Source: Parcubacteria group bacterium
GTDB lineage: Bacteria > Patescibacteriota > Minisyncoccia > Minisyncoccales > UBA10102
Assembly: GCA_016203945.1 (NCBI GenBank)
Contig: JACQLT010000002.1
Span: 181,336-245,335 of the forward strand
DNA: 64,000 bases
Direction: 5' to 3'
Part shown: positions 1 to 64,000 of the stretch, one piece after another
How positions within the stretch are numbered: the stretch's first letter is position 1
How the letters are laid out: every line of letters starts with the position of its first letter
Notes under the pieces: generated by a model
Database searches by the model: none
Told to the model about the DNA's origin: nothing
The model's input: the letters and a program-made list of their open reading frames with translations, nothing else
Translations under genes and position numbers: made by a program

Positions 1-369
1 TTCGTTAGAAATTCTCCCGAGAGAGGGGTTTGCTTCCAGAGTTCCGACTATCTCAAACTCATCGATATCCTTTTCGTCCACCAAAATGGTGACCTTGGCG
101 CCCAAAGATACCAGTTTGCACCCCGCGGCTCGTGGCGGAACAATGAGTTTTGCGTTCCTGAGAATGGCTTCGTGTTCACTCAGGCGCACTTCGAGAAGCG
201 AAAGGTCTTCCTGGAATGCGAGGTACTCTGGATTGATTTCTTCTGAATGCAGTACACTCGGCACCTCGCCCCTGGTCTTTGCCTTCTTGAATTCTACGAG
301 AAGCTTGTACTCTTTCTTTATGCGCTCCAGCCCTTCTTTTGTGAGATAGTATGTTGTTTCTGTGGTCAT
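1..369 (-). CDS. greA: transcription elongation factor GreA (3' partial, continues beyond window start)
   Basis: Minus-strand translation from ATG at 367-369 gives MTTETTYYLTKEGLERIKKEYKLLVEFKKAKTRGEV...FQEDLSLLEVRLSEHEAILRNAKLIVPP...GAKVTIL...EFEIVG, a typical GreA N-terminal coiled-coil plus FKBP-like C-domain pattern; no stop before position 1. Not in ORF track because it is open-ended. Confidence 0.7.
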   Translation of the reverse strand, partial: MTTETTYYLTKEGLERIKKEYKLLVEFKKAKTRGEVPSVLHSEEINPEYLAFQEDLSLLEVRLSEHEAILRNAKLIVPPRAAGCKLVSLGAKVTILVDEKDIDEFEIVGTLEANPSLGRISNE

Positions 370-594
370 GGTGTTAAAAAATCTGGCGTGGGGACCAGAT
401 GTATTGATACTCGATGGATTCTTGAGAGAACTATTATTGAGAGTCAATAAATCTGGCTGTATGTGTAAACAAGACAACTTTCGTGGAAATGGGGAACATG
501 ATAAATAATTTGCAGTTCATATGCTTGGGAAATCAACGTAGCAAGAGCAAGAGATGCTGTCAAGGGGCATGATTACCTACCATAAACCCCACAC

Positions 595-1854
595 CTAAAA
601 CAACTGCTTTTGAGGAGTTGATGCTTCTGCCTGCTGCCGCACAATTGATATTTTTCCGTACTCCCCGTCGTATCCCGGCTCAATGCTGACCTTGCCTTCG
701 CGCACCTGTATGATGGCCTGAGCTATTTCCGGAAACGTGGCTGCCTGAAGTTCCCGTGCTTTGGCATCAAGAAGCACGGCGAATTCGTTTCCGAATGCCA
801 AAATGAGCTTTTCGTACTCTGCCCTGCACTGCTTGGCAACGACTCCCATGTGCAGCGCCTCTGCGATGATTTCCTGCAAAGGGATGAGGGACTTAAACGG
901 GATGGCTCCCTTGGGCTTGCCCCCCGTAGATTTATCGAAGGGGGGTCTGTCGGCTAACTCTTCCACCCGGTTGAGCACGCCTATGGTAAGCTCTCTGCCG
1001 CACGCGGGGCAGATGTTGTTCCTCTTGCGCGACTCTGCAGGAGCAAGGCTAACCGAGCAAAGCCGGTGGCCGTCGTAATGGTACTTCCCCTCTTCGGGAA
1101 AGAATTCAATGGTGGAGAGAAACTTCTTGAGGTCTTTGGTCACGATCGCGTCGCGTATCCCCCTATAGCTAAGTTCGACTTCAAATATATTTGCCTCTCT
1201 CCCCATCTTAGCCAAGCTGTGGCAGTCTGAATTGCTGATAAGGGCTATTTTGTCTAACACGGACAGGCGCCAATTCATCGCAGGATCGCTAGAAAGCCCC
1301 GTTTCAATCGCGTGAATATGTTTTGCGTACTCGTCAAAGCATTCTTCAAGCGAATCAAACCCTGACTTTGATCCGAATACGGAAAACCACGGGGTCCAGG
1401 CATGCGCGGGAACAACCAGTGCCTCTGGAGACGCTGCCAGCGCTATCTTCAGTACCTCAGTCGCGTCAATGCCAAGGATTGGACGACCGTCTGACTTGAG
1501 GTTCCCCCGGACACCGAGACGCGCATTGATGTATTCTACTGCCTGGAGCGAAGGAACGAGAAGAAGAAGGTGAATTCTCCTCACCTTTCCTTTCTTTGAG
1601 TATATGCAGCTGATTTCAGAAGAGAACACGAACCTCGTTTCTAAGTCCGATCCCCGCAACTTATACAACCCTTCCTCGGCTGGCTCTAACTTCTCCTGGA
1701 GCTCCTTTAACCACGCGGGGTGCGTGAAGTCGCCCGTGCCGAGAACTTTGATGCCTTTCTTCTTAGCCCAGATACCAAGATTTTCCGGCACCATGTCTTG
1801 AGAGGTGGCTCTCGCGTATTTTGAGTGGATGTGAAAATCGCCGATAAACTTCAT
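595..1854 (-). CDS. PHP-domain metal-dependent phosphoesterase with zinc-ribbon (endonuclease Q-like, TIGR00375-type)
   Basis: N-terminus MKFIGDFHIHSKYARATS (PHP DxHxHS motif); internal HRLCSVSL...ICPACGRELT Cys cluster; size 419 aa like EndoQ/YqxK family; 4-nt overlap with upstream nuclease ORF. Confidence 0.5.
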   Translation of the reverse strand: MKFIGDFHIHSKYARATSQDMVPENLGIWAKKKGIKVLGTGDFTHPAWLKELQEKLEPAEEGLYKLRGSDLETRFVFSSEISCIYSKKGKVRRIHLLLLVPSLQAVEYINARLGVRGNLKSDGRPILGIDATEVLKIALAASPEALVVPAHAWTPWFSVFGSKSGFDSLEECFDEYAKHIHAIETGLSSDPAMNWRLSVLDKIALISNSDCHSLAKMGREANIFEVELSYRGIRDAIVTKDLKKFLSTIEFFPEEGKYHYDGHRLCSVSLAPAESRKRNNICPACGRELTIGVLNRVEELADRPPFDKSTGGKPKGAIPFKSLIPLQEIIAEALHMGVVAKQCRAEYEKLILAFGNEFAVLLDAKARELQAATFPEIAQAIIQVREGKVSIEPGYDGEYGKISIVRQQAEASTPQKQLF

Positions 1855-2597
1855 ACGGCACGACGCTTTGGATAGTTGATGATCTTTCGCAAGTGAATCC
1901 TGTTAGTCCATTCCCAGAGTTCTTTGGCCGCAAAAAAGGCCCGCAGGTCCTGTTCGTATTCCGAGAGTTCCAGGAATTCAAAATCTGCCTTTGGTTGCCC
2001 CCACTGGTGATTGCATATATCCAAGCCACCGTCCAGAAATGAGGAATATCCTCTCCGTCTGCGCCTAGCTTCGCATCCTTCGCATTCCTCATACTGATCA
2101 ATGCGCAATATCCATCTGGCTTCGTATTCGTGGCCGGACGCATTGGCGCTCACCAGGGCGTTGAAGTAAGCGGCTGTCTGAAGAAAGTATTCTCCAACAA
2201 GCTGCTTTCCGGTCTTTATCTCAATGAGGCCCTTCCGGTCTCCTACTTGCGCCACCATGTCCACGGTACCGGCATACGCAAGCTCTTTGTCGTGGACGCG
2301 GCGCTCCACGTCGTGCTCGGGATCCAAAAGTTTCACTTCGTACTCTTGCTGCCAGATCATCAGAGACTCTGCGATAGGGATGAGCCGAGGGTCCTGTTCG
2401 GCATCCGTGGACCCCCGCATCATGCCTCCTACGAATTCGTGCACGTCCGTGCCCCATTCAAGGCGCTCTCGGATTCCTCTCCTACCCCTCATGGCAAACG
2501 GGAACTTAGATATTATGGAGGTGATCGCCGTCACTCGCGGCAACCACATGCCTTCAATCTCGTATCCGAACTTCTGCTTGAATAGATCTATCCCCAT
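1851..2597 (-). CDS. PD-(D/E)XK nuclease superfamily protein (RecB/Cas4-like fold) with C-terminal Cys cluster
   Basis: Motifs GTVDMV (D), LIEIKTGK (E-x-K), QTAAYFNAL (QxxxY) in canonical order; CEGCE...C cluster near C-terminus. Confidence 0.5.
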   Translation of the reverse strand: MGIDLFKQKFGYEIEGMWLPRVTAITSIISKFPFAMRGRRGIRERLEWGTDVHEFVGGMMRGSTDAEQDPRLIPIAESLMIWQQEYEVKLLDPEHDVERRVHDKELAYAGTVDMVAQVGDRKGLIEIKTGKQLVGEYFLQTAAYFNALVSANASGHEYEARWILRIDQYEECEGCEARRRRRGYSSFLDGGLDICNHQWGQPKADFEFLELSEYEQDLRAFFAAKELWEWTNRIHLRKIINYPKRRAV

Positions 2598-2884
2598 CAG
2601 GGTTTCTTGAGAACTATTTTCGCAAGGTTTTCAAGAACGTCGCCTCCCGCGTATCCCGTAACGAGCATGAGGGCGGGAGTGAAGCTTGAGAGTTCCGTTG
2701 CGGCAACCCCAAGCTCTTGCAAGCTGAATGCCGCAGCCAACCCGGCAAGACCTGATATGCCCACCGTAGAAAGAAAATATTCCCAGCTGAACTTCACGTC
2801 TTTATACGAGGCGCGGTGTTTGACGTATCCGACCAACCCTCGCAGCACTCCCCCTGCCAATCCCCAAAGCAAAAATAGTTCCAT
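2597..2884 (-). CDS. small integral membrane protein (2-3 TM), hypothetical
   Basis: 95 aa, hydrophobic segments GLAGGVLRGLVGY / VGISGLAGLAAAFSL / LMLVTGYAGG; 1-nt overlap with downstream nuclease gene suggests operon. Confidence 0.4.
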   Translation of the reverse strand: MELFLLWGLAGGVLRGLVGYVKHRASYKDVKFSWEYFLSTVGISGLAGLAAAFSLQELGVAATELSSFTPALMLVTGYAGGDVLENLAKIVLKKP

Positions 2885-2912
2885 ATGATATATTAAACGT
2901 TAGTGAAATATA

Positions 2913-3704
2913 TCATATAACGATCCCGAGCGCTTCTTTTATTCCCCATCCGATACCAAACGCTACCGCGGATGCCAACCCCCCCACCAGCAGAATTTCA
3001 ATTCCTCCTTTTATGGCGTTACCGCCGGTCACAAAGGTACGGCTCGCGCCGACCACAAAGAAAGCGGAGAGGGACAAGACGGAAGCTGTCAAAAATCGAG
3101 AAGGCACGCCTCCGAAGATATAGGGAATGAGCGGAAGGGCTCCTGCGACAACGAATGCCCCGAAGGTAGCTGCGCCGTGTGCCAACGGAGAACCGGGGGG
3201 AGCCTCCTGGAGCTGCAACTCTTCTTTCATCATGAGATCAATCCACTTTGTCTTGTCGCTGACAATAGATGCGCAGGCCTGCTCAATAAGGTTGCCTGGG
3301 ATTCCCCAGTTGCGCAGAATAGTGCGGATCTCCTCTCGTTCTATTTCCGGGAAATGCTCCACCTCCCACTCTTCCCGCTTTCTCTGCATTGCGATAAAGG
3401 CCCGCTGGCTCCGCAGAGAAAGGAAGTTGGAGGCTGCCATGGAAAATCCGTCTGCCAGGAGGTTCGCGACCCCGAGAATGATGACGATGCCAGGAGCGAG
3501 GGCGGCTCCCGCAGCTCCCGCAACCACGGCAAACGTGGTGACGATGCCGTCGTTTGCTCCGTATACAAAGTCGCCGATATACGTTCCCTGATGAAGCCGA
3601 TGCCAGGTTTCTTCCGCTTTCCGATATTGCCTGTTCTCCACGAGCCCGATGTACCGCTTCTTTTTTGCTTCTTCCGCTTCCAGAAGCTCTGGTATATTTG
3701 TCAT
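2913..3704 (-). CDS. VIT1/CCC1 family (iron/manganese transporter-like) membrane protein
   Basis: [19 protein letters not shown] signature of VIT family; multiple TM segments. Start trimmed from ORF-track 3848 to ATG giving [16 protein letters not shown], removing overlap with upstream ORF. Confidence 0.55.
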
Positions 3705-3706
3705 GG

Positions 3707-4075
3707 TTAAGAACGCCTCTTTTTGACGACGCTTTTCCAGTCGTCGTAATCTATAATGCCCTGCACGACAATGCCTCCAAGAAACCCGTATATGGCAGAA
3801 GGCACGCCGAATGCCGTCCTGCTGAGCACGAATACAAAGGCGAGGCATCCGAGAAACACGAGCCAGTGGTGAACGTGGATACGATATGATCGCACGTCAA
3901 AAATAAAAGGGTTGCGGATGCGTCCCTGCTGATTGGATTTCTTCCCTGCGACAAAGCCCGCGATCAAGTACCCCATAAACATGCTCAACCCCGCCTCAAG
4001 AGAAATGAGGAGGGGGGTGAGCCAGAATACGACTTTTGGCAATGCGGGCAAGCCCTTTTTTATCGCTTTCTTCAT
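3707..4075 (-). CDS. membrane protein, hypothetical (3 TM)
   Basis: 122 aa hydrophobic ORF; ATGA-type overlap with VIT gene start at 3704-3707. Confidence 0.35.
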
Positions 4076-4130
4076 AGATACCTGTGCCCCAGCATACTCT
4101 CAACTCCCCTGTTTTACAATGCGTCAAACT

Positions 4131-4412
4131 TTAAAAACCGGACTCTCGGATATAAAAATCTTCAAATTCCCCCCGATGCCTCTCCTCTTGAACTTTCACG
4201 TTTTTTACCTTGGCAAAAAACGGGCCTTTCTTTGCCCATGTTAAAAATTCTTGAGTGTTCTTCTCTTCTCCCTCGCAGAGCATCTCCACCCGACCGTCAA
4301 TAAGGTTGCGCGCCCATCCGGTGACGCCCAGCTTCCTGGCTTTTGCCTGGGCAGATCTACGATACCACACGCCCTGAACTCTTCCTGACGCAAAAATGCG
4401 CAACCTGGTCAT
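4131..4412 (-). CDS. acyP: acylphosphatase
   Basis: MTRLRIFASGRVQGVWYRRSAQAKARKLGVTGWARNLIDGRVE matches acylphosphatase signatures (V.G.VQGV.FR, GWV.N..DG.V); start trimmed to internal ATG for ~94 aa product. Confidence 0.65.
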   Translation of the reverse strand: MTRLRIFASGRVQGVWYRRSAQAKARKLGVTGWARNLIDGRVEMLCEGEEKNTQEFLTWAKKGPFFAKVKNVKVQEERHRGEFEDFYIRESGF

Positions 4413-4609
4413 AACAAGCTTTGCTTGATATATCGCATCGCTATGCGCTATTGAAGCCCAAACGCGGAAAGTACAAATGCGCCAAGGGAAACATGGTACC
4501 CCCACAGAGGAAGCGCCTTCTCAAAAAGCGCCCAAAAGCCCAACGCAACTACCCCTGCTACGAAGAAACGCGACTGCAATTCGTCTGACATATAGAAAAC
4601 TATAGAGAA

Positions 4610-5749
4610 TTAAAAAGAAAACGCAAGAGCTGCCGCGCCTCCCAAGACAAGGACAAGAACGATCCCTGCAGGAACCCATCGGGGCAAGCGCACCTCGTAT
4701 TCCGGCTTCAGTTGTCCCTTCTTTCTCGCCCGAAAGAACAGCGCTACGATTACCAGCCCTTCGGTTATCCCAACGATGATACCGACAGCGCTCAATACGG
4801 AAATGAACTCTCGAAATCCCAGCAGATACAAAAAGAGCGGAGCGAGAGAGGCAATGCCTATAGAAAGGATGTTTGGCACGCGCCAGTCGCGCACGAGAGA
4901 GTTCTTCAGATAGCTCCCTATGATTAGGAATGAATCCCCGATTGACACGAGTCCGAAGGCGGCCCCTAGGGCAATGACGCCTGTCCCAAGGAATGGTGCC
5001 AGCCCCGCCAATGCTTCGGGGGAAGTATGCTGTCCTGCAACGCCGACTACGGAAAGAGAAAACAGGAGATATAGCCCGATGGCGGCTGCGGAAGCCGCCA
5101 CAATAAGATTATTAAACCTTAGCTTATCGCGCTTTTTGTAAAATAGCTCGACTATTTCAGGGATCGCGTTCCATCCGATGAGAGAAAACAAAATGACTCC
5201 GAAGGCAATGAACGGATTCGCTCCGGGGGATAGGGGGAGGTTCGCAAACGAAATATGTGGGGCCGCAATGAGAAATATCAAAGCCATTACGAAGAAGAGT
5301 GCCGTGGTTGTGATAAACTCCACGCGAGCGATAAGCCGAATCCCGAATCCTATGAGAAGCGAAAAAGGGAGCCAAAAAAGAATGTGGTGCCACGGGGAGG
5401 GAATGGAAACAAGTGGAGATAGCAGGATCTCAAGAAAATCTCCTCCTATAATTAAAAACGCAAGGAGCGCGCCGACTGTTCCCGCAATCGTGGAGAACGT
5501 GACGAGCGCCTTTGCCCAGGGACCAAGATACAGGTCAGCGTATCCAATGAGCCGATGCTTGCCCGGAGTCCGCAGGCACACCTCCCAAAAAAAGAGGTGA
5601 AGGTACGTGACGCAAATTCCCAGGAGCAAGAAATAAAAGAGGCTGAGAAGAAGCCCGCTCTGAACAATCGCGTACGGAAGCCCGAACATTCCAGCTCCCA
5701 CAATAGTTCCAAGAAGCGTTGCCAACCCAAGCACGGAAGAGTTGTTCAT
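4610..5749 (-). CDS. amino-acid permease, HAAAP/aromatic amino acid permease-like family
   Basis: 379 aa, ~11 TM; N-terminal LGTIVGAGMFGLPYAI resembles TyrP/Mtr/SdaC consensus (IGAGMLALP). Confidence 0.5.
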   Translation of the reverse strand: MNNSSVLGLATLLGTIVGAGMFGLPYAIVQSGLLLSLFYFLLLGICVTYLHLFFWEVCLRTPGKHRLIGYADLYLGPWAKALVTFSTIAGTVGALLAFLIIGGDFLEILLSPLVSIPSPWHHILFWLPFSLLIGFGIRLIARVEFITTTALFFVMALIFLIAAPHISFANLPLSPGANPFIAFGVILFSLIGWNAIPEIVELFYKKRDKLRFNNLIVAASAAAIGLYLLFSLSVVGVAGQHTSPEALAGLAPFLGTGVIALGAAFGLVSIGDSFLIIGSYLKNSLVRDWRVPNILSIGIASLAPLFLYLLGFREFISVLSAVGIIVGITEGLVIVALFFRARKKGQLKPEYEVRLPRWVPAGIVLVLVLGGAAALAFSF

Positions 5750-5833
5750 TTAAGTTTAGTATACCTGGTTTTACTCCCAAAAAAAAACGGAGCGCAAGCA
5801 AGGCGCTCCTTGGGAAATCTATTTAAACAATGC

Positions 5834-6778
5834 TTAGATGACGTGTGTTGGCGCGCGGGTGTAGGCCTGCGTCGTGGAGATGCTGGCGTGGCCCAGCAAC
5901 TCTTGCACGCTGGTTAGCGACGCGCCTCCAGCCAGTTTGTGCTTGGCGAAGGAGTGGCGCAGGGTGTACGCCGTGACGGCGCCCTGGATATTGGCCAGGC
6001 GGGCATAGTCCTTGAGAATAAGCCAGAAGCCCTGGCGCGTTAGCCGCTCGCCGCGGCAGTTGATGAAGAGCGCCCGCGACCGGCGCAAGCGGGTCAAGTC
6101 GGGCCGCGCCTCCACCAGGTAGGCGTGCAGCGCGGCCACGGCCTGCTCGCGGATGGGGAGCAGGCGCTCCTTGCCCTGGCAGTGCACCCACGCCCGGTTA
6201 TTGTGCAACTTAATGGAGTCCAGGTCGAGCGCCACCAGTTCGCTCACGCGCATGCCGGTGCCGTAGAGTAACTCCAGCATGGCCTTGTCGCGCCGGGCCT
6301 TGGGCGTGAGGGCACAGGGCTGTTCCAGTAGTTCTCTCACCTCGGCTACTCTCAGCGCCTTGGGCAACAACTTACCCACGCGCGGGGACGATAACGCCTT
6401 GGCGGGATCGCTCGCCACGACTCCTTTGGCTGTGAGAAACCTGAAGAAGCTTTTCATCACCGTCACTTTGCGCGCTACGGTGGCGTTGGCATAGTCCTTG
6501 CCCTGCATAGTAGAGATGTAGGCCTGCAGGGTCTCGCGGTTGACGTCCTGCCAGCAGGACGTCTCCGCTCCGCGGTAGTCATTGCGGAACTTCTGGAGCT
6601 GGGTTAGATCGCTGCGGTAGGCAAAGATAGTGTTGGGGGCCACTCTCCTTTCCCTAAGCATGAACCCCAGAAACTGCTCTATCGTCGCGTCGCCAAATTC
6701 CAACTCTGCATTGGGCACGTCCATTCTCCTCCCTTGTGTTAGGTGCTGGCACTCAACAGGAATGCCCAACCATATCAA
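5834..6778 (-). CDS. xerC: tyrosine recombinase XerC/XerD family (site-specific integrase)
   Basis: ARRDKAMLELLYGTGMRVSELVALDLDSI, LRHSFAKHKLAGGASLTSVQELLGHASISTTQAYT: canonical R...HxxR...Y catalytic-domain motifs. Gene body is strongly GC-rich (~65-70%) versus ~50% flanks. Confidence 0.85.
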   Translation of the reverse strand: MIWLGIPVECQHLTQGRRMDVPNAELEFGDATIEQFLGFMLRERRVAPNTIFAYRSDLTQLQKFRNDYRGAETSCWQDVNRETLQAYISTMQGKDYANATVARKVTVMKSFFRFLTAKGVVASDPAKALSSPRVGKLLPKALRVAEVRELLEQPCALTPKARRDKAMLELLYGTGMRVSELVALDLDSIKLHNNRAWVHCQGKERLLPIREQAVAALHAYLVEARPDLTRLRRSRALFINCRGERLTRQGFWLILKDYARLANIQGAVTAYTLRHSFAKHKLAGGASLTSVQELLGHASISTTQAYTRAPTHVI

Positions 6779-6793
6779 AGAGTCCGAAGGGTG

Positions 6794-7111
6794 TCAATAA
6801 AAACCTGTTTTGAACACGCGATATCCTTCGCGCACCTGTTTTGTCACCTTCACCCCAACCTCCTGCCGCTTTTTAACGGCTACGATCTTCTTGTGGTCTT
6901 TCTCTATGGAACCGAGCGTCTGAGAGAACGATTTTCCTCCTCCTTCAAACCGAACTCTATCGCCCTTCTTTACCGGAACAGAAAACTTTACTACCGCAAC
7001 TTTGATCTTGTCGTAGTAATGAATAACTTTGCCCACGAGCTTGTCTTTCTGCTTCTTTTGACTAGCTCTTTTTACAGCAACCTTCTTTTTTGCCTTTTTC
7101 TTTGTCTCCAT
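6794..7111 (-). CDS. small Lys-rich protein with translation-factor domain-II-like beta-barrel
   Basis: METKKKAKKKVAVKRASQKKQKDK tail followed by GKVIHYYDKIKVAVVKFSVPVKKGDRVRFEGGGKSFSQTLGSIE...EVGVKV resembling EF-Tu/IF2 domain 2 pattern; function unknown. Confidence 0.35.
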   Translation of the reverse strand: METKKKAKKKVAVKRASQKKQKDKLVGKVIHYYDKIKVAVVKFSVPVKKGDRVRFEGGGKSFSQTLGSIEKDHKKIVAVKKRQEVGVKVTKQVREGYRVFKTGFY

Positions 7112-7150
7112 ATGGTTCTAGTATGGGGCGAACTTTCAATATGTGATATG

Positions 7151-7222
7151 TGTCCCCATCCAGACTCGAACTGGAATTTCAGCCTTCGGAGGGCTGCGCT
7201 CTATCCATTGAGCTATAAGGAC
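7151..7222 (-). tRNA. tRNA-Arg (anticodon CCG)
   Basis: Manual cloverleaf: acceptor GTCCTTA/TGGGGAC (two G-U), D arm GCTC-AATGGATA-GAGC, anticodon stem CAGCC/GGCTG loop CTCCGAA, T arm TCCAG-TTCGAGT-CTGGA. Confidence 0.75.
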
Positions 7223-7224
7223 AT

Positions 7225-8169
7225 TTATTTATTTCGCGAAACTCGAAACAAACCGCCGGCCTGGACGATTTCAGCGCCCTGTTTTGCAATCTCGTCTAAG
7301 ATGAGGTTCATGCCGATGGAATCAGAAGACATATGGCCTGCCACCACCACGTTTACATGAGCGGCTTCCGCTTCTTTTTTGTGGTCTTCTGAAATGTGCA
7401 TGCCAACGACGGTGCCGATGCCTGCCTGCGCCATACGCTCATAGATCTTTGGGGGGCCCTCTGTCCCTCCGGTCATATCCACGAGAACCTTGCCGCACCT
7501 GTTTTCCGGGCTTCCCGTAAAGATGCGGGGAGCGACTCCGAGCCGCTCTGCCTGCTGGTATTCTCCAATGCCAGAAAGAATCTCCATGAGATCTTCCACG
7601 CGCTCAGGGTTTCCTTTTGTAATCGCGTCACGCACAAACGAAGCAGAAATATTGTCGGCTGCGGTATGAATACACATGAGGTTGATTCCCAAAAGCTTTG
7701 CCGCGTCTACCGTTCTCCAGTGATTCCTTGGATTGATGCCTCGCGCAACCTCAGAAGTCCTCTCTTTCATCATGCCCTCTCCCACGTTGATGGGAACGCC
7801 GTACTGATGAAAAATATCTGCCTGCAATTCCATGACTTCGTGCATGTCTGCCAAAGCTCTTCCCATGGGGTGGTGGGAAATGACCAAATCAATATCTCCC
7901 AATTCCTTTGCGAGCAGGATCTCTCCCACTTCAATATCAATGCCGCACATCACTTTCTTGATTTCTCGGTCGTCCGCAACATGAAGAACCCTGGTGTCCG
8001 AATACGGGTTCGTGAGGGATTCTGCGTCAAACTCCGCTTTCTCGTGGCCGGAAAGCTTTTCGTACTTCTGCTTCCTGCGCTCTAAAAGCTTGGCAACGTA
8101 TTCGTTGCTGCGGAAATCAGCGTCAATCCCCATCTGGACGGCCTTCTTGTAGATGTCCGATATCTTCAT
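7225..8169 (-). CDS. Nif3-like dinuclear metal center protein (YqfO/YbgI family)
   Basis: DREIKKVMCGIDI...DLVISHHPM, CIHTAADN, VVAGHMSSD match NIF3 motifs (DREVKK..., ITHHP, AHTNLD, GHYASE). Confidence 0.5.
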   Translation of the reverse strand: MKISDIYKKAVQMGIDADFRSNEYVAKLLERRKQKYEKLSGHEKAEFDAESLTNPYSDTRVLHVADDREIKKVMCGIDIEVGEILLAKELGDIDLVISHHPMGRALADMHEVMELQADIFHQYGVPINVGEGMMKERTSEVARGINPRNHWRTVDAAKLLGINLMCIHTAADNISASFVRDAITKGNPERVEDLMEILSGIGEYQQAERLGVAPRIFTGSPENRCGKVLVDMTGGTEGPPKIYERMAQAGIGTVVGMHISEDHKKEAEAAHVNVVVAGHMSSDSIGMNLILDEIAKQGAEIVQAGGLFRVSRNK

Positions 8170-8179
8170 GTTGCTCTTT

Positions 8180-9550
8180 TTACCCTATGTGACCTGTTTT
8201 GTCCAGCTCTTCTTTTACAACTTCTCTGTCGTCCCATGGAGTTTTCTTCCCTTTGGCCCAGGCAATGGAGTCTTCGGAGCCCTTGCCGGTGATGACTATT
8301 GTGTCGCCGACCTCTGCTCGTTGAAGAGCTGCTGCTATCGCCTCTCTCCTGTCCGGAATTTTTAATACCGCGGATTTATGCGGATACTGCTGACTGATAT
8401 ATTCTGCTCCTGCGATGACTTCATCAATGATTTTTTGAGGGTCCTCGTCGTACGGGTCTTCGTTGGTGACAATGACGACGTCGCAATAAGTTCCGGCCAG
8501 CTTGCCGAGAATGGGGCGCTTCCATGCGTCTCTTCCCCCTCCCGCGGCTCCCAGTACGCAGATGAGTTTTCCATTGGAGGTTTTTGCTTGCAGGCGCTGC
8601 CGCAGCGTTTTGTATACTTTTTCTAAGGCGTCTGGCGTAAACGCGTAGTCAACGATTACTTCAACGGGCTCTGTTGCAACCTGCTCCATCCTTCCTGGCA
8701 CCTTCTCAATGCTCTCTAATGCCTTTTTGCATGTCTGCATGTTTACGCCCTGCGACAGCGCCGTGCAGATTGCCGCCAGCGCGTTTGAAACATTGAATGT
8801 TCCCAAAAGATTGAGGTGGAATTCTGTATCTCCAACAGAAAACCGCACCCCACTTGCCTGCCGCTCAGGTAGGCCTCTCTCGTCTGCAGAAAGCGTTGCC
8901 TCCACAATCCGGAGAACTTCTTCTCCTGCCTGCCTCGCCGAGTCAAGGCGGGCAATGGATGTGCGAGAGCGCAATCCTGGAATCCTGTATCCAAAAATAG
9001 TCTGTGCGCTGAACTGCAGAAAATATTCCGCGTGTTCGTCATCAAGATTTATCACGTGCACCTCTTTGGCCGCTTGGAATAATCTTCCCTTGGCTTCGCG
9101 GTATTTCTCAAATGATCCGTGGCGCTCGATATGCTCCGGGCTCAAATTGGTGAATACCGCGGTGTGAAAATTAATGAACCTATGGCGGTGCTGTAAAATG
9201 CCCTCGGAAGTTATTTCCAGCACGGCGTGCGTGCAGCCCTGTTTCACGGCCTGGCACAAGAATCGCTGCAGGAAGAAGCGCCCGGGCATGGTCATCTTTA
9301 GGGTGTTGCGCTGGTCTTTGCCCGCAACACGAAATCGCACAGAAGAAAGGGAGGCGGTTTTCTTCCCTTCCTGTTCTAGGATGCGAGAAATCATTTCTAC
9401 GGTTGTTGACTTTCCGTTGGTGCCCGTCACCCCGATCACCACGAGCTTTCTTGAGGGGAATCCGTATATGAGAGCTGCGACAAGGGCGAGGCAGAAATGA
9501 TACCAATCTATCAAAAATTTCGGCGCTAATCTTCTTGCGAGATTCAGCAT
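8180..9550 (-). CDS. murE: UDP-N-acetylmuramoyl-tripeptide synthetase (Mur ligase, MurE-type)
   Basis: GVTGTNGKSTTVEMISRIL P-loop of Mur ligases; DYAFTPDALEKV (MurE DYAHTPDAL motif). Confidence 0.65.
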   Translation of the reverse strand: MLNLARRLAPKFLIDWYHFCLALVAALIYGFPSRKLVVIGVTGTNGKSTTVEMISRILEQEGKKTASLSSVRFRVAGKDQRNTLKMTMPGRFFLQRFLCQAVKQGCTHAVLEITSEGILQHRHRFINFHTAVFTNLSPEHIERHGSFEKYREAKGRLFQAAKEVHVINLDDEHAEYFLQFSAQTIFGYRIPGLRSRTSIARLDSARQAGEEVLRIVEATLSADERGLPERQASGVRFSVGDTEFHLNLLGTFNVSNALAAICTALSQGVNMQTCKKALESIEKVPGRMEQVATEPVEVIVDYAFTPDALEKVYKTLRQRLQAKTSNGKLICVLGAAGGGRDAWKRPILGKLAGTYCDVVIVTNEDPYDEDPQKIIDEVIAGAEYISQQYPHKSAVLKIPDRREAIAAALQRAEVGDTIVITGKGSEDSIAWAKGKKTPWDDREVVKEELDKTGHIG

Positions 9551-9557
9551 AGGGCTT

Positions 9558-10121
9558 TTAGCTGCGCATCAGCTTCAGGGCTTTTTTCACACGCTCTTCC
9601 AGAGGACGAGAAGCATCTTCTGAAGAAAGCTGGGAAACGGCTTGCCGCGCCCGCTGCCTTGGAAATCCCAGGGCAACCAATGCGTCTATCATTTCTTTGT
9701 CTTCTTCCTGCTTTCCCAGAGTTTTGAGTTTCCCCGTCAGCTCCAGAATTATTTTCTGAATCTTTTTTTGTCCCAATCCGTGCACGCCCTTAAAATACGA
9801 GGCGTCTTCCTTTGAAATTGCTTCGTTCAGTCGCTCCCTGCTTCCCAAAGAAGTGATGGCAAGGGCTGCCTTGGGCCCGATGCCAGAAATGTCCGTGAGT
9901 TGCTCAAATAGCTCAAGGTTTGCCGGGGATTCCACGCCGTACAACTCCAGGGTTTCGTCCTTTCTGAGATAGAGGTAGCAATAGAACTCGGCCACCGAGC
10001 CCACACCCACCCGGGAGAGGAGCGCTCCTCCTAGGAATATTTTGTACCCTACCCCGCCTGCCTCTGATATGATATAGTCAGAACCCTTGGCAATAATCGT
10101 GCCCTTGAGATAGGAAATCAT
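9558..10121 (-). CDS. ruvA: Holliday junction branch migration protein RuvA
   Basis: MISYLKGTIIAKGSDYIISEAGGVGYKIF N-terminal OB domain; HhH region ISGIGPKAALAI; 187 aa. Confidence 0.85.
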   Translation of the reverse strand: MISYLKGTIIAKGSDYIISEAGGVGYKIFLGGALLSRVGVGSVAEFYCYLYLRKDETLELYGVESPANLELFEQLTDISGIGPKAALAITSLGSRERLNEAISKEDASYFKGVHGLGQKKIQKIILELTGKLKTLGKQEEDKEMIDALVALGFPRQRARQAVSQLSSEDASRPLEERVKKALKLMRS

Positions 10122-10135
10122 GGCTTTATTCTATC

Positions 10136-12217
10136 ATGGAATTCCGCCTTGTATCCAGCTACAAACCGACCGGAGATCAACCCGAGGCAATCCGTCAGCT
10201 CACAAAAAATCTTAAGATTGGGGCAAAACACCAGACGCTTTTGGGCGTGACAGGGTCTGGCAAGACATTCACTATGTCCAACGTCATCGCCCAGACCCAG
10301 CGCCCCACACTCGTCATCTCCCCCAACAAGACCCTGGCTGCCCAGCTCTACCAGGAGTTCAAAGAGTTCTTCCCCAACAGCGGGGTCCACTATTTCGTTT
10401 CCTATTACGACTACTATCAGCCAGAGGCCTACATTCCGCAAACAGACACCTATATTGAAAAAGACGCGAAAATAAATGAGGTGCTTGACCGCTTGCGCCA
10501 CGAGGCCGTTCAAGACGTGCTCTCGCGCAGAGACGTTATAGTGGTAGCTTCCATATCCTGCATCTATAGCATCGGGTCTCCTGAAGAATACCGGAGGGTC
10601 TCTCTTGGGCTGAAAGAGGGCCAGAAGATGACCCGCAAGGAACTTCTTTCAGCCCTGACTTCTCTCCAGTACCAGCGCAGCGACGCGGACTTAAAACCTG
10701 GAACGTTCCGGGTCAGGGGAGAAATCATTGACTTGTATTTGGTGACCGGCAAAGAAATCCTGAGGTTTGAAATGGCGGGGTCAACGATAGGGAAAATAAC
10801 GAAAAGCTACGCGGATCATGAAGAGCCGGGCACGGCTCTTTCTTCCTGCACCGTGTATCCCGGAAAATTCTGGGTTGCAGAAGAGGAACGCCTCAAGGTT
10901 GCCATGGCGAACATTCGCCTTGAACTCCAGGAACGGCTTCAAGAACTCAAAAAACAGGGAAAACTCCTGGAAGCGGAGCGCCTGGAACAGCGCACAAACT
11001 ATGATCTTGAGATGATAGCTGAATCCGGATACTGCCACGGCATTGAAAACTATTCTCGCCATCTTGAGTTCCGAAAGCAAGGAGACCCTCCGTTCACGCT
11101 TCTGGACTATTTCCCTGCCTCGCCAGCTCGCCTCGCTGAAGCTCCGGCGAAGCGGGCAGGCGGGCCCAAGGACCTCCTCGTATTCCTTGACGAAAGCCAT
11201 CTTACTCTTCCCCAGCTGCAGGCGATGTCCGCGCAGGACCGCATGCGCAAAGAATCTCTCGTGGAGCACGGATTCAGGCTGCCTTCTGCGATAGACAACC
11301 GGCCGCTGAGAAAAGAAGAGTTTTTTGCCAGGGCCCCTCAGGTAACATACGTGTCCGCGACTCCAGGGGCGTTTGAGAAACAGATGTCCGGCCCATTTGT
11401 GGCAGAACAGCTTATCCGCCCCACCCTGCTCTTAGAACCCGTCGTAGAAATAAGGACGACGAAGAACCAGCTCTCAGACCTTCTTAAGGAAATCCAGGGG
11501 CTCGCGCAGAAGAAACAGCGCACGCTCGTGGTCACGCTTACCAAACGCCTCGCAGAAGACATCGCAGACCATCTTGCAAAAGCAGGAGTCAGTGTGCAGT
11601 GGATGCACTCTGAAGTAAAGACGCTGGATCGTCCTCACATCCTAGAAAGCTTCAGGAGAGGAACATACGACGTACTCGTTGGCATCAACCTTCTGCGCGA
11701 GGGCTTGGATCTTCCCGAGGTCGCGCTTGTCGCGATTTTGGACGCCGACAAGGAGGGATTTCTGCGCAACGAAACAACGCTCATCCAGACCATGGGAAGG
11801 GCGGCCCGGCACCAAGAGGGCAGAGCCATTTTGTATGCCGACACGATTACGGGTTCCATGCAACGGGCACTCAAAGAAATCTCCAGGAGGAGAAAAATTC
11901 AGGAGGAGTACAACAAAGAGCATGGAGGGGTGCCACAGGCAATCGTGAAAGAAATCCGAAAGTGGGAACTCGGGACAAAAGAAAAAGCAACTCTGGCTGA
12001 GTTCGCGGCGGTCCAGGACGTTCAGGTCCTGCAACAAGAGATGAGGACGGCCGCCTCAAGCCTGGATTTTGAACGGGCTGCCGAAATTCGGGACTTGATA
12101 AAAAAAGTGAAGGGTGATACAAATACGGGGTATGGCAAATACAACATCGGCCCAGAAGGCGTTGCGGCAAAGCGTCAAAAGGAGAAAGATAAACCTGGCA
12201 AAAAAAGCCGGGGTTAA
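10136..12217 (+). CDS. uvrB: excinuclease ABC subunit B
   Basis: LLGVTGSGKTFTMSNVI Walker A; helicase motifs; C-terminal UVR domain LDFERAAEIRDLIKKVKG; 693 aa with an unusual 30-aa tail after the UVR motif. Confidence 0.9.
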   Translation: MEFRLVSSYKPTGDQPEAIRQLTKNLKIGAKHQTLLGVTGSGKTFTMSNVIAQTQRPTLVISPNKTLAAQLYQEFKEFFPNSGVHYFVSYYDYYQPEAYIPQTDTYIEKDAKINEVLDRLRHEAVQDVLSRRDVIVVASISCIYSIGSPEEYRRVSLGLKEGQKMTRKELLSALTSLQYQRSDADLKPGTFRVRGEIIDLYLVTGKEILRFEMAGSTIGKITKSYADHEEPGTALSSCTVYPGKFWVAEEERLKVAMANIRLELQERLQELKKQGKLLEAERLEQRTNYDLEMIAESGYCHGIENYSRHLEFRKQGDPPFTLLDYFPASPARLAEAPAKRAGGPKDLLVFLDESHLTLPQLQAMSAQDRMRKESLVEHGFRLPSAIDNRPLRKEEFFARAPQVTYVSATPGAFEKQMSGPFVAEQLIRPTLLLEPVVEIRTTKNQLSDLLKEIQGLAQKKQRTLVVTLTKRLAEDIADHLAKAGVSVQWMHSEVKTLDRPHILESFRRGTYDVLVGINLLREGLDLPEVALVAILDADKEGFLRNETTLIQTMGRAARHQEGRAILYADTITGSMQRALKEISRRRKIQEEYNKEHGGVPQAIVKEIRKWELGTKEKATLAEFAAVQDVQVLQQEMRTAASSLDFERAAEIRDLIKKVKGDTNTGYGKYNIGPEGVAAKRQKEKDKPGKKSRG

Positions 12218-12395
12218 AAGACTCAGAAAAGAATTGGAAGCTCTACTTCAAAAAAAAGAAATTCAGCAGGCCGAAGCTCTTCTCCAACAGGCCTACAAGT
12301 CGATTGATAAGGCGGCAAAAACCGGAGTACTTAAAAAGAATACTGCTGCGAGAAAAAAGTCTCGTCTGGCCCGCCTCCTGAAAACACGTTCGTAA
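12132..12395 (+). CDS. rpsT: 30S ribosomal protein S20
   Basis: MANTTSAQKALRQSVKRRKINLAKKAGVKRLRKEL...GVLKKNTAARKKSRLARLL matches S20 family; start placed at MANT; overlaps uvrB tail by ~85 nt in another frame. Confidence 0.7.
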   Translation: MANTTSAQKALRQSVKRRKINLAKKAGVKRLRKELEALLQKKEIQQAEALLQQAYKSIDKAAKTGVLKKNTAARKKSRLARLLKTRS

Positions 12396-13266
12396 GAAGG
12401 GTATCCAGGGCGGCTTCGGGTTCCATCTGGCCCGTCTTCATTGCGAAATCCGCTTGGAGTAAGAGCCCATGCATGTTCTTTAACTCTTCTGAAGAAAAGT
12501 TTGCGGCGTCTCTGGCTTTCCACCCCGAACCCTGTTCTTTCGCCTCTAAAAGGCTCCGAACCTGGAAGTGAAGCATGGAGAGAAGGTACACGGGCGACTC
12601 CCCCTTTGCAATGTGTCTGTGAAGAAGGCTGAACGCCTTCGTTTTGTTTTTTGCCGCAATCGAATTCAGCATAACGAAGATGTCTCCTACGAGAGCTGCT
12701 TCCGGAATAATCATAGCCACATCTTGCTTCTCTACGGTCTGGCCCTGCTTGAATGCGGCAAGCTTTGCCAATTCCTGGGACAGGCGCCAGAGATCATGTC
12801 CGGCTTCTTGCATCAAGAGAGTCCTCGCGTCTTTTGCAATCTCAACTCCGAGCGCCTTCCCCTCCCTCACAATCCACCGATCAAGTGCTGCAGCATCCAG
12901 TTCCTTATATTCGTGCACGGTTGCAACCTTCTGCAACGCTTTTAGCAAAGAATCTGATGCAAGGATTTTCCCCCGCTCAAGCAGCACAAGAATGAGGGAG
13001 GGGTTCTTGGCTAACGACTCGACCGAATTCGCAATGTGTTCCTTAAACTCCTTGATGCCGAATACATCCTCTAGGACGAGAAGTTTCTTCTCCTGGAAAA
13101 GCGAGTGGCTCTGCAGCTCATTTCTCAGCTCTTCTAAACTGATTTGTTCCACTCCCAACCTTTTTGCGCTAAACCCGGTCTTCCCGGAGGCTCCGTACGC
13201 TTCCCAGATCTCCCACAGCTTCTTTCGCGCCAAGTATTCTTCTTTCCCGTAGAGAAGGATAATCAT
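12331..13266 (-). CDS. holA: DNA polymerase III delta subunit
   Basis: 311 aa, MIILLYGKEEYLARKKL start and overall delta-subunit (clamp loader) pattern; convergent 65-nt overlap with rpsT. Confidence 0.55.
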   Translation of the reverse strand: MIILLYGKEEYLARKKLWEIWEAYGASGKTGFSAKRLGVEQISLEELRNELQSHSLFQEKKLLVLEDVFGIKEFKEHIANSVESLAKNPSLILVLLERGKILASDSLLKALQKVATVHEYKELDAAALDRWIVREGKALGVEIAKDARTLLMQEAGHDLWRLSQELAKLAAFKQGQTVEKQDVAMIIPEAALVGDIFVMLNSIAAKNKTKAFSLLHRHIAKGESPVYLLSMLHFQVRSLLEAKEQGSGWKARDAANFSSEELKNMHGLLLQADFAMKTGQMEPEAALDTLLTNVFSGGGPDETFFSQQYSF

Positions 13267-13270
13267 AGTA

Positions 13271-15484
13271 TTACAGCTCCGCCCAACTGGTCGCCTGCGA
13301 AACCCTTACCAGCAGCGGCGGATCAAACGATACCACCTCTTCCATCGCCTTCTTGATGGGAAGCATATAATTCTGCGCTTTTGTGTCCGGGCATTCCAGA
13401 AGCAGTTCGTCGTGCACCTGGAGCAGCATACGGCATTCTGAATTGGAGTTCAATACGAGCTCTTGAACCCGCACCATCGCCATTTTCATGATGTCGGCTG
13501 CCGTACCTTGCGCCGGCATGTTTATTGCCATGCGTTCAGCAGCCGCCCTTATTTGAGGGGTCGGGGAATTCACGTCGGGCAAAAATCGCTTTCTCCCAAA
13601 CATGGTTTCCACGTATCCATGCTTTCTCGCAAACTCTTTGGTCTCTTCCATATACCTCAAGATGCCGGGGAATCTGAGGAAGTACTGGTCAATGAAATCT
13701 TGGGCCTCTTGCAACGGAATGCCAGAAGACCTCGCAAATCCCCGAGCTCCCATGCCGTACAGCACTCCGAAGTTCAGGGCCTTTGCCCGAAAGCGCATCT
13801 CTTGAGAAACATCTCCGGGAGCGATGCCGAACACTTCGGCTGCCGTCATGGCGTGAATATCAAGGCCTTTCTCAAAAAACGTTTTCATTTTCTCTTCCTT
13901 TGCGAGGGCTGCTGCAATGCGAAGCTCCATTTGGGAGTAGTCAAAAGAAAGGAGGATATGATTTTTTTCTGCAATGAATCCTTTGCGGATTTTCTTTCCC
14001 CAGACGCCCTGCAAAGGAATATTTTGAAGATTTGGATTGGAGGAAGACAGACGGCCAGTCGCGGCCCCAAACTGATCGAAGCTGGTATGGATGCGGTCGT
14101 TCGCATCGGCTTTCTCCAGGAGCGGTAAGACATACGTGCTCAGGAGCTTCTTGAGTTCCCGGTATGCGACCACATGCGAGACGATCGGATGGAGATTATA
14201 GATTTTCTCCAGCTCGTCTGACGCCGTTGAAAACACGCCTCCCGGAGTTTTCTTCAACCCATTGGATGGGAGCCCCAGGGTTTGGAACAGCGCAACGGAG
14301 AGCTGTGCGGGGGAGTTCAGATTGAACTGCTGGCCGGCCATTGCGTATACTTCCTTCTCTATGCCTCGCATCTTCTCATCCATTTCTTGAGCGAGCTTCG
14401 TAAAGTACTTACGGTCTATCTTCATGCCCGCCTTCTCTATAGCTCCTAAGATTGGGATGAGTTTGCGCTCTAGTTCGGCTAACGCAGGAGGAAGCACTCC
14501 GCTCTCTTCTAATTGCTTAATTCTTGTTTCCAGGGTGGCTGAAGCATCTTCTTGCACCAAAAGAATCGGGGGTGCGGCGCCCTTATCCGCGATGAGCATA
14601 GGGAGCTTGTCCACGAGCGAAAAGAATTCCAGCTCTTTGAGCTTTTCCGCAGCTGCTCCCCTGTCGTATCCCTTCCACGCGCAATCCTTGAGCTGAAACT
14701 CCATGGGAACGTTCTGGTCTATGGTTCCCAGGTCTTTACTGATAAACGCGTCTTCTTTGGAGGCCAAGAGCGTTGTCCTGAGCCTTGGAGAAATATTTTC
14801 TGTTTCTTTTTTTTCTATCTTTTTATAGATGTTTTCTAGAGATCCAAATTGAGAAAGAAGTGTGATCGCTGTTTTTTCTCCCACTCCGCGAACCCCTGGA
14901 ATATTATCTGAAGGGTCTCCGTGCAATCCTTTGTAATCCGGAAGTTGAGAGGGGAGGAGACCCGAAAACCGTTCTTGCACGGCCTTCTTATTAAACAACG
15001 CTACGTCTTGCAATCCTCTGCGGGCGGCAAACACCTTTACTTGATCGTTCACCAGCTGGAGCGCGTCCATGTCCCCTGAGGCAATGATGATTCCCAGTTT
15101 TGGGTACGCCTGAGCTCTCTGCGCCTTCTTTGCGATTGTGCCGATGAGATCGTCCGCCTCAAATCCCTGCTTCTCATACACGGGAATGCCCAGCACGGCG
15201 AGCAGTTCTTTTACGCGCGGCATTTGGGCGTAGAGCTCATCCGGGGCTTTTACGCGTTTTGCCTTGTATCCCGCATACGCTCTGTGGCGTTTTGTGGGGC
15301 CCGGCATATCAAAAGTTGCCGCAATATATTCCGGATGGAATTCTTTGATTGCCTTGAAGAGCACAAGAAGAAATCCGTACGCGGCGTTGGTAAGCTCGCC
15401 TGTTCTTGTGCGAAACGGCGGCAACGCATGAAATGCCCGGTGGATAAGGGAGTTCGCGTCAATGATAAGAAGGCGTTGTTTCAT
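13271..15484 (-). CDS. polA: DNA polymerase I (5'-3' exonuclease + polymerase; short form, 737 aa)
   Basis: N-terminal 5' nuclease LLIIDANSLIHRAFHAL; polymerase motifs RFRAKALNFGVLYGMGARG (motif B), QVHDELLLE (motif C). Confidence 0.9.
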   Translation of the reverse strand: MKQRLLIIDANSLIHRAFHALPPFRTRTGELTNAAYGFLLVLFKAIKEFHPEYIAATFDMPGPTKRHRAYAGYKAKRVKAPDELYAQMPRVKELLAVLGIPVYEKQGFEADDLIGTIAKKAQRAQAYPKLGIIIASGDMDALQLVNDQVKVFAARRGLQDVALFNKKAVQERFSGLLPSQLPDYKGLHGDPSDNIPGVRGVGEKTAITLLSQFGSLENIYKKIEKKETENISPRLRTTLLASKEDAFISKDLGTIDQNVPMEFQLKDCAWKGYDRGAAAEKLKELEFFSLVDKLPMLIADKGAAPPILLVQEDASATLETRIKQLEESGVLPPALAELERKLIPILGAIEKAGMKIDRKYFTKLAQEMDEKMRGIEKEVYAMAGQQFNLNSPAQLSVALFQTLGLPSNGLKKTPGGVFSTASDELEKIYNLHPIVSHVVAYRELKKLLSTYVLPLLEKADANDRIHTSFDQFGAATGRLSSSNPNLQNIPLQGVWGKKIRKGFIAEKNHILLSFDYSQMELRIAAALAKEEKMKTFFEKGLDIHAMTAAEVFGIAPGDVSQEMRFRAKALNFGVLYGMGARGFARSSGIPLQEAQDFIDQYFLRFPGILRYMEETKEFARKHGYVETMFGRKRFLPDVNSPTPQIRAAAERMAINMPAQGTAADIMKMAMVRVQELVLNSNSECRMLLQVHDELLLECPDTKAQNYMLPIKKAMEEVVSFDPPLLVRVSQATSWAEL

Positions 15485-15924
15485 ATGCGTCTCTTTTTCT
15501 CTTTCTCTTTAAGAGCGATGGTCCTGGCGTTTTTCTTGGCTGCGTAAGAAAAGCGCAGAACAATGGCGTCTTTGGGAAGAAGCCGGGCTATGTGCCCTGG
15601 CCATTCAAGCACTACGATATTACTTGGGTCTTTCACGATATCCTTCCACCCGACAGAGAGCAAATCCGCGGGTTTACGAATCCTATAGCAGTCTATATGA
15701 AAGAACGATCTGAAATGAGATTGCTTGGGGATGACCGAGCGCCTGGATATGATAAATGTGGGGCTTAATATCCGCTCTCGTATCCCCAGGCCCTGGGCAA
15801 AGCCCTGGACAAAGGTGGTTTTTCCGGCTCCGAGCTCTCCTTGTAGCGCAAGAACAAGCGCACGGCCTGCCTGCCGGCCAGGTAGGCGCGAGGCGGGAGA
15901 CCCAAACACTGCTTTCGCAAACAT
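15481..15924 (-). CDS. tsaE: tRNA threonylcarbamoyladenosine biosynthesis protein TsaE
   Basis: LVLALQGELGAGKTTFVQGFAQGLGI P-loop typical of YjeE/TsaE; start trimmed to MFAKAVF (146 aa) because the 72-aa ORF-track N-extension is low-complexity; ATGA overlap with polA start. Confidence 0.6.
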   Translation of the reverse strand: MFAKAVFGSPASRLPGRQAGRALVLALQGELGAGKTTFVQGFAQGLGIRERILSPTFIISRRSVIPKQSHFRSFFHIDCYRIRKPADLLSVGWKDIVKDPSNIVVLEWPGHIARLLPKDAIVLRFSYAAKKNARTIALKEKEKKRRI

Positions 15925-16199
15925 TGTTCCGAGTTTTCGAGTCTTTGCAGCTGATGATGTCGTTGACTTTGCCACAAGGTGTGATAGCGTTAGCGATATA
16001 TGGCGGACCAAAAAGGAAAAACGTTCTCTATTATCCTCCGGGGACTGGCCCCTCACGTCTCGCAGGTCTCGTACGAACGGAATGCCGATGATTTGTCTCT
16101 CTATCTTGGGCTGAAAGAGGGGGATCTGAAGCCGGAGCACCTGGTCATCAAACGGGGGGGTTCTGACCTCACCATCATTCTAACGAAGCCCGAGGCAAA

Positions 16200-17513
16200 A
16201 TGAAAATAGGGGCGGGAGAAGAGCGACAACGTCTAACTGGGGAAGTTCGCGTGGAACCCGCATTCCTCGCAGAGCTTGAAGAAAAATTGAAGGGTGGGGA
16301 GTCCGTTCTGGACGTTCTTAATGAAGCATTTGGAAAGGGGACGAGCGAGGTGGTGCGCGTGCTTCTGGGGACCGCCCTCACGCAGCAGGCCTCCGATATC
16401 CACATTGAACCTGGGAAAGAACATGCCCAGGTTCGTTTTCGCATGGACGGCCTGCTTCACGATATGGCCGTCGTCTCCCCTGCCCAGTACCAAGGAATTC
16501 TTTCTCGCATCAAACTGCTCTCCGCCCTCAAGCTCAACATCACAGACCGCGCGCAAGACGGCAGGTTCACCGTCGCTGCAGAACAGCTCATGGAAATCAG
16601 GGTGTCCAGCCTGCCCTCAGAATACGGGGAATCCCTGGTGCTGCGCGTGCTCAACCCGAAAAATATCCTTTCTTTGGAGGAGCTGGGGCTCAGAAAAGAT
16701 CTTCTTGAGATATTCCGCAAAGAGATCGCGAAGCCCAACGGCATGATCATCGTCACGGGTCCCACGGGAGCCGGCAAAACCACGACGCTGTACGCGTTTC
16801 TGCGGGAAATCAACGACCCCGAAATTAAGATCATCACCATTGAGGACCCTATTGAATACCATCTGGAAGGGATTTCCCAAACCCAGGTGCATCCTGAAAA
16901 AGGGTATATGTTCGCCTCGGGGCTCCGGGCAATTGTGCGCCAAGATCCAGACGCTATCTTGGTGGGAGAAATCCGGGACGCGGAAACCGCAGACATCGCC
17001 CTGCAGGCCTCGCTCACCGGACACCTGGTGCTCACCACGCTTCATACGAATGACGCCGCAGGGACGATTACGAGATTGATAAGCTTGGGGGCAAAACCCG
17101 TGAACATAGCTCCGGCCCTGAACCTCGCCGTGGCTCAGCGGCTTGTGCGAAGAGTATGCAAGGGGTGCGCTTCGTTCAAAGAAATGACAAAAGAAGAGCT
17201 CGCTCAGGTCCGACAAGAGCTTGAGCATCTTCCTGCTGGAATGAAACCCAAGATTGGGAGTACAATTAAAATAGCCCGGGCAAAGGGCTGTAAAGAGTGC
17301 GGCAAGAGCGGCTACCTGGGGAGGGTGGGGCTGTTTGAAGCAATCGTCATGGATGACGAATTGCGGGAGCTCGTGCTGACATCTCCCTCCATCGCTCAAC
17401 TGAAAAAGAGGGCGATTGAAAAGGGTATGATCACGTTGCGCCAAGACGGGATCCTGCTCGTACTCCAGGGCGTCACGACCATGGAAGAAATAGAGCGGGT
17501 GACCGCAGAATGA
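16200..17513 (+). CDS. pilB: GspE/PilB-family secretion/pilus assembly ATPase (N-terminally short, 437 aa)
   Basis: GPTGAGKTTTLYAFL Walker A, DPIEYHL, tetracysteine CKGC...CKECGKSG zinc motif characteristic of PilB/GspE. Confidence 0.85.
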   Translation: MKIGAGEERQRLTGEVRVEPAFLAELEEKLKGGESVLDVLNEAFGKGTSEVVRVLLGTALTQQASDIHIEPGKEHAQVRFRMDGLLHDMAVVSPAQYQGILSRIKLLSALKLNITDRAQDGRFTVAAEQLMEIRVSSLPSEYGESLVLRVLNPKNILSLEELGLRKDLLEIFRKEIAKPNGMIIVTGPTGAGKTTTLYAFLREINDPEIKIITIEDPIEYHLEGISQTQVHPEKGYMFASGLRAIVRQDPDAILVGEIRDAETADIALQASLTGHLVLTTLHTNDAAGTITRLISLGAKPVNIAPALNLAVAQRLVRRVCKGCASFKEMTKEELAQVRQELEHLPAGMKPKIGSTIKIARAKGCKECGKSGYLGRVGLFEAIVMDDELRELVLTSPSIAQLKKRAIEKGMITLRQDGILLVLQGVTTMEEIERVTAE

Positions 17514-17650
17514 GAGGAAGTTTGTTGGGCTGGGGACCCATTTGGTTGTCGGAACACAAATTTAGGATTATTCCGGGGAATGGCTCAGCATGACCCGTGC
17601 CACCCGCCAAAATAAGAGATAACCCCAGGTCCCCAGCTCAGCAAACTTTC

Positions 17651-17682
17651 TTGACCTTTCAAGTAATTATTATACTATAATA
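17651..17682 (+). promoter_or_regulatory. putative sigma70-type promoter upstream of ruvB
   Basis: TTGACC at 17651-56 and TATAAT at 17676-81 (19-nt spacer), 6 nt before ruvB ATG at 17687. Confidence 0.35.
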
Positions 17683-17686
17683 AAAA

Positions 17687-18646
17687 ATGATTGTCAAGGA
17701 CCCTCCTCAACTCCGCCCTGCGACGTTCGCAGAGTACATAGGCCAAGAAAAACTCAAGAACCAGCTCCGGGTCATCCTGGAAGCCGCGAAAAAGCGCGGA
17801 GAGCCCTTAGAGCACTTGCTGTTTTACGGCAACTCAGGACTTGGCAAGACCACGCTCGCCCATGTGGTCGGAAACGACATAGGAGCTGCCCTGCACGCAG
17901 CAGCCGGCCCTTCGCTTGAGCGCACAGGAGACATTGCCTCTCTTCTTACCTCTCTTGAAGAAGGAGATATCCTCTTTCTGGACGAGTGCCACCGCGTGCC
18001 AAAGCCCGTACTGGAAATGCTCTACTCTGCCATGGAAGACTTCAAGCTCCATCTGGTGATCGGCAAGGGGCCCATGGCGCGCACCATGGAACTAGACATT
18101 CCCCGGTTCACGCTCATCGGAGCCACCACGCGCATGGCGCAGCTTCCGAGTCCGTTCCGAAACCGCTTTGGAGCAATATTCCATTTTTCCTTCTATACGC
18201 CAGACGATATGGAGCACATCGTAAAGCGCTCTGCATCCATTCTGGGCATGGAGTTGGGCAGCGAAGCTGTTCGCATGGTTGCCGCTTCCTCGCGCCTCAC
18301 GCCGCGCGTTGCAAATCGCCTCTTGCGCCGCATACGGGACTTCGCAAGCATTGAGGAGGCGAAGATTACGGCGGATCTCGTAAAAAAAGCGCTTGAGTTT
18401 TTGGAAATTGACGAATGGGGATTGGAGCGGACCGACAGGCGCATCTTGGAGGTGCTCGTGCAGAAGTTCAAAGGAGGTCCTGTCGGGATTCAAGCCTTAG
18501 CTTCCGCTCTCTCTGAGGAAGAGGAGACCATTCTGGACGTATACGAACCCTTCCTCATGCGCCTCGGATTCATTGAACGAACTCCGAAGGGCAGAATGGC
18601 TACTCCCCTCGTATACAAACATCTACAACTTCCATTATTGGGATGA
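17687..18646 (+). CDS. ruvB: Holliday junction DNA helicase RuvB
   Basis: LLFYGNSGLGKTTLAHVV Walker A, ILFLDECHRV Walker B, AAA+ and winged-helix regions. Confidence 0.9.
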   Translation: MIVKDPPQLRPATFAEYIGQEKLKNQLRVILEAAKKRGEPLEHLLFYGNSGLGKTTLAHVVGNDIGAALHAAAGPSLERTGDIASLLTSLEEGDILFLDECHRVPKPVLEMLYSAMEDFKLHLVIGKGPMARTMELDIPRFTLIGATTRMAQLPSPFRNRFGAIFHFSFYTPDDMEHIVKRSASILGMELGSEAVRMVAASSRLTPRVANRLLRRIRDFASIEEAKITADLVKKALEFLEIDEWGLERTDRRILEVLVQKFKGGPVGIQALASALSEEEETILDVYEPFLMRLGFIERTPKGRMATPLVYKHLQLPLLG

Positions 18647-19185
18647 GCGGACACAGCCACGCAAAAAAAGTAAAGCACCAGAAGGAAGCTACCGCAGCTG
18701 AGCGCAGCAAGATTTTTTCAAAACTCTCAAACGAGATTACTGTTGCCGCGCGCTCCGGAGGCAAAGACCCTGTAAGCAATCCCCGACTCAGAACCGCCAT
18801 TGAGAAGGCGAGGGACGTGAATATGCCTTCAGACAATGTCGAGAGGGCTGTGCGCCGGGGCACCGGAGAAGAAACGGGGCAGGTATTAGAAGAGCTTCTT
18901 TTGGAAGCGCTCGGCCCCAACAACACCGCCATTCTCATTGAGGTCATCACCGACAACCGGAACAGAACGCTTGGAGAGATGCGCCGCATCCTCCAGGAGC
19001 ATCAAGGAAAGCTCGTTAGCGAAGGAAATGTCAGGTGGATGTTTGAGCGGCAGGGAGGCGAATGGGTCCCGAAGAGCGATGTTGTCGTGGCGGCGGACGA
19101 ACCAACAACCCAGCTCTTAGACAAGCTCTTTGATGCGCTGGAGGAGAACGACTCTGTCCAGGAAATCTATTCAACCCTGCCTTGA
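18643..19185 (+). CDS. yebC: YebC/PmpR family DNA-binding regulator (short, 180 aa)
   Basis: MSGHSHAKKVKHQKEATAAERSKIFSKLSNEI matches YebC N-terminus (MAGHSKWANIKHRK...GKIF.KL); located between ruvB and ruvC as in many bacteria. Confidence 0.65.
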   Translation: MSGHSHAKKVKHQKEATAAERSKIFSKLSNEITVAARSGGKDPVSNPRLRTAIEKARDVNMPSDNVERAVRRGTGEETGQVLEELLLEALGPNNTAILIEVITDNRNRTLGEMRRILQEHQGKLVSEGNVRWMFERQGGEWVPKSDVVVAADEPTTQLLDKLFDALEENDSVQEIYSTLP

Positions 19186-19661
19186 ATATGCGCATCCTGG
19201 GGATTGATCCTGGAACCGCCATCACGGGATACGGAGTAATAGAGAAGAAGGGGCGTGGAGGCATTCACATAGCCCACGGCTGCATCACCACAAACAAAGA
19301 CGCCACAAAAGAAAGGCGCCTTCTTCTTCTTGAACGAGGAATGGCGGTGCTCTTCAAGCAATACAAGCCAGATGTTGTCGCGGTTGAATCCCTGTATTTC
19401 TTCAAGAATCTCAAGACGGCCCTCCCTGTTTCGGAAGCCAGGGGCGTCATCCTCCTCACCGTAGCGAAGCACAAGGTTCCCTTGTACGAGTTCACGCCTC
19501 CGCAAGTGAAGATGTCGGTGACGGGCTACGGAAGGGCGGAAAAGAAACAGATGCAAAAAATGGTGCAACTGCACCTGAAACTTGAGTCCCTCCCAAAGCC
19601 GGACGACGCAGCCGACGCCTTAGCGGTTGCTCTCGCCTGCTCATCTTTTATGCGCTCATAG
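19182..19661 (+). CDS. ruvC: crossover junction endodeoxyribonuclease RuvC
   Basis: MNMRILGIDPGTAITGYGVIE; catalytic D/E residues; C-terminal DAADALAVALAC. Confidence 0.85.
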   Translation: MNMRILGIDPGTAITGYGVIEKKGRGGIHIAHGCITTNKDATKERRLLLLERGMAVLFKQYKPDVVAVESLYFFKNLKTALPVSEARGVILLTVAKHKVPLYEFTPPQVKMSVTGYGRAEKKQMQKMVQLHLKLESLPKPDDAADALAVALACSSFMRS

Positions 19662-19738
19662 ACATCCCGCCTCCGCTCCGTCCGCCATGCCCACGGTCTA
19701 CCCGAACTTCGCTTCGGCGGGACGTCTCCTTGCTCTCG

Positions 19739-20878
19739 TTAGGCTATTCTCGCAAAACGCCTACCAACGCGAATTATCCCTCCCTCCAGAATATTTTTTT
19801 GGGGATTTGATACGGTCTCCCATTCGGATGCACCTGGCTTCTTGTACTGCACCCCTTTTTGCCCCACCAGCCTCCATGCCTGACTTTTGCTTGAGGCGAT
19901 CTTAGTTTCTATCAGAATAGAAACGATGTCTTTGGGCAAATCAATGTGAAACTCGGGGATTTCGCTTGGCATCTCTTTTTTTCTAAATACCCGCTCAAAC
20001 TCTTCTTCTGCTTCTTTCGCTTTCTTTTCGCCGTGATACATGCGCACGATTTCTCTGGCGAGCTGTGCTTTGAGGTCGCGTGGAGCCACGGCCGTCGGAG
20101 AAACGTCCGTACAAAGCTTGAAATACTGCGGGATAAGGTTGTCGTTCAAGCTCATGAGTTTCCCGTACATGTCTTCCGGAACATCGAGAAGGTTCACGGT
20201 ATTTCCATAGCTCTTACTCATCTTTCTTCCATCTAAACCGGGGAGTATGGGCACCATAACAACAAACTTTTCTTTCTTTTTCATGGATTCCAAGAGCCGA
20301 CGGCCAACCAGCATGTTAAAGGTTTGATCTGTGCCCCCAAGCTCTGCGTCCACATCCATTGCCACGGAATCATACCCCTGAAGGAGCGGGTACAAAAATT
20401 CGTGCAACCATATCTCCCGCCCTTCTTTGATCCTTTCTTGAAACATATCCCTCTCAAGAAGACGGGAAACGGTAAGGCGCGAAGCTATCTTTAATGTCTC
20501 GTCCAACTTCAGCTTTCCCAGCCACGCCCCGTTTTCTTTGTACACGGTTTTAGAATTGTTCAAAATAAGCCCTGCTTGTTTCTTGTAGGTCGCCATATTG
20601 GCGGCAATCTCTTTTGGCCCTAAGGGCTGGCGCATCTTGTCTCGTCCTGAAGGATCTCCGATTCGCGCGGTGAACGTCCCAAACAACAGCACCACCTCGT
20701 GCCCGAGGTCCTGAAACTGGCGCAGCTTGCGCAACGCTACCGCGTGTCCCAAATGCAAATTTGGAGACGTGGGGTCTACTCCCAAATATATCCGTATCTT
20801 GCGTTTTTGTATTAGGGCCTCAAGCCCCTCTTTGTTTGGAAGGACCTGGGCGACTCCTCGATCCAATAGTTTCTCCAT
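19739..20878 (-). CDS. tyrS: tyrosine--tRNA ligase
   Basis: YLGVDPTSPNLHLGHAVAL (HIGH), KMSKSYGNTV (KMSKS), C-terminal S4-like domain; 379 aa. Confidence 0.8.
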   Translation of the reverse strand: MEKLLDRGVAQVLPNKEGLEALIQKRKIRIYLGVDPTSPNLHLGHAVALRKLRQFQDLGHEVVLLFGTFTARIGDPSGRDKMRQPLGPKEIAANMATYKKQAGLILNNSKTVYKENGAWLGKLKLDETLKIASRLTVSRLLERDMFQERIKEGREIWLHEFLYPLLQGYDSVAMDVDAELGGTDQTFNMLVGRRLLESMKKKEKFVVMVPILPGLDGRKMSKSYGNTVNLLDVPEDMYGKLMSLNDNLIPQYFKLCTDVSPTAVAPRDLKAQLAREIVRMYHGEKKAKEAEEEFERVFRKKEMPSEIPEFHIDLPKDIVSILIETKIASSKSQAWRLVGQKGVQYKKPGASEWETVSNPQKNILEGGIIRVGRRFARIA

Positions 20879-20916
20879 TATTGATTCACTCTACCATAAA
20901 TGATATCTTTTGGGGT

Positions 20917-22824
20917 ATGCGCAAGAGAAAGCTTCTCGGGTTGCGACCCACCGCGCTTTTACAGTGGCTGCTCGCAATATTCTTTATCCTCTTTATCCTC
21001 GCTTCAGCCGTCTTTTTATATTATGCCAAAGACCTTCCTAGGCCGGAAAATTTTTCCGAGCTCTCGTTTGCAGAGCCGACTCGCATCTACGACAGGACTG
21101 GAGAACATCTTCTGTACGAACTATATGGCAAAGAGAAGCGCAAGACCGTAGCGTTGCAAGAGATCCCCGACTCCTTGAAACAAGCGATCGTCGCCACGGA
21201 GGACTCTTATTTCTATTCCCATTGGGGGCTGGACTGGCGCGGATTGGCGCGCGCCGTGTTTGCAAATATTCGACTTCTTTCTCCCTCGCAGGGCGGCAGC
21301 ACGCTTACCCAGCAGCTTGTACGCACGGCCTTTTTGTCTCGTACAAAAACAATTGACCGGAAAATCAAAGAGCTCGTGCTTACTTTAGAGGTGGAGCGCA
21401 GGTATTCAAAAGATCAAATCCTTGAGCTTTATCTTAATCAGGTACCCTTGGGTTCTAACGCATACGGAGTGGCAGAGGCCGCAAACGCCTACTTCGCAAA
21501 AGAAGTCGGCACGCTTACGCTTGAAGAATCTGCTGTTTTAGCTGCCATGATTAAGGCCCCAAGCTACTATTCGCCCTTTGGCTTACATCAAGAAGAGCTG
21601 TCTGGAAGAAAAGATTATGTGTTGGGCCGCATGGTGGATCGCAGATACATTTCTCAAGAGCAAGCTGACGAGGCAGAAAGTAGGCGCGTCCAGTTCGCGG
21701 ATTCCGTACAGGGCATCGAGGCCCCTCACTTCTCGCTCATGGTCACCGATGAACTCGTAACCCGGTACGGGGAGGATTTCGTGCGGGAGAACGGGCTTCG
21801 GGTCGTCACCACGCTTGATTGGGATCTTCAAAAGGCGGCCGAGGAAGCCGTGAATAAGTTTGCGGAGCAGAACATTGCGTACGGCGCGCACAACGCGGCG
21901 CTCACGGCGATTGATCCGCGCACGGGGGAGATATTGGCCATGGTGGGCTCACGCAACTGGTTTGGGGACTCAGAGCCCGCGAATTGCACATCGGGGTCCT
22001 CGTGCACCTTTGACCCGAAGCTGAATGTTGCAACGGCGCTTCCGGGCCGCCAGCCGGGATCCTCATTCAAGCCCTTCGTATACGCAGAGGCGTTCTTGAA
22101 GGGCGCCACTGACCAAACCGTCGTCGTTGACGAACCTACCAACTTTGGAATTTGGGGGGATGAGGAATACGCGCCCCAAAACTATGACGGAAAATTCCGC
22201 GGACCAGTCACGCTGAGATCCGCGCTCGCCCAATCATTAAACGTGCCCTCGGTAAAAGTATTGGCTGACATCGCAGGGCTCCAAGACAGCATTGAGCTCG
22301 CAAAGCGCATGGGCATCACAACGCTCACCAGAGAGCCCTCGTTCTACGGCCTGGCGCTCGTGCTGGGGGGCGGGGAAGCCCGACTCCTTGATATGGTTTC
22401 TGCCTACGGCGTTTTTGCCAACGCAGGGAAACGCGTCCCTCCGTTCGCCGTCTCGCGCGTTGAGGATTCCGGGGGGTCTGTGCTGGAAGAGCGCCAGAAC
22501 CTATCGCAAAGCATACTGCCTGTCGAAGTTGCGCAAACAATCACAGATATACTTTCTGACAACCTGGCGAGAACTTCCATATTCGGAGCCCGCTCTCCGC
22601 TCTACTTTGCAAATACCAGGGTCGCCGTAAAAACAGGGACGACCCAAAACTACAAAGACGGGTGGATCATCGGATACACCCCAGACATCGTTGCCGGGGT
22701 GTGGGTTGGCAACAATAACGGAGAAGAGATGGGGCAGGAGCCGGGCTCCGTGGTCGCCGGCCCCATGTGGCATCAATTCATGGAGTATGCAATATCCGCA
22801 AGAAGGAGCGCCTCGGGAAATTAG
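20917..22824 (+). CDS. class A penicillin-binding protein (glycosyltransferase + transpeptidase)
   Basis: ATEDSYFYSHWGLDWRG and GGSTLTQQL (GT51 motifs), SSFKPF (SxxK), SLN, KTGT; start trimmed to MRKRKLLGL (signal anchor) to avoid antisense overlap with tyrS. Confidence 0.85.
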   Translation: MRKRKLLGLRPTALLQWLLAIFFILFILASAVFLYYAKDLPRPENFSELSFAEPTRIYDRTGEHLLYELYGKEKRKTVALQEIPDSLKQAIVATEDSYFYSHWGLDWRGLARAVFANIRLLSPSQGGSTLTQQLVRTAFLSRTKTIDRKIKELVLTLEVERRYSKDQILELYLNQVPLGSNAYGVAEAANAYFAKEVGTLTLEESAVLAAMIKAPSYYSPFGLHQEELSGRKDYVLGRMVDRRYISQEQADEAESRRVQFADSVQGIEAPHFSLMVTDELVTRYGEDFVRENGLRVVTTLDWDLQKAAEEAVNKFAEQNIAYGAHNAALTAIDPRTGEILAMVGSRNWFGDSEPANCTSGSSCTFDPKLNVATALPGRQPGSSFKPFVYAEAFLKGATDQTVVVDEPTNFGIWGDEEYAPQNYDGKFRGPVTLRSALAQSLNVPSVKVLADIAGLQDSIELAKRMGITTLTREPSFYGLALVLGGGEARLLDMVSAYGVFANAGKRVPPFAVSRVEDSGGSVLEERQNLSQSILPVEVAQTITDILSDNLARTSIFGARSPLYFANTRVAVKTGTTQNYKDGWIIGYTPDIVAGVWVGNNNGEEMGQEPGSVVAGPMWHQFMEYAISARRSASGN

Positions 22825-23945
22825 GTCTTGAGAGGCATCACCACATACAGGCAGTCCTCTTCTTTTACGCCCTTCAACAGGGCGGGGCCGTCTTCCCCGC
22901 TCAGCGAGAACTCCACGACGTCGTCTCTAATGGATGCTAAGCCGTCGCTCAAGAACCTCCAACTGAAGGACGTTTCCTGGGGGGTCCCCTCTACCGCGGC
23001 AGCCATGAAAGAAATGTTCTCTCCGAGGTCCGGGCTCTGACTGCGGAACTCAACCCCTTTCTTTTTGGGGTCAATGACAAGCCGTACTTCGTTTATCCTG
23101 TTCGCAAACACGCTGGCCGCCTTGAGGTGGTTGAGAAACTCTGCGCGCTTGGCGCGGACGCTCACCTGAAACGTTTTTGGAATGATTTCTTGGTAATTCG
23201 GATATTCCCCGTCGATGAGCCTTGAGATCAGATGGATCTGGGGCTGGGAAGCGTCTTCTGGCGAAACGTGTTCAAATTCCACTTGAGTGGGGGACTTCGT
23301 GATTCGTATGGCCCCACTCTTTCCTCCGAATATTGCTGTGATCTCGCGAGCCGCTCTCTGGGGAAGGATAAACGAGGCGTCACTCCCCTTCTTCTGAAGA
23401 TTGATGACGCATTCTCCCAGCCGGAAGCTGTCTGTGGCAGCCGTCCGACACTCTTTTTGAGAGAAGCTGAACAACACTCCTGAAATTTCGGGCCTTGTGG
23501 TGCCAAAAGACGCGATCCCGGAAACCCTGTTCAGCGCCTCGCAGAGTTGAGCGGCGCCGATTTCAATCTCTTCTGTCTTGTTTTGAATACTTGGAATGAC
23601 CGGGAATTCTTCTCCTGGAAGCATCCGCAGTGTCGCCTTATTGTTTTCTCCCTCTACCACCAGCCCTTTTTCTTTGGCCTCAAGGGTCGCCTGCTCGCCA
23701 GGAAGAGTGCTGATGAGTTGGGATAGGATTTTTGCTGGCACCACAGCCTGCCATTCCCCCGTGTTTTTTGAAAGTATCTGATACATAATTGCGAACTCCA
23801 GGTTGGTGGCAGAAATCTCGAGAATATTTTTTGTTCCGCGTAATAATATATTTCCTAAAATTGGCAATGACGCAGATTTTCCAGAAATACGTTCTCCGGT
23901 TTGTAACCCTTGCCGCAAGTTTTCTTTCAACACGACAGACTTCAT
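22821..23945 (-). CDS. dnaN: DNA polymerase III beta subunit (sliding clamp)
   Basis: MKSVVLKENLRQGLQTGERISGKSASLPILGNILL, three-domain ~374 aa; adjacent to dnaA. Confidence 0.85.
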   Translation of the reverse strand: MKSVVLKENLRQGLQTGERISGKSASLPILGNILLRGTKNILEISATNLEFAIMYQILSKNTGEWQAVVPAKILSQLISTLPGEQATLEAKEKGLVVEGENNKATLRMLPGEEFPVIPSIQNKTEEIEIGAAQLCEALNRVSGIASFGTTRPEISGVLFSFSQKECRTAATDSFRLGECVINLQKKGSDASFILPQRAAREITAIFGGKSGAIRITKSPTQVEFEHVSPEDASQPQIHLISRLIDGEYPNYQEIIPKTFQVSVRAKRAEFLNHLKAASVFANRINEVRLVIDPKKKGVEFRSQSPDLGENISFMAAAVEGTPQETSFSWRFLSDGLASIRDDVVEFSLSGEDGPALLKGVKEEDCLYVVMPLKT

Positions 23946-24067
23946 AATAAATATTCTTATTTTTTAATACTACTTATTATATATTAGCGCTGTGGGAAAA
24001 ATACGTTTGTGTGTTATTTGTGCTCGTGTGGGCTCGTGGAAATCGTGTGGACGAACAAGGGAAAACA
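23946..24067. other. candidate chromosomal replication origin (oriC) between dnaN and dnaA
   Basis: AT-rich DUE-like tract ttcataataaatattcttattttttaatactacttattatatattag followed by clustered degenerate DnaA-box-like TGTGG repeats (ctgtgggaaaaa, cgtgtgggct, cgtgtggacgaa). Confidence 0.5.
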
Positions 24068-25462
24068 TTAGTTCCCATAAATACGCTGTCTTATCAACGA
24101 CATTTCATCAACCAAAAACTCAGAGGCAAGGAGCTCTTGGGCGACCCTTTGGCACGCATACATTGCGGTGGTGTGATCCTTCCCGCCGAAGCGCTCGCCA
24201 ATGAAAGGATACGAACTTTTCAGTTCTTCCCTGAGAAGATACATGGCGATTTGTCTGGGCTTCACCACTTCTTTCTTTCTGGAGGCGGTTATGAGTTCTT
24301 TCTCTTTGATGTCGTAGAACTCGGCGACCGCGCGGATGATTTTCTGGGGATTTGCCTGCCTTCCGTGGTTTTGGATAACAGTGCGGAGAAGGGTCCTCGC
24401 CTCAGTAAAGGAGGGCTCTTCCCCGTTGAGCCGTTGGAACGCCAAAATCCTGTTAAGCGCCCCTTCCAGCTCCCTCACATTTCTTTGGATATGGGAAGCG
24501 ATATATCCCAGCGTCTCTTCTGACGGAGAAACTCCGAGCTCCTGAGCCTTGGTTTTCAATATAGCCAGGCGCGTCTCAAAGTCGGGGACTCCGACGTCAG
24601 CTATCATTCCGCCCTCAAAGCGCGAACGCAGGCGTTCTTCAAGGGCGGGGATGGCCTTTGGTGGACGATCCGAAGAAAAGATAATTTGTTTACCCCGCTC
24701 ATAGAGCGTGTTGAAGGTATGGAATAATTCTTCCTGGGTTTTTTCTTTGCCCGCGAAAAACTGGACGTCGTCCATAACCAAGACGTCAATTTCTCGGTAG
24801 AGAGACCGTAGCTGCTCCATGGTCTTGTTGCGGATGGCTGCTACCACAGAGGAGGTGAAGCGCTCTGAAGACACATACCGTATCTTCTTGTCGGGCATCT
24901 CAGAGGAGATGGCGTTGCCCACCGCCTGCAGAAGATGGGTTTTCCCCAGCCCCACGCCTCCGTATACAAAGAGCGGGTTATAGACCTGGCCAGGATTCTT
25001 GATGATGGCCATGGACGCCGCGTGCGCGAGCTCGTTGAAGGGCCCCACGACGAAATTATCCAGGGAGTATCGGGGATTGAGGTTCGTTGATTTGCTTATC
25101 CTAAAGTCCGCAAGCGTAAGCTGCGCCTCGCCAGCCGCCTGTTCGCTCCGGCCGTTCGCCCCTTGGTCTGAGCGGCTCGAGGACGCAGAGGACCTCTCTA
25201 CCTCGTAGCGGATTTCCCGGACGCCCTTGGTAAGATCGTGTATGGCGTGGGACACAAGGCGATTATATTTGTTCTGCAGCCACTCTCGCGAGAACCCGTT
25301 TGGCACGGAAACAACAATCTCCCCGTCTTTTTGAGAGACAATAGAGGTGTTCTTGAACCAGGTCGCAAAGTTCGCCCTGGAGATCTGAAGCTGAATACTG
25401 GCAAGGGCGGCCTGCCAGAGCTCCTCATTGGTCATACGTGGATTATATGTAAGTAGGGGCAC
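24068..25462 (-). CDS. dnaA: chromosomal replication initiator protein DnaA
   Basis: NPLFVYGGVGLGKTHLLQAVGN Walker A, AAA+ motifs, C-terminal DNA-binding domain ...HTTAMYACQRV. Confidence 0.9.
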   Translation of the reverse strand: MPLLTYNPRMTNEELWQAALASIQLQISRANFATWFKNTSIVSQKDGEIVVSVPNGFSREWLQNKYNRLVSHAIHDLTKGVREIRYEVERSSASSSRSDQGANGRSEQAAGEAQLTLADFRISKSTNLNPRYSLDNFVVGPFNELAHAASMAIIKNPGQVYNPLFVYGGVGLGKTHLLQAVGNAISSEMPDKKIRYVSSERFTSSVVAAIRNKTMEQLRSLYREIDVLVMDDVQFFAGKEKTQEELFHTFNTLYERGKQIIFSSDRPPKAIPALEERLRSRFEGGMIADVGVPDFETRLAILKTKAQELGVSPSEETLGYIASHIQRNVRELEGALNRILAFQRLNGEEPSFTEARTLLRTVIQNHGRQANPQKIIRAVAEFYDIKEKELITASRKKEVVKPRQIAMYLLREELKSSYPFIGERFGGKDHTTAMYACQRVAQELLASEFLVDEMSLIRQRIYGN

Positions 25463-25636
25463 GCAGTCAAAACAAGCTCAATCTACGACCCCCTGTGTAC
25501 AGCTTGTGCAAAACATGGGGACAAAAGCAAAGACTTTTGCTTTTGTCGGGAGCATATCTATTAATCATCCGCCTTGGGCGGATGTATGGGTAGGAAATGC
25601 TCCCAGGGTCCGCCATAGGCGGGTACCTTATGTGGC

Positions 25637-25665
25637 TTGTAAAAACATCCGTTCGCATATATACT
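25637..25665 (+). promoter_or_regulatory. putative promoter for rpmH-rnpA-yidC-jag operon
   Basis: TTGTAA (25637-42), 17-nt spacer, TATACT (25660-65), 9 nt before rpmH ATG. Confidence 0.35.
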
Positions 25666-25674
25666 GTAAGCTAT

Positions 25675-25809
25675 ATGAGTTTCACCTACAAACCAAAAAG
25701 AAAGAAGAGAATGCGCACCCACGGATTCCTGAAACGAAAAAAAGATTCCGGGGGGAAAAACGTTCTGCGCAATAGGCGAAGGAAAGGAAGAAAGCGGCTA
25801 ACGGTGTAA
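25675..25809 (+). CDS. rpmH: 50S ribosomal protein L34
   Basis: [44 protein letters not shown], canonical L34 ending GRKRLTV; start trimmed within larger ORF-track frame. Confidence 0.85.
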
Positions 25810-25816
25810 CTCCCCC

Positions 25817-26155
25817 ATGTTTCCCAAACCAAACCGACTTACCAAGAGCAGAGAGATCCGGGAGGTACTGCGAAAAGGAGGGGGGGTGAAGCGAAGCACC
25901 CTTCTTCTGAAAGCGGGAGCTCCGGTATCGCCTCCGAAGTTCGCAGTCGTGGTGGGTCGCAAGGTTTCCAAACGCTCGACGGTGAGGAACAAGATTAGGC
26001 GACGGATTCGGGAAGCTCTCCGCCGCGAGCTGGGAACGACAAAAAGAGGGAGCTATGTAGTACTGGCCCTGCCGGGGTCCGCGAACCTCGGGTTCCAGGA
26101 CATATGCAACGCTCTCAGGCAAGCCCTTCAACAGATACGCAATTCTCATGATTAA
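25817..26155 (+). CDS. rnpA: ribonuclease P protein component
   Basis: MFPKPNRLTKSREIREVLRKGG...RNKIRRRIREALRR basic RnpA pattern; follows rpmH. Confidence 0.8.
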   Translation: MFPKPNRLTKSREIREVLRKGGGVKRSTLLLKAGAPVSPPKFAVVVGRKVSKRSTVRNKIRRRIREALRRELGTTKRGSYVVLALPGSANLGFQDICNALRQALQQIRNSHD

Positions 26156-26882
26156 TTTGATTGTTTCTCTGTATAATCTTTTTATCTATCAGCCGCTTTT
26201 GAACGGCCTGGTATTGTTGTATGAGCTTCTTCCGTGGCAAGACCTGGGGATAGCCGTCATCGCGCTCACGCTTCTCGTGCGCATCATTTTGTTCCCTCTT
26301 AATAGCCAGGCCTTTCAGGCCCAAAAGCGGCTTCAACTCTTGCAGCCCAAACTCCAGGAGCTGCAGAAAAGACTGCAGCATAACAAGGAAAAACAAGTTG
26401 CAGAAACCCTTGCTCTCTATAAAACAGAAGGGATCAGTCCTTTTGCGGGGCTTCTCCCTCTTCTCATCCAGATTCCCCTTCTCGTCGCGCTCTACCATCT
26501 CTTTTTTGCGTTCGGTGCAAAAGATGGGCTTCAGGCGTCTCAACTTCAGCTTCTCTACTCTTTTGTCTCTCCGCCGGGAGATGTCAACCCCATGTTTTTG
26601 GGGGTAGTGAATCTCAGTACTGGCTGGGTGGCTTCAGCCGCGCTCGCCGTTGTGGCAGGAGCCCTTCAATTCGTGCAGACGCGCCAAGCCCTTCCCAAGA
26701 AACCCTCGGCAAAAGAGGCCGCCTCTCCTTTCATGAAAGCGTTTCAGCGGCAGGCAACATACCTGTTCCCGCTGGTCACCGTATTCATTTTATTCCGGCT
26801 TCCGGCCGCCATTGGTCTCTACTGGGCGACGACTACGCTGTTCTCCATTTGGCAGCAGGGAAGAATATTGAAAAAATCATGA
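26148..26882 (+). CDS. yidC: membrane protein insertase YidC (short YidC/Oxa1 form)
   Basis: 244 aa, 5 TM, conserved YidC core; position rnpA-yidC-jag. Confidence 0.75.
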   Translation: MINLIVSLYNLFIYQPLLNGLVLLYELLPWQDLGIAVIALTLLVRIILFPLNSQAFQAQKRLQLLQPKLQELQKRLQHNKEKQVAETLALYKTEGISPFAGLLPLLIQIPLLVALYHLFFAFGAKDGLQASQLQLLYSFVSPPGDVNPMFLGVVNLSTGWVASAALAVVAGALQFVQTRQALPKKPSAKEAASPFMKAFQRQATYLFPLVTVFILFRLPAAIGLYWATTTLFSIWQQGRILKKS

Positions 26883-27346
26883 GCGCTGAACCAACAATTG
26901 AAATAGCAAAGCTGCTCGTCAAAGAGCTGTTCTCGCGCCTGGGGATCAAAGAAGCTCCGGCCGTGAGCATGCCAGACGGGCAGACCCTGCAGGTGACCCT
27001 GACAATAGAAGACCCCAAGACCCTTATTGGAGAACGCGGCCAGACGCTGTTTGAAATCCAGCATCTTCTGCGCGCTATGCTCAGAAAAAAACTTCAGCAA
27101 GACCCCCCCCGCGTATTCCTGGATATCAACGACTACCGCAAGAGCAAGGAAGAATATCTTCGGGACGCAGCCCGGCTGGCGGCCGACGAAGCGGTGCTGC
27201 TCAGTAAGCCCCGCGAGCTCGAGGCAATGTCGGCGGCTGACCGCAGGATCGTGCACATGGAATTAGCCCAGCGCTCAGACGTTGCCTCCGAGAGCATAGG
27301 AGAAGGAGAAGAGAGAAGGGTGGTGATAAAGCCGAGGGCATCCTAA
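26879..27346 (+). CDS. jag: RNA-binding protein Jag/KhpB (KH + R3H)
   Basis: KH-like TLIGERGQTLFEIQHLL and R3H RIVHMELAQRSDVASESIGEGEERRVVI; ATGA overlap with yidC. Confidence 0.7.
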   Translation: MSAEPTIEIAKLLVKELFSRLGIKEAPAVSMPDGQTLQVTLTIEDPKTLIGERGQTLFEIQHLLRAMLRKKLQQDPPRVFLDINDYRKSKEEYLRDAARLAADEAVLLSKPRELEAMSAADRRIVHMELAQRSDVASESIGEGEERRVVIKPRAS

Positions 27347-29136
27347 CCCCGGTCTTCTGCGGCGCGCTTCGCAGTTTCCCGCGCCAGGAGTTCTTTGGGA
27401 GACGTGGTGACAATCTCGTGTTCCGTTGGAGAGGCCACCACCTTAATGGCCACGTGTTTTTGTCCCGCAAAAAAGATTCCTTCCCCCAGCCCGGTCTCCA
27501 AGAGCAGCTGCTTTTCCGCTTCGGTAAGATTGAATGCTTTTTGTACAACATCAATGGTTGCAGGGCTTTGCTTGAGTAGAAGCTGCAAAGATGAGTTCGT
27601 GATAATCGGCCTGCCATAATCGGATCGCATAAAGTCACCAACATCTTGGGTGATGGTGGTCACGCCCAGGTAGTACTTCCTGGAGCGTTTCGCGATACCG
27701 TACAGAAAAGATGCTCCGTCTTCTGACTGCATAATCCACCAGGCCTCGTCCACCACGAGAATTCTTTTTTTAAGCACAGACCTCACTACGCTCCAGATGT
27801 AGCGCATGATGATGTACATTGCGAGGGGCCGCAAACCCTCTTCCATGTTGCGGATACCGAAAGAGACCAGGTTGGTGGTAAGAGAAATATTAGAATGCTG
27901 GTTGAAGAAGTTGGCGTAGGTTCCCTTGGTGAACTTTTGGAGTCTGCGCACCAGAGACTCCGCGCCCTCCATGGTAAGGAGCACTTCTTCTAAATCCTGC
28001 ATTAAGGGGATGTTCGCCTGCCAGTTCTTGGGGTCTGAAGTTACCGTAATGTCTTTTGCGGCATAGGTTTCCGTAACGGCTCTGTCCATAATAGAATCTT
28101 CTTCGGGAGTGAGCCCGCCCAGCATGAGGCGCATGAGGCCTACGAGGTTGATGACGTTGGATCGCAGGACGTCGTCTGGCCGCTCATCTTCTCTTGGGAG
28201 CGGCAAGTCAAAGGGATTGATGTGGTTTTCAGATCCCAGAGAAATATCAAAGAATGATCCTCCAGCGGCTTCGCAAAGCGGCTTGTATTCATTTTCAGGG
28301 TCTAACACGACGACGTCTACGCCCGTCATGAGCGACCTGAGAATCTCCAATTTTACTGCGTAGGATTTTCCAGAGCCCGACTTTGCGAATATGACCTCGT
28401 TGGCGTTTTCCAAAGAGAACCGGTCAAAAAGAATAAGAGAATTGTTGTGCCGGTTGATTCCATAGAGAATACCCTCGTTGGAGCTCAAGTCGAAAGACAG
28501 GAACGGAAAGAGCGAAGACAGGGGGCCGGTATTCATTGTGGTATGGGATTGGAGAAGGTCTTTCCCGTACGGGAGGCTGGAATTGAACCCCTCTTTCTGG
28601 CGATAGAGCGCCGGCTTCATATAGATGAGGCGCGACTCAAAAATGGAACGCAGTTCCGTCTTAATCCTCAACAACTCCTCTTGTGTTTCCCCGTATATGT
28701 TCAGGTATACGCCAACCTTGAACATCCTTTCCTGGGCCGTTTGCAGAGCATCCCGCAGGTTCTCAAGATCTGCGAATGCGGTTTCAAGAGAAGGATCTCG
28801 CACAAGGCCTCTTTCGGATTTCTCCATAAGCTCTGACTCAACCTCGGTAACTTTTCTGCGCAGCCGTTTGAGCACCAAGCCAGTGTCCACCGGATGGGCG
28901 AATAAGGCAACATCCATCGGAACCCCCATGTTAATGACCGGAGCTAACCAAGCTGAAGTGAGATACCGAGGGTAGGAGAAGATGAACATGGAAGTCGCCA
29001 GGCGTCCTGCCATGTCCAAATACTCGGAATCCACTTTCACCGTGGCCGGAGCTATGATATCTTTTGCGGTTAGGGTGTCCCTCTCAAAGAGCTTTTCGGA
29101 GACCGCCCCTGTTTTTTTTCCGAATAATGAAGCCAT
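27343..29136 (-). CDS. VirB4/TrbE/CagE-family T4SS ATPase, C-terminal NTPase portion (597 aa)
   Basis: Walker A FAKSGSGKSYAV, Walker B ILVVDEAWWIM, VirB4-like length/pattern; begins 5 nt after the stop of the VirB4 N-domain ORF. Confidence 0.6.
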   Translation of the reverse strand: MASLFGKKTGAVSEKLFERDTLTAKDIIAPATVKVDSEYLDMAGRLATSMFIFSYPRYLTSAWLAPVINMGVPMDVALFAHPVDTGLVLKRLRRKVTEVESELMEKSERGLVRDPSLETAFADLENLRDALQTAQERMFKVGVYLNIYGETQEELLRIKTELRSIFESRLIYMKPALYRQKEGFNSSLPYGKDLLQSHTTMNTGPLSSLFPFLSFDLSSNEGILYGINRHNNSLILFDRFSLENANEVIFAKSGSGKSYAVKLEILRSLMTGVDVVVLDPENEYKPLCEAAGGSFFDISLGSENHINPFDLPLPREDERPDDVLRSNVINLVGLMRLMLGGLTPEEDSIMDRAVTETYAAKDITVTSDPKNWQANIPLMQDLEEVLLTMEGAESLVRRLQKFTKGTYANFFNQHSNISLTTNLVSFGIRNMEEGLRPLAMYIIMRYIWSVVRSVLKKRILVVDEAWWIMQSEDGASFLYGIAKRSRKYYLGVTTITQDVGDFMRSDYGRPIITNSSLQLLLKQSPATIDVVQKAFNLTEAEKQLLLETGLGEGIFFAGQKHVAIKVVASPTEHEIVTTSPKELLARETAKRAAEDRG

Positions 29137-29141
29137 GTGCG

Positions 29142-29774
29142 TTACCGGATGATTTCCGGAGGAATCTCAGGATAGTAGCCGACTTCTGCTTCTTTTGGGT
29201 GATGCCACCCCCAAAACAATTCTATAAGTTCTTCTGAGTTCAAAGGAGCCACTTTTAGGCCCATGCGTCTCAATCCGAGCGCCACGAATTCCATGCGCTG
29301 CCAGAGCTGCGTCTTCATGCGCTGCAAGTCGTCATCGGAAAGCCCCCCCACAATCCTCGGCATGCGCTTCCGGTCGTCAAGCGGCAGGGTTTCTACGAGA
29401 GAAAACGGCACGACTACAAAGAAATTCTTGGTCATAATGGCAGACCCCGCAATGAGGCGCTCCACGAACGCATGGTAGTCCTTGGTGAGCCCCTTCAGCA
29501 GTTCATTCTTCTGATTTACCTCCAGCTCCTTGAGCTGGTCTAAGTAGCCGGTAAGGTTAAGCCTGCGGGATTGGACGACGATCTGCATCGAAAAATCCAG
29601 CGAGTTCAAGAGGGACTGGAACTGGGCAATAGTCGCATCCTGTTCTTCGCCCGACTTCAGGGCGAAATTCTGTGAAGAAACAAGCATGACGCCGCGCACG
29701 GTGCGGTCTTTGAGCACCGCCATTCCCTCTCGGATCTCGTCTAGCTCAAGGAATTCTTGTGTCGTGGCAGCCAT
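29142..29774 (-). CDS. VirB4 N-terminal domain protein (separate ORF, 210 aa)
   Basis: EIREGMAVLKDRTVRGVMLVSSQNFALKSGEEQDATIAQFQSLLNSLDFSMQIVVQSRR aligns in pattern with the VirB4/TrbE N-terminus (LLKDGS..a..G.aFEL.E.E.......N.LL..a.D.aSay.H.RH); combined with downstream ORF about 807 aa equals full VirB4 size. Confidence 0.55.
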   Translation of the reverse strand: MAATTQEFLELDEIREGMAVLKDRTVRGVMLVSSQNFALKSGEEQDATIAQFQSLLNSLDFSMQIVVQSRRLNLTGYLDQLKELEVNQKNELLKGLTKDYHAFVERLIAGSAIMTKNFFVVVPFSLVETLPLDDRKRMPRIVGGLSDDDLQRMKTQLWQRMEFVALGLRRMGLKVAPLNSEELIELFWGWHHPKEAEVGYYPEIPPEIIR

Positions 29775-29777
29775 TGT

Positions 29778-30179
29778 TTAAGATTCAATTTTTGTTGAGA
29801 GTTTGCTAATCTTACTTTCTTTAGAAAGCGTAATCTGGGTTGTGCGGGGTTCGGGCGCAGCTTCCGGGGCAGCAGCGCGAGCTGGCGCGCTGGCGAATAC
29901 GCGCTTCTTTTTCCAGTAGTAGATCTTGCCCCCCATCTGGAAACTCAAGAAATCTATGAATACAGCCGGAAGCGATTTCCCCCCAATCTGCACAAAGGCG
30001 GTGAGAAATCCAAATGCCGCAAGGCCGAGGCTTGCTACCGCAAAGACAAGCAGAGGCGCAAAGAAGTACAGAATAAAGGCGGCTCCGCCCGCGACCGCAA
30101 GAAAAGCGAATTGGCGGAAGGTGAGTGGCCCCACCACCAGCGCCTCTCGTTCAATAAATTGGGGAACTTGGAACTGCAT
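29778..30179 (-). CDS. VirB3/PrgI-like small membrane protein
   Basis: MQFQVPQFIEREALVVGPLTFRQFAFLAVAGGAAFILYFF: conserved G-L-(T/S)-x-RQF motif and 2 TM typical of PrgI/VirB3 family preceding VirB4; start trimmed to MQFQ. Confidence 0.5.
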   Translation of the reverse strand: MQFQVPQFIEREALVVGPLTFRQFAFLAVAGGAAFILYFFAPLLVFAVASLGLAAFGFLTAFVQIGGKSLPAVFIDFLSFQMGGKIYYWKKKRVFASAPARAAAPEAAPEPRTTQITLSKESKISKLSTKIES

Positions 30180-30192
30180 GATGTTTTTTACA

Positions 30193-30624
30193 TTATCTCG
30201 GAGCGCAGGGGATGCTGAAGATCCCGCCCCCAAGCCCGGTCCACTCCTGCACGCCAATGGCAACAAAGAACAGGTTAATGACGAGCCACGAGGCATAGAC
30301 AATGAGCAGCCCGAACATAACGCTTTTCAAAATGTCCCTGCCGCGCTGTATGTTTGCGGGACTTCCCTGCGAGAACAGAAAATACGCTCCCCCGACAACC
30401 ACCATGAGGACAGCCACGGCAGGCACGAAGGTGAATAAGATGAAGTCCAGAATGCGATCGACAAGGAGAAAGATGTGGCAAAATTGGCAGCCCTCTGTTT
30501 TTGCGTCGTATATGCCGTCTCCATCTATATCGTATCCGCAAGGCACCAGCCCCTGGGCAAGGGCAAAAGGAGCTGCGGAGAGCAGCAGGAGAAAGACGGC
30601 GACGAAAAGACATGCTCTTTTCAT
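30193..30624 (-). CDS. secreted two-helix hydrophobic protein, VirB2/TrbC-like pilin candidate (minimal paralog)
   Basis: Signal peptide MKRACLFVAVFLLLLSAAPFALAQG, then two hydrophobic helices separated by polar loop (VVGGAYFLFSQGSPANIQRGRDILKSVMFGLLIVYASWLVIN); shares GGxxY...G.P....R..I....GL....SWL...IN motif with ORFs 35916-37547 and 38895-40490. Confidence 0.45.
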   Translation of the reverse strand: MKRACLFVAVFLLLLSAAPFALAQGLVPCGYDIDGDGIYDAKTEGCQFCHIFLLVDRILDFILFTFVPAVAVLMVVVGGAYFLFSQGSPANIQRGRDILKSVMFGLLIVYASWLVINLFFVAIGVQEWTGLGGGIFSIPCAPR

Positions 30625-30627
30625 TTT

Positions 30628-31077
30628 TTATTCAAACGATTCCCGATACGTATCTTCTTTCTTTGGAGTGGCAGGAGATGGCGCTTCTTGCGCGAAAGCC
30701 GCAGCTGCGGGCGCCGCCTTCTTTACCTGGGGAGCAGCCGAGTTAGCTGCCTCTGTTATGTTATGAAGCTGGCGCAAGCTTTCTTTCACAGGAAAGAAGA
30801 CGAACCTGGTGATATCTCTTGCGATATTCGCAGCCGCGTCTTTTTTAAGCCCCACTTCTTTTTCCAGGGTTTTTTGGAAGTCCTCTGGAAGTAAAATGCC
30901 CATGAGCACTTGTCCCGTAAGCTCCGCAACCCTATTCCCCCGCTCGTCAGTCACGCCCTGCGACAGGCGTGCGTTATAAATCGCATCCGCGGTTTCCACG
31001 GAAAAGATCGCCTCTTGCAGCTCATCGGGAAGCTTTTCAAATATCTGATTAAACTGTTCTTGAGTATACTGTGGCAT
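30628..31077 (-). CDS. hypothetical soluble protein (149 aa, Ala/Pro-rich C-terminus)
   Basis: No TM; in T4SS-like operon between pilin candidate and VirB6-like gene. Confidence 0.3.
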   Translation of the reverse strand: MPQYTQEQFNQIFEKLPDELQEAIFSVETADAIYNARLSQGVTDERGNRVAELTGQVLMGILLPEDFQKTLEKEVGLKKDAAANIARDITRFVFFPVKESLRQLHNITEAANSAAPQVKKAAPAAAAFAQEAPSPATPKKEDTYRESFE

Positions 31078-31226
31078 AGATATAGTTTATCACCGCGAAA
31101 GAATACCACAAGCCTGCCTGCCGCAGGCAGGCGCCACTTGACACAGCCACTTTTTTGTTGTAGTATTGCTCCAGAAAAACTGAACCTTAAGAACAAAAAG
31201 AAAGCAGGCCAGAAAGGAGGTCGCGC

Positions 31227-31445
31227 ATGCCTAAGCTTTCAATGGAGCAGGTCGTTTGGATCGAGCTCATCGCAATCTGGGCCGTGATCGGCCTCCTGGT
31301 GGGCATCATGCTTTGGGAGCGGCTAAGGGAGTTTATTCGGAAGATGTTCCGCTCCCCAATATCTTCAGCAACGCTCCGGGGCAAGAGGAAAACGTTGCGG
31401 GGCCGCCCCGCATACGAAGGGAAATCGAAATCGGTACCCCAATAA
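31227..31445 (+). CDS. small single-TM membrane protein (72 aa)
   Basis: Strong SD aaaggaggt 6 nt upstream of ATG; TM WIELIAIWAVIGLLVGIMLW; precedes SPFH gene. Confidence 0.45.
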   Translation: MPKLSMEQVVWIELIAIWAVIGLLVGIMLWERLREFIRKMFRSPISSATLRGKRKTLRGRPAYEGKSKSVPQ

Positions 31446-31463
31446 AAGAAAGGAAGGTGTAGT

Positions 31464-32537
31464 ATGCAGTGGGCGGTGCTTGCAGGCGCTACGCCAGTTG
31501 TTCTGGGAATCGCATGTTTCCTGCTCGTGTGGTTCGTGCTCGCTCCCCGGAATCTGTTCTTCACGTTCGTTTCTGAGGGCACAGCAAAGATCGTCGTGAA
31601 GGCAGACCAATTTTCCAGGTGCCTCATCCAGTGGAAGGGGTATACCCTGGATGAAAACGGGAATGTGGTGTCGGGCAAAGACGGCTTCCACCCGTTTGGA
31701 GGCCTGCGGTTCGTAGGCATCTGGCCGATTTGGGACATCTTCGTTTACCTTCTGCGCTGGAATGACGTTCACAGGGCAGAAGAGCGAAACGGGAGGATAG
31801 AAGAAGTCAGGTTCCACGCCAAGTGGCTGGACTATATCCTTCTTCGCCCGGACGTCTACTGGACAAAGCTCACGGGAGCAGAGACCACACCAGGGACAGC
31901 GGAAACGCCAGAGGCCCAAGAGCGCATCCCACTGGACGTGGAGTTTAACATCACCATGCAGGTGATAAATCCGTACAAGGTAATGTTCGTAGCTCCCCCA
32001 AACTGGGTGGAAAATGTCCTCGTGCGGCTTGACGCGGTCCTTCGAGGATTTGTCGCCACCCACACCCTCGACGAGCTACTTGCTATGAGGGGAGGCGGCG
32101 GCGAACAAGCTGAAATAGTGACCTGGAACGAACTCGGTGCACATCCGTTCATCCAAGAAACCCTCGGGGAATGGGGCATTTCCATTCCTGAAAACGGGAT
32201 TCAGATGAAGAACATCGGGATCCCGGCCGACATCCAGCAGGCCGCTCAAGCAAGGCGCACGGAGCAGTTAAGGGCCGAAGGCGAGCGGCAGAGGGTGCAG
32301 ATCGGCGCCTCAGCAGAGGCGCAGAGAATCCACACGACCTATGGCGCCGTAGAACAACACGCCTCAGGCATGCTTATTCGGACTCTTGAGGCTGTCGAGA
32401 AGAGCCCATTGCCGGCAGCCTTGGCTGTCCAGGTCATCCCAGGTCTTTCAGATGTCCTTCGGGGCGTGCTCGAAAGGCCTGCAGCCGCAGTTGCTGCCGC
32501 TCCGGCAACAGATCAGGATCAGCCTGCTGCTCAGTAG
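31464..32537 (+). CDS. SPFH/band-7 (stomatin/HflKC-like) domain membrane protein
   Basis: N-terminal TM, SPFH-like core (DVEFNITMQVINPYKVMFVAPPNWVENVLVRLDAVLRGFVATHTLDELLAMRG) and coiled-coil AQARRTEQLRAEGERQRVQIGASAEAQRI; SD aaggaaggtg upstream. Confidence 0.55.
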   Translation: MQWAVLAGATPVVLGIACFLLVWFVLAPRNLFFTFVSEGTAKIVVKADQFSRCLIQWKGYTLDENGNVVSGKDGFHPFGGLRFVGIWPIWDIFVYLLRWNDVHRAEERNGRIEEVRFHAKWLDYILLRPDVYWTKLTGAETTPGTAETPEAQERIPLDVEFNITMQVINPYKVMFVAPPNWVENVLVRLDAVLRGFVATHTLDELLAMRGGGGEQAEIVTWNELGAHPFIQETLGEWGISIPENGIQMKNIGIPADIQQAAQARRTEQLRAEGERQRVQIGASAEAQRIHTTYGAVEQHASGMLIRTLEAVEKSPLPAALAVQVIPGLSDVLRGVLERPAAAVAAAPATDQDQPAAQ

Positions 32538-32586
32538 CAGCGGCAAAGCACAAAGGGGGTTTGCGAAAGCAGCCCCCTTTTTATTA

Positions 32587-34998
32587 TTACGCCAGAGAGC
32601 CAGGCCTTCCCCGAGGAAGTTTTTCTTGTCCGCCCTCTTTAGAAGATCCTGTTGCTCCTGGTCTTCCCCGAGGAGTCCGTTCCGGGCCGCCTTCTCCCGG
32701 AGGTGGCGGAGTTGTTGAAGGGGGCGTTGCAGAAGCTCCGCTGGCTCGGGAACGAGCGAGCTTCTCTTGCGTGCGCGTTTGGTCTTCTTCTAGTTCTCGA
32801 ATTTTTTGCAAGCTTTCCGGGGAAAGGTCTACGGCTCCTCCTGGCCGACGCCCCCTTTCTTGTACAAGTTCTTTTTGTATGTCGTCGAGACGGCGCTCTA
32901 ATCCCCGAATGTCTGCGGAACCAGGAACCCGATATCGTTCAATAATTTTTTCAGCGTCGTCTTGTGTGAGCCCTTTTCCTGTTTCAGGGTCTATATATGT
33001 AAAACCAAGATTGTGGGCGCCGGTACTCGAAACCCACTTCAACACATCTGGTGCGTTTTTCCCTAGCCAATCTTTATCAAGACTGCATATGTGATTAGTG
33101 ATTGCTGTTCGTTCTGCTTGTTCTCGCCTGCGAACCATTGGGCCGATAAATTCCGCTCCGCGCTCTATGAGCATCGAGTTAATAAATGCCGCGCCCGCTG
33201 GAGTGCTGGGATCATAGTTGCTCGGCGCATTCTCGTCGCCTTTTAAGTCTTCGGGCGTCATGCGGGCGGGAATCTTTGCTTTCATCCTCTCAAAATATTC
33301 TGCGTCAGAGCCCTTTCTTGAGAGAGCCCCCTCCGTGAACTTTACGCGCCCGGCATCGTCTTTTGCAAACTTGCCTTCAGCATCTCTTTCTAGGTCGTCG
33401 CTTCCGACATTGAAGCCCCATTTCGCTGGGTTAGTCATGATTTGTCCATAGAATGCCTTGAAAAGCGGACGCTCGCCATGGGGACCTATCCTGTCTCTCC
33501 CCAGTTTTATCAATTCTCCGATCTTTGCTTCTTTTCCTACCAACACCCCGTTTTTTTCAGGATCAAAAGCATCTTCAATATCATCTGCGTCTCCGCGGTT
33601 CCTTACTCCGGTCAGCAATCCCAAAATACGATTTTTATTTGGGACGGGCTTTAAGAGCTCGGCATTAACAGTAGCGAACACGTCTCGGGAGTCTCCCATC
33701 TTAGCGGTTTCTTTTACCGCCCTATCAAACGCAGCATAATCCCTAAAGTTAACCTGCTTGGAAAGTTCTCGCGCCCCGGCCTCTGTGACCCCCCAGCCTT
33801 TTCGCAAAGCCATTCCCGCAATAGTTGCCGGAATTCCGACTGCCCTGCCGGCCCCCCGTTTTTCAGCTCCCCATTGCTGCAATCCGCTTGCGAGCGATGT
33901 CATTTTTGTTGCAACTCCCGTAGCTTTGTTCCCGTACCTTCTCCAAAAAGCAGTACCCGCGGTTGCCCCGCCCCACTTGAGACCTTTCATGGCAAACGCC
34001 TTTGTGGCGGTGGCACCCATGGCGCCGCTTGTCTGCAAGGCGACAAAAAATCCCACCAAGAGCATGGCGAGCGCAATGCTGTAGGGTACGGTATCGTTGA
34101 GTATGCCGGCGACAAAGCCGTAAACCCCACCGCCCGAGGGCACTGACGCAGCAATCTCCCCCCGCGCCGCGAGGCTAATGATATGATCTCCCAGCCACAA
34201 GAAGAATGCGGCGAATATTCCAATGATAGACCATTGGAAGAATTGGTTCCACCACCAATTGAACAAGCCCCGCGTTCGCGGAAGGATAAAAGCAGCGAAC
34301 GCGATGGGGGAAAGAATAACCAAAATCCAAATAGCAATCCTCCTCACTATAAAGAGCGCGGCAAAAAGCATGAAAATAATGGCGGCGAAAACCTGAAAAG
34401 CCATGACGGCGAGCAATTGAAATATAAGAGAGATGTCGAAGATATTGCTATTGCCCGAAACAATATTGGTAAGATTTGTTAGAAGGTTCGTAACCAATCC
34501 GATGCCCGCCAATCCTTCCAGGAAAAAATTCATAAAGATGTTGGCGGTATCAACAATGAATCCGGTAATGACCGGGGTGAAGTTGATAAGAAGGGCTACT
34601 CCAATAAGCCGAGGCAGGGTTTTCTTTGCCTCGTATTGCCCAAGGCGCAGGGCGGTTGCCAGCCCAATAATGATTAAAAAGAACACGATAAGCATGTTCG
34701 CAAAATCGCGAACAACAGTCCACCCGGTCTCAACAATGGGACCCGTGGTATACGGAACCCGAATAAAAGAAGGATCAGTCGCAAGGCCAAGAATGATTCC
34801 TGCTATGGTGGCAGCGGCGGTTGTAAGGAAAAGCCCCGCAAGTAAAAATTGACCGATAACCAAAACCGCAATCGCATTTGCAATGCCGCCTAAAAATCCA
34901 CCAAATTGCGCCTGCGCAACGTTTGGAGAAAGGGCGATTCCCATCGAGGCAAAAAGAACAATCGCCAGCACTCCGCGTTTCCAGGCAAAAAATCTCAT
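32587..34998 (-). CDS. VirB6/TcpH-like polytopic membrane protein with ~400-aa C-terminal soluble extension
   Basis: About 10 predicted TM helices in N-terminal 400 aa (VirB6/TrbL-like), then hydrophilic domain ending in Pro-rich TPPSTTPPPPGEGG...PRGRPG; start placed at MRFFAWKRGVLAIV (signal-like). Confidence 0.5.
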   Translation of the reverse strand: MRFFAWKRGVLAIVLFASMGIALSPNVAQAQFGGFLGGIANAIAVLVIGQFLLAGLFLTTAAATIAGIILGLATDPSFIRVPYTTGPIVETGWTVVRDFANMLIVFFLIIIGLATALRLGQYEAKKTLPRLIGVALLINFTPVITGFIVDTANIFMNFFLEGLAGIGLVTNLLTNLTNIVSGNSNIFDISLIFQLLAVMAFQVFAAIIFMLFAALFIVRRIAIWILVILSPIAFAAFILPRTRGLFNWWWNQFFQWSIIGIFAAFFLWLGDHIISLAARGEIAASVPSGGGVYGFVAGILNDTVPYSIALAMLLVGFFVALQTSGAMGATATKAFAMKGLKWGGATAGTAFWRRYGNKATGVATKMTSLASGLQQWGAEKRGAGRAVGIPATIAGMALRKGWGVTEAGARELSKQVNFRDYAAFDRAVKETAKMGDSRDVFATVNAELLKPVPNKNRILGLLTGVRNRGDADDIEDAFDPEKNGVLVGKEAKIGELIKLGRDRIGPHGERPLFKAFYGQIMTNPAKWGFNVGSDDLERDAEGKFAKDDAGRVKFTEGALSRKGSDAEYFERMKAKIPARMTPEDLKGDENAPSNYDPSTPAGAAFINSMLIERGAEFIGPMVRRREQAERTAITNHICSLDKDWLGKNAPDVLKWVSSTGAHNLGFTYIDPETGKGLTQDDAEKIIERYRVPGSADIRGLERRLDDIQKELVQERGRRPGGAVDLSPESLQKIRELEEDQTRTQEKLARSRASGASATPPSTTPPPPGEGGPERTPRGRPGATGSSKEGGQEKLPRGRPGSLA

Positions 34999-35070
34999 TA
35001 CATTATTGTACCACCGCCAAAAGCCTGCGCAACAAGACGCCCCGCTCAATCAGGCGCAGAGGGGGTCGGG

Positions 35071-35099
35071 TTGACAAGTCCAGGGGAAAATTAGATACT
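35071..35099 (+). promoter_or_regulatory. putative promoter of DUF4352 gene
   Basis: TTGACA (35071-76), 17-nt spacer, GATACT; followed by SD AGAAGGAGGA (35155-64) 6 nt before ATG 35171. Confidence 0.4.
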
Positions 35100-35170
35100 A
35101 TATCCAGACATCCGCCACAGTGGTGGATTTGACATCTCAATAGCACACAAGTTCCAGAAGGAGGAACACG

Positions 35171-35848
35171 ATGGACAGAAGGCATACGGTGGGAAAGGGG
35201 GTCAGCCAACAGCCGACGCTGACCATCCCTACGCCATCCAAGAGATTGATCATCGGGATCGGGCTCGCAATCATCCTGATCGCGGCGATGGCGCTAATTG
35301 CGGTGACCATCGCGCTCACCACATCGTCGCCCGCAACCGACACAGCAGCCGTGGCCAACGTTCAGGAGCCGGCCGTTGCCAACACCGACCAGCAGGTCTC
35401 GCCAAATGGCGTTCAGGCACAGACGAGCGAGCCGACCGGCGACTTCACCCGTCCGGCAGACGCCGTCCGCATCGGCGAGTTCCTGATCACGGTGAACTCG
35501 GTGAGTACGCCGTCGGGCATCAACCCGCCGGAAGCCCACCTGAAGTACGTGGTCATCGAGCTCTCAGTGCAGAACGTCGGCACAAGCTCGAGTACGATTC
35601 GTGACATCGACGACTTCACGCTGTTTGATAGCGATGGGGTCAGGGCTAGCGCGCTGGTTGGAGGCGATGCGGAATCTGACGCCCTAGGAGAGCTTGGCAA
35701 GCGACTCCGTGGAGAATATCCGCGGGTTGAGCCTGGGCAGACCCTTGGCAGAGTCATGGTATTCAAGATCCTGAAGGATACCAAGCCCGCGCGTCTCGAG
35801 TTCTCGAGTCTCGACACCGGAGCCAGCGGCACTATTCCGCTCAAGTAG
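35171..35848 (+). CDS. DUF4352-like domain protein, membrane-anchored
   Basis: TM IIGIGLAIILIAAMALIAVTIAL, then RIGEFLITVNSVSTPSG...KYVVIELSVQNVGTSSSTI..DDFTLFDSDGVRAS matching DUF4352 beta-sandwich pattern; gene is about 60-63% GC versus ~50% surroundings. Confidence 0.5.
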   Translation: MDRRHTVGKGVSQQPTLTIPTPSKRLIIGIGLAIILIAAMALIAVTIALTTSSPATDTAAVANVQEPAVANTDQQVSPNGVQAQTSEPTGDFTRPADAVRIGEFLITVNSVSTPSGINPPEAHLKYVVIELSVQNVGTSSSTIRDIDDFTLFDSDGVRASALVGGDAESDALGELGKRLRGEYPRVEPGQTLGRVMVFKILKDTKPARLEFSSLDTGASGTIPLK

Positions 35849-35870
35849 TCTGCCCAGGGCGGATACATAA

Positions 35871-35905
35871 GGGCGTTCTCACATGAACGCCCTCCTTTTT
35901 ATTTC
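35871..35905 (+). terminator. rho-independent terminator after DUF4352 gene
   Basis: Perfect 8-bp inverted repeat GGGCGTTC-tcacat-GAACGCCC followed by TCCTTTTTATTT. Confidence 0.7.
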
Positions 35906-35915
35906 AGTTTTTTGG

Positions 35916-37547
35916 TTAGCGCGCTTTGATTGGAATTACCAAGAGGTATCTTGCCTCGTTGTCTCCGATATGATTATTTTTTAGGCGAATATCGTCCCCT
36001 TCAAACACCTCTGCTCTTCCGTCTTCCCTAAAGAGCACTGCGACATAGTCGCCATTAACCCTAATAGAAGAAGCGCGAGTCTTGCTTAGTACCCTATCGC
36101 AGCTCACCGTACTTTGATTGTCTCCGGATCCGATTGTTGTACCAAAATTTACGGAACCATTCACCCAGAGCGGTTTGCCCGATCTAAGAGCGCCAGTCGC
36201 GTCGGTCTGCGCGTTAATGGGGCCGCAGTGTTTTTGATCAGCCTCATTTCTGTCGCTCTTTGGCTGTTCGTTGAAGTCATAGTTTCCAAAGAGGGTGACG
36301 CCGTCTCCTGAAGGAGAATTGACAGGTATCGTATTGGTTATCGTTTGGTTAGAAACGATTTCATATGGCAAGTATTGATTAAATACCTTTACGGAAGATA
36401 CTTCGTTTGCCACAAATCCTTGGCAGTAGGGCTCTTGCGTCTGACTGCAGGACTCGGCGATTGGGATGCATTCGGCGCGTTGAGCAGGAATTTGGTTGAG
36501 ATCTTTCCCGCCCAAGAACACAGCGCCGTCTCCTTCAAACCTCTCTTTTTCAAACAGTACCACCCCCACCTTGTTTGTTATGGCGCTTATGAATTTGTCT
36601 GACTCGGGAGTGCCTTCTGGAAAGGGGCCAAAAAGAGGCAATCTGGTAATTGAAGGAATGATCTTGAGTGATTTTGCTCGGTTGTCAAAATCTCCGAGAG
36701 TCGCCGTGTTTCCCACATATGCCTGCACCTCGTCACCTGAACATTCTGCCCCGGCAAAAAGGTATACTCCGGGAGTTTTCCAGGTAAGCTGAACAGAGCC
36801 AATCTTTTGTTCCCCGCCAAGCGAAACACATGCGGCTCCGGCATTGTCAGTTTCTAAAGAAGCGGGGATCTCACCGCCCTGCTGCCGGACGCGGTCTGCA
36901 GAGCTGAATACTTTAATTCCCCGGCGATCCTTTTCTTTGTAAATAACAATGTCGAGTTCCGTGCTTGAGTTAAGAAACCTAATTGATCCAGCTTTGGGAA
37001 AATTTATGCTCACGCCAGGAATTTCGTTGGTGAGATCAGAGAGAGTGTTTTTTACCCGCAGAAAATCCACTCCTTCTCGCAGTCCTTTTGTGCTTCCGCA
37101 ATTGTCTCCCGCAAACAAGATAACTCCCTGTTTTGAAAAATTAGCATCTTTATCTATCTTAAGAATAACAAGCTGTGGGTTAATGGTAGTAAGCAAAAGC
37201 CATGAGCCAAGAAGTAGTACCAGCCCAAGAAGAGAGGCTTTGATCTGCTCCCTTGCGTCTGAAAGCGCCCCCGGATTTCCGGCAGAAGAGACATATCTGA
37301 ATCCTCCATAGACAAAAGAAACAAACGCGGCGAGTCCGGCAACCGCAATGCCAAGGTTGAACATGTACTTGATAAAGTTGGGAAGACTTCGCACCTCGTT
37401 GGGGGGCTGGGCTCCTCCCGGCACCTGCGGGTATTCGAGTTCCAGCTGCTGGGCAAACGCGACAGGCAAAACCAAAGAGAACACAAACGCAATCAACACG
37501 GCTGCTACGAGAATGGTAAATACAAGGCGTACTCGTTTTTGCTTCAT
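35916..37547 (-). CDS. pilin-like (VirB2-type N-terminal module) protein fused to large extracellular repeat domain (543 aa)
   Basis: Signal peptide, then LELEYPQVPG...FIKYMF...VYGGFRYVSSAGNPGALSDAREQIKASLLGLVLLLGSWLLLTTINPQL (paralogous to 30193-30624 and 38895-40490); C-terminal 400 aa with 5 internal G(V/I)xLF...G repeats. Confidence 0.45.
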   Translation of the reverse strand: MKQKRVRLVFTILVAAVLIAFVFSLVLPVAFAQQLELEYPQVPGGAQPPNEVRSLPNFIKYMFNLGIAVAGLAAFVSFVYGGFRYVSSAGNPGALSDAREQIKASLLGLVLLLGSWLLLTTINPQLVILKIDKDANFSKQGVILFAGDNCGSTKGLREGVDFLRVKNTLSDLTNEIPGVSINFPKAGSIRFLNSSTELDIVIYKEKDRRGIKVFSSADRVRQQGGEIPASLETDNAGAACVSLGGEQKIGSVQLTWKTPGVYLFAGAECSGDEVQAYVGNTATLGDFDNRAKSLKIIPSITRLPLFGPFPEGTPESDKFISAITNKVGVVLFEKERFEGDGAVFLGGKDLNQIPAQRAECIPIAESCSQTQEPYCQGFVANEVSSVKVFNQYLPYEIVSNQTITNTIPVNSPSGDGVTLFGNYDFNEQPKSDRNEADQKHCGPINAQTDATGALRSGKPLWVNGSVNFGTTIGSGDNQSTVSCDRVLSKTRASSIRVNGDYVAVLFREDGRAEVFEGDDIRLKNNHIGDNEARYLLVIPIKAR

Positions 37548-37557
37548 GATGATGCGA

Positions 37558-38388
37558 TTACCTTATAGTACAGCAGAAGAAGTTATTGTTAAAGCACTGC
37601 TCCTGTTTCTCGGACAAAACCTTCTCGAACCGTGCTTCCTGGCAGGAAATGAGAATATCCACGTCTTGTTCGGATTCTCCTGTGTCGTAGAAGTTTGCCG
37701 GAGTCACGCAGGCCTCTAGGCCCTGCCTTGCCTCTTTGAGGTTGAGAAGAATGTGTTCCCGCCAGGGTTGTTTCTGGCATTTTTGTTGGCAGCCAAAGGG
37801 GCCGTAATCTACAGCACATTGCTGGCTGCCGCAGTACTCTGCCGTCACAAAAGGAGAGGGTATTTTTTCTCCAAAAGGCGCTGCAATCATTCCGTTTGCT
37901 TGCACGGTGCTCTCGTGCGCAGCTATAATCTTTGCAACCTGGTCTTGAATTTCGGATGTTGGGCAGGGGCTTCCTGCGCACGCTGACGCTCGGCATGCGT
38001 ATATGGGAGTCGACGTGCCCTGACACTTCCCCTTCTCATCAGTCTTCCCGTCGCACTTACTCCCGACAACTTCAGGAGTACAAGAAGAGCGACACGCGTT
38101 TACATTGCATCTGTCTGGAAGCTCAAGAAGCTTGTCTACGGCGGTTTTCTGTCGAAGATAGTTAGTTCTCATAGAATGAAGCGCATTTCCAACCTGTCGC
38201 ACAAGATCTCCTGATTGCACCACGACTTCCCCAACGGGGATCTCTTTTTCTTGGCAGACGAGTTCATCCGAGAATTCTTGCGCAAGCGCTTCAGCAAGAG
38301 GCGAGGCCCGGAAAACGCCGTTGCCAAACAGAAAATATGCAAGTATTGCAAAGGAGATAGCGAAGAAAATAAGAAAAGATTGTTTCAT
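37558..38388 (-). CDS. secreted cysteine-rich protein (276 aa, about 25 Cys)
   Basis: N-terminal signal/TM MKQSFLIFFAISFAILAYFLF; numerous Cys in CxxxC/CxC patterns; ends FFCCTIR. Confidence 0.4.
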   Translation of the reverse strand: MKQSFLIFFAISFAILAYFLFGNGVFRASPLAEALAQEFSDELVCQEKEIPVGEVVVQSGDLVRQVGNALHSMRTNYLRQKTAVDKLLELPDRCNVNACRSSCTPEVVGSKCDGKTDEKGKCQGTSTPIYACRASACAGSPCPTSEIQDQVAKIIAAHESTVQANGMIAAPFGEKIPSPFVTAEYCGSQQCAVDYGPFGCQQKCQKQPWREHILLNLKEARQGLEACVTPANFYDTGESEQDVDILISCQEARFEKVLSEKQEQCFNNNFFCCTIR

Positions 38389-38400
38389 TGCGTTTTTATT

Positions 38401-38892
38401 TTATTGTATCACGCAGCCGGGCGGAAGCGGATCAAACTCTCCGCCAACCTGTTTGAAATAATTGAAGGCTTCGCCGCCTACGTAAAATACAACAGGCAGA
38501 CCACATATATCTTTAGAAGAAAACCCTTGCTCTTGAAACCACTGCATGACTTCTTGTTTTATCTGTTCTGTTTCTATGCCCCGAATTTCCACATAAAAAA
38601 TATCAGGACTTGGCAGATAAGAGATTCTGTAAGAAGTTGTTTCGTAAAGAGTCGCCGGCTCCCCGCGTATTGTTTGGAGCATGGCAGACCGCAGCGACCT
38701 TCCTTCGTTGCTTAGTTTTCCTCGTAGTTCTGCAATACGCTCTACGGTTCTGGGTGTGTTCCTGAAGACGGGGCGAACAACAGGGCTTTGTTTTGAGTAT
38801 ATTGAGTAAAAAAAGATCAAAAGGAACAATAGCCCGAGCGCCAAAGCGGTTTTCAAAAGAAGAATTTTTCTGAAACCTGAAAAATTAAACAT
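38401..38892 (-). CDS. N-terminally membrane-anchored hypothetical protein (163 aa)
   Basis: TM ILLLKTALALGLLFLLIFFYSIY then small soluble domain; 2-nt gap to next ORF. Confidence 0.35.
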   Translation of the reverse strand: MFNFSGFRKILLLKTALALGLLFLLIFFYSIYSKQSPVVRPVFRNTPRTVERIAELRGKLSNEGRSLRSAMLQTIRGEPATLYETTSYRISYLPSPDIFYVEIRGIETEQIKQEVMQWFQEQGFSSKDICGLPVVFYVGGEAFNYFKQVGGEFDPLPPGCVIQ

Positions 38893-38894
38893 AG

Positions 38895-40490
38895 TTATTC
38901 AATCCATCCCGCGCAAACCGGAACATGTTCCGTCTGTCCCCCCCCGAGCTCACAGGGATTACACGTCCAACGATTCCCGTATTGAGGATCAAGCACTTGC
39001 CAGTATTCCCATCCAGAGCAGACGTTTCCGTGGAGATCTTGTAGTCCTCTCACTCCTTTGAATTGCAATACCGGGTTTAATGTTTGTTCTGACCAAAGGG
39101 GTTCTGCTACCTGGTATCCATTTGGGTAACTGCCGGGCGGCGTATCTGGATCAGCGTCCACTCCTCCGCCAAGATCGAACTGATAAAATCCCGTTGCTGG
39201 CGGATGGGGAGAGCAGAAGTTTTGAGCTCCGGGGTTCCAGCCGCTTTCTGGCCCTATGACGTCGAGAAAAAAGATATTTGCCTCTTCTTCTGACAAACGG
39301 CTGCGTAGCTGTCCGTGGACCTCATCTTGAATTGTTTCCAAGGGAGCCCCTTCGGGATTAAACGAAGTGCCGCTTGCATAGTTTGGGGGAATAACGCTGC
39401 AAATACCATCTCCTCCTCCGCCGAACCCTTCTCCGGGAGGCCCAATAATGCGCCGATACGCGTCTTCTATAATGGTTTTATTCTGCTCTTCATCCACGTA
39501 AAACGTAAAAGGATCATTCCCCCGCGCCTCGACTGTTTTCCCAACAGCGATAAAGGGATTTATTTGGACGTTTTTGTACCCAGAATTTAACAATACCTGC
39601 TTGATTTCAAGAAAATTGTCATAGTTGACAGGGTCTGGAATTTCTTGGAGAAATTCGTTCGCGTAGAGAAGCCGCGAGCCGTCCCGGATAAATTCGGTAA
39701 ACGAACGATCTGGTTTTGACATAAAATCCGAAAACTCTTCCATTGCGTCGGCAAGTTCCAGCTTCTTCTTCTCGATTGTCCCCTGATCACATATCTGTCC
39801 TGTGCACTGAGTTGCCGGGGAACAAGATTGAGAACCGGAACATCCTCCACTGGGTTGCGCGCGAGAACAACTGCATTTTTTGGTTTCTTCTTGCAGGGCA
39901 AGCGCCGCATCCCGCACCTTCTTTGAAAGTTGCACAGTTTTATTCCCTTTTTCTTGTAAGGCATTGATGCGGCGCGGTTCAAGAGCGTCTTCAAGCAAGG
40001 TCCCCAAAGGCACTTCAAGCGCCGAAGCAGTCAGCCCTTCTTTTTCACACTGTTCCTTGCATTGATCCGTGACGGGGTTAAAGCAGTCGCACGTGTCTCT
40101 GGTTGGGATTTGAGCTATGGGTTTGTCAATCCTGAAAACAGCAAGCTGAGGGTTAATGGTGGCGAGAAGAATATAGGCTCCTAACAGAATAAGAGATCCC
40201 AGCACTCCTTCAGTAATCTGGGCCCGGGCTTCACTTCTTGCGCCAGGACTTCCTCCGGAGGCCATGTACTTGAATCCTCCGTATACGGCAGACCCCACGG
40301 CAAGAAATCCCGCGGAAATCACAGAAAAAATATATATATATCTGACAAATTCCGGCAGAGCCGGCTTTGTAGAAAGCTGGGATCCGGGAAGGGCAGGATA
40401 GTTCAGTTCAAGCCCTTGCGCAAACACTGCGGCTCCGCTAACGGTTGCTACTGCAAGCAGAAGGGTGATAAAAATAAGAAAAGTGCGCAT
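38895..40490 (-). CDS. pilin-like (VirB2-type N-terminal module) protein fused to large Cys-rich extracellular domain (531 aa)
   Basis: Start at MRTFLIFITLLLAVATVSGAAVFAQG (TAATG overlap with upstream ORF stop); GLELNYPALPG...FVRYIYIF...VYGGFKYMASGGSPGARSEARAQITEGVLGSLILLGAYILLATINPQL; downstream CDCFNPVTDQCKEQCEKEG and KKCSCSRAQPSGGCSGSQSCSPATQCTGQICDQG clusters. Confidence 0.45.
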   Translation of the reverse strand: MRTFLIFITLLLAVATVSGAAVFAQGLELNYPALPGSQLSTKPALPEFVRYIYIFSVISAGFLAVGSAVYGGFKYMASGGSPGARSEARAQITEGVLGSLILLGAYILLATINPQLAVFRIDKPIAQIPTRDTCDCFNPVTDQCKEQCEKEGLTASALEVPLGTLLEDALEPRRINALQEKGNKTVQLSKKVRDAALALQEETKKCSCSRAQPSGGCSGSQSCSPATQCTGQICDQGTIEKKKLELADAMEEFSDFMSKPDRSFTEFIRDGSRLLYANEFLQEIPDPVNYDNFLEIKQVLLNSGYKNVQINPFIAVGKTVEARGNDPFTFYVDEEQNKTIIEDAYRRIIGPPGEGFGGGGDGICSVIPPNYASGTSFNPEGAPLETIQDEVHGQLRSRLSEEEANIFFLDVIGPESGWNPGAQNFCSPHPPATGFYQFDLGGGVDADPDTPPGSYPNGYQVAEPLWSEQTLNPVLQFKGVRGLQDLHGNVCSGWEYWQVLDPQYGNRWTCNPCELGGGQTEHVPVCAGWIE

Positions 40491-40921
40491 TATGTTTGAA
40501 GCTCGGAGTATACCATAAAGGTCCAGAGGGGGAGCGCTCCTACGTAGGGGATGACTTCTCCAATAAAGGCAACAGGTCGAAGCCACTTGGACCGGCCTGC
40601 CATTTTTGCGGTTCTTGCCTCTGCTTGCGCGCCTCTCGTCTCCATTTGGGGACGACTTCCCCTGAACAGCATCCAAAGCCCTATGGTGCAGTAGGCTATA
40701 AAATCGGTAATGAAAAAATCGTCTAGCCCAAAAAGAACCAAGCCAATCCCAATGATGTCTATTATTCCTGCAATGGACATCATTATAAACCCCTCGGGAC
40801 TCAAGAGAGAGGCGCCCCCGCCTTCATCTGCCGTTTGCTCTTGGCTGCCAGTTTGGTCTTGGGGAGCTTCTTCTGTCTGCGCAGGCGCTCCTTCTTGCTC
40901 CTGTACTTCTTCGTCTGCCAT
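40490..40921 (-). CDS. small membrane protein with acidic N-terminus (143 aa)
   Basis: MADEEVQEQEGAPAQTEEAPQDQTGSQEQTADEGG then 3-4 TM; translationally coupled (TAATG) to pilin-fusion gene; first gene of minus-strand cluster. Confidence 0.4.
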   Translation of the reverse strand: MADEEVQEQEGAPAQTEEAPQDQTGSQEQTADEGGGASLLSPEGFIMMSIAGIIDIIGIGLVLFGLDDFFITDFIAYCTIGLWMLFRGSRPQMETRGAQAEARTAKMAGRSKWLRPVAFIGEVIPYVGALPLWTFMVYSELQT

Positions 40922-40940
40922 TACCCCATTGTAGATGAAA

Positions 40941-40990
40941 TCCTTAACTAAGTTAAGGATACATCACTCTATCCTTAGCTAAGCTAAGGA
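40941..40990. promoter_or_regulatory. pair of 19-bp palindromes (TCCTTAACTAAGTTAAGGA ... TCCTTAGCTAAGCTAAGGA) between ksgA 3' end and pilin-cluster start
   Basis: Perfect inverted repeats at 40941-40959 and 40972-40990; first followed by ATACAT as at 52933-52954; candidate operator and/or ksgA terminator. Confidence 0.4.
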
Positions 40991-41831
40991 AATTGGAGGC
41001 GAGGCGGGTCCAGTCGGGGATGGAGAGGGTTTCGGCGCGCTGGGTGGGCGAGATGGAGCTTCTGGCGAGAAGGTGGGTCGCCTGTTCTTTGGAAAGCCTC
41101 AGGCCTTCTTTTACATTATTCAAAAGCTGTTTTCTCGGGTGCAAGAATCCCGCTTTGACTACGCGAAAGAACGATGCAGGGTCAATGCCTGATTTTTTCT
41201 CAAAAGGCACTATTTTAATAATTCCGGCATCCACTTTGGGCGGCGGCCAAAAAGACCCTTTTTTGATGGTTCCTACGAATTTTGGCTGGGCATAAAACTG
41301 CACAGATACCGCAAGGAGGTTCATGCGAGGCGGCTGGGCGCAGATGCGCTGGGCAACCTCTTTCTGCACCAAGAGCACCAAGAGCGAGGGAGGTCCGCCA
41401 GCTGGCGGGGTTGCCTCCAGGAACTTTCTAATGAGGGGCGAGGCAATAGCAAACGGAAGATTTGCCACCACCTTATACCCTTTCTGGAGATTGAGCCCGC
41501 TTTTCCCCAGTGGGATTATGAGCATATCTCCCTGTACGATCTTTATATTTGGATATCCTGAGAACTCTTTTCGCAGGGCCTCTACCAGATTTCTGTCTTT
41601 TTCTACCGCAACCACCTGGTTTGCAGCCAAGCTGAGCTCTCTGGTGATGGCTCCCAAGCCAGGACCTACCTCCAAGACCGTGTCTGCCCTTGAAAGCCCA
41701 GCGGCAGCTGTCATTTTGGAGGCGACCCCCATATTGATCAGGAAGTTCTGCCCAAAACGTTTTTTTGGAGCCAGTCCCTGGCTGTGCAAAATCTTCCTGG
41801 GGCTGCCTTGACGAGGGGGTTGCGATACCAT
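40953..41831 (-). CDS. rsmA: 16S rRNA (adenine1518-N6/adenine1519-N6)-dimethyltransferase
   Basis: KKRFGQNFLINMGVASKM...VLEVGPGLGAITREL SAM-binding motif and KsgA-family layout; 292 aa. Confidence 0.8.
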   Translation of the reverse strand: MVSQPPRQGSPRKILHSQGLAPKKRFGQNFLINMGVASKMTAAAGLSRADTVLEVGPGLGAITRELSLAANQVVAVEKDRNLVEALRKEFSGYPNIKIVQGDMLIIPLGKSGLNLQKGYKVVANLPFAIASPLIRKFLEATPPAGGPPSLLVLLVQKEVAQRICAQPPRMNLLAVSVQFYAQPKFVGTIKKGSFWPPPKVDAGIIKIVPFEKKSGIDPASFFRVVKAGFLHPRKQLLNNVKEGLRLSKEQATHLLARSSISPTQRAETLSIPDWTRLASNFLSLAKDRVMYP

Positions 41832-41838
41832 ATACTAT

Positions 41839-42876
41839 TTGTTGTACGCTATGAAGCCTAATTTACGGAAGTTCGTAGCTTTTTTGAAGAAATATATTAG
41901 ATTCCTTGCCCCCGGGGGAGCCATCCTCCTTCTTTTGTTTATAGGGATTGTTCTCGGGTCTCGACAGGGAGCCCTGCAGAGCAGCTTTCTGACGGCACCG
42001 GCAAGTGCAATTTCTTCTTTTTCTGCCGCCCTGGATTCGACTCGACGGGCAACCATCTTTCCGGAAAGTCCGGAACTTTTGGTATTTGAGGGCAGCACGT
42101 TGGCCGCGGCAACCCCTCCTGTTACCGTAACACCAAAGGTATTGGGTGCGATAGTGGGCACGCTTGACGGAGAGGGAGGAGCCGAAATTGCCCACTATGT
42201 CGTAGAAGAGGGAGACACCGTGGCCTCTTTAGCAGAGAAGTTTGAAATCTCCACGAACACGATCCTTTGGGCAAACGACATTCCCAAGGGCGCGGAGCTC
42301 AAGCTAAATCAAGAGCTCACCCTGCTCCCGGTTTCTGGAGTGCTTCATGCCATACGCCCAAACGAGACCCTGGGATCCATCGCATCCCTCTACCAGGTAA
42401 AGGCGCAAAAGATTGCAGCTGCCAACAATCTGGACTCGGCAGATGACATTTTCGCAGGAGACCTGCTCGTTATTCCCGGGGGCTCGCCCCTTCCTGTCAG
42501 CAGCTATATCCCTTTGGCAAACTCCTACTTCATCTATCCCATTCCAGTTCCTCACTACATCACCCAGGGCCTGCATCCTTTCAACGCCATAGACTTTAGC
42601 AATGGATCATGCGGAGAGTCGGTATTTGCGGCTGCCGGCGGCATTGTTCAAAAGATCGGCTACAGCTCCATTGGCGGAAACTATGTCCGTATCCTCCATC
42701 CCAACGGAGTCGTAACCTACTACGGCCACCTTTCCAGCATCGGGGTAAGCCCCGGGCTGCAGATTTCTCAGGGAGGGATCGTCGGATACACCGGAAACAC
42801 CGGATATACCATAGGGCCCACGGGATGCCACGTGCACTTTGAAGTACGAGGTGCAGAGAACCCGTTCAGGAGATAA
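41839..42876 (+). CDS. LysM-domain peptidoglycan metalloendopeptidase (peptidase M23 family)
   Basis: N-terminal TM; two LysM-like segments (YVVEEGDTVASLAEKFEISTNTILWANDI; HAIRPNETLGSIASLYQVKAQKIAAANNL); C-terminal M23 motifs GNYVRILHPNG...YGHLSS...GYTGNTGYTIGPTGCHVHFEV. Confidence 0.75.
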   Translation: MLYAMKPNLRKFVAFLKKYIRFLAPGGAILLLLFIGIVLGSRQGALQSSFLTAPASAISSFSAALDSTRRATIFPESPELLVFEGSTLAAATPPVTVTPKVLGAIVGTLDGEGGAEIAHYVVEEGDTVASLAEKFEISTNTILWANDIPKGAELKLNQELTLLPVSGVLHAIRPNETLGSIASLYQVKAQKIAAANNLDSADDIFAGDLLVIPGGSPLPVSSYIPLANSYFIYPIPVPHYITQGLHPFNAIDFSNGSCGESVFAAAGGIVQKIGYSSIGGNYVRILHPNGVVTYYGHLSSIGVSPGLQISQGGIVGYTGNTGYTIGPTGCHVHFEVRGAENPFRR

Positions 42877-43231
42877 TTGACATGCACCGCTCGCAGGTGC
42901 GAGCCGAAGGAATGGCAAGAAGCCGTTCTTTTTGTATCGGCTCCCCGCACTTTTCGCAGGTTCCGTATGTTCCCTTTGCTATGCGGTCCAGGGCAGACGT
43001 CACTTCCTTGAGCTTGAGTTCTAGCTCCTGCTCAACAGAGATGTTGCTTTCGTATTCCTCTACCTCGTCAGCCGCTTCTTCCTCGTTGCCTTCTGGCACG
43101 CGGGGATGCTGGGTGTCCCAGTCTCCGGGCAGCTTGGTATCTTTTTTTGCAAAGCTCGAAAGCTCCTGTTCTACAAGGGAACGCTCTTTCTCCAATACTT
43201 CTTTGAGTTGCAAGAGAAGTTCTTTATCCAT
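42866..43231 (-). CDS. TraR/DksA-family C4 zinc-finger protein
   Basis: Coiled-coil N-terminus, C-terminal GTYGTCEKCGEPIQKERLLAIPSARTCERC (CxxC-x17-CxxC DksA/TraR signature). Confidence 0.6.
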   Translation of the reverse strand: MDKELLLQLKEVLEKERSLVEQELSSFAKKDTKLPGDWDTQHPRVPEGNEEEAADEVEEYESNISVEQELELKLKEVTSALDRIAKGTYGTCEKCGEPIQKERLLAIPSARTCERCMSIIS

Positions 43232-43248
43232 ATGAATCCCACCATATC

Positions 43249-43638
43249 TTATATCCCCCGATTTTTCCAGAATGAGTACGCAAGCGCAACTATGTTGACT
43301 GCAATGAAGAGGACGAGCAGCGTAATCACAATACGCACAAAGATTTTCTTTGTCCGCGAAGGAGGCCTGGGAAGCTCCCCCCCGATAGCTTCAACAGAAA
43401 GCCTGCCTGCCGGCGAGGCAGGCCCGCCTGCAGACGCCTGCGGCTCAGGCTGCTGGCGGGCAGGCATGAGAGGGACTCTGGCCGCTTCCTGCCCGCCCTT
43501 TGGCGAGGTCTGAAGCTGGATGATTCTCTCCCGTTCTTTCTTTGATTCTTCCTCGCGAAGCCGTGCCATATCTTTTGCCATGGTGCGGATGTCTTCTCTG
43601 CGCAGAAACTCCAGTTGTTCTTTCGGCTCTTCTGGCAT
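43249..43638 (-). CDS. hypothetical protein with C-terminal TM anchor (129 aa)
   Basis: Charged N-terminus (EESKKERERIIQ), Pro/Ala-rich linker, C-terminal TM IFVRIVITLLVLFIAVNIVALAY. Confidence 0.3.
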   Translation of the reverse strand: MPEEPKEQLEFLRREDIRTMAKDMARLREEESKKERERIIQLQTSPKGGQEAARVPLMPARQQPEPQASAGGPASPAGRLSVEAIGGELPRPPSRTKKIFVRIVITLLVLFIAVNIVALAYSFWKNRGI

Positions 43639-43643
43639 AAATG

Positions 43644-45755
43644 TTATTGCGCTTGCTTAAGAGAAAGCCCTATTTTCCCCTGGTCGTCAATCTTGATGAC
43701 CTTCACCCTGATCATGTCTCCGACATGCGTCACATCCTCCACCCTTTCAACGCGTCTGGGAGCAAGCTCTGAAATATGAACCATTCCTTCCTGTCCTGGG
43801 AACAGCTCAACAAACGCTCCAAAAGCCGCGGTTTTCACGACCCGCCCCGTAAACGTTTCCCCTATCATTACCTCTCTGGTAATGTTTTTGATCCATGCAA
43901 GCGCCTTTTGGGCGGCCTCTTCTTTGGTTGCTGTTACAAACACTTCGCCGGAATCCTCAACGTCAATCTCAACCTCGCATTCCTCAATGATCCTGCGGAT
44001 CGTCTTGCCTCCGGGACCAATAAGCTCTCCGATTTTCTCTTTGTTGATCGTAAGCGTGTAAATGCGGGGTGCCCAGGGAGAAAGCTCGCTCCGCGGCGTT
44101 GCCAGCACAGGAGCCATGGCGTCTTTTAATATTTTGAGCCGCGCTTCTTTGGCCGCTTTTAAAGCTTCTGCAAAGACGCGGGACGGGATGCCTTTTGTCT
44201 TCACATCCATTTGAGCTGCGGTAATGCCTTCTGTGGTTCCCGCTACCTTGAAATCCATGTCTCCGTGGTGATCTTCGGGCCCCTGGATGTCTACCAAGAG
44301 GCGATGCTCTTTTCTCTGCTCGTCTGCGACAAGGCCGATGGAGATGCCAGCCACCGGACGCTTGATGGGAACTCCCGCGTCCATGAGGGCAAGGGATGAG
44401 GAGCACGCGGAAGCCATGGAGGTGGACCCGTTGGAAGATACCGCTTCCGTAACGATGCGTATGGTGTAGGGAAAGTCTGCGACCTCTGGAATGACCGGGA
44501 GCAGGGCTTTTTCAGCCAACATGCCGTGCCCGATCTCCCTTCTTCCAGGACCGCGCATGGGCTTTGCCTCTCCGGTAGAATATGGAGGAAAGTTGTAGTG
44601 GTGCATGAACCGTTTCTTGCCGATAAACTCCATTCCCTCCAGGAGCTTTTGGTCTCCCGGGGTTCCGAGTGTAAGAATGGAGAGCGTTTTGGTTTGTCCT
44701 CGTACAAACAGGGCAGACCCATGGGTGCGGGGAAGCAAGGAGACTTCGGCCGCCAGCTCCCTGACTTCGTTCAGGCCGCGGTCATCCACGCGTTTTCCTT
44801 CTTTCAGGATACGATTGCGCATGAGGCGATCAAGCTCTTTTTCAAAAAAATCTTTTGCGTAGTCGCTCTTGCCGGTTTTAGGATATCTGCCCTCAATAGT
44901 GGCTGCCATTTCGCGTTTCAACTCATTGACCTCGTCCATGCGAGCTTGCTTGTTCCCTTGGAACAGCGCTTGTTCCAAGCGGCTGCCAAGCAATTCTCGG
45001 ACTTCCCGTTCTATCTGGTCGTCGTGCAAGGGGTCCGGAAGCACAACCTTCTGCTTTCCGTGGTCCCGTATGATTGTTTGCTGAAGGTCCAGTATGCCGC
45101 GCAAAATAGGCGCAGCAAAGCTGAGCACTTCTTCAAATGCCTTCTCTTCTACTTCCTCTGCCGCAGCTTCAATCATGTTGACCAGCAGCTCGTCTTCCTC
45201 CGCCGGCTGGCGGACCACAGAGAACAAAAAGTCAATGTCGCTCCCCCGGCGCTCTTCATAGGTTGGATTGAGGATGAATTTTCCGCCCTTTCTTCCTACG
45301 CGCACAACTCCCAAGGGGCCTGACCACGGAGTATTAGAGATTCCAAGCGCCAGAGAAGCTCCTATGAGGCCGAGCACGTCAGGGTCATTTTCTCCGTCCC
45401 ACGAGAGACACGTGACCACCACCTGTATCTCGTTCGACAAGTGCCCGGGAAAGAGCGGGCGTATGGCGCGGTCAATAAGGCGAGCGGTGATAATGGCTTC
45501 GTCAGCAGGCCTGCCCTCTCTTCTCATATATCTGGACCCGAGAATCTTCCCTGCGGCATAGAACTTCTCTTCGTATTCCACGGTCAAAGGAAAAAAACCC
45601 AAATTTGCCCGGGGCGAAGCCATGACGGCGTTCACCATGACGAGCGTGTCTCCCATGCGGCAGAGCACGGAGCCTGAAGCCTGCTCTGCCCAGTCGCTCA
45701 CCCTGAGGCTCAACTTCTTGCCTCCTACGTCTATTTGATAATCTTTATCGGCCAT
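43644..45755 (-). CDS. pnp: polyribonucleotide nucleotidyltransferase (PNPase)
   Basis: [17 protein letters not shown]..., two RNase PH-like domains, KH (IGPGGKTIRRI) and S1 (GETFTGRVVKTAAFGAFVELFPGQEGMVHISEL) domains; 703 aa. Confidence 0.9.
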   Translation of the reverse strand: MADKDYQIDVGGKKLSLRVSDWAEQASGSVLCRMGDTLVMVNAVMASPRANLGFFPLTVEYEEKFYAAGKILGSRYMRREGRPADEAIITARLIDRAIRPLFPGHLSNEIQVVVTCLSWDGENDPDVLGLIGASLALGISNTPWSGPLGVVRVGRKGGKFILNPTYEERRGSDIDFLFSVVRQPAEEDELLVNMIEAAAEEVEEKAFEEVLSFAAPILRGILDLQQTIIRDHGKQKVVLPDPLHDDQIEREVRELLGSRLEQALFQGNKQARMDEVNELKREMAATIEGRYPKTGKSDYAKDFFEKELDRLMRNRILKEGKRVDDRGLNEVRELAAEVSLLPRTHGSALFVRGQTKTLSILTLGTPGDQKLLEGMEFIGKKRFMHHYNFPPYSTGEAKPMRGPGRREIGHGMLAEKALLPVIPEVADFPYTIRIVTEAVSSNGSTSMASACSSSLALMDAGVPIKRPVAGISIGLVADEQRKEHRLLVDIQGPEDHHGDMDFKVAGTTEGITAAQMDVKTKGIPSRVFAEALKAAKEARLKILKDAMAPVLATPRSELSPWAPRIYTLTINKEKIGELIGPGGKTIRRIIEECEVEIDVEDSGEVFVTATKEEAAQKALAWIKNITREVMIGETFTGRVVKTAAFGAFVELFPGQEGMVHISELAPRRVERVEDVTHVGDMIRVKVIKIDDQGKIGLSLKQAQ

Positions 45756-46267
45756 CGGGGCGCTTTCAACAGATATTTGTCCGGAGATCCTTCCAGGTCA
45801 ATGAATTCGTCCACCGCCTCCCTGAGTTTTGTTGAGGTGGAGCGGCCGAATGCCATGGCTTCCACGAGCTTGCCGTGGTTCTGGAGATATTCCACGAGCG
45901 GCACATAGTCCCCGTCTCCTGAAACAATGACGACTGCTTCAACGCTGTCTGAGATTTTGATTGCGTCAACCGCCAAACCAACATCCCAGTCAGCTTTCTT
46001 CAATCCGCCGTAGTACTCTTGCAGATCTTTGACCCTGGTCTCAATGCCCACTGCCGTCAGGGCGTCAAAAAACGCCCGTTCTTCTCCTGTCTTGGTGCGG
46101 ACAACGTACGCGAATGCTCGGATGAGCTTGCGGCTGCTCACCGCCATGCGAAGAATCTCCCTGAAATTTACGCGGGACTGGTAGAGGTGTTTTGCGGAGT
46201 GATAGAGATTTTGGACGTCAATGAAGACGGCAACTCTCTGCTCTTTGTTTTTTTGGGGGAGAGTCAT
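45731..46267 (-). CDS. NYN (LabA-like) domain protein
   Basis: [15 protein letters not shown] and [12 protein letters not shown]...[17 protein letters not shown] match NYN/LabA ribonuclease-fold motifs; overlaps pnp start by 25 nt and rpsO end by 4 nt. Confidence 0.6.
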
Positions 46268-46539
46268 TCCTTGGTTTGTTTCAGGCCGAGCTTCTTTGAG
46301 ATTGCCGAGTAGCGCTTCATGCTTTCTTCTTTGAGATAGCTGAGAAGCCGCCTGCGCCGGGCTACCATGCGCAAGAGCCCGCGCTTTGAATGCATGTCTT
46401 TCTTGTGTTTCTTGAGGTGTAAAAGCAGCCGCCCTATTTCGGCTGTCAGGAGGCCAATCTGCGCCTCGGGAGATCCCGTATCTTTTTCGTGGATGCGGAC
46501 TTCTTCCAATACCCCCTCCTTTTCTTTTTTAGGAATCAT
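46264..46539 (-). CDS. rpsO: 30S ribosomal protein S15
   Basis: [49 protein letters not shown] matches S15 (HKKDHHSRRGLL..V.RR.LL.YL). Confidence 0.85.
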
Positions 46540-46591
46540 CGCGTGTATAGTAGCTCAAAAACAAAAAAAGCGCAACCCCGCTTCTTTTCTG

Positions 46592-46858
46592 TTATTTGAA
46601 GCGCTCCTTGATGCGTTCTGTTTCTTCTGGGGTGATTGGGTCATTCGGATTTTTTGCCATCTCGTCTAATCCCTGAAAGAACTCTTCTCGTGTAATGCCC
46701 ATGCTGTATGTGGGTATGTCAAAACGCTCCATCACGCGTTTTACATATTCTCGCTCTTCAGGGAGCAGGGTAACGGTGTTGATATATTGCTCAAACTGCT
46801 GACGGGACATCCTCCCTCCATATCTGCTGAATGTGTCTTGGGGTTCGTTTGCCATCAC
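46592..46858 (-). CDS. hypothetical small protein (88 aa)
   Basis: No recognisable motif; adjacent (no gap) to Glu/Leu/Phe/Val dehydrogenase gene. Confidence 0.3.
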   Translation of the reverse strand: MMANEPQDTFSRYGGRMSRQQFEQYINTVTLLPEEREYVKRVMERFDIPTYSMGITREEFFQGLDEMAKNPNDPITPEETERIKERFK

Positions 46859-47977
46859 TTACACACTACCACGTTTATGGGATAGCCGCTTTGCGGCAAG
46901 TTCCATTGCGATGTGCCGCGGATTCTTCTTCGTCCTCAGCGCTTCTTTGAGCACCAAACGAGTCGTTTTCTTTATTTTCCGTTCTACCAATTCAAACATG
47001 CGTTTTGGGTTGTATCCTCGGTATTCCGCATACGAAGAAATGACCCCGCCCGCGTTTGCCACAAAGTCTGGCACGATGAGAACTCCTTTGTTCCAGAGCC
47101 ATGCTTCTACGGATTCTGACATGGGGATATTTGCTCCTTCAACAACGATGTTTGCCCGTATGTTTTTTTTGTTCTTCTCGTTGATAACGTCGGTGACCGA
47201 GGCCGGGATGAGGATGTCTACGGGCAGTTCAAAGATGGCGTCATGGCTGAGTCGTTTGCCGTGAGGATATTCTTTCACCGATTTCTTTTGACCCTTGAGT
47301 TTCAAGAGAATATCTTCTCGCAGCCCATCTTTATTATAGATAGCTCCCTCTTGGTCGGCGACCGCAACAATGCGGGCCTCCATTTCTTTGAGATACTTGA
47401 ACGCAAAACTTCCCACGTTGCCAAATCCTTCAATGGCAACCGTAGCTTTTGCGATATCAAGCCCCTTCAATTCTGCGGCTACCTTTGCTGCTTGAGCCAC
47501 CCCAAACCCGGTGCTCCCGAACTCGTGGGGGATGCCGCATTTCTCTCCCGGCTTGCCAAAGAGCTTCATGCACAGGTTTGCCGGTTTGCCCGTGGCAGAC
47601 CTCCAGATGCCGGTTGCCTCCACGAACCATTGCATCTCCCGCTCCCCGGTATTCACATCCGGACCCGCGATATATTTCTTTGGCACGAATGGCTTGATTG
47701 CCTTAGCGTAGCTCTGGACGTATTGTTTCTTGAGTTCGTCAGATCCGCCAGGCCATATAATGCCTCCTTTTGCTCCTCCAAAGGGAATGTCTGCCAGCGC
47801 ATTCTTGAATGTCATAGTTCTGGCCAATCTTGCCACCTCTTCCTCTGTTATATCGGGAGTCATACGAATGCCACCCTTGCCCGGCCCCAGGGTCGTATTA
47901 TCAATGACCAAAAACCCCCGCATCCCTGTTTTCGGATTATATACCCCTATTGAATATTCCGGCTTTTGCAGATTCAT
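46859..47977 (-). CDS. Glu/Leu/Phe/Val dehydrogenase family (glutamate dehydrogenase-like)
   Basis: GPGKGGIRMTPDITEEEVARLARTMTFKNALADIPFGGAKGGI catalytic-Lys glycine-rich region; NAD(P) Rossmann GFGNVG; start trimmed to MNLQKPEY. Confidence 0.7.
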   Translation of the reverse strand: MNLQKPEYSIGVYNPKTGMRGFLVIDNTTLGPGKGGIRMTPDITEEEVARLARTMTFKNALADIPFGGAKGGIIWPGGSDELKKQYVQSYAKAIKPFVPKKYIAGPDVNTGEREMQWFVEATGIWRSATGKPANLCMKLFGKPGEKCGIPHEFGSTGFGVAQAAKVAAELKGLDIAKATVAIEGFGNVGSFAFKYLKEMEARIVAVADQEGAIYNKDGLREDILLKLKGQKKSVKEYPHGKRLSHDAIFELPVDILIPASVTDVINEKNKKNIRANIVVEGANIPMSESVEAWLWNKGVLIVPDFVANAGGVISSYAEYRGYNPKRMFELVERKIKKTTRLVLKEALRTKKNPRHIAMELAAKRLSHKRGSV

Positions 47978-48065
47978 TGATTTTGGTGCCCCCAGAAGGA
48001 ATCGGACCCTCATCCACGGCTTAAGAGGCCGCTGCTTTACCATTAAGCTACGGGGGCGAACTCGG

Positions 48066-48137
48066 TGCCCTCGGAGGGACTCGAACCCCCAATAACAGGT
48101 TCGAAGCCTGTCGTGATATCCATTTCACCACGAGGGC
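48066..48137 (-). tRNA. tRNA-Arg (anticodon TCG)
   Basis: Manual fold: acceptor GCCCTCG/CGAGGGC, anticodon stem ACAGG/CCTGT loop CTTCGAA, T arm GGGGG-TTCGAGT-CCCTC. Confidence 0.65.
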
Positions 48138-48221
48138 GCGCAAGGTGATAGTATCAGAAAAATCGAATATTTCAATGCCGCGGGGCTCGCCGCAGGCAAC
48201 TACATTTGATAGGATAAGTCA

Positions 48222-49679
48222 ATGAAAGAAATCCCGCAAGAAGTTGTCCAGGTGGCTCAGAAGCTGGAACAGCACGGCTTTGCCGCGTACGTGGTGGGCG
48301 GATGCGTGCGGGATTTGCTGCTGGGCAAGGAGCCAGAGGACTGGGATATTGCTACAGATGCGACCCCAGAACAGGTGCAGAAGATATTTCCTCGCACCTT
48401 TTACGAGAACAGGTTTTTTACGGTTACCGTGCTTACAGAGAGTTCGGATGCGAAGCTCAGCCAGATTGAAGTCACCACGTTCCGGTCCGAGTTTGAGTAT
48501 GAGGACCGGCGCAGGCCCTCAAAGGTGGAGCCCGCACAGACCATTGAAGAGGACTTGAGCCGCAGGGACTTTACTGTTAATGCCATGGCTTTGCGCGTTG
48601 GGACCGGGAAGCCGTCTTTGGTTGACCCGTATGACGGCCAGAAGGACTTGAAGAAAAGGATCATTCGCTGCGTCGGAAACCCAAAAGAGCGCTTTGCAGA
48701 AGATGCCCTGCGCCTCATGCGAGCGGTGCGGTTTGCTGCGACCCTCGGGTTTGCCATAGAAAAAGACACGCTTGAGGTCTTGAAGTCCCAAGCGGTCCTT
48801 CTGAGAGACATCTCACAAGAGCGCATTCGCGACGAGTTTTGCAAAATTCTCATGGCAGACAAGGCGGCAGAAGGTATAGAGCAGCTGCGCGAGACAAAAC
48901 TATTAGAGCACATTGTTCCAGAGCTTCTGGAAGGATACGGAGTTGGTCAGAACAAGCATCATATATATACGGTATGGGAGCATAACGTGCGCGCTTTTGC
49001 GTATGCGGCAAAGCAGAAGTGGTCTTTGGAGGTGCGCTTAGCTTCTCTACTTCACGACGTTGCCAAGCCCCGCGTGAAACAGGGAGAGGGTCCTGACTCT
49101 ACTTTTTACGGCCACGACGTGGTCGGAGGCCGCATGGCAGGGGAAATCCTAACCCGACTGAAGTTTTCCAGAAACACGACGGATTACGTGGCCATGCTCG
49201 TGCGCTATCACCTGTTCTACTATAACGTAGGCGAGGTTTCAGAATCTTCGGTGCGACGGCTGCTCCGCAAGGTTGGGCCAGAGCACATGGAGGATCTCCT
49301 GCAGGTTCGCATGGCAGACCGCATCGGCTCCGGAGTTCCCAAGGCAGAGCCCTACAAGCTGAGACACCTGAGGTATGCCATAGAGAAGGTTTCAAAAGAC
49401 CCGCTCTCTCCCAAGATGCTCGTCCTGAAGGGCGACGACATCATGAAACTCCTCAACATTTCTCCTGGTCCCAAGGTGGGGCAGATTCTTGCTGTCGTAT
49501 TGGCCGAAGTTATTGAGGATCCCGCACAGAACTCAAAAGAAACTTTGGAAGAGAGAATTCAAGAGCTCGGAAAACTGGATGACGAGGCATTGGTTCGCCT
49601 TGCCAAGGATTCTGAGAAAGTCGTGGAGGCCGTGGAGACAAAGCTAGATACCATGGTAAAACAGAAATACTGGCTTTGA
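48222..49679 (+). CDS. cca: CCA-adding tRNA nucleotidyltransferase with HD domain
   Basis: Pol-beta NTase head AYVVGGCVRDLLLGKEPEDWDIATDA, RFAATLGF, HD motif HHIYTVWEHNV...LLHDVAKP; 485 aa. Confidence 0.8.
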   Translation: MKEIPQEVVQVAQKLEQHGFAAYVVGGCVRDLLLGKEPEDWDIATDATPEQVQKIFPRTFYENRFFTVTVLTESSDAKLSQIEVTTFRSEFEYEDRRRPSKVEPAQTIEEDLSRRDFTVNAMALRVGTGKPSLVDPYDGQKDLKKRIIRCVGNPKERFAEDALRLMRAVRFAATLGFAIEKDTLEVLKSQAVLLRDISQERIRDEFCKILMADKAAEGIEQLRETKLLEHIVPELLEGYGVGQNKHHIYTVWEHNVRAFAYAAKQKWSLEVRLASLLHDVAKPRVKQGEGPDSTFYGHDVVGGRMAGEILTRLKFSRNTTDYVAMLVRYHLFYYNVGEVSESSVRRLLRKVGPEHMEDLLQVRMADRIGSGVPKAEPYKLRHLRYAIEKVSKDPLSPKMLVLKGDDIMKLLNISPGPKVGQILAVVLAEVIEDPAQNSKETLEERIQELGKLDDEALVRLAKDSEKVVEAVETKLDTMVKQKYWL

Positions 49680-49682
49680 ACC

Positions 49683-50270
49683 ATGGCGTACACGTCCAAA
49701 ACCTATGCGCTGATAAACAAGAAGGATAAACGACATCTGCAAGAGGTGCTCAAGTACCTCGTGCCGAGGCGCGAAGAAAAGATTCTGGAAATCGGATGCG
49801 GCCGCGGATTCGTGGTGCGCGAGCTTCAGAACGTCACCCCGGACGTATACGGTATTGACCTGAACCCGAATTCCATTGAGCATGGCGTCACCCATAACCT
49901 GCGCGTGATGAACGCGGAGCGCCTGGAGTTTGACGACGCCACCTTTGACAAGCTATATTCGTTTCACGTCATAGAGCATATTTCGAACATCAAGAAGGCC
50001 TTAGAAGAGATGGACCGGGTGCTGCGTCCGGGAGGCAGAATACTCCTGGTGTATCCGGCAGAGCCCATTCGCGGACTTTTTTCCATTCCGGCGGCTATAA
50101 TCCTTTTTAAGAATCCGTTTCGGACCCGCGACGTCCACCTCCACAAGTTGAATCCTCGGCGCATACAAGAATTGATATCCGGCACGAAGTTGGAGCACAA
50201 AGAAAGCAAGTTCTCTTTCTTCAGCTCTCCGCAGCACTTCACGGTTCTGCAAAAGCGCCTAGGTTTATAA
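49683..50270 (+). CDS. class I SAM-dependent methyltransferase
   Basis: ILEIGCGRGFVVRELQ (motif I), VLRPGGRILLVYP (post-II). Confidence 0.6.
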   Translation: MAYTSKTYALINKKDKRHLQEVLKYLVPRREEKILEIGCGRGFVVRELQNVTPDVYGIDLNPNSIEHGVTHNLRVMNAERLEFDDATFDKLYSFHVIEHISNIKKALEEMDRVLRPGGRILLVYPAEPIRGLFSIPAAIILFKNPFRTRDVHLHKLNPRRIQELISGTKLEHKESKFSFFSSPQHFTVLQKRLGL

Positions 50271-50280
50271 ATAATAATGA

Positions 50281-50354
50281 CGGGCTGTAGTGTAGCGGTA
50301 GCACGAGTCCTTCGGGAGGATTTAGCCCCAGTTCGAATCTGGGCAGCCCGACCA
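50281..50354 (+). tRNA. tRNA-Pro (anticodon CGG), CCA encoded
   Basis: Acceptor CGGGCTG/CAGCCCG, D arm GTGT-AGCGGTA-GCAC, anticodon stem AGTCC/GGATT loop TTCGGGA, T arm CCCAG-TTCGAAT-CTGGG, ACCA 3' end. Confidence 0.75.
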
Positions 50355-50360
50355 ACTTTT

Positions 50361-51149
50361 TTACGCAGTATTTTTTTTGAACAGCAGCGAGACGAAGAAG
50401 ATAGAGCCGAGCAACAGAATGAACGTGGGGCCGGGAGCAAGGCCTGTTGCGGTTGCGATGATGACGCCGGCCACGGTGCCAGCCCCGCCAAGGAGCGCGC
50501 TTAGAAAGACGTAAGTTTTCATGCTCCCCGTAAGATTCCGTGATATCGCAGCAGGAATAATAATAAGGGATCCTGTAAGGAGCACTCCTGCAAACTGAAT
50601 GCCGACAGACGTGATGAGCGCAAAAAGCGTGAGAAAGAGAAACTCAAGGAGATGGGGCCGCAATCTGGCGGTTTGCGCAAGGTCCGCGGAAAGCAGAGAA
50701 AGCGTTATTTTGGACTTGAGGAATAGAAGCAAGGCAATGATGAGCAGGGAAAGAGAGGCCCCCCACACAATTTGAGCGAGAGAAACATCGGTAATGTCTC
50801 CGAAGAGCGCTTCCAAGAGCTCAACGTCAGGAGTGAGAAGAGTCCCTATCGCCAGGGCAACCACGAACAACACGCCAACGAGAGTGTCTACGGGAATGCG
50901 CGTACGGTGTTCTATCGCCCAAATGACCGTGGTCCCAAAAAGAAGAAACGCAAGAGCGCCAATCAGAGGATTGAAATGAAACAGCAAGGCCAAGGCCAGG
51001 CCGGGAAGCGCAACATGAGAAAGCGCGTCTCCCACGAGCGCCATTCTTCGCAAGAGAGCAAATGAGCCCAGCATTCCGCCGGCTGCTCCCATAAGGGCGA
51101 CTGCGACGAGCTGGAATATGAAGAGTGGTTCTGCAAAGAAATTATTCAT
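50361..51149 (-). CDS. znuB: metal (Zn/Mn) ABC transporter permease (ABC-3 family)
   Basis: MALVGDALSHVALPGLALALL conserved ABC-3 permease motif; about 8 TM; 262 aa. Confidence 0.7.
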   Translation of the reverse strand: MNNFFAEPLFIFQLVAVALMGAAGGMLGSFALLRRMALVGDALSHVALPGLALALLFHFNPLIGALAFLLFGTTVIWAIEHRTRIPVDTLVGVLFVVALAIGTLLTPDVELLEALFGDITDVSLAQIVWGASLSLLIIALLLFLKSKITLSLLSADLAQTARLRPHLLEFLFLTLFALITSVGIQFAGVLLTGSLIIIPAAISRNLTGSMKTYVFLSALLGGAGTVAGVIIATATGLAPGPTFILLLGSIFFVSLLFKKNTA

Positions 51150-51837
51150 GAAGATGGTGATAGAATCTGCGGCCTCCTCCGTACAGCTTTTCTAATTCTT
51201 GAGGAGTCAGGACTTCTTGAGGAGGGCCGAAGCATATCTGTGTCTTATTGAGGCACAAGACTTTTGTTGCGTACCGATAGACCGTTGTAAGGTCGTGCGA
51301 AACAAGGATCGTGGCGAATTGTTCTTTGTCTTGGAGACGATGAAGGAGGTCATATATCGTTTCCTGCCCGCCTACGTCTACGGAAGCGGTCGGTTCGTCA
51401 AAGAGAAGAAGAGAGGGCCGTGTTCTTAGCGCAAAACCCATGAGCAACTTTTGAAACTCTCCGGCAGAGAACGTGCTCAGGGATTTGCGCATATGCTGCG
51501 GTAGCAGCCCGACCATCTGGATCATTTCCTTTGGAGTATAGGGAGTTTTTTCTTTGTCGGTTTGCGCTAAATTTAAAAACTCTTGTCCTGTGAGCGGGAG
51601 ATTCCGTTCCACGTCAAGCTTTTGAGGCACGTATCCCATAGATATCTCTTTCTCCGTTTTTATCTCGCCCTCGGAAGGGAGCGCGCCGATAAGAGCTTTC
51701 AGGAGCGTCGTCTTGCCAGAACCATTCGGGCCGATGACCGCGATTGTCTCCCCCTTGTTTATGCTAAAAGAAACGTTTTCAAGCGCTTTTTCTTTTCCGT
51801 AGAATACTGAGAGATCTTTCACTTCTAATATTGGCAT
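51142..51837 (-). CDS. znuC: metal ABC transporter ATP-binding protein
   Basis: MPILEVKDLSVFYGKEKALENVSFSINKGETIAVIGPNGSGKTTLLKAL, LSGGQ-like FSAGEFQKLL, Walker B LLLFDEP; start trimmed from ORF-track 52020 because that extension overlaps tRNA-Ala. Confidence 0.7.
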   Translation of the reverse strand: MPILEVKDLSVFYGKEKALENVSFSINKGETIAVIGPNGSGKTTLLKALIGALPSEGEIKTEKEISMGYVPQKLDVERNLPLTGQEFLNLAQTDKEKTPYTPKEMIQMVGLLPQHMRKSLSTFSAGEFQKLLMGFALRTRPSLLLFDEPTASVDVGGQETIYDLLHRLQDKEQFATILVSHDLTTVYRYATKVLCLNKTQICFGPPQEVLTPQELEKLYGGGRRFYHHLHE

Positions 51838-51850
51838 ATCTGTTTTTATC

Positions 51851-51924
51851 TGGTGGACCTGGCGAGAATCGAACTCGCGACTCGGCAATGCGAATGCCGC
51901 GTAATGCCACTTTACTACAGGCCC
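51851..51924 (-). tRNA. tRNA-Ala (anticodon CGC), CCA encoded
   Basis: Acceptor GGGCCTG/CAGGTCC with G3-U70, anticodon stem CGGCA/TGCCG loop TTCGCAT, T arm GCGAG-TTCGATT-CTCGC, ACCA end. Confidence 0.75.
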
Positions 51925-52005
51925 TGGTTGCAAATGAAATGTATCAAAATCGGGCGGTTGGAGCAAATACTTCCCGCGCCCAATACCGCGAGGTAGAATA
52001 ACAAA

Positions 52006-52854
52006 ATGGATACTCAACAAAAGGAAATGCTCGTGAAGAAGGCGTCGGGAGAAGTAGAGCCCTTTTCCGACGCCAAGCTGCGCCGTTCGCTTGAACGGGT
52101 AAAAGCTTCTTCAGCGATAATTGAAGATATTGTTGCCCACATCAGGCAGGAGTTCACGAGTGGCGCCAAGACGCAGGATATTTACCGGCGCGCGTTTTCG
52201 CTATTGCGCAAGCATGAGCGCCCTGCCGCAGCCCGCTACTCTTTAAAACGAGCCATCATGGAGTTGGGGCCGACGGGGCACCCCTTTGAGAATCTCGTCG
52301 GAGAGCTTTTGAAGCTGCAGGGATTTTCGGTTGAGGTGGCGACCATCGTGCAAGGGATGTGCGTTTCCCATGAGGTGGACGTGGTGGCAGAACGCCAGGG
52401 CCGCCTTCTCATGGTTGAGTCCAAGTTCCATAACGCGCAGGGCCTCAAGTCAGACGTGAAAGTCGCGCTCTACGTGCAAGCCCGTTTTGAAGATATTCAC
52501 AAGCGATGGCAGAAAGAACCTCATGCAAGCCGCGAGTTTCATGAGGTCTGGCTAGTCACCAATACCAAGCTTACGTCCGACGCCATTGCCTATGCCTCAT
52601 GCATGAAGATGAAAGCCATTGGCTGGAACTATCCTGGGCAAGGCAGCCTGCAAGACCTCATTGAGCAAACGGGCCTTCACCCGCTGACGTGTCTTACGAC
52701 TTTGAGTAGGTCTAATAAAAGAGTGCTTTTGGACAAGGGGCTGGTGCTCTGCAAGGACGTGGTCGCGCACAAGAACGTGCTGCAGTCCATCGGCTTCAAT
52801 CAGCAGAAGATCGATCAGGTTGAGAAAGAGATTGTGCGGCTTTGTGGCGCTTGA
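52006..52854 (+). CDS. ATP-cone domain fused to Mrr-like restriction-endonuclease (PD-(D/E)XK) domain
   Basis: N-terminal ATP-cone-like (VEPFSDAKLRRSLERV...IEDIVAHI), C-terminal Mrr_cat-like FENLVGELLKLQGFSVEVATIVQGMCVSHEVDVVAE...LLMVESKFH (D...E-x-K). Confidence 0.5.
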   Translation: MDTQQKEMLVKKASGEVEPFSDAKLRRSLERVKASSAIIEDIVAHIRQEFTSGAKTQDIYRRAFSLLRKHERPAAARYSLKRAIMELGPTGHPFENLVGELLKLQGFSVEVATIVQGMCVSHEVDVVAERQGRLLMVESKFHNAQGLKSDVKVALYVQARFEDIHKRWQKEPHASREFHEVWLVTNTKLTSDAIAYASCMKMKAIGWNYPGQGSLQDLIEQTGLHPLTCLTTLSRSNKRVLLDKGLVLCKDVVAHKNVLQSIGFNQQKIDQVEKEIVRLCGA

Positions 52855-52932
52855 CGCGATAGTTGCTTTCTCGCTTTATTTTTGGTAGCTGCCCCTTTTC
52901 TTTATTTCTTAACGTGGTTTAGCTGTGGATAA

Positions 52933-52954
52933 CTTAACCTGGTTAAGGATACAT
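52933..52954. promoter_or_regulatory. palindrome CTTAACC-T-GGTTAAG followed by GATACAT, upstream of FMN reductase gene
   Basis: Shares GTTAAGGATACAT with the site at 40941-40966; 15 nt upstream of ATG at 52969. Confidence 0.35.
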
Positions 52955-52968
52955 GATACATTGGGTAT

Positions 52969-53508
52969 ATGGAGAAATTATTTATCCCAGTTATTTTAGG
53001 AACTGCCAGAGAAGGAAGGCGCTCTGAAGCAGCCGCCAAGTTTATGCTTGCCCAAGTCAAACAAGCCGGATTGGAAACCGAGCTCATTGACGTTCGCGAT
53101 TTTCTCCACAAGGCAACAGAAGAAACGTTTCCGGGCCAGGAAAAGCTCGGAGCAAAGCTCAAGAGGGCGGACGGATATGTTATCGTCTCGCCAGAATACA
53201 ATCACGGATATCCTGGGGAGCTCAAGCTTTTCCTGGATACGTTCTATCAGGAGTACGCGAGAAAGCCCTTTGGCATCTGCGGGGTATCTATAGGCCCGAA
53301 CGGAGGAGTGCGCGCCGTAGAACAGCTGCGGCTTGTGGCGAATGAGTTTCATGCGGTTCCCATCAGGGAAGCGGTGTATTTTAGAAATGCCGCGGATCTG
53401 TTTGACAGCCAGGGGCAAATCAAGGATCAGGGGTATGAAAAGTTCGCCAAAACGTTTTTGGACGAGCTCACATGGTTCGCCACCGCATTGAAGGCGGCTC
53501 GCGATTGA
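52969..53508 (+). CDS. NADPH-dependent FMN reductase family protein
   Basis: MEKLFIPVILGTAREGRRSE...ADGYVIVSPEYNHGYPGELKLFLD flavodoxin-like NADPH-dependent FMN reductase pattern. Confidence 0.65.
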   Translation: MEKLFIPVILGTAREGRRSEAAAKFMLAQVKQAGLETELIDVRDFLHKATEETFPGQEKLGAKLKRADGYVIVSPEYNHGYPGELKLFLDTFYQEYARKPFGICGVSIGPNGGVRAVEQLRLVANEFHAVPIREAVYFRNAADLFDSQGQIKDQGYEKFAKTFLDELTWFATALKAARD

Positions 53509-53598
53509 CATAAAAGTGGGGGTTTGCTAGAGTATAAATATGGAAAGCGTGATGTCCGTTAGAAGCGGACATTCTTTTCTAAAATATTAAAAACCGAA

Positions 53599-54831
53599 GT
53601 GAACGGTATGATAGATATCAAAAACTTAACGGTACTGCTCGATCAGATCGCAGAAGAAAAAGGGTTGAAGAAAGAGCGCGTGATGGAGGCCATTGAGCAG
53701 GCCATTGCAGCCGCCTACAAAAAGGAGTACGGCCAGCGCGGGCAAGCCATTAAAGCGAAGCTGAATACCAAAACCGGCAATGTTGAGTTTTGGCAAGAGA
53801 AGCTCGTGGTGGCAAAAGACATGATCTATTCGGATGAAGAGCTGGAGCAGATGAAGGAAGCCCGGGAGAAGGGAGAGCCGCGACAGGAACCCTCAGAGGA
53901 AAAGGAGAAGATTAGGTTTAACCCGGAGCGCCACATCATGCTGGCTGACGCAAAGAAAGAGAAGGCAGGAGTCGACGTGGGAGACGAGCTGGAGTTTAAG
54001 CTGGAACCTAAAGAAGATTACGGCCGCATCGCAGCTCAAACCGCAAAACAAGTTGTACTGCAGAAGATTCGGGAGGCGGAACGGGAGACCGTACTCGCGG
54101 AGTTTCGGTCCAAGGAAGGGGAACTCATCTCGGGCCTGGTGCAGCGCGTGGAACCACGCATGGTATTCTTTGACCTTGGCAAGACCGTTGGTATCCTTCC
54201 CCGGGAAGAGCAGGTTCCCGGTGAATTCTACCGTCCGGGACAGCGGCTGAAGCTGTATGTCATGCGGGTTGAAGACAGCCCGAAGGGCCCCACCATTTTT
54301 ATCTCACGGGCGCATCCGAAACTCGTCACAAAACTTTTTGAACTAGAGGTGCCCGAAATCGGAGTAGGCTCAGTTGAAATCAAAGCCATTGCAAGAGAGC
54401 CGGGATCCAGGTCCAAGGTTGCGGTGGATTCCCATGCAGACGGCGTGGACCCGGTGGGCTCCATGGTGGGCCAGCGGGGAACAAGGGTGTCGGCTGTCAT
54501 CAACGAGCTCGGCGGAGAAAAGATTGATATTATTGAATGGGCGGACGACCCCGACGACTTTATCAGCCACGCGCTTTCCCCTGCCAAGGTGCTCCAGGTG
54601 GAGCTGCAGGACAAGAACAGGGCGAAGGCCGTGGTGGCAGAGGACCAGCTTTCCCTCGCAATCGGCAGGGAGGGGCAGAACGTGAGGCTGGCAGCCAAGC
54701 TTACCGGCTGGAAGATTGACGTTCGCACGCCAGAAGGGAAGGGTATAGGAGCAGACCTGCCTGCGCAGGCAGGAGAGAAGAAACCGGAAGAGGAGGAGTC
54801 CGAAGAAATTGAAAAAGAGTCAGGCCGGTGA
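53599..54831 (+). CDS. nusA: transcription termination/antitermination factor NusA
   Basis: N-terminal domain, S1 (GELISGLVQRVEPRMVFFDLGKTVGILP), two KH domains (SRAHPKLVTKLFELEVPEI; GQRGTRVSAVINELGGEKIDII). GTG start per ORF track; ATG at 53608 is an alternative. Confidence 0.85.
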   Translation: MNGMIDIKNLTVLLDQIAEEKGLKKERVMEAIEQAIAAAYKKEYGQRGQAIKAKLNTKTGNVEFWQEKLVVAKDMIYSDEELEQMKEAREKGEPRQEPSEEKEKIRFNPERHIMLADAKKEKAGVDVGDELEFKLEPKEDYGRIAAQTAKQVVLQKIREAERETVLAEFRSKEGELISGLVQRVEPRMVFFDLGKTVGILPREEQVPGEFYRPGQRLKLYVMRVEDSPKGPTIFISRAHPKLVTKLFELEVPEIGVGSVEIKAIAREPGSRSKVAVDSHADGVDPVGSMVGQRGTRVSAVINELGGEKIDIIEWADDPDDFISHALSPAKVLQVELQDKNRAKAVVAEDQLSLAIGREGQNVRLAAKLTGWKIDVRTPEGKGIGADLPAQAGEKKPEEEESEEIEKESGR

Positions 54832-54845
54832 TATGATATACCCAT

Positions 54846-55436
54846 ATGAATCTCGTCCCAACCGTCATTGAAAAAACGCAGTACGGAGAGCGGGCCTACG
54901 ACATCTATTCCCGCCTTCTGAAGGACCGCATCATTTTTTTGGGAAGTCCCATTAATGACGTGGTTGCAAACTCCATTATCGCCCAGATGCTGTTTTTGGC
55001 GTCGCAGGATTCCAAGAAGGGCATCCAGTTTTACATCAACAGCCCAGGAGGATCGGTCACAGCCGGGCTCGCCGTATACGATACCATGCAATACATCAAG
55101 TGCCCGGTGTCCACCGTGTGTGTCGGCATGGCAGCTTCTTTTGGAGCAGTGCTCTTGGCCGCAGGAGAGAAGGGAAAACGATTTGCGCTCCCCAATTCCC
55201 AGATCATGCTGCACCAGCCCATGGGAGGAGCGCAAGGACAGGCGAGCGAGATTGAGATCACCGCAAAACAGATCGTGAAGATTAAGGAACGCTTGAACAC
55301 CATCCTGTCCAAGCACACCAAGCAGCCGTACGAAAAGATAGAGCGCGATACGGATCGGGATTTCTATCTGGATGTCAAAGAGGCGAAGGCCTACGGCATC
55401 ATTGACGAAGTCGTTGAGCAAAAAGAAAGCTCATAG
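54846..55436 (+). CDS. clpP: ATP-dependent Clp protease proteolytic subunit
   Basis: Catalytic triad context [11 protein letters not shown] (Ser), MLHQPMGG (His), characteristic [24 protein letters not shown]. Confidence 0.9.
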
Positions 55437-55517
55437 CCGCTTCTTTTGACTTTTCCTTTCACTTCTGATATATTCAAGATGTGAGATTTTTGAATTATCA
55501 ACTATTGTTCCCATCAT

Positions 55518-57047
55518 ATGAACACACAAATCCTACTTGCAGTAGGCGCGTTTTCGCTTGCGGCAGGAATCGTTCTCGGGTACTTCGTACGTCAGTCCAT
55601 TGCGAGACAGAGAGCTGATACGGTCGAGCAGAAGCTTCACCAGCGTTTAGAACAGGCAAAGACGGAAGCCGACCAGCTTCTCAATCAAGCAAAAGAAAAA
55701 GTAAAGCAGGTTGTTTCGGGAGCCGAGACAGACCAAGAGCAGCGCAGGAAACAGCTCTTGGAAACCGAGCAGATTCTTTTGAAGCGCGAAAGCGCGCTGG
55801 ACGCCAAAGTCTCTTCTTTAGACGAGAAAGAAAAATCTCTTGAGCGCGAGGTAGCCGAGGTAAAGCACAAAGAAAAGGCCCTTGAAGAGGTCCGTCTTCA
55901 GGCGTTGGAGAAACTGGAACGGGTGGCCAGCCTCAGCAAAGAAGACGCAAAAAAAGAACTGTTTGAGCTCACGCAACAGCAGTATGAGGGAGACCTTTTG
56001 GCCAGAATGCGCAAGCTTGAACAAGAGGGAGAGGAACGTTTTGACAAGCGCGCTCGGGAAATCGTTTCATATGCGGTGCAGAAAGTGGCGGTTTCTCAGG
56101 CCCAAGAGATCACCACAACCACGGTCATCCTTCCGTCAGAAGACCTGAAGGGAAAGATTATCGGCAAAGAAGGAAGAAACATCCGCGCCTTGGAGAGATC
56201 TGCCGGCGTTGAGATTGTCGTAGATGAGGCCCCAGAGACCGTCGTCATTTCCGGTTTCGACCCCTTGAGAAGGCATGTGGCAAAGCTGGCGCTAGAGCGC
56301 CTCATCAAAGACGGAAGGATTCATCCAGCCCGCGTGGAGGAGCAGGTGGAAAAGGCCCAGCAGGAAATTGACGCTCAAATTAAAGAAGCCGGGGAAGCCG
56401 TGGTGTTTGAACTCGGCATCGTGGGCCTGGACCCCAAGCTCTTGCAGATTCTGGGACGTCTCAAGTTCAGGACGTCGTACGGTCAGAACGTTTTGCTGCA
56501 CTCCCTGGAAGTCGCCTATTTGTCCGCGGCATTGGCGGCAGAATTGGGCGCAAATATTGCAGTGGCCAAGAAGGCAGGATTGTTCCATGACATCGGGAAA
56601 GCCCTGGACCATCAGGTGGAAGGGTCCCACGTTGATATCGGCATACGCATTTTAGAGAAGTTCGGCGTTGAGAAAGAAGTTATTGACGCCATGAAGTCCC
56701 ACCACGAGGATTATCCATACGAATCCGTGGAAGCCGTGCTCATCCAGACGGCTGACGCCATTTCTGCCTCAAGGCCGGGAGCAAGAAAAGACACGCTAGA
56801 AAACTATCTTAGGCGCATCGGAGAACTGGAGAATCTTGCGGCCTCCTTCCCCGGGGTTGAGAAGGCATACGCTATTCAGGCGGGTCGCGAGGTGAGGGTA
56901 TTCGTGAAGCCCAAGGAGATTGACGACTTGGCGGCGCAGCAGCTCGCGCGGGAGATCGCAAACCGCGTTGAGCAGGACCTGAGGTATCCCGGAGAGATCA
57001 AGGTAACCCTTGTGCGGGAGAACAGATTCGTGGAATACGCGAGATAG
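55518..57047 (+). CDS. rny: ribonuclease Y
   Basis: N-terminal TM, long coiled-coil, KH (IIGKEGRNIRALE), HD domain (LLHSLEVAYLSAALAAELG...LFHDIGKA); 509 aa. Confidence 0.85.
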   Translation: MNTQILLAVGAFSLAAGIVLGYFVRQSIARQRADTVEQKLHQRLEQAKTEADQLLNQAKEKVKQVVSGAETDQEQRRKQLLETEQILLKRESALDAKVSSLDEKEKSLEREVAEVKHKEKALEEVRLQALEKLERVASLSKEDAKKELFELTQQQYEGDLLARMRKLEQEGEERFDKRAREIVSYAVQKVAVSQAQEITTTTVILPSEDLKGKIIGKEGRNIRALERSAGVEIVVDEAPETVVISGFDPLRRHVAKLALERLIKDGRIHPARVEEQVEKAQQEIDAQIKEAGEAVVFELGIVGLDPKLLQILGRLKFRTSYGQNVLLHSLEVAYLSAALAAELGANIAVAKKAGLFHDIGKALDHQVEGSHVDIGIRILEKFGVEKEVIDAMKSHHEDYPYESVEAVLIQTADAISASRPGARKDTLENYLRRIGELENLAASFPGVEKAYAIQAGREVRVFVKPKEIDDLAAQQLAREIANRVEQDLRYPGEIKVTLVRENRFVEYAR

Positions 57048-57056
57048 TGAAACTTG

Positions 57057-57127
57057 AGCGGGTGACGGGGATCGAACCCGTGTGGCGAGTTTGGAAAACT
57101 CGTGCACTACCACTGTGCTACACCCGC
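57057..57127 (-). tRNA. tRNA-Gly (anticodon TCC)
   Basis: Acceptor GCGGGTG/CACCCGC, anticodon stem CGAGT/ACTCG loop TTTCCAA, T arm ACGGG-TTCGATC-CCCGT, discriminator U. Confidence 0.75.
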
Positions 57128-57141
57128 ATATGCCAAGCTTG

Positions 57142-57212
57142 TCGGGCCGCTGGGAATCGAACCCAGTCTACCTGCTCCCAAAGCAGGCGTACTACCGGTA
57201 TACTACGGCCCG
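57142..57212 (-). tRNA. tRNA-Pro (anticodon TGG)
   Basis: Acceptor CGGGCCG/CGGCCCG, anticodon stem CCTGC/GCAGG loop TTTGGGA, T arm CTGGG-TTCGATT-CCCAG. Confidence 0.75.
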
Positions 57213-57280
57213 CCTTTTTATACTAATGTTCGCCTCCTTTCTGTACCATTTTTTTTACGCTGGGTCAATCTGTGATAGAA

Positions 57281-57309
57281 TTGACTAGCCTCATATTTTC
57301 TGGTATGTT
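57281..57309 (+). promoter_or_regulatory. putative promoter for tRNA-Arg(TCT)/tRNA-His transcript
   Basis: TTGACT (57281-86), 17-nt spacer, TATGTT (57304-09). Confidence 0.35.
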
Positions 57310-57442
57310 TTGGACGCATCTGTGCATTGTACCGCTCTTGCGCAGATATACTTCTCGCCTTCGGCTCAATCAAAAAACTGAAGGCGCAAGAGCGGCCCCG
57401 CCAGCTTTTGCTGGCCTTCAATGCTCACTTGCTCGCATTGAA

Positions 57443-57514
57443 GCCCTCATAGCTCAATGGATAGAGCACGGGTCTTCTAAGCCTGGGATCGAGGTTCGAC
57501 TCCTCGTGGGGGCA
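57443..57514 (+). tRNA. tRNA-Arg (anticodon TCT)
   Basis: Acceptor GCCCTCA/TGGGGGC, D arm GCTC-AATGGATA-GAGC, anticodon stem CGGGT/GCCTG loop CTTCTAA, T arm CGAGG-TTCGACT-CCTCG. Confidence 0.7.
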
Positions 57515-57529
57515 CAATATGAATCATAT

Positions 57530-57601
57530 GGGGGCATTGGTGTATCGGCAGCACAAGAGTTTGTGGAACTCTCAGAAGGGGTTCAAATCCCCTATGCCCC
57601 C
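57530..57601 (+). tRNA. tRNA-His (anticodon GTG) with genomically encoded G-1
   Basis: Extra 5' G pairing with discriminator C; acceptor GGGGCAT/ATGCCCC; anticodon stem AGAGT/ACTCT loop TTGTGGA; T arm AGGGG-TTCAAAT-CCCCT. Confidence 0.7.
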
Positions 57602-57611
57602 CAGCAAAACG

Positions 57612-57647
57612 AAACCCCGTCCCGCTTAGCGGGACGGGGTTTGTATA
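57612..57647. terminator. bidirectional rho-independent terminator
   Basis: Perfect 11-bp inverted repeat CCCCGTCCCGC-ttag-GCGGGACGGGG flanked by AAA on the left and TTTGTAT on the right; lies after tRNA-His (+) and after a small acidic ORF (-). Confidence 0.7.
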
Positions 57648-57952
57648 TTCACCCATCACTCCATTTCGGAGTCTTCGTCATCGGGCGTGTCGTCATCCGC
57701 GGATTCTTTTTCCTCTTCTGTTTCCGCGTCGTCGTCCGCGCCCTCTTCTTGATTTTCAATTAAAGAATCAAACTCGTCGTAGATCATGCAAAAAATGTAA
57801 TGAGTTGAGCGACCTTTTCAACCCCCATCATACGTACCCAATACCCCTTGTCAACCCTGCGTGGAGGTTCGTTTTCCACAATTGCGAACAAGAGAATATT
57901 GTGGTAGGGTAACTACGATTCTTACACACCGCCGTAGTCTTGAAAGAAGCGG

Positions 57953-58029
57953 GCTCCCGTAGCTCAATTGGACAGAGCAGCTCACTCCTAACGAGCAGGT
58001 TAGAGGTTCGACTCCTCTCGGGGGCACCA
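57953..58029 (+). tRNA. tRNA-Arg (anticodon CCT), CCA encoded
   Basis: Acceptor GCTCCCG/CGGGGGC, D arm GCTC-AATTGGACA-GAGC, anticodon stem GCTCA/CGAGC (A31-C39 mismatch) loop CTCCTAA, T arm AGAGG-TTCGACT-CCTCT, ACCA end. Confidence 0.65.
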
Positions 58030-58036
58030 GAAAGAT

Positions 58037-58112
58037 GGGCCGTTGGCGCAGTTGGTAGCGCGCCTCGATGGCATCGAGGAGGTCACCGGTTCGAGTCCGG
58101 TACGGTCCACCA
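58037..58112 (+). tRNA. tRNA-Ala (anticodon GGC), CCA encoded
   Basis: Acceptor GGGCCGT/ACGGTCC with G3-U70 identity pair, D arm GCGC-AGTTGGTA-GCGC, anticodon stem CCTCG/CGAGG loop ATGGCAT, T arm CACCGG-TTCGAGT-CCGGT region, ACCA end. Confidence 0.7.
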
Positions 58113-58198
58113 GGAGGGTTGGCAGAACGGCTAATGCGCTGGTTTCGAAAACCAGTGGGAGCAATCCCTTGCAGGTTCGAATCCTGCACCCTCCGCCA
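58113..58198 (+). tRNA. tRNA-Ser (anticodon CGA), long variable arm, CCA encoded
   Basis: Acceptor GGAGGGT/ACCCTCC, anticodon stem CTGGT/ACCAG loop TTCGAAA, 16-nt variable arm TGGGAGCAATCCCTTG, T arm CAGG-TTCGAAT-CCTG, discriminator G, CCA; starts immediately after previous tRNA. Confidence 0.7.
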
Positions 58199-58274
58199 AT
58201 TTACAACTTTTTATCGGTATGACCCGAGTAATCGACGCTGCAGTGCGACCCACATACCCGACAACGAACCGGAC

Positions 58275-58330
58275 TTGACATAGATCTATCCACAGCTATA
58301 TACTTAAATAGTTGCTTAACTACTTAAGTA
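58275..58330 (+). promoter_or_regulatory. promoter plus imperfect inverted-repeat operator upstream of ArsR-family regulator
   Basis: TTGACA (58275-80), 16-nt spacer, TATATA (58297-302); overlapping inverted repeat TACTTAAATAG ... CTACTTAAGTA (58301-311 / 58320-330, 1 mismatch). Confidence 0.45.
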
Positions 58331-58349
58331 GTAATATACTAATAAACAT

Positions 58350-58673
58350 ATGTTGGATAAGAAACAAATAGCAAATATTAAAGCTGAATTAGCCACCGAG
58401 GAAGCGGCTTTCCCGCTGGTGTTTCAGGCCCTTGGCGACCCCTGCCGATTTAAAGTTTTTAAGGTGCTTATGCAGTATCACGATATATGCGTTACCGATA
58501 TTGCTAATATCTTCGGCATTACCCTGTCCGCCGCATCCCAGCAATTGCGGGTTCTTGAACGCCTAGGGCTTGTTCAAAAAATGAGGATGGGACAAATGGT
58601 TTGCTATGAGATTAACGTCGAAAATTCCATTGCAAAACAATTATTCAAGTTATTTAAAGGGTCGAACAAATAA
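58350..58673 (+). CDS. ArsR/SmtB-family HTH transcriptional regulator
   Basis: FQALGDPCRFKVFKVLMQYHDICVTDIANIFGITLSAASQQLRVLERLGLVQ: wHTH with ArsR-type CxF/C motif region. Confidence 0.7.
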   Translation: MLDKKQIANIKAELATEEAAFPLVFQALGDPCRFKVFKVLMQYHDICVTDIANIFGITLSAASQQLRVLERLGLVQKMRMGQMVCYEINVENSIAKQLFKLFKGSNK

Positions 58674-58699
58674 TTAATAAAAATTAACAAAATACATTT

Positions 58700-58936
58700 A
58701 TGTCTAAAGTTACTATCTACACCACCCCTTCTTGCGTCTACTGCAAAATGACCAAAGAGTTCTTTAAAGAAAACAATGTTCAGTATGAGGAAAAAGATGT
58801 ATCGCAGGATGCAGCGGCACGAGACGAAATGATCGCAAAATCCAATCAAATGGGCGTGCCGGTTATTGATGTGGACGGCCAGCTGACCGTTGGCTTCGAC
58901 AAGGAGCGGCTCTCCCAATTATTAAATATAAAATAA
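58700..58936 (+). CDS. glutaredoxin-like / NrdH-type small redoxin
   Basis: 78 aa, TIYTTPSCVYCKMTKEFF (CxxC), GVPVIDVDG. Confidence 0.7.
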   Translation: MSKVTIYTTPSCVYCKMTKEFFKENNVQYEEKDVSQDAAARDEMIAKSNQMGVPVIDVDGQLTVGFDKERLSQLLNIK

Positions 58937-58946
58937 CCCAGGAACC

Positions 58947-59477
58947 ATGAGCAGTAAACTTTTGATTGGCGGCGTTGTTCTTGTTGTAGCGGGTCTATTG
59001 ATATTCGGAAGATTCAACAGCAATAACACGCCTTCAGCCGGCACAGCATCCGTCCAGAACAGTATATCCGCCGGTTCTATTCATACCGCTCCCGACTTTA
59101 CTCTCCAGAAGCTTGGCGGCGGAACTATTTCGCTTTCCGAATTCAAGGGCAAAAAGCCGGTTGTGGTTGATTTCTGGGCTTCTTGGTGTCCGAATTGCCG
59201 CCGCGACATGCCGAATCTCAATCGCTTTTATGAAAAATATAAAGATAGGGTCGAGGTTATCGGCGTTAACTTACAAGAACGAGAGTCGACCGTTGCAGAT
59301 TTTATTAAATCGCGTGATATAAATTTCCCGATCGCGCTCGATCCTTCGGGACAGGCATCAAATGCTTTTGGAATTCAGTATACCAATACACATTTTTTAA
59401 TAGATAAAGAGGGCAATCTTGTCCGCACTATCCCGGGAGATATACGAGAATCTGATATTCTCTCGCTTATTCAATAA
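58947..59477 (+). CDS. TlpA/ResA-like membrane-anchored thiol-disulfide oxidoreductase
   Basis: N-terminal TM, VVDFWASWCPNCRRDMPNL thioredoxin-fold CxxC. Confidence 0.7.
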   Translation: MSSKLLIGGVVLVVAGLLIFGRFNSNNTPSAGTASVQNSISAGSIHTAPDFTLQKLGGGTISLSEFKGKKPVVVDFWASWCPNCRRDMPNLNRFYEKYKDRVEVIGVNLQERESTVADFIKSRDINFPIALDPSGQASNAFGIQYTNTHFLIDKEGNLVRTIPGDIRESDILSLIQ

Positions 59478-59479
59478 TT

Positions 59480-60562
59480 ATGGGTTTTTCAAAACCGACA
59501 ATAATTATAGGTATAATAATAATTGCGGCTTTGGGGTATTTAGTTTTGTCGCGTACAATATTCCGCAACGATTTTCAACTGCCCCGCGGCGGGGGAACAA
59601 AAACGGAAACGATATCCATTCCCGATGGCGAGGCAGATGGCAATACTTCATTTTTAACAAAAGAAATTATGATTACTGACGGTGTAAAACATAGCGTTCC
59701 CTTAAGTGAAATTATCGGCGGGGGACCGCCTAAAGACGGAATTCCTTCTATTGATAGTCCGAAATTTATTTCGGTTGCGGATGCAAGCAAGGTTTTAAAC
59801 GACAGCGAGCCCGGCATTGCCTTAGATATAAATGGCACCGCCCGATTTTATCCATTTCAAATTTTGGTCTGGCATGAAATTGTAAACGATACCATCAATG
59901 GCCAGCGCGTGCTTGTTACCTACTGTCCGCTTTGCCTTTCCGGAATTGTGTTTGATCCGGTGGTGCCCTTCCCCGCCGAGGCTTCGGCGGGCAAGCAGGG
60001 CGAGCGCGTGGAATTCGGAACGTCCGGAAAATTGTGGAATTCCAATTTGGTGATGTACGATCGCAAAACCGATTCGTTGTGGTCGCAAATTCTAGGCGAA
60101 GCAATTGTGGGCGAGCTTACAGGCACAAAACTTAAAGTTCTTTCCTCTGATATGGTACGCTTTGGCGATTTTAAAAAGCTACATCCTGACGGATCGGTAC
60201 TTTCCCGTGATACGGGAACAACGCGATTCTATGGTCAAGATCCCTATGGTGATTACTACACTAGCCCCGGAACCTATTTCCCTGTCAGCAAGAAAGACAA
60301 TCGTTTGGGAGATAAGGATTTTATTCTCGGTATCGTGGTAAACGGAAAAGCGAAAGCATATTGGCCGGAAGCGGTGAAGAAAGCGGGCGAGATATCGGAT
60401 CGGTTCGAAGGAAAAGATATAATCGCGCAGTATGAAAAAGACATTGATGCGGTGCGGCTTTTTGAGAAAAAAGTCGACGGAACGGTCGAACGCATCAATC
60501 CGTTCGGCTCGTTCTGGTTTTCCTGGGTTGCCGCGCATCCCGATACGGAATTGTTAAAATAA
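59480..60562 (+). CDS. DUF3179-family protein (membrane-anchored)
   Basis: ARFYPFQILVWHEIVNDTINGQRVLVTYCPLC matches DUF3179 signature (YCPLC). Confidence 0.55.
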   Translation: MGFSKPTIIIGIIIIAALGYLVLSRTIFRNDFQLPRGGGTKTETISIPDGEADGNTSFLTKEIMITDGVKHSVPLSEIIGGGPPKDGIPSIDSPKFISVADASKVLNDSEPGIALDINGTARFYPFQILVWHEIVNDTINGQRVLVTYCPLCLSGIVFDPVVPFPAEASAGKQGERVEFGTSGKLWNSNLVMYDRKTDSLWSQILGEAIVGELTGTKLKVLSSDMVRFGDFKKLHPDGSVLSRDTGTTRFYGQDPYGDYYTSPGTYFPVSKKDNRLGDKDFILGIVVNGKAKAYWPEAVKKAGEISDRFEGKDIIAQYEKDIDAVRLFEKKVDGTVERINPFGSFWFSWVAAHPDTELLK

Positions 60563-60564
60563 GT

Positions 60565-61905
60565 ATGGCTCAAGAAGAAAAATACAATGTTATAATTATC
60601 GGCGGCGGTGTTACCGGTACCGCTCTCCTGTATGTTCTTTCGCGCTATACGAATATATCCCGTATTGCCATTTTTGAAAAATATAATGAAGCGGCAATGG
60701 TAAATTCACATTACGACAACAACAGTCAAACGCTGCATTTTGGAGATATTGAAACCAACTATACTCTTGAAAAGGCGAAAAGAGTAAAGGAGGCGGCTGA
60801 TATTTTAGTGCGATATCTTAAATCTTACGCTCCAAATGCTTTTACAAAAGGAAGCAAAATGGTTTTAGCCATCGGCAAAAAAGAAACGCGCGAGCTTGAG
60901 AAACGATATGAAGAATTTCACACGCTGTTTCCAAAGCTGAAAAAAATTGAACGCGATCAAATCTCTAAACTTGAGCCGAATGTTGTAAAGGGACGAGACT
61001 ATCGCGAGAATCTGCTTGCTCTCGTGACCGAAGATGGTTACGCGGTCAATTATAAAGCGCTTTCCGAATCATTTATCCGGGAATCGCGCGTAACCGATAA
61101 AGAGATTGACATTTTTTTTGGCACGGAGGTAAAAGAAATTAAGAGAAAAAATGAAATATACGCTGTAAATACCTCTAAGAGCTCATTTTCTGCCGATGTC
61201 GTTGCAGTCATGGCCGGACCGCATAGCCTTATTTTTGCTCATTCGCTGGGATATGGGAAACATTTTGGAATTTTGCCTGTAGCCGGAAGTTTTTACTGCG
61301 CCGATAATCTTCTGAATGGAAAGGTTTACACGATGCAAATCAAAAAATTGCCATTCGCGGCGATTCACGGCGACCCCGATGTAAATAATCGCGCCGAAAC
61401 TCGTTTTGGTCCCACGGCAAAAGTGCTTCCTCTTTTTGAGCGGCACAATTATCGCACTATAGCCGATTTTATAAAAACATCGATTTGGAATTTAAGCGGA
61501 GTTTTTAGTCTGATTAAGATTATTGCCGACCCAACTCTCTTTAGGTATGTTTTTAAAAATCTGGCTTACGACATTCCGATAATCGGCAAACGGTTTTTTC
61601 TGCGAAGTGTCCGAAAAATCGTACCGATGGCGAAATATAGCTCCCTCCATTACGGCAAAGGCATTGGCGGTATACGCCCGCAAATTGTGAATACAAAAAC
61701 AATGAAACTTGAAATGGGTGAGGCGGAAATCGTAGGAGACAAAATTCTTTTCAATATTACGCCATCGCCTGGAGCTTCGGTGAGTCTTAAAAACGCCGAA
61801 CAAGACGCGTTAAAAATCATTAATTTCTTGGGCGATCTTTTTTCATTTGACCAGCAAAAATGGTGTCTAGATACCGGATCAACAATGCTTGAATGCAGAG
61901 AATAG
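60565..61905 (+). CDS. FAD-dependent oxidoreductase (malate:quinone / 2-hydroxyglutarate oxidase-like)
   Basis: YNVIIIGGGVTGTALLYVLSRY dinucleotide-binding motif; 446 aa. Confidence 0.45.
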   Translation: MAQEEKYNVIIIGGGVTGTALLYVLSRYTNISRIAIFEKYNEAAMVNSHYDNNSQTLHFGDIETNYTLEKAKRVKEAADILVRYLKSYAPNAFTKGSKMVLAIGKKETRELEKRYEEFHTLFPKLKKIERDQISKLEPNVVKGRDYRENLLALVTEDGYAVNYKALSESFIRESRVTDKEIDIFFGTEVKEIKRKNEIYAVNTSKSSFSADVVAVMAGPHSLIFAHSLGYGKHFGILPVAGSFYCADNLLNGKVYTMQIKKLPFAAIHGDPDVNNRAETRFGPTAKVLPLFERHNYRTIADFIKTSIWNLSGVFSLIKIIADPTLFRYVFKNLAYDIPIIGKRFFLRSVRKIVPMAKYSSLHYGKGIGGIRPQIVNTKTMKLEMGEAEIVGDKILFNITPSPGASVSLKNAEQDALKIINFLGDLFSFDQQKWCLDTGSTMLECRE

Positions 61906-61956
61906 ATAGTTCATAATAATTAAAGGTCGATGAATTAATAATTTAATTTAAAAAAT

Positions 61957-62340
61957 ATGTTTGAACAACTGATACAATACAACGACATCGGGCTTCTGAT
62001 CCTACGCTTTGCGGTGGCAATAATCTTTATCTATCATGCATTGCCAAAGCTGAAGAATGCCAAAGGCATGGCGCAAATGGTGGGCATGCCCGCGGGCATG
62101 GTGTTGATGCTAGGTATGATGGAAATGATTGGGTCGCTGGCGCTAGTCTTTGGTTTCTACGTACAGCTTGTGGCATTGGTTCTCGCCATCATAATGATTG
62201 GCGCAATTGGGATGAAGACGATGAAATGGCATGTTCCGTTTGCGGCAATGGATAAAACCGGCTGGGAGTTTGATTTGATTCTTCTTGCCGCCAACATCAT
62301 CCTTCTTGTGATCGGCGGCGGATCGATTGGAGTTCAATAA
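61957..62340 (+). CDS. DoxX-family membrane protein
   Basis: 127 aa, 4 TM, LLILRFAVAIIFIYHALPKL DoxX-like start. Confidence 0.55.
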   Translation: MFEQLIQYNDIGLLILRFAVAIIFIYHALPKLKNAKGMAQMVGMPAGMVLMLGMMEMIGSLALVFGFYVQLVALVLAIIMIGAIGMKTMKWHVPFAAMDKTGWEFDLILLAANIILLVIGGGSIGVQ

Positions 62341-62367
62341 AGGGTCAATGGTAATAATTGTTAATTA

Positions 62368-62640
62368 TTGAAATTTACCATTATGCTCATAGAGTTTTAC
62401 GGGAAAGAATGCCCGCATTGCATCAAAATGATGCCGCTCGCAGAGCGTCTTGAAAAAGATACCGGACTTAAAGTTGAGAAATACGAAGTGTGGCACAACG
62501 AGGAAAACGCAAAAAAAATGGAAGGGCACAACAAAGGCCGGTGCGGCGGCGTTCCGTTTTTCATTAATACGGATACCGACGCCATAATCTGCGGCGAGGC
62601 TCCTTATGAAGAACTAAAAAAATGGGCTGGGGTGGAATAA
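62368..62640 (+). CDS. thioredoxin-fold protein (CPHC active site)
   Basis: IEFYGKECPHCIKMMPLAERL; about 85-90 aa; alternative start at MLIEFY (62383). Confidence 0.6.
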   Translation: MKFTIMLIEFYGKECPHCIKMMPLAERLEKDTGLKVEKYEVWHNEENAKKMEGHNKGRCGGVPFFINTDTDAIICGEAPYEELKKWAGVE

Positions 62641-62688
62641 GGTCGACCACCTCAAGGAAAAATTAATAAATTAACAATCCAAAAATAT

Positions 62689-63057
62689 ATGCAAAACATG
62701 AAATCAATGATGATGCCAATGCTGATTCTTCTTGTCCTCGTGATCGCTTCTCTGACGTTCGTGTGGCAAGGAATTGGCATGCAAAGCCAGGTGGCAATTG
62801 AGGAAGCGAAGTTCCACGCGTTGCAACAGGATTACTTCATTATGAGTAAGGTGGAGCGTGAAGCAGCGGTAACAGGATCGGAGCTGAATCAAAAACTGGT
62901 TCAAATTCAGAATTATCCTTCCGAACTTCTGCGATTGAAGCTTGTCGGCGCTGGGAAAATCCTTACTGGTATTTTCCTTTCGCTTTTGGCGATTGTCTTC
63001 CTGCTCTTCATGGTGCCAATTCGCTTGGCAAAATTAATGAAAGAAAATAGGCAATAA
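62689..63057 (+). CDS. hypothetical membrane protein (2 TM)
   Basis: N- and C-terminal TM segments flanking a polar central region. Confidence 0.3.
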   Translation: MQNMKSMMMPMLILLVLVIASLTFVWQGIGMQSQVAIEEAKFHALQQDYFIMSKVEREAAVTGSELNQKLVQIQNYPSELLRLKLVGAGKILTGIFLSLLAIVFLLFMVPIRLAKLMKENRQ

Positions 63058-63096
63058 AGATCGGAAATAGTAATAATCAACTAAGCAATAAAAAAT

Positions 63097-63267
63097 GTGA
63101 ACAATCAAAACGATCAAAAAAAGTTTGTCTGCAAGAGCTGTGGTTCGGAGTCGCAAGAAAAAACTGGAACATGCTGTGGCGGGGAGCGAGAAGAAAAGAA
63201 AGAAGCAGGCGTATGCCTGGCGTGCAGCTGTCCGTGTGACGAGCACAAAGAACACGCCCACAAATAA
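63097..63267 (+). CDS. candidate small Cys/His-rich metal-binding protein (56 aa, GTG start; not in ORF track)
   Basis: In-frame translation (V/M)NNQNDQKKFVCKSCGSESQEKTGTCCGGEREEKKEAGVCLACSCPCDEHKEHAHK: 10 Cys in CxxC/CC/CxC/CxCxC patterns plus His-rich tail; upstream in-frame stop at 63082; no ATG start. Confidence 0.3.
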   Translation: MNNQNDQKKFVCKSCGSESQEKTGTCCGGEREEKKEAGVCLACSCPCDEHKEHAHK

Positions 63268-63453
63268 AGTGGGTGTGTTCCAGAGATGGTAAGATACGGC
63301 ATAATGTCAGACATAAATATAAAACAGTTGAATAATGCCCAGAATTGAAGTCGGCGGTATTGATCAACAACGGATTAAGGACTTCATCTCTCGTTATCAG
63401 AACAGAGGCCCGGAAAACGTAAATGTCCCACAGGGTCATTTAAGATAATTACC

Positions 63454-64000
63454 ATGAAGAAAACTTATCTTTTTATAATCATTGCAGTAATTGTTGTGGC
63501 CATCGGCTGGTTGGCAGTTTCAAGAACGGGGCAAAGTCCGAGCACATCTTCAACTGGAGATACAGCCACGCCAAACAAACAAGAAGCTCAATTAGAAAAG
63601 GCGCCAAATTTCAGCCTGCAAGATTACAACGGCAAAACGGTAAATCTCTCAGATTTTGCCGGCAAACCGCTCGTGATAAATTCCTGGGCCGCGTGGTGTC
63701 CGTTTTGCAAAAAAGAATTGCCTGATTTTGCTGCCGCTCAAAAAGAATTCGACGACAAAGTTGTCATTATTGCCATTGATCGGTCAGAATCGCTCGCAGT
63801 CGCGAAGGGCTATACCGATCAGCAAAGCATTACAGATAATCTGATTTTCCTGCTTGATCCGTCCGATTCGTTCTATCGGTCTATCGGAGGATTTTCCATG
63901 CCAGAAAGTATCTTTGTGGATAAAAATGGTAATATTGTTGACCATAAGCGCGGACCGATGGATATAAATGAAATGCGCGAAAGAATTAATAAACTTCTGG
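63454..64000 (+). CDS. TlpA-like thiol-disulfide oxidoreductase (3' partial, runs off window end)
   Basis: ATG at 63454; TM KKTYLFIIIAVIVVAIGWLAV; LVINSWAAWCPFCKKELPDF thioredoxin-fold CxxC; no stop before 64000. Confidence 0.65.
   Translation, partial: MKKTYLFIIIAVIVVAIGWLAVSRTGQSPSTSSTGDTATPNKQEAQLEKAPNFSLQDYNGKTVNLSDFAGKPLVINSWAAWCPFCKKELPDFAAAQKEFDDKVVIIAIDRSESLAVAKGYTDQQSITDNLIFLLDPSDSFYRSIGGFSMPESIFVDKNGNIVDHKRGPMDINEMRERINKLL

What the first reader, a model, noticed from the sequence alone, without database searches (positions are those of the whole stretch)
595..2884. Operon pairing a PHP/EndoQ-like phosphoesterase with a PD-(D/E)XK (RecB/Cas4-like) nuclease and a small membrane protein
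The three minus-strand genes have 1-4-nt overlaps, so they are translationally coupled. EndoQ-type PHP enzymes nick DNA at deaminated or abasic sites. Pairing one with a Cys-cluster RecB-fold nuclease is not a standard repair operon. The pair could be a lesion-processing module or a nuclease-based defence system.
Basis: partly seen in the sequence, partly recalled or inferred. Interest (0 to 1): 0.6.

Follow-up and report, generated by a model that had tools for sequence, protein, structure and literature searches.

The report
EndoQ repair nuclease with MGME1-like exonuclease
In an ultra-small (CPR/Parcubacteria) bacterium, a gene for the lesion-nicking enzyme EndoQ directly follows genes for an uncharacterised exonuclease resembling human mitochondrial MGME1 and a tiny membrane protein; this looks like a lineage-specific housekeeping DNA-repair cluster rather than an anti-phage defence system.

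Summary

The host is a Wildermuthbacteria-like Parcubacterium. The locus lies about 22 kb from dnaA, among uvrB, polA and holA, and PolX and NUDIX lie just downstream. No defence-system models matched the neighbours. No relatives were found on viral contigs.

In 38 of 42 informative loci from two sister clades, EndoQ lies downstream of the nuclease on the same strand, although the outer flanks differ between the clades. Unrelated genes are often inserted between the two. A third clade keeps the nuclease without EndoQ nearby, and two of three sampled EndoQ loci lack this nuclease.

Best reading: a lesion-incision repair cluster, with EndoQ nicking and the MGME1-like nuclease trimming the 5' end or flap. 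The functional coupling is inferred, not shown. Interest is moderate to low.

The parts
595..1854 (-). [quoted passage not shown]
   Evidence: Matches TIGR00375 at E 3e-58 over the full length (198 bits, below the equivalog cutoff of 326.6). Matches PfuEndoQ 5zb8 at E 3.8e-54, residues 4-408 against 4-386. H8, H10, E80, H95, H151, D210, H212, T154, W156, E184, G186, N208 and Zn ligands H263/C266/C282/C285 are invariant in 120 homologues. A Qxx[LMI]F pattern ending within 3 residues of the C-terminus occurs in 101/120, and the looser [FL]-ending pattern in 116/120.
1851..2597 (-). MGME1-like RecB-type PD-(D/E)XK nuclease, 248 aa, with a CxxC...CxH zinc-ribbon-like insertion (C172, C175, C195, H197).
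2597..2884 (-). Small membrane protein of 95 aa with 2-3 hydrophobic segments. It carries conserved GGxxRGLVGxxKH and GYAGGDFLEN motifs and is a weak LydA-holin (superfamily III) relative.
   Evidence: Pfam Phage_holin_3_3 matches at E 6.8e-5 (23.3 bits, below the cutoff of 28.4). Nine of 16 family members hit the same model, best 2.1e-6. PHROG holin families match at about 2e-4. Hydropathy profile. Found immediately upstream of the nuclease in 25 of 45 near-clade loci.
1851..1854 (-). ATGA stop/start overlap between the nuclease and EndoQ.
   Evidence: Read directly from the sequence. The same 4-nt overlap (gap -3) is seen in 8 related loci, plus a 2-nt overlap in L045.
2597..2597 (-). 1-nt overlap (TGATG) between the membrane-protein stop codon and the nuclease start codon.
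   Evidence: Read directly from the sequence.
381..400 (-). Terminator-like hairpin plus T-run about 200 nt downstream of the EndoQ stop. It is a possible end of the transcription unit.
   Evidence: Consensus scan only. Weak evidence.
2913..3704 (-). VIT1-family transporter gene, 28 nt upstream of the membrane-protein gene. It is a co-directional neighbour and probably functionally unrelated.
   Evidence: Pfam VIT1 matches at 3.5e-60. Called as 263 aa on the same contig. Absent from clade-B loci that still keep the membrane-protein/nuclease/EndoQ core.
1..369 (-). 5' part of greA, cut by the window edge. It is the first gene downstream of EndoQ. Beyond it on the same contig lie an HD (YfbR-like) gene, an LDcluster4 gene, PolX and NUDIX.
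   Evidence: tblastn to the GreA cluster at 80% identity. Gene calls on L081.

Best explanation
This is a housekeeping chromosomal gene run in a Wildermuthbacteria-like Parcubacterium (CPR).

Shown:
- Gene 595-1854 encodes a catalytically intact endonuclease Q.
- Gene 1851-2597 encodes a catalytically intact RecB-type nuclease whose nearest solved relative is the ssDNA/flap exonuclease MGME1.
- Gene 2597-2884 encodes a small holin-superfamily-like membrane protein.
- The nuclease-then-EndoQ order on one strand is inherited across two sister clades whose outer flanks differ.

Inferred mechanism:
1. EndoQ, probably held on the beta sliding clamp through its C-terminal QKxLF tail, nicks DNA immediately 5' of uracil, hypoxanthine, xanthine or abasic sites. 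This leaves a 3'-OH and a 5'-phosphate on the damaged nucleotide, as the archaeal enzyme does.
2. A polymerase extends from the 3'-OH. Candidates are Pol I, 11 kb away, or the PolX encoded about 2 kb downstream.
3. The MGME1-like nuclease threads the 5'-phosphorylated, lesion-bearing single strand or flap under its helical arch and trims it to a ligatable nick. This is the step assigned to Fen1 in the archaeal EndoQ model.

The membrane protein is most likely a syntenic passenger.
For: EndoQ identity and intact active site: with residue roles taken from PMC5961232.

Clamp motif: a C-terminal QKxLF-type tail is present in 101-116 of 120 homologues. It parallels the PCNA-binding PIP box at the C-terminus of archaeal EndoQ (PMC4858679). 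That paper also proposes strand displacement, Fen1 flap cleavage and ligation after the EndoQ nick.

Linkage: EndoQ lies downstream on the same strand in 38 of 42 informative near-clade loci. Thirteen of these have a gap of 8 nt or less, or an overlap. The linkage persists in clade B, where the flanks are entirely different: a UvrD-helicase/nuclease fusion upstream and ftsZ downstream.

Repair-rich surroundings: PolX, NUDIX and a YfbR-like HD protein lie downstream. uvrB, polA and holA lie upstream. An AlkD-like gene is inserted in L013.
Against: The coupling is not obligatory.
- Unrelated genes are inserted between the two nucleases in 24 of 38 loci. These include a small 2-TM ORF, an HD protein, HEPN/MNT and RelE toxin-antitoxin genes, and inserts of up to 3.8 kb.
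- Four near-clade loci with enough flank have no EndoQ downstream but keep an intact nuclease.
- All of clade C (35 loci) keeps every catalytic residue with no EndoQ within about 8 kb. Instead the nuclease sits near a Mur ligase, ribosomal protein genes and, in 14 of 35 loci, a PolB-exo-like 3'-5' exonuclease.
- Two of three sampled EndoQ loci lack this nuclease family.
- EndoQ is far more widespread than the full-length nuclease family: more than 8000 homologues against about 21 clusters at 50% identity.
- The genome encodes Pol I with a 5'-3' exonuclease domain, which could remove the lesion without help.
- No biochemical, expression or interaction data exist.
Confidence: 0.45

Rival explanations
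1. Inherited synteny only. The two nucleases sit together because of shared descent in a compact genome, and they work in different processes. The MGME1-like nuclease would be a general replication or recombination end/flap-processing enzyme of Paceibacteria, and EndoQ an independent lesion endonuclease served by Pol I.
For: Clade C and four near-clade loci keep a fully intact nuclease without EndoQ nearby. EndoQ occurs without this nuclease in L084 and L086. Toxin-antitoxin, HD and other genes are frequently inserted between the two. In clade A the whole AcyP-ORF122-VIT1-TM95-nuclease-EndoQ block is syntenic, including clearly unrelated genes. Pol I with a 5'-3' exonuclease domain is present.
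Against: The nuclease-then-EndoQ order survives in clade B, where every outer flank gene differs from clade A. It extends to pairs only about 35% identical (L044, L045). Direct overlap or near-abutment recurs in 13 loci. Both enzymes act on DNA strand ends, and the product of one (a 5'-P nick) is a preferred kind of substrate for the relatives of the other.
Confidence: 0.38
2. Nuclease-based anti-phage defence. EndoQ would nick uracil- or otherwise base-modified phage DNA, and the exonuclease would degrade it from the nicks.
For: A review (PMC8307549, citing Shiraishi 2017) notes that Bacillus EndoQ might take part in antiviral defence, because it cuts uracil-DNA and is not blocked by the phage inhibitor Ugi. 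Weak PADLOC Cas4/DruK domain hits were found for the nuclease, E 4e-4 to 2e-3. Toxin-antitoxin genes occasionally insert at the junction.
Against: No PADLOC hit for EndoQ, the membrane protein or 10 neighbours. The locus is vertically inherited and found once per sampled locus, in a fixed housekeeping context near dnaA, uvrB and polA. There is no GC anomaly, and the window has no CRISPR or cas genes. The family is absent from IMG/VR viral contigs. The XerC-like recombinase nearby is an insertion specific to this genome, while the synteny is intact in loci without it.
Confidence: 0.05
3. Processing of imported DNA for nucleotide salvage. CPR bacteria lack nucleotide synthesis, so a membrane-associated set (holin-like protein, ssDNA exonuclease, HD 5'-nucleotidase, NUDIX) would degrade incoming DNA, with EndoQ cutting damaged sites.
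For: A small membrane protein is tightly linked upstream. YfbR-like HD and NUDIX genes lie nearby, and an HD gene sits between the nuclease and EndoQ in clade B. The statement that CPR bacteria depend on salvage is my own background knowledge and was not checked here.
Against: The nuclease has no signal peptide or TM segment (model). EndoQ is lesion-specific and carries a clamp-type tail, which points to chromosomal DNA. The membrane protein and its 2-TM partner also occur next to EndoQ without the nuclease, and 20 of 45 near-clade loci lack the membrane protein. No competence genes are adjacent.
Confidence: 0.07
4. Prophage remnant: a holin plus phage exonuclease cassette fixed in the chromosome.
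For: Weak holin-family hits were found for the 95-aa protein. The best family-library hit of the nuclease is a phage 'exonuclease' PHROG, at 3.6e-15.
Against: No relatives on 2.9 million viral contigs. No endolysin, terminase or structural genes are nearby. The chromosomal position is conserved across three clades of Paceibacteria.
Confidence: 0.03

Closest known systems
Endonuclease Q (PfuEndoQ/TkoEndoQ; PDB 5ZB8, 7K30; TIGR00375; bacterial example Bacillus pumilus EndoQ)
   Same: Collinear over the full length, with PHP, Zn-binding and C-terminal helical domains. All metal ligands, lesion-pocket residues and the Trp wedge are conserved. It carries a clamp-interaction-type motif at the extreme C-terminus, in the position where archaeal EndoQ has its PIP box (PMC4858679).
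   Different: The score is below the TIGR00375 equivalog cutoff (198 against 326.6 bits). The first Zn ligand is His instead of Cys (HCCC against C4). The tail is bacterial-type QKxLF rather than a PIP box. The host is a mesophilic CPR bacterium. Some clade members carry a LAGLIDADG intein at the active-site His. Many database copies are mislabelled 'DNA helicase UvrD'.
MGME1 (mitochondrial genome maintenance exonuclease 1), a RecB-type PD-(D/E)XK ssDNA/flap exonuclease
   Different: Only 14-17% identical, and not an orthologue. It has a CxxC...CxH beta-hairpin (zinc-ribbon-like) insertion that is absent from MGME1. It is bacterial and confined to Paceibacteria-type CPR genomes in the searches made. 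About half of the near-clade members end in a QKVLI-type tail. Its activity is untested.
Cas4 (DUF83) and the AddB/AdnAB/Dna2 nuclease domains
   Different: No N-terminal Cys and no CX2CX5C-type arrangement, so the four-Cys Fe-S layout is not met. There are no cas genes or CRISPR array. The window protein has no Pfam Cas_Cas4 hit.
Archaeal EndoQ-PolB-Fen1-ligase pathway on PCNA (model of Shiraishi et al. 2016)
   Same: The proposed logic is the same: a clamp-tethered nick 5' of the lesion, strand displacement, removal of the 5' flap, then ligation.
   Different: Here the flap or 5'-end nuclease candidate is an MGME1-like PD-(D/E)XK enzyme encoded next to endoQ rather than Fen1. The clamp would be the bacterial beta clamp, and the candidate polymerases are Pol I or PolX. 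All of these steps are inferred.
LydA-type holins (Pfam PF16083, holin superfamily III)
   Same: Similar size and number of hydrophobic segments. Weak matches cover nearly the whole profile in 9 of 16 family members.
   Different: All scores are below the gathering cutoff. There is no endolysin or phage context. The protein is chromosomal and vertically inherited, and in relatives it is often paired with another small 2-TM protein.

Membership tests
Endonuclease Q | PHP-domain metal ligands (PfuEndoQ His8, His10, Glu76, His84, His139, Asp193, plus His195) | tested here: met
   H8, H10, E80, H95, H151, D210 and H212 are present, and invariant in 120 homologues. The residue list is from PMC5961232.
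Endonuclease Q | Lesion-recognition pocket and wedge (Thr142, Trp144, Glu167, Gly169, Asn191) | tested here: met
   T154, W156, E184, G186 and N208 are invariant. Leu168 is replaced by Thr in the ETGLS segment.
Endonuclease Q | Zn-binding domain with four ligands (Cys249, Cys252, Cys268, Cys271) | tested here: met
   H263, C266, C282 and C285 form the site. The first ligand is His rather than Cys, and this is invariant in 120 CPR homologues.
Endonuclease Q | Full-length collinearity including the C-terminal helical domain | tested here: met
   Residues 4-408 align to PfuEndoQ 4-386 at E 3.8e-54. The TIGR00375 profile is covered over positions 3-374 of 374.
Endonuclease Q | Score above the curated TIGR00375 equivalog cutoff | tested here: not met
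   198 bits against a cutoff of 326.6. The model was built on archaeal and Firmicute sequences, so this is a divergent family member and not an 'equivalog' by NCBI's threshold.
Endonuclease Q | C-terminal sliding-clamp interaction motif | tested here: inconclusive
   The protein ends in QKQLF. A Qxx[LMI]F pattern ending within 3 residues of the C-terminus occurs in 101 of 120 homologues, and a looser form in 116 of 120. It resembles the bacterial beta-clamp pentapeptide QL[SD]LF, a consensus recalled from my own knowledge. Binding was not tested.
Endonuclease Q | Incision of the phosphodiester bond 5' of dU, dI, dX or AP sites | not testable with these tools
   Needs enzyme assays.
RecB-type / MGME1-like PD-(D/E)XK exonuclease | Motifs Ia (His), I (Glu), II (Asp), III (D/E-x-K) and IV (QhxxY) | tested here: met
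   H53, E98, D113, E126/K128 and Q140...Y144 are aligned to the corresponding MGME1 motif segments (residue numbers His180, Glu223, Asp238, Asp251/Lys253 and QhxxY are from PMC6237815). They are invariant in 79 members.
RecB-type / MGME1-like PD-(D/E)XK exonuclease | Fold, including the helical arch over the active site | tested here: met
RecB-type / MGME1-like PD-(D/E)XK exonuclease | Orthology to MGME1 proper | tested here: not met
   Identity is 14-17%. The extra Zn-ribbon-like insertion is absent from MGME1. The relation is at superfamily level only.
RecB-type / MGME1-like PD-(D/E)XK exonuclease | ssDNA/flap exonuclease activity | not testable with these tools
   Needs enzyme assays.
Cas4 (DUF83) | Four-Cys Fe-S cluster (one N-terminal Cys plus three C-terminal Cys) | tested here: not met
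   No Cys precedes residue 172. The conserved set is C172, C175, C195 and H197, within predicted beta-hairpins at 160-210.
Cas4 (DUF83) | Association with cas1/cas2 and a CRISPR array, or a Pfam PF01930 match | tested here: not met
   The window protein has no Pfam hit. The neighbours are VIT1, acylphosphatase, a permease, GreA, PolX and similar genes. The window has no repeated 20-mers and only tRNA Rfam hits.
Known anti-phage defence systems (PADLOC) | Component models matching the genes and their neighbours; defence-island context | tested here: not met
   Only weak Cas4/DruK domain hits were found for the nuclease. Ten neighbours gave none. The context is housekeeping.
LydA-type holin (PF16083) | Profile match above the gathering score, plus a lysis-cassette context | tested here: inconclusive
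   The score is 23.3 bits against a cutoff of 28.4. Nine of 16 relatives hit weakly, best 2.1e-6. No endolysin is adjacent.

The most novel reading that the evidence does not exclude
The membrane-protein/MGME1-like nuclease/EndoQ core is a dedicated, beta-clamp-tethered nucleotide-incision repair module of Paceibacteria. In it, a zinc-ribbon-bearing MGME1-like exonuclease takes the role that Fen1 plays after EndoQ in archaea. This would be the first functional assignment for a bacterial MGME1-like enzyme and the first defined downstream partner of a bacterial EndoQ. A more remote possibility is that the same pair also restricts uracil-containing foreign DNA.
Probability: 0.3. Interest if true: 0.5.

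Novelty: new variant of a known kind. Interest (0 to 1): 0.35.

Why it matters
EndoQ was described as an enzyme of Thermococcales and methanogens that is rare in bacteria (PMC4357722). Here it turns out to be abundant and highly conserved in CPR bacteria, with more than 8000 homologues, and it carries a bacterial-type clamp tail. What happens after the EndoQ nick has not been established in bacteria.

A neighbouring, catalytically intact MGME1-like nuclease gives a concrete candidate that can be tested biochemically. It also gives a possible role to an uncharacterised, CPR-restricted nuclease family. If the coupling is real, it shows how genome-reduced bacteria assemble a glycosylase-independent repair route.

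If the coupling is not real, the finding is ordinary: two correctly recognisable repair genes that happen to be neighbours.

Tried and rejected
1. Cas4/Fe-S reading. Rejected on the Cys pattern and on context.
2. Defence island. PADLOC scans of the trio and 10 neighbours gave nothing beyond weak domain hits.
3. Phage origin. A scan of IMG/VR with the family alignment found no relative.
4. Mobile island bounded by tRNA-Arg and the XerC-like recombinase (5834-7222). Rejected because related loci keep the same gene order without the recombinase.
5. The idea that nuclease copies lacking the C-terminal QKVLI-type tail are the ones that directly overlap endoQ, piggy-backing on EndoQ's clamp motif. 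No correlation was found.
6. The 'PDDEXK_1' gene 3.3 kb upstream of EndoQ in L086. It is a different family (hhalign probability 2.9%).
7. Sequence search of the single nuclease protein against PDB found nothing. Only the family profile and the fold search revealed MGME1.
8. The AFDB fold library was unavailable.
9. Literature search for EndoQ together with CPR, Patescibacteria or Parcubacteria. None of the 10 top-ranked papers contained 'endonuclease Q'.
10. Promoter scan. Counts were no higher than in shuffled sequence.
Full report
OBSERVATION. The junctions read TGATG (1-nt overlap) and ATGA (4-nt overlap). On an identical public contig, these are the only 2 overlapping junctions among 14 same-strand junctions. 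GC content (0.50-0.53) does not differ from the rest of the window.

ORGANISM AND SETTING. Identical proteins are recorded from a 'Parcubacteria group bacterium' MAG, and the nearest relatives are Candidatus Wildermuthbacteria. The window is core chromosome:
- dnaA at 24068-25462 and holA at 12331-13266.
- polA with a 5'-3' exonuclease domain at 13271-15484, and uvrB at 10136-12217.
- A Mur ligase at 8180-9550, plus nusA, RNase Y, PNPase and the CCA-adding enzyme.
- Twelve tRNA genes.

Upstream of the trio, on the same strand, lie a XerC-like recombinase, an amino-acid permease, acylphosphatase, a 122-aa membrane ORF and a VIT1 transporter. Downstream, beyond the window edge, lie greA, a YfbR-like HD protein, an LDcluster4 protein, a PolX (HHH_8, thumb and PHP domains) and a NUDIX hydrolase. 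Terminator-like hairpins lie after the recombinase, at the end of the permease gene and about 200 nt after endoQ. None of any quality lies in between. The trio may therefore be the tail of a longer transcript, but this rests on a consensus scan only.

THE 419-aa PROTEIN IS AN ENDONUCLEASE Q. It aligns over its full length with PfuEndoQ (E 3.8e-54) and with TIGR00375 (E 3e-58). At 198 bits it is below the equivalog cutoff of 326.6. Residue roles come from the crystal-structure paper (PMC5961232). Using them:
- All metal ligands are present: H8, H10, E80, H95, H151, D210, H212.
- The lesion-pocket residues (T154, E184, G186, N208) and the wedge (W156) are present.
- All of these are invariant in 120 homologues.
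- The Zn-binding domain has H263/C266/C282/C285, so one Cys of the archaeal C4 site is replaced by His.

The protein ends in QKQLF. A Qxx[LMI]F pattern ending within 3 residues of the C-terminus is present in 101 of 120 homologues, and a looser form in 116 of 120. This resembles the bacterial beta-clamp-binding pentapeptide, a consensus I recall from my own knowledge. It sits where archaeal EndoQ carries the PIP box that binds and is stimulated by PCNA (PMC4858679). The family is very large, with more than 8000 hits, and many records are labelled 'DNA helicase UvrD', which the domain content does not support.

THE 248-aa PROTEIN IS AN MGME1-LIKE RecB-TYPE NUCLEASE, NOT A Cas4.
- The single sequence hits no Pfam model and no PDB sequence.
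- Its relatives carry PF12705.
- A 32-sequence alignment (A1) gave a confident AF2 model with pLDDT 90.3.
- The family profile finds MGME1 by sequence at E 4.6e-8.
- The five motifs that define RecB-type nucleases (PMC6237815) correspond to H53, E98, D113, E126-x-K128 and Q140xxxY144. All are invariant in 79 family members.
- C172, C175 and H197 are invariant, and C195 nearly so. They sit at the turns of predicted beta-hairpins. This is a zinc-ribbon-like CCCH site that MGME1 lacks, and it does not match the Cas4 Fe-S layout.
- The full-length family is small, about 21 clusters at 50% identity with E<=1e-30. A much wider set shares only the core, 2794 clusters at E<=1e-10.
- All 80 genomic loci recovered are Parcubacteria/Paceibacteria-type CPR genomes.
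- None were found on viral contigs.

THE 95-aa PROTEIN has 2-3 hydrophobic segments and strongly conserved GGxxRGLVGxxKH and GYAGGDFLEN motifs. Its only database similarity is weak, to LydA-type holins. The Pfam score is below the cutoff, though 9 of 16 relatives hit the same model, and two PHROG holin families match. In relatives it is often accompanied by another small 2-TM protein (cluster c17), which is absent from this window. In a Nealsonbacteria locus these two membrane proteins sit near endoQ without the nuclease. I regard this protein as a syntenic passenger of unknown function.

IS THE PAIRING MORE THAN SYNTENY? A neighbour-joining tree of the 79 nucleases gives three clades.
- Clades A and B: EndoQ lies downstream on the same strand in 38 of 42 loci that have enough flank.
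- The gap is 8 nt or less, or an overlap, in 13 of these. It is about 320-480 nt in 12, usually holding the c17 ORF. It is 540-1000 nt in 8, holding an HD protein or RelE. It is 1.3-3.8 kb in 4, holding HEPN/MNT, an AlkD-like gene or other genes.
- The outer flanks of clade B are entirely different from those of clade A: a UvrD-helicase/PD-(D/E)XK fusion upstream, and ftsZ, a nucleotidyltransferase, a thioredoxin-reductase-like oxidoreductase and enolase downstream. The membrane-protein/nuclease/EndoQ core therefore outlasts its surroundings. This argues for some selective linkage.

Against an obligatory partnership:
- Four near-clade loci have no EndoQ downstream yet keep an intact nuclease.
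- All 35 clade-C loci lack EndoQ within about 8 kb, apart from one copy 7.8 kb away. There the nuclease lies near a Mur ligase, L27/L9 and, in 14 of 35 loci, a PolB-exo-like 3'-5' exonuclease.
- Of three EndoQ-centred loci sampled, two lack this nuclease family.

MECHANISM (inferred). EndoQ nicks 5' of deaminated or abasic nucleotides and leaves a 5'-phosphate on the lesion (PMC4357722). In archaea the proposed follow-up is strand displacement, Fen1 flap cleavage and ligation on PCNA (PMC4858679). MGME1 is an ssDNA/flap exonuclease whose activity is enhanced by a 5'-phosphate (PMC4937333 and PMC9460513, listed). The most economical hypothesis is that the adjacent MGME1-like enzyme trims the lesion-bearing 5' strand after the EndoQ nick, with Pol I or the nearby PolX filling the gap. 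Because Pol I here has its own 5'-3' exonuclease domain, the nuclease is not strictly needed. That keeps the synteny-only rival nearly as likely.

DEFENCE READING. PADLOC gave only weak Cas4/DruK domain hits for the nuclease and nothing for 10 neighbours. There is no CRISPR, no cas genes, no compositional island and no viral copies. The only support is a literature remark that Bacillus EndoQ might act on uracil-DNA phages (PMC8307549). I rate this reading at about 5%.

NOVELTY AND VERDICT. EndoQ is a known family, and these CPR genes are already auto-annotated as such. Three points were absent from the literature I could search (top 10 papers only):
- The MGME1-like relationship and zinc-ribbon insertion of the neighbouring nuclease.
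- Its conserved position upstream of endoQ in two Paceibacteria clades.
- The bacterial clamp-type tail on CPR EndoQ.

This is a plausible new variant of a known repair route. It rests on comparative evidence only, and interest is moderate to low (0.35).

Noticed in passing
L005:6082-8676, L008:9001-11583, L015:6790-9324, L017:8777-11362, L032:6074-8569: In five related loci, the EndoQ gene is interrupted by an in-frame insertion of about 1.25 kb at residues 151-155, at the active-site His of the PAHAWTPW segment. The 860-aa product hits the Intein_splicing and LAGLIDADG_3 models, so this is an intein with a homing endonuclease inside EndoQ. The window copy has no intein.
   Followed up: partly
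L081:6810-10901 (same contig as the window, beyond window position 1): Downstream of EndoQ lie greA, a YfbR-like HD phosphohydrolase, an LDcluster4 protein, a 565-aa PolX (HHH_8, thumb and PHP domains) and a NUDIX hydrolase. The PolX-NUDIX pair also lies 4 kb downstream of EndoQ in a Nealsonbacteria locus (L084). This linkage may be as conserved as the one examined here.
   Followed up: partly
L005:5726-6085, L007:1544-1909, L084:5544-5876 and 11 other loci: A conserved ORF of about 96-125 aa with two TM helices (cluster c17) travels with the 95-aa holin-like protein. It sits between the nuclease and EndoQ in clade A, upstream of them in clade B, and directly after the holin-like gene in L084. 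It has no Pfam or PHROG hit, and the 64-kb window has no copy.
   Followed up: partly
L047, L048, L063, L066, L071, L072 and 8 further clade-C loci: In the EndoQ-less clade, the nuclease is adjacent or close to a 239-aa predicted 3'-5' exonuclease (DNA_pol_B_exo2 / RNase H fold) in 14 of 35 loci. This is a second recurring nuclease-nuclease neighbourhood for the family.
   Followed up: partly
L003-L043 (about 20 of 45 near-clade loci); absent at window 1851-1880: About half of the near-clade nuclease homologues end in a QKVLI, QKILL or QYTLL tail that resembles EndoQ's QKxLF tail. This may be a second clamp-binding motif. The window copy ends in PKRRAV and lacks it. The tail shows no correlation with direct adjacency to endoQ.
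   Followed up: partly
window 595-1854 and database records P0121, P0124, P0135 and others: Many public records name these EndoQ homologues 'DNA helicase UvrD'. No helicase domain is present, so this looks like a propagated misannotation.
   Followed up: partly
L031:8804-9534, L032 (same pair), L003:9402-9743: Toxin-antitoxin-type genes (HEPN plus MNT nucleotidyltransferase; RelE) have inserted between the nuclease and endoQ in some genomes.
   Followed up: partly
window 5834-7222: A XerC/D-type tyrosine recombinase (5834-6778) lies near tRNA-Arg(ccg) (7150-7222). Related loci have the same flanking gene order without the recombinase, so it is an insertion specific to this genome and a few others.
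   Followed up: partly
window 57056-64000: A cluster of seven tRNA genes (57.0-58.2 kb) is followed by a lower-GC stretch (0.42-0.45, against about 0.52). That stretch encodes an AhpC/TSA-type redoxin, a DUF3179 protein and an FAD oxidoreductase. It may be acquired DNA.
   Followed up: no
window 13271-15484: Pol I here is only 737 aa. It has 5'-3' exonuclease domains and a family-A polymerase domain, with about 80 residues between them, so a 3'-5' proofreading domain appears to be missing.
   Followed up: no
window 27343-40676: A TraG-like P-loop ATPase (27343-29136) lies near three large ORFs (820, 543 and 593 aa) that have no Pfam match. A type II/IV secretion ATPase lies at 16200-17513.
   Followed up: no

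What the first reader, a model, noticed from the sequence alone, without database searches (positions are those of the whole stretch)
27343..40921. Compact T4SS-like locus (VirB4, VirB3/PrgI-like, VirB6/TcpH-like) without coupling protein or relaxase
A 13.6-kb, mostly minus-strand cluster encodes a VirB4-family ATPase (split in two ORFs), a PrgI/VirB3-like small membrane protein, an 800-aa VirB6/TcpH-like polytopic protein, and three proteins carrying a VirB2-like two-helix pilin module. It also carries several secreted or anchored hypotheticals. No VirD4/TraG, relaxase, VirB11 or VirB9/10 is present in the window. This inventory resembles monoderm (Gram-positive/CPR-type) minimal T4SS used for host-cell contact rather than classical conjugation. 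The combination with pilin-fusion proteins is unusual.
Basis: partly seen in the sequence, partly recalled or inferred. Interest (0 to 1): 0.85.

Follow-up and report, generated by a model that had tools for sequence, protein, structure and literature searches.

The report
Patescibacteria-type chromosomal type IV secretion locus

Summary
Window 27343-40921 encodes:
- a VirB4 ATPase body (NCBIfam CD1110 model, 369 bits against a cutoff of 325);
- a separate TrsD-like VirB4 N-domain protein;
- a PrgI/VirB3-like protein;
- three proteins that share one VirB2-like pilin module.

No VirD4, relaxase, VirB11 or VirB9/10 was found anywhere in the 64-kb window.

The VirB4 "split" is not damage. In 78 of 78 related loci the N-part ends in its own stop codon, and the relative reading frames vary.

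The gene order ksgA – pilin fusions – VirB6 – p149 – pilin – PrgI – TrsD – VirB4 – jag – yidC – dnaA is conserved across 80 Paceibacteria-type genomes. VirB4 is better conserved there than DnaA.

This system is already published: gene content, missing relaxase and dnaA/ksgA proximity in PMC12102498, and essentiality in a Saccharibacterium in PMC10633639.

What I did not find described in the papers I read is how common pilin fusions are. In the related loci, 101 of 121 pilin-module ORFs carry large C-terminal domains. In this window one is a tandem beta-gamma-crystallin and one a Cys-rich module; relatives carry Ig-like, lamin-tail, M23 and lysozyme-like domains.

The most likely function is a host-contact pilus or conduit, not conjugation. 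Interest is low to moderate.

The parts
27343..29136 (-). VirB4 ATPase body (597 aa), lacking the usual N-terminal domain
   Evidence: NCBIfam CD1110 VirB4-like model, 369.3 bits against cutoff 325; Pfam P-loop_TraG 1.2e-23. hhalign 99.8% to pSK41 TrsE and to pCF10 PrgJ residues 220-776. 65-93% identical in 80 Patescibacteria loci.
29142..29774 (-). TrsD-like protein, the stand-alone VirB4 N-terminal domain (210 aa)
   Evidence: Matches N-terminal positions of VirB4 profiles (E 2.6e-7); weak TrsD/TraD hit (E 0.043). It is a separate ORF with its own stop in 78/78 relatives, and the relative frames vary. The family has 1584 cluster representatives; the 150 listed are mostly ~200-250 aa stand-alone proteins. 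A rare fused 898-aa form, P0264, exists.
29778..30179 (-). PrgI/VirB3-like small membrane protein (133 aa)
   Evidence: Pfam PF12666, 29.9 bits against cutoff 27. Present in 74/80 loci directly upstream of the TrsD-like gene. Translation checked.
30193..30624 (-). VirB2-like T4SS pilin (143 aa): signal peptide plus two-helix hairpin
   Evidence: Pfam PF18895, 26.8 bits against 26.6; TrbC/VirB2 E 0.02. Module aligned with the two fusion proteins.
30628..31077 (-). Conserved soluble 149-aa protein of unknown role (p149)
   Evidence: No Pfam or NCBIfam family. Present next to PrgI in 55/80 loci by tblastn and as 61 ORFs by jackhmmer. No match to pSK41 or pCF10 components.
31464..32537 (+). SPFH/Band-7 membrane protein embedded in the cluster on the opposite strand
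   Evidence: Pfam Band_7 5.7e-7. Found at the same position in 15-19 related loci.
32587..34998 (-). Extended VirB6 (803 aa): polytopic N-terminal half plus a helical C-terminal domain of about 340 aa
35171..35848 (+). DUF4352 membrane-anchored protein on the opposite strand; probably an insertion and not a system part
   Evidence: Pfam DUF4352 1.3e-12. 0/80 related loci carry it.
35916..37547 (-). Pilin fusion (543 aa): signal peptide, VirB2-like hairpin, tandem beta-gamma-crystallin domains
   Evidence: PF18895 24.3 bits; Mbov_0395 pilin-like E 2.8e-4. Full-length homologues carry PF18895, and one carries PF00030. AlphaFold model pLDDT 76. Foldseek hits to gamma-crystallins, E 1.4e-4, probability 1.0.
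37558..38388 (-). Cys-rich protein (276 aa) with a hydrophobic N-terminus, so likely secreted or anchored
   Evidence: No family. Weakly conserved, 3/80 loci. N-terminus read from the translation.
38401..38892 (-). Small membrane-anchored ORF (163 aa, or 93 aa as called elsewhere); uncertain gene
   Evidence: No family; 0/80 loci. Called as 93 aa on the Logan contig.
38895..40490 (-). Pilin fusion (531 aa): VirB2-like hairpin, a Cys-rich helical module, and a unique C-terminal region of about 170 aa
   Evidence: PF18895 16.5 bits; jackhmmer convergence. Identical to P0121. The Cys-rich module recurs 1-3 times in other pilin fusions.
40490..40921 (-). Conserved 143-aa membrane protein with predicted hydrophobic helices (p143); its stop codon overlaps the start of the next gene by 1 nt
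   Evidence: No family. 28/80 loci by tblastn and 53 ORFs by jackhmmer, often directly after virB4.
41839..42876 (+). LysM-M23 peptidoglycan peptidase beside the cluster; candidate cell-wall opener standing in for VirB1.
   Evidence: Pfam Peptidase_M23 3.8e-21 and LysM 3.1e-18. Syntenic next to ksgA in 25/80 loci. PMC12102498 reports M23/LysM domains on VirB1 homologues and notes that VirB1 homologues are associated with virB4 in Paceibacteria.

Best explanation
This is the chromosomal, origin-proximal type IV secretion system characteristic of Patescibacteria (CPR), here in a Parcubacteria/Paceibacteria genome.

Shown: the cluster encodes a VirB4 ATPase whose N-terminal domain is a separate TrsD-like protein, a PrgI/VirB3-like membrane protein, an extended VirB6, one short VirB2-like pilin, and two proteins in which the same pilin hairpin carries large C-terminal domains. 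There is no relaxase, coupling protein or VirB11 in the window.

Inferred mechanism: VirB4 together with TrsD docks on VirB3 and VirB6 in the single membrane. It uses ATP to pull pilin hairpins out of the membrane and stack them into a short pilus or tube. Pilin termini face outward, so the fusion proteins would put crystallin-like, Cys-rich and (in relatives) Ig-like or cell-wall-cleaving domains on the tube or around its base. There they would bind or open the host envelope. The tube serves host contact and exchange of macromolecules (uptake of host material or export of proteins), not plasmid conjugation.
For: - Component identities.
- The two-gene VirB4 is conserved in 78/78 relatives with varying relative frames, and a rare fused homologue exists.
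- The synteny ksgA...VirB6-p149-PrgI-TrsD-VirB4-jag-yidC-dnaA holds across 80 Patescibacteria genomes, including the enrichment-derived MAG of Ca. Microsyncoccus archaeolyticus.
- VirB4 is more conserved than DnaA in 62/62 genomes. This argues for a core cellular role rather than a mobile element.
- No VirD4 or relaxase was found in the window or within +/-10 kb in the 80 relatives.
- Literature: the same gene set, the missing relaxase and the dnaA/ksgA proximity are described in PMC12102498. The T4SS and its pilins are essential in Southlakia epibionticum, while comEC is dispensable for viability (PMC10633639; PMC12857230).
- T4SS-pilin-domain proteins are among the most highly expressed genes of unknown function in Paceibacterales parasites (PMC10936435).
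- Tubular structures suggested to be T4SS pili were seen at the parasite-host interface by cryo-EM (preprint 10.64898/2026.06.21.733656).
Against: - No experiment exists for this organism or for any Paceibacteria T4SS. The transported substrate and its direction are unknown.
- Only 64 kb of a contig of about 249 kb was seen, so a VirD4 homologue may lie elsewhere. PMC12102498 reports many VirD4 homologues located far from virB4.
- The window's own VirB6 has no significant direct HMM hit, and the Foldseek E-value is only 0.024.
- Incorporation of 500-aa fusion proteins into a pilus is untested and sterically questionable.
- No VirB8-like component was identified.
Confidence: 0.85

Rival explanations
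1. It is a conjugative or mobilising T4SS (an ICE or an ICE remnant) whose relaxase and coupling protein lie elsewhere in the genome.
For: VirB4 belongs to the CD1110/MPF_FATA-like conjugation ATPase family. The order pilin-VirB3-TrsD-VirB4 mirrors trsB-trsC-trsD-trsE of the conjugative plasmid pSK41. VirD4 homologues are reported far from virB4 in many Patescibacteria (PMC12102498).
Against: The locus is fixed between ksgA and jag-yidC-dnaA in 80 genomes, and VirB4 is more conserved than DnaA. No integrase, relaxase or T4CP lies beside the locus in the window or in the 80 relatives; the only integrase-family gene is XerC/D-like and sits 20 kb away. GC content is close to that of the flanks. 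Relaxases were found in only 103 Patescibacteria genomes.
Confidence: 0.05
2. It is a DNA-uptake (competence) machine comparable to the Helicobacter ComB T4SS, importing environmental or host DNA as a source of nucleotides.
For: It needs neither a relaxase nor a T4CP, which fits their absence. These organisms generally lack nucleotide synthesis (PMC12102498; preprint). In the ABY1 class the T4SS genes sit beside comF, recG and radA.
Against: In S. epibionticum, competence depends on comEC and type IV pili. Deleting comEC leaves viability intact while the T4SS remains essential. No competence genes sit in this locus.
Confidence: 0.08
3. It is a decaying, non-functional cluster, with a frameshifted VirB4 and a scatter of hypothetical genes.
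For: VirB4 is in two ORFs in different frames, 5 nt apart. Several neighbouring ORFs have no family assignment.
Against: The two-ORF form occurs in 78/78 relatives with all relative frames. Both parts are highly conserved, with median identity 69% and 59%. The stand-alone N-domain family has 1584 cluster representatives.
Confidence: 0.01

Closest known systems
Patescibacteria-clade T4SS (Quinonero-Coronel et al. 2025, PMC12102498; Southlakia epibionticum SEML1_0006-0019, Wang et al. 2023, PMC10633639)
   Same: The gene set is the same: VirB4, TrsD, PrgI/VirB3, VirB6 and PF18895 VirB2-like pilins. So are the missing relaxase and T4CP nearby, the chromosomal position near dnaA and ksgA (reported for Paceibacteria), and the monoderm architecture without VirB7/9/10.
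   Different: The Saccharibacterial locus has an array of six short pilins. This locus has one short pilin plus two long pilin fusions. It also includes a conserved 149-aa soluble protein, a 143-aa membrane protein and an SPFH protein, none of which I saw mentioned in the parts of the papers I read.
pGO1/pSK41 subclass of Gram-positive conjugative T4SS (MPF_FATA): trsB-trsC-trsD-trsE ... trsK, trsL
   Same: VirB4 is split into TrsD and a shortened TrsE-like body (hhalign 99.8% between the window's VirB4 body and TrsE). The local order is the same: small CagC/VirB2-like protein, VirB3-like, TrsD, VirB4. There is a TrbL/VirB6-family protein (weak hhalign p 3.3e-4 to TrsL).
   Different: pSK41 has a relaxase, the VirD4 homologue TrsK, a CHAP hydrolase, a topoisomerase and an SSB, and it is a plasmid. 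None of these is present here. Direct similarity of the small proteins was not detectable (TrsD p 0.0035; TrsB and TrsC none).
R388/Agrobacterium VirB-type (MPF_T) T4SS
   Different: No VirB5, VirB7, VirB8, VirB9, VirB10, VirB11 or VirD4. The cell has a single membrane, and VirB6 is extended by a C-terminal domain of about 400 aa.

Membership tests
Patescibacteria-clade T4SS (PMC12102498) | VirB4 signature ATPase related to MPF_FATA | tested here: met
   NCBIfam CD1110 VirB4-like model, 369.3 bits against cutoff 325. hhalign 99.8% to TrsE and to PrgJ.
Patescibacteria-clade T4SS (PMC12102498) | VirB4 falls inside the monophyletic Patescibacteria clade | tested here: inconclusive
   No tree was built. 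The 80 best of 511 relatives are all Patescibacteria MAGs at 65-93% identity, which makes membership very likely.
Patescibacteria-clade T4SS (PMC12102498) | TrsD-like protein encoded next to virB4 | tested here: met
   The 210-aa ORF lies directly upstream and is homologous to the VirB4 N-domain (E 2.6e-7). It is conserved as a separate gene in 78/78 relatives. The direct hit to the NCBIfam TrsD/TraD model is only E 0.043.
Patescibacteria-clade T4SS (PMC12102498) | PrgI/VirB3 homologue near virB4 | tested here: met
   PF12666, 29.9 bits against 27.
Patescibacteria-clade T4SS (PMC12102498) | VirB6 homologue near virB4 | tested here: met
Patescibacteria-clade T4SS (PMC12102498) | VirB2-like pilin(s), PF18895 | tested here: met
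   The 143-aa pilin passes the gathering score. The two fusions are below the cutoff but belong to the same module family by reciprocal jackhmmer. 65/90 long relatives hit PF18895.
Patescibacteria-clade T4SS (PMC12102498) | No relaxase or T4CP beside virB4; chromosomal position near dnaA and ksgA | tested here: met
   Window scans; searches of the relatives' loci; synteny.
Conjugative MPF_FATA T4SS (pSK41/pCF10 type) | Relaxase and VirD4/TcpA coupling protein associated with the system | tested here: not met
   None found in the 64-kb window or within +/-10 kb in 80 relatives. The rest of the genome was not seen.
Conjugative MPF_FATA T4SS (pSK41/pCF10 type) | Location on a plasmid or ICE | tested here: not met
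   The chromosomal context beside dnaA is fixed in 65-73 of 80 genomes.
Diderm VirB/D4 (MPF_T) T4SS | Outer-membrane core VirB7/9/10 and the VirB11 ATPase | tested here: not met
   No Pfam or NCBIfam hits in the locus. The only T2SSE-family ATPase in the window is GspE/PilB-type.

The most novel reading that the evidence does not exclude
In Paceibacteria the VirB2-like hairpin acts as a portable pilus-incorporation or anchoring module. Long pilin fusions are loaded by the VirB4/VirB6 machine into or onto the T4SS tube. There they would replace the missing VirB5 tip adhesin, the PrgB-type adhesins and VirB1. The fused domains seen here are beta-gamma-crystallin and Cys-rich repeats; relatives carry Ig-like, lamin-tail, M23 and lysozyme-like domains. 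Their rapid C-terminal turnover would set host range. This modular fusion architecture is the majority form in the related loci (101 of 121 pilin-module ORFs), and I did not find it discussed in the papers I read.
Probability: 0.3. Interest if true: 0.6.

Novelty: already known. Interest (0 to 1): 0.3.

Why it matters
The Patescibacteria T4SS is one of the few candidate machines for how a very large group of ultra-small bacteria attach to and feed on host cells. It is essential in the one genetically tractable species. This window adds no new kind of system. It does give a clean, well-conserved Paceibacteria example. It shows that the two-gene VirB4 is genuine, that VirB4 is under tighter constraint than DnaA, and that most pilin-module genes here are long fusions with variable surface domains. 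Those fusions are concrete targets for host-specificity studies in the few cultured Paceibacteria.

Tried and rejected
- Exact-sequence look-up of the 597-aa VirB4 found nothing. The 803-aa VirB6 look-up did identify the source as a Parcubacteria MAG with HY458 locus tags.
- A homologue search with the 531-aa fusion gave only 2 hits, so its C-terminal region is nearly unique.
- From an 'ESGWNPGA...GFYQF' motif I suspected that the last ~170 aa of the 531-aa fusion are lytic-transglycosylase-like. Pfam at E<=10 found nothing, and jackhmmer over the proteins and ORFs held locally found only its own sequence for that stretch, so I do not claim it.
- A sequence profile of the VirB6 family against PDB sequences gave only chance-level hits. 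Only the fold comparison worked.
- hhalign of the small-protein families (PrgI, pilin, p149, p143, TrsD-like) against single pSK41 and pCF10 proteins gave no usable matches. Single-sequence templates are insensitive, so this is not evidence of absence.
- The promoter and terminator consensus scan was no better than shuffled sequence.
- The frameshift/pseudogene reading of VirB4 was rejected.
- VirB11 candidacy of the ATPase at 16200-17513 was rejected.
Full report
**1. What is there**

The region 27343-40921 is a mostly minus-strand block of genes. On one side lie jag/KhpB, yidC and dnaA (24068-27346). On the other lie ksgA (40953-41831), a LysM-M23 peptidase, a DksA/TraR zinc-finger protein and PNPase. 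Base composition is close to that of the flanks, with GC 0.475-0.54 in the locus and 0.50-0.55 beside it.

**2. Component identities**

- The 597-aa protein is a VirB4. It scores 369.3 bits on the NCBIfam CD1110 VirB4-like model (cutoff 325) over profile positions 175-734 of 752, and Pfam P-loop_TraG gives 1.2e-23.
- The 210-aa protein upstream matches the N-terminal part of VirB4 models: NF045975 E 2.6e-7 at positions 121-232, and CD1110 at positions 12-114. It hits the TrsD/TraD model only weakly, E 0.043.
- PrgI/VirB3: PF12666, 29.9 bits against 27. The likely start gives 133 aa.
- The 143-aa protein passes the PF18895 T4SS_pilin cutoff, 26.8 against 26.6 bits.
- The polytopic protein is identical to the 803-aa NCBI protein HY458_01870 from a Parcubacteria MAG, which has a weak TrbL_3 hit on record.
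  - It has no significant Pfam hit itself, but 9 of 31 homologues hit TrbL/VirB6 PF04610, best E 9.3e-7.
  - Its AlphaFold model has pLDDT 75, with confident membrane and C-terminal domains.
  - The best Foldseek matches are the R388 TrwI/VirB6 chains, E 0.024 and probability 1.0.
  - It is therefore an "extended VirB6" in the sense used by the review PMC12857230.

**3. The split VirB4 is real**

- The two ORFs are 5 nt apart and in different frames.
- In all 78 related loci that carry both parts, the N-part ends in its own stop codon before the C-part begins. All three relative frames occur. A sequencing error or a recent frameshift cannot explain this.
- The N-part family has 1584 cluster representatives, and the 150 listed are mostly stand-alone proteins of 200-250 aa.
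- One 898-aa representative, P0264, is a genuine fusion of both parts. Residues 13-213 match the N-part and residues 322-890 are 50% identical to the C-part. The two genes together therefore equal one VirB4.
- This corresponds to the TrsD + TrsE arrangement of the pGO1/pSK41 subclass. hhalign gives 99.8% between the C-part and TrsE, and between the C-part and PrgJ residues 220-776.
- PMC12102498 reports TrsD as the most abundant T4SS component in Patescibacteria.

**4. Conservation**

- A genome-collection scan found 511 relatives. The 80 kept are all Patescibacteria MAGs (Wildermuthbacteria, Nealsonbacteria, Paceibacterota and others, including Ca. Microsyncoccus archaeolyticus) at 65-93% identity.
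- Counts of window genes found in those 80 loci by tblastn:

| Gene | Loci (of 80) |
|---|---|
| dnaA | 65 |
| yidC | 71 |
| jag | 73 |
| VirB4 body | 80 |
| TrsD-like | 78 |
| PrgI | 74 |
| p149 | 55 |
| VirB6 | 57 |
| pilin-module hits | 64-65 |
| ksgA | 35 |

- The order is fixed: ksgA – pilin fusions – VirB6 – (SPFH) – p149 – (pilin) – PrgI – TrsD – VirB4 – (p143, further fusions) – jag – yidC – dnaA.
- Median identity is 69% for VirB4 and 58% for DnaA, and VirB4 is the higher of the two in 62 of 62 genomes. One caveat applies: the loci were ranked by VirB4 similarity.

**5. Pilin fusions**

- jackhmmer searches started from each of the three window modules converge on the same 120-121 ORFs. 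The three modules align with a shared GG-x-x-[YF]-x-x-S-x-G-x-P...R loop motif.
- 101 of the 121 ORFs are longer than 200 aa, and in 97 of 121 the module ends by residue 220.
- The 543-aa protein has about 25 full-length homologues. Its model (pLDDT 76) shows a signal helix, a two-helix hairpin and beta-rich domains that match gamma- and microbial beta-gamma-crystallins (Foldseek E 1.4e-4, probability 1.0).
- The 531-aa protein has a Cys-rich module that recurs 1-3 times in other fusions, followed by a unique tail.
- Among 90 long relatives, 65 hit PF18895. Their C-terminal hits are Ig_Rha78A_N (10), lamin tail domain (5), Peptidase_M23 (2), crystallin (2), He_PIG (1) and SLT_3 lysozyme-like (1).

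**6. Absences**

- Pfam/NCBIfam scans of the remaining window ORFs show ordinary housekeeping genes: polA, uvrB, ruvAB, dnaN, murein ligase, a PBP, NusA, RNase Y, ClpP and others. There is no VirD4, relaxase, VirB8/9/10 or VirB11.
- The ATPase at 16200-17513 is GspE/PilB-type, 443 bits against 56 bits for VirB11.
- Searches with pSK41 and pCF10 VirD4 and relaxase proteins found nothing in the window or in the 80 loci. These searches have limited sensitivity.

**7. Known status**

- PMC12102498 (2025) describes this system: a Patescibacteria VirB4 clade related to MPF_FATA, with TrsD, PrgI/VirB3, VirB6 and PF18895 pilins, a relaxase lacking in most genomes, and dnaA/ksgA/rnpA proximity in Paceibacteria.
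- PMC10633639 shows the T4SS and its pilins to be essential in Southlakia epibionticum.
- PMC12857230 reviews it as a Gram-positive-type T4SS that may build a pilus.
- PMC10936435 finds T4SS-pilin-domain proteins among the most highly expressed genes of unknown function in Paceibacterales parasites of methanogens.
- A 2026 preprint (10.64898/2026.06.21.733656) reports tubular structures that may be T4SS pili at a parasite-host interface, together with host RNA uptake.

**8. Mechanism**

The parts list and its conservation are shown. The following is inferred from general T4SS knowledge and from the papers above. VirB4/TrsD, anchored by VirB3 on a VirB6 platform, extracts pilin hairpins from the membrane to build a tube across the single envelope. 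The fusion proteins display binding or wall-cleaving domains on it. The neighbouring LysM-M23 peptidase may open peptidoglycan. The tube mediates host contact and macromolecule exchange rather than conjugation.

The rivals are weaker:
- A conjugative element is contradicted by the fixed chromosomal context and the missing relaxase.
- A ComB-like DNA uptake machine is contradicted by the comEC results in Southlakia.
- A decayed locus is refuted.

**9. Verdict**

However, the system is already described, so the finding is an ordinary member of a known and interesting kind. The residual points I did not find in the literature I read are the prevalence and domain diversity of pilin fusions, the conserved p149 and p143 proteins, and the very tight constraint on VirB4.

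Noticed in passing
window 43644-45755 (PNPase), with the DksA/TraR zinc-finger protein at 42866-43231: PNPase lies about 3 kb from the T4SS block and recurs within 10 kb of virB4 in 9 of 80 related loci. A 2026 preprint links Patescibacteria T4SS-like tubes, host RNA uptake and PNPase. The proximity may be only origin-region housekeeping synteny.
   Followed up: partly
window 16200-17513 (+): A GspE/PilB-type type IV pilus assembly ATPase (443 bits to GspE) stands alone between tsaE and ruvB. No pilC, pilM or pilin genes were recognised among the neighbouring genes I scanned.
   Followed up: partly
L083 (pSK41) 25115-28602 compared with window 27343-30624: NCBI names pSK41 TrsB a 'CagC family type IV secretion system protein', that is, VirB2-like. 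The order trsB-trsC-trsD-trsE equals pilin-PrgI-TrsD-VirB4 here. This hints that the Patescibacteria pilin could be ancestral to this subclass rather than co-opted from diderm systems, which PMC12102498 leaves open. My hhalign test of pilin against TrsB was negative.
   Followed up: partly
window 30628-31077 and 40490-40921: Two proteins with no family assignment are conserved within the T4SS synteny: a soluble 149-aa protein (61 ORFs) and a 143-aa membrane protein (53 ORFs). They are candidates for lineage-specific T4SS parts.
   Followed up: partly
window 35870-35893: A strong hairpin (9-bp stem with 6 GC pairs, followed by a T-run) sits between the convergent DUF4352 gene (+) and the pilin-crystallin fusion gene (-). 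It is a likely terminator, possibly acting in both directions.
   Followed up: no
window 58001-64000: GC content drops to 0.42-0.45 from about 0.50-0.54 in the rest of the window. The segment carries thioredoxin-like/AhpC, DUF3179 and an Mqo/FAD oxidoreductase, so it may be an acquired segment.
   Followed up: no
window 52006-52854 (+): A protein combines an ATP-cone domain with an Mrr-type restriction endonuclease domain and an AF1548-like C-terminus. This is an unusual domain pairing.
   Followed up: no
L001-L080 record titles: Many of the closest relatives are labelled 'uncultured Candidatus Saccharibacteria bacterium' in TPA assemblies. Their loci nevertheless match Wildermuth-, Nealson- and Paceibacteria-type synteny. 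The labels are probably generic mis-assignments.
   Followed up: no

What the first reader, a model, noticed from the sequence alone, without database searches (positions are those of the whole stretch)
29130..29775. VirB4 encoded as two ORFs: N-domain (210 aa) stop TAA, 5 nt, ATG of ATPase part (597 aa), in different frames
The 210-aa ORF matches the VirB4/TrbE N-terminal region. The 597-aa ORF carries Walker A/B. Together they are about 807 aa, full VirB4 size. The junction is TAA-CGCAC-ATG with a frame change, so it is not a simple read-through. No SD precedes the second ATG; a CCGGA-AATCAT-TCCGG hairpin lies there instead. An A8 homopolymer (29112-29119 on the coding strand) sits 5 codons into the ATPase part. 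Options are a genuine split gene translated by termination-reinitiation coupling, a recent frameshift or pseudogenisation, or a sequencing indel.
Basis: seen in the sequence. Interest (0 to 1): 0.6.

Follow-up and report, generated by a model that had tools for sequence, protein, structure and literature searches.

The report
Conserved two-gene VirB4 (TrsD plus ATPase)
The apparent "broken" VirB4 gene is the normal, already published arrangement in Patescibacteria (CPR bacteria): a small TrsD-like protein, equivalent to the start of VirB4, sits in its own gene directly upstream of the VirB4 ATPase gene, so nothing is damaged or unusual.

Summary
On the minus strand a 210-aa ORF (29774..29142, stop TAA) is followed after 5 nt (CGCAC) by a 597-aa VirB4-type ATPase ORF (29136..27343) in another frame.

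It is not a frameshift, pseudogene or assembly error.
- Three independent assemblies from separate sequencing runs carry the identical junction.
- In 78 of 78 assessable species-level relatives, a ~202-230-aa gene ends in a stop codon and the ATPase gene follows. Spacing runs from -4 nt (ATGA overlap, 14 loci) to +186 nt (median 5.5), and all three relative frames occur.
- The small protein is strongly conserved, with thousands of standalone homologues.
- It is remotely homologous to TrsD of staphylococcal plasmid pGO1, which has the same order: pilin, VirB3-like, TrsD, VirB4.

Quiñonero-Coronel et al. 2025 (PMC12102498) already describe TrsD as a remote homologue of the VirB4 N-terminal portion. 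They report it as the most abundant T4SS component of Patescibacteria, usually next to virB4 and near dnaA, exactly as in this window.

The hairpin, the A8 run and the missing SD are incidental. The finding is already known and of low interest.

The parts
29142..29774 (-). TrsD-like gene (210 aa). It is a standalone homologue of the first ~200 residues of VirB4 (precomputed Pfam PF26593 'TraC-like'). It is soluble, with no hydrophobic segment.
29137..29141 (-). 5-nt intergenic spacer CGCAC between the TAA of the TrsD-like gene and the ATG of the VirB4 gene.
   Evidence: Identical in three Logan assemblies. In relatives the spacing varies from -4 to +186 nt.
27343..29136 (-). VirB4-type T4SS ATPase gene (597 aa), CD1110 / MPF-FATA-like. 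Walker A GSGKS lies at about residues 253-257. It is intact.
   Evidence: It aligns from residue 1 to residue 3 of pGO1 TrsE (672 aa, BLASTP 1e-31). Orthologue lengths are mostly 582-625 aa.
29778..30296 (-). PrgI/VirB3-like membrane protein gene, 3 nt upstream of the TrsD-like gene.
   Evidence: PF12666 PrgI at 8.3e-7; two hydrophobic segments; a PrgI gene call in the Logan contigs.
30193..30624 (-). VirB2-like T4SS pilin gene.
   Evidence: PF18895 T4SS_pilin at 5.4e-6..
32587..35049 (-). Polytopic membrane protein (up to 820 aa) with no family hit. VirB6-like candidate, by inference only.
   Evidence: no hits; at least 7 hydrophobic segments in the first ~345 residues.
35916..37547 (-). 543-aa protein with an N-terminal T4SS_pilin-like domain.
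   Evidence: PF18895 at 3.3e-5. Mbov_0395 pilin-like at 2.8e-4.
22821..25462 (-). dnaN and dnaA, marking the origin-proximal position of the T4SS cluster. yidC lies at 26148-26882 (+) and ksgA at 40953-41831 (-).
   Evidence: The same context is reported for Patescibacteria T4SS in PMC12102498.

Best explanation
This is the chromosomal, origin-proximal type IV secretion-like locus of a Parcubacteria/Paceibacteria-type member of the Patescibacteria (CPR). In this lineage the VirB4 function is encoded by two ordinary adjacent genes.

- The first is a ~210-aa soluble TrsD-like protein that corresponds to the first ~200 residues of single-chain VirB4 proteins.
- The second is a ~600-aa protein carrying the rest of VirB4, including the Walker A/B ATPase domain.
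- Both are intact and under purifying selection.
- They are co-transcribed with the pilin and VirB3-like genes upstream (inferred from 3-5-nt gaps and the lack of any promoter or terminator signal).

The tiny, variable spacing (often an ATGA overlap in relatives), in a genome that hardly uses Shine-Dalgarno sequences, makes translational coupling to the upstream gene likely. That is inferred, not shown.

The two products presumably reassemble non-covalently into a VirB4-like unit docked on VirB3/PrgI at the membrane. This is inferred from the R388 structure, where the VirB4 N-terminal part contacts VirB3.
For: Junction and ORFs.

Not an artefact: three Logan assemblies of different runs (SRR12113420, SRR12113424, SRR12113430) are identical across the junction, including the A8 run.

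Conserved split:
- 78 of 78 assessable GTDB species-representative loci have stop + restart.
- Gaps are -4 nt in 14 loci, -1 in 2, 1-20 in 42, 21-60 in 13 and >60 in 7; the median is 5.5.
- Relative frames are 37/22/19.
- N-gene lengths are 202-230 aa (one of 265) and ATPase lengths are mostly 582-625 aa.

Abundance and conservation: 6719 homologues, the best 120 all 203-230 aa. There are 1584 clusters at 50% identity, and the top 150 are nearly all standalone. The C-terminus ...HHPxEAEVGYYPEIPPE and the stop position are conserved.

Identity of the small protein:
- AF2 model pLDDT 90.5.
- The top 14 Foldseek hits are all TrwK.
- NCBIfam VirB4_plasma 2.6e-7, CD1110 positions 12-114, TrsD 0.043.
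- hhalign to pGO1 TrsD gives E 4e-5 over 168 columns.
- The fused relative P0226 aligns to the VirB4_plasma model in one stretch, residues 3-882 to model 92-893.

Nothing is missing at the junction. The N part covers CD1110 positions 12-114 and the C part covers 175-734. The 93 + 11 unaligned residues in between span the 60 remaining model positions.

Same architecture in pGO1: pilin, TrsC, TrsD (227 aa), a 14-nt gap, then TrsE (672 aa). TrsE aligns from its residue 3 to residue 1 of the window ATPase.

Literature: PMC12102498 reports TrsD as a remote homologue of the VirB4 N-terminal portion. It found 2,272 homologues in Patescibacteria, 1,664 of them next to virB4, and the gene is essential in Ca. 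Southlakia epibionticum. It also reports the locus near dnaA/dnaN/ksgA.
Against: - Sequence similarity of the 210-aa protein to TrsD and to the VirB4 N-terminus is weak: E 0.043 to 2.6e-7, and hhalign probability only 70% against a single-sequence template.
- Assignment to the N-terminal part of TrwK rests on fold-search scores. The tools did not report target residue ranges.
- Co-transcription, translational coupling and physical reassembly of the two proteins were not tested.
- PMC12102498 notes that TrsD homologues in Gracilibacteria are not adjacent to virB4, so an obligatory 1:1 complex is not certain across the phylum.
Confidence: 0.93

Rival explanations
1. A recent frameshift or nonsense mutation has broken a formerly single virB4 gene, and the locus is decaying.
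For: The two ORFs are in different frames only 5 nt apart. A few other MAGs do carry truly broken ATPase ORFs: L001, L005, L052 and L064.
Against: - The split is present in 78 of 78 relatives down to ~57% identity, with different spacings and frames.
- The stop position and C-terminal motif of the small protein are conserved.
- Both ORFs are full length relative to their orthologues.
- Thousands of standalone homologues exist.
- The same split point occurs in pGO1 TrsD/TrsE.
Confidence: 0.01
2. A sequencing or assembly indel, for example at a homopolymer, artificially splits one gene.
For: This is a MAG-derived sequence, and an A8 run lies 20 nt downstream of the ATG.
Against: - Three independent Logan assemblies from different runs have 0-1 mismatches over 1.7-2.8 kb and an identical 141-nt junction.
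- The A8 run is downstream of the second start codon and in frame, so it cannot cause the split.
- Relatives show the same two-gene structure.
Confidence: 0.01
3. The two ORFs are joined into one ~807-aa VirB4 by programmed ribosomal frameshifting or stop-codon bypass at the junction, helped by the hairpin.
For: There is a frame change with a short spacer and a small hairpin just upstream of the stop. A fused relative exists (P0226, 898 aa).
Against: - The hairpin is no more stable than shuffles (z 0.09) and is absent in the closest relatives.
- Spacing ranges from -4 to +186 nt and all three relative frames occur, which no single recoding mechanism fits.
- No slippery heptamer precedes the TAA.
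- The second ORF begins with a conserved ATG (MAS/MK...) in nearly all loci.
Confidence: 0.02
4. The 210-aa protein is an independent T4SS accessory factor that only shares ancestry with the VirB4 N-terminus. It does not function as a detached VirB4 domain.
For: [quoted passage not shown]
- Some homologues carry long low-complexity tails (P0146, P0198).
Against: - The gene is tightly adjacent to virB4 in 78 of 78 loci examined here.
- The fold matches VirB4 best.
- The fused form is collinear with full-length VirB4 models.
Confidence: 0.1

Closest known systems
TrsD + VirB4 of the Patescibacteria T4SS (Quiñonero-Coronel et al. 2025, Microb Genom, PMC12102498; essential genes in Ca. Southlakia epibionticum ML1, Wang et al. 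2023 Cell, as cited there)
   Same: - A ~210-aa TrsD-like gene sits immediately upstream of a ~600-aa virB4.
- PrgI/VirB3-like, VirB2-like pilin and a candidate VirB6 gene lie in the same cluster.
- The locus is chromosomal, beside dnaA, dnaN and ksgA.
- No relaxase was seen in the cluster.
   Different: Nothing substantive. This window is one more genome of the same kind. The exact protein is already in NCBI as HY458_01840, Parcubacteria group bacterium. The paper does not discuss junction spacing; that detail is an increment only.
TrsD/TrsE of Staphylococcus aureus plasmid pGO1 (and TraD/TraE of pSK41/pIP501-type plasmids), MPF-FATA class; NCBIfam NF041427
   Same: - Same gene order: pilin-like, VirB3-like, TrsD (227 aa), VirB4-like ATPase (672 aa), with a 14-nt gap.
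- The ATPase proteins align from their very first residues, so the split point is homologous.
- hhalign of the CPR family against pGO1 TrsD gives E 4e-5.
   Different: - pGO1 is a conjugative plasmid with a relaxase and coupling protein. The window locus is chromosomal, next to oriC.
- Sequence identity is about 17-22%.
- The window protein scores far below the NF041427 cut-off (13.6 vs 200 bits).
Single-chain VirB4 ATPases (R388 TrwK, PDB 7O42/7O43/8RTD; CD1110 family NF045971; mycoplasma ICE VirB4 NF045975)
   Same: - The two window proteins together are collinear with the CD1110 and VirB4_plasma models.
- A fused CPR relative exists (P0226).
   Different: Here the first ~200 residues are a separate polypeptide. 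In the fused CPR form the two parts are joined by a ~90-aa Pro/Ala-rich linker, which suggests they are independently folding modules.

Membership tests
VirB4-type T4SS ATPase (CD1110 / MPF-FATA-like), for the 597-aa ORF | Scores above the curated cut-off of a VirB4 family model | tested here: met
   NF045971 conju_CD1110: 369.3 bits against a cut-off of 325, E 3.8e-110, model positions 175-734 of 752.
VirB4-type T4SS ATPase (CD1110 / MPF-FATA-like), for the 597-aa ORF | P-loop NTPase with Walker A and Walker B | tested here: met
   Pfam P-loop_TraG 1.2e-23, AAA_10 and DUF87. Walker A AKSGSGKS and the hydrophobic-DE motif ILVVDEAWW are visible in the translation.
VirB4-type T4SS ATPase (CD1110 / MPF-FATA-like), for the 597-aa ORF | Encoded in a cluster with other T4SS components (VirB3, VirB2, VirB6) | tested here: met
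   PrgI and T4SS_pilin genes lie upstream in the same orientation. A polytopic 820-aa VirB6 candidate is inferred only.
VirB4-type T4SS ATPase (CD1110 / MPF-FATA-like), for the 597-aa ORF | ATPase activity and a requirement for secretion | not testable with these tools
Essentiality is reported for the orthologous genes of Ca. S. epibionticum, as cited in PMC12102498.
TrsD/TraD family (VirB4 N-terminal-like), for the 210-aa ORF | Detectable homology to the TrsD profile or prototype | tested here: inconclusive
   NF041427: E 0.043, 13.6 bits against a cut-off of 200, so not met at the curated level. hhalign of a 63-sequence CPR alignment against pGO1 TrsD gives E 4e-5, probability 70%, 168 columns. 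The fused relative P0226 hits TrsD at 3.1e-5. PMC12102498 assigns this family to TrsD with the CONJScan profile. It is a remote member of a superfamily, not an NF041427 equivalog.
TrsD/TraD family (VirB4 N-terminal-like), for the 210-aa ORF | ~200-aa protein encoded directly upstream of a short (~600-670 aa) VirB4 and downstream of a VirB3-like gene | tested here: met
   Window, pGO1, and 78 of 78 relatives for adjacency to the ATPase gene.
TrsD/TraD family (VirB4 N-terminal-like), for the 210-aa ORF | Fold of the N-terminal part of VirB4 | tested here: met
   [not shown]
Pseudogene / disrupted gene | The disruption is absent from orthologues and the ORF is truncated relative to the family | tested here: not met
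   The split is present in all 78 relatives and both ORFs are family-typical in length.

The most novel reading that the evidence does not exclude
The separation of the N-terminal module could be functionally exploited. As a free subunit, TrsD might be incorporated at a stoichiometry different from the ATPase, for example only on the VirB3-bound inner VirB4 ring, or it might serve as an exchangeable adaptor. Strict termination-reinitiation coupling would then set its dosage in these SD-poor genomes. This would make the CPR/pGO1 type of T4SS mechanistically distinct from single-chain VirB4 systems. Nothing here tests this. Only the tight but variable spacing and the existence of non-adjacent TrsD genes in Gracilibacteria (literature) leave it open.
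Probability: 0.1. Interest if true: 0.45.

Novelty: already known. Interest (0 to 1): 0.12.

Why it matters
It matters mainly as a negative result. This "split VirB4" should not be flagged as a pseudogene, a recoding site or an assembly error in CPR genomes. Annotation pipelines and scans should treat TrsD-like + short VirB4 as the standard architecture of the Patescibacteria (and pGO1-type) T4SS. Published work finds that system essential for the epibiotic lifestyle. How a detached VirB4 N-terminal module works remains open, but that question is already recognised in the literature.

Tried and rejected
- Pfam-A scan of the 210-aa ORF gave no hit in the local copy. The precomputed annotation gives PF26593 'TraC-like'.
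- A profile search of the CPR alignment against PDB sequences gave nothing meaningful (best E 1.2, a ketoacyl-ACP reductase), so structure comparison was needed.
- The hairpin as a regulatory or recoding element was rejected: z 0.09 against shuffles and not conserved.
- The A8 run as a slippery or indel-prone cause of the split was rejected. It is downstream of the ATG, in frame, inside a lineage-specific 21-nt insertion, and identical in three assemblies.
- Lack of SD as evidence for special reinitiation was rejected as uninformative. SD cores occur at background frequency genome-wide (9 of 57 against 15%).
- The promoter/terminator scan of 26800-31400 found no more than chance and nothing at the junction.
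- The 820-aa ORF and several small ORFs in the cluster gave no Pfam or NCBIfam hits.
- Genomic context of the fused form P0226 could not be checked, so a gene-calling artefact there is not excluded.

Full report
**Observation.** On the minus strand, ORF 29774..29142 encodes 210 aa and ends in TAA. Five bases later (CGCAC), ORF 29136..27343 starts with ATG in a different frame and encodes 597 aa.

The 597-aa product is a VirB4-type ATPase. It matches NCBIfam NF045971 (CD1110 family) at 369 bits against a cut-off of 325, E 3.8e-110, model positions 175-734 of 752. It also matches Pfam P-loop_TraG, AAA_10 and DUF87.

The 210-aa product has no hit in the local Pfam-A copy. It weakly matches the N-terminal parts of VirB4 models: VirB4_plasma 2.6e-7, and CD1110 positions 12-114 at E 0.0015. 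It also weakly matches the 201-position TrsD/TraD model at E 0.043. The description is therefore accurate. Only the hairpin was slightly mis-transcribed: it is CCGGA-AATCA-TCCGG.

**Is it an artefact?** No. The exact 210-aa protein is found on three Logan contigs assembled independently from three different runs (SRR12113420, SRR12113424, SRR12113430). These are identical to the window over 1.7-2.8 kb (0, 0 and 1 mismatch), including the 141 nt around the junction and the A8 run.

**Is it a recent disruption?** No.
- A word-indexed search found 6719 homologues of the 210-aa protein. The best 120 are all 203-230 aa, from Parcubacteria, Wildermuthbacteria and other Patescibacteria.
- An exhaustive HMMER search of 50%-identity representatives found 1584 clusters. 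Nearly all of the best 150 are standalone proteins of about 200-440 aa.
- The alignment shows strong conservation up to a shared C-terminal motif (HHPxEAEVGYYPEIPPE) and a shared stop position.
- A scan of one genome per GTDB species returned 80 loci. In all 78 where sequence continues past the small gene, it ends in a stop codon and the VirB4 ATPase gene starts nearby.
- The spacing is an ATGA overlap (-4) in 14 loci, -1 in 2, +1 to +20 in 42, +21 to +60 in 13 and more than +60 (up to +186) in 7. The median is 5.5 nt.
- The relative frame of the second start is 2, 1 or 0 in 37, 22 and 19 loci.
- The small gene is 202-230 aa (one of 265). Complete ATPase genes are mostly 582-625 aa.

Variable spacing and frame, with both reading frames conserved, is the signature of two old, separately translated genes. 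It does not fit a frameshift or a recoding site.

**What is the small protein?** An AlphaFold2 model built on 63 diverse homologues is confident (mean pLDDT 90.5, pTM 0.80).
- Foldseek against the PDB returns TrwK/VirB4 chains of the R388 T4SS as its 14 best hits (probability about 1.0, query TM-score 0.45-0.51).
- A rare fused relative (P0226, 898 aa) has the same module at residues 1-213, a ~90-residue Pro/Ala-rich linker, and then the ATPase part.
- P0226 aligns in one stretch to the full-length VirB4_plasma model (residues 3-882 to positions 92-893), and its N-terminus hits TrsD at 3.1e-5.
- No residues are missing at the window junction. The unaligned 93 residues of the small protein plus the first 11 of the ATPase more than cover the 60 unaligned model positions.

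**Closest described system.** In plasmid pGO1 the order is a CagC/VirB2-like gene, trsC, trsD (227 aa), a 14-nt gap, then the VirB4-like trsE (672 aa).

The window has the same order: T4SS_pilin (30624..30193), PrgI/VirB3-like (30296..29778), TrsD-like, VirB4. TrsE aligns with the window ATPase from its residue 3 to window residue 1 (E 1e-31), so the split point is the same. Profile comparison of the CPR family with pGO1 TrsD gives E 4e-5 over 168 columns (probability 70%).

**Literature.** Quiñonero-Coronel et al. [quoted passage not shown]
- It was the most abundant T4SS component they retrieved in Patescibacteria: 2,272 homologues in 2,221 assemblies, 1,664 of them associated with virB4.
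- A TrsD homologue next to virB4 is essential in Ca. Southlakia epibionticum.
- The cluster often lies beside dnaA, dnaN and ksgA, near the replication origin.

The window matches this description: dnaN at 22821-23945, dnaA at 24068-25462, yidC at 26148-26882 and ksgA at 40953-41831. The finding is therefore already known.

- The hairpin is no more stable than shuffled sequence (MFE -8.9 against a mean of -9.1 kcal/mol, z 0.09). It is destroyed in the nearest relatives, where CCGG becomes CAAA or CAAG.
- The A8 run encodes GKKT within a 21-nt in-frame stretch that those relatives lack. It is downstream of the start codon, so it is unrelated to the split.
- The absent SD is a property of the genome. 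Only 9 of 57 long ORFs have an SD core at -20..-4, against 15% at random positions.
- The promoter and terminator scans show nothing beyond chance and nothing at the junction.

**Mechanism.**
- Shown: two intact, conserved genes, the small one with the fold of VirB4 (best match TrwK).
- Inferred: the pilin, VirB3-like, TrsD-like and VirB4 genes are co-transcribed (gaps of 3-5 nt).
- Inferred: the ATPase gene is translated by coupling or reinitiation after termination at the TrsD stop, as suggested by the ATGA overlaps in 14 relatives.
- Inferred: the two soluble proteins (no hydrophobic segments) reassemble non-covalently into a VirB4-like unit on the VirB3/PrgI membrane anchor.

**Verdict.** The frameshift, pseudogene and indel readings are refuted. 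The "genuine split gene" reading is correct but ordinary and already published. Interest is low.

Noticed in passing
L007, L029, L030, L036, L038, L041 (e.g. L029:4652-8428, L007:4708-8622): In 6 of 78 related Patescibacteria loci the VirB4 ATPase gene carries a ~520-700-aa in-frame insertion near the Walker A region. Pfam identifies it as an intein (Intein_splicing) with a LAGLIDADG homing endonuclease.
   Followed up: partly
L001, L005, L052, L064: In these MAGs the VirB4 ATPase ORF is truncated (364, 278, 407 and 448 aa). In L001, L005 and L052 the rest of the protein matches further downstream. These look like real frameshifts or assembly errors, unlike the window.
   Followed up: no
window, whole (57 long ORFs): Shine-Dalgarno cores (GGAG/GAGG/AGGA at -20..-4) occur upstream of only 9 of 57 long ORFs, the same as the 15% background. 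This genome essentially does not use SD-led initiation.
   Followed up: partly
window 58001-64000: G+C falls to 0.42-0.45, against about 0.50-0.54 in most of the window. This could be a compositionally foreign segment.
   Followed up: no
window 32587-35049 (-): An ORF of up to 820 aa inside the T4SS cluster has no Pfam or NCBIfam hit but at least 7 hydrophobic segments in its first ~345 residues. It is a candidate divergent VirB6-like channel protein with a long extension.
   Followed up: partly
window 35916-37547 (-) and 38895-40676 (-): Two large proteins (543 and 593 aa) carry a weak N-terminal T4SS_pilin-like domain followed by long unannotated regions. They may be pilin-fused surface proteins.
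   Followed up: no
P0226, P0146, P0198 (database proteins): P0226 is a fused TrsD-VirB4 form (898 aa) with a ~90-aa Pro/Ala-rich linker. P0146 and P0198 are standalone TrsD-like proteins with 200+-aa low-complexity C-terminal tails. The junction region is a flexible, evolutionarily plastic linker.
   Followed up: partly
window 22821-26882 and 40953-41831: The T4SS cluster is flanked by dnaN, dnaA, yidC and ksgA, so it is origin-proximal, as reported for many Patescibacteria.
   Followed up: yes
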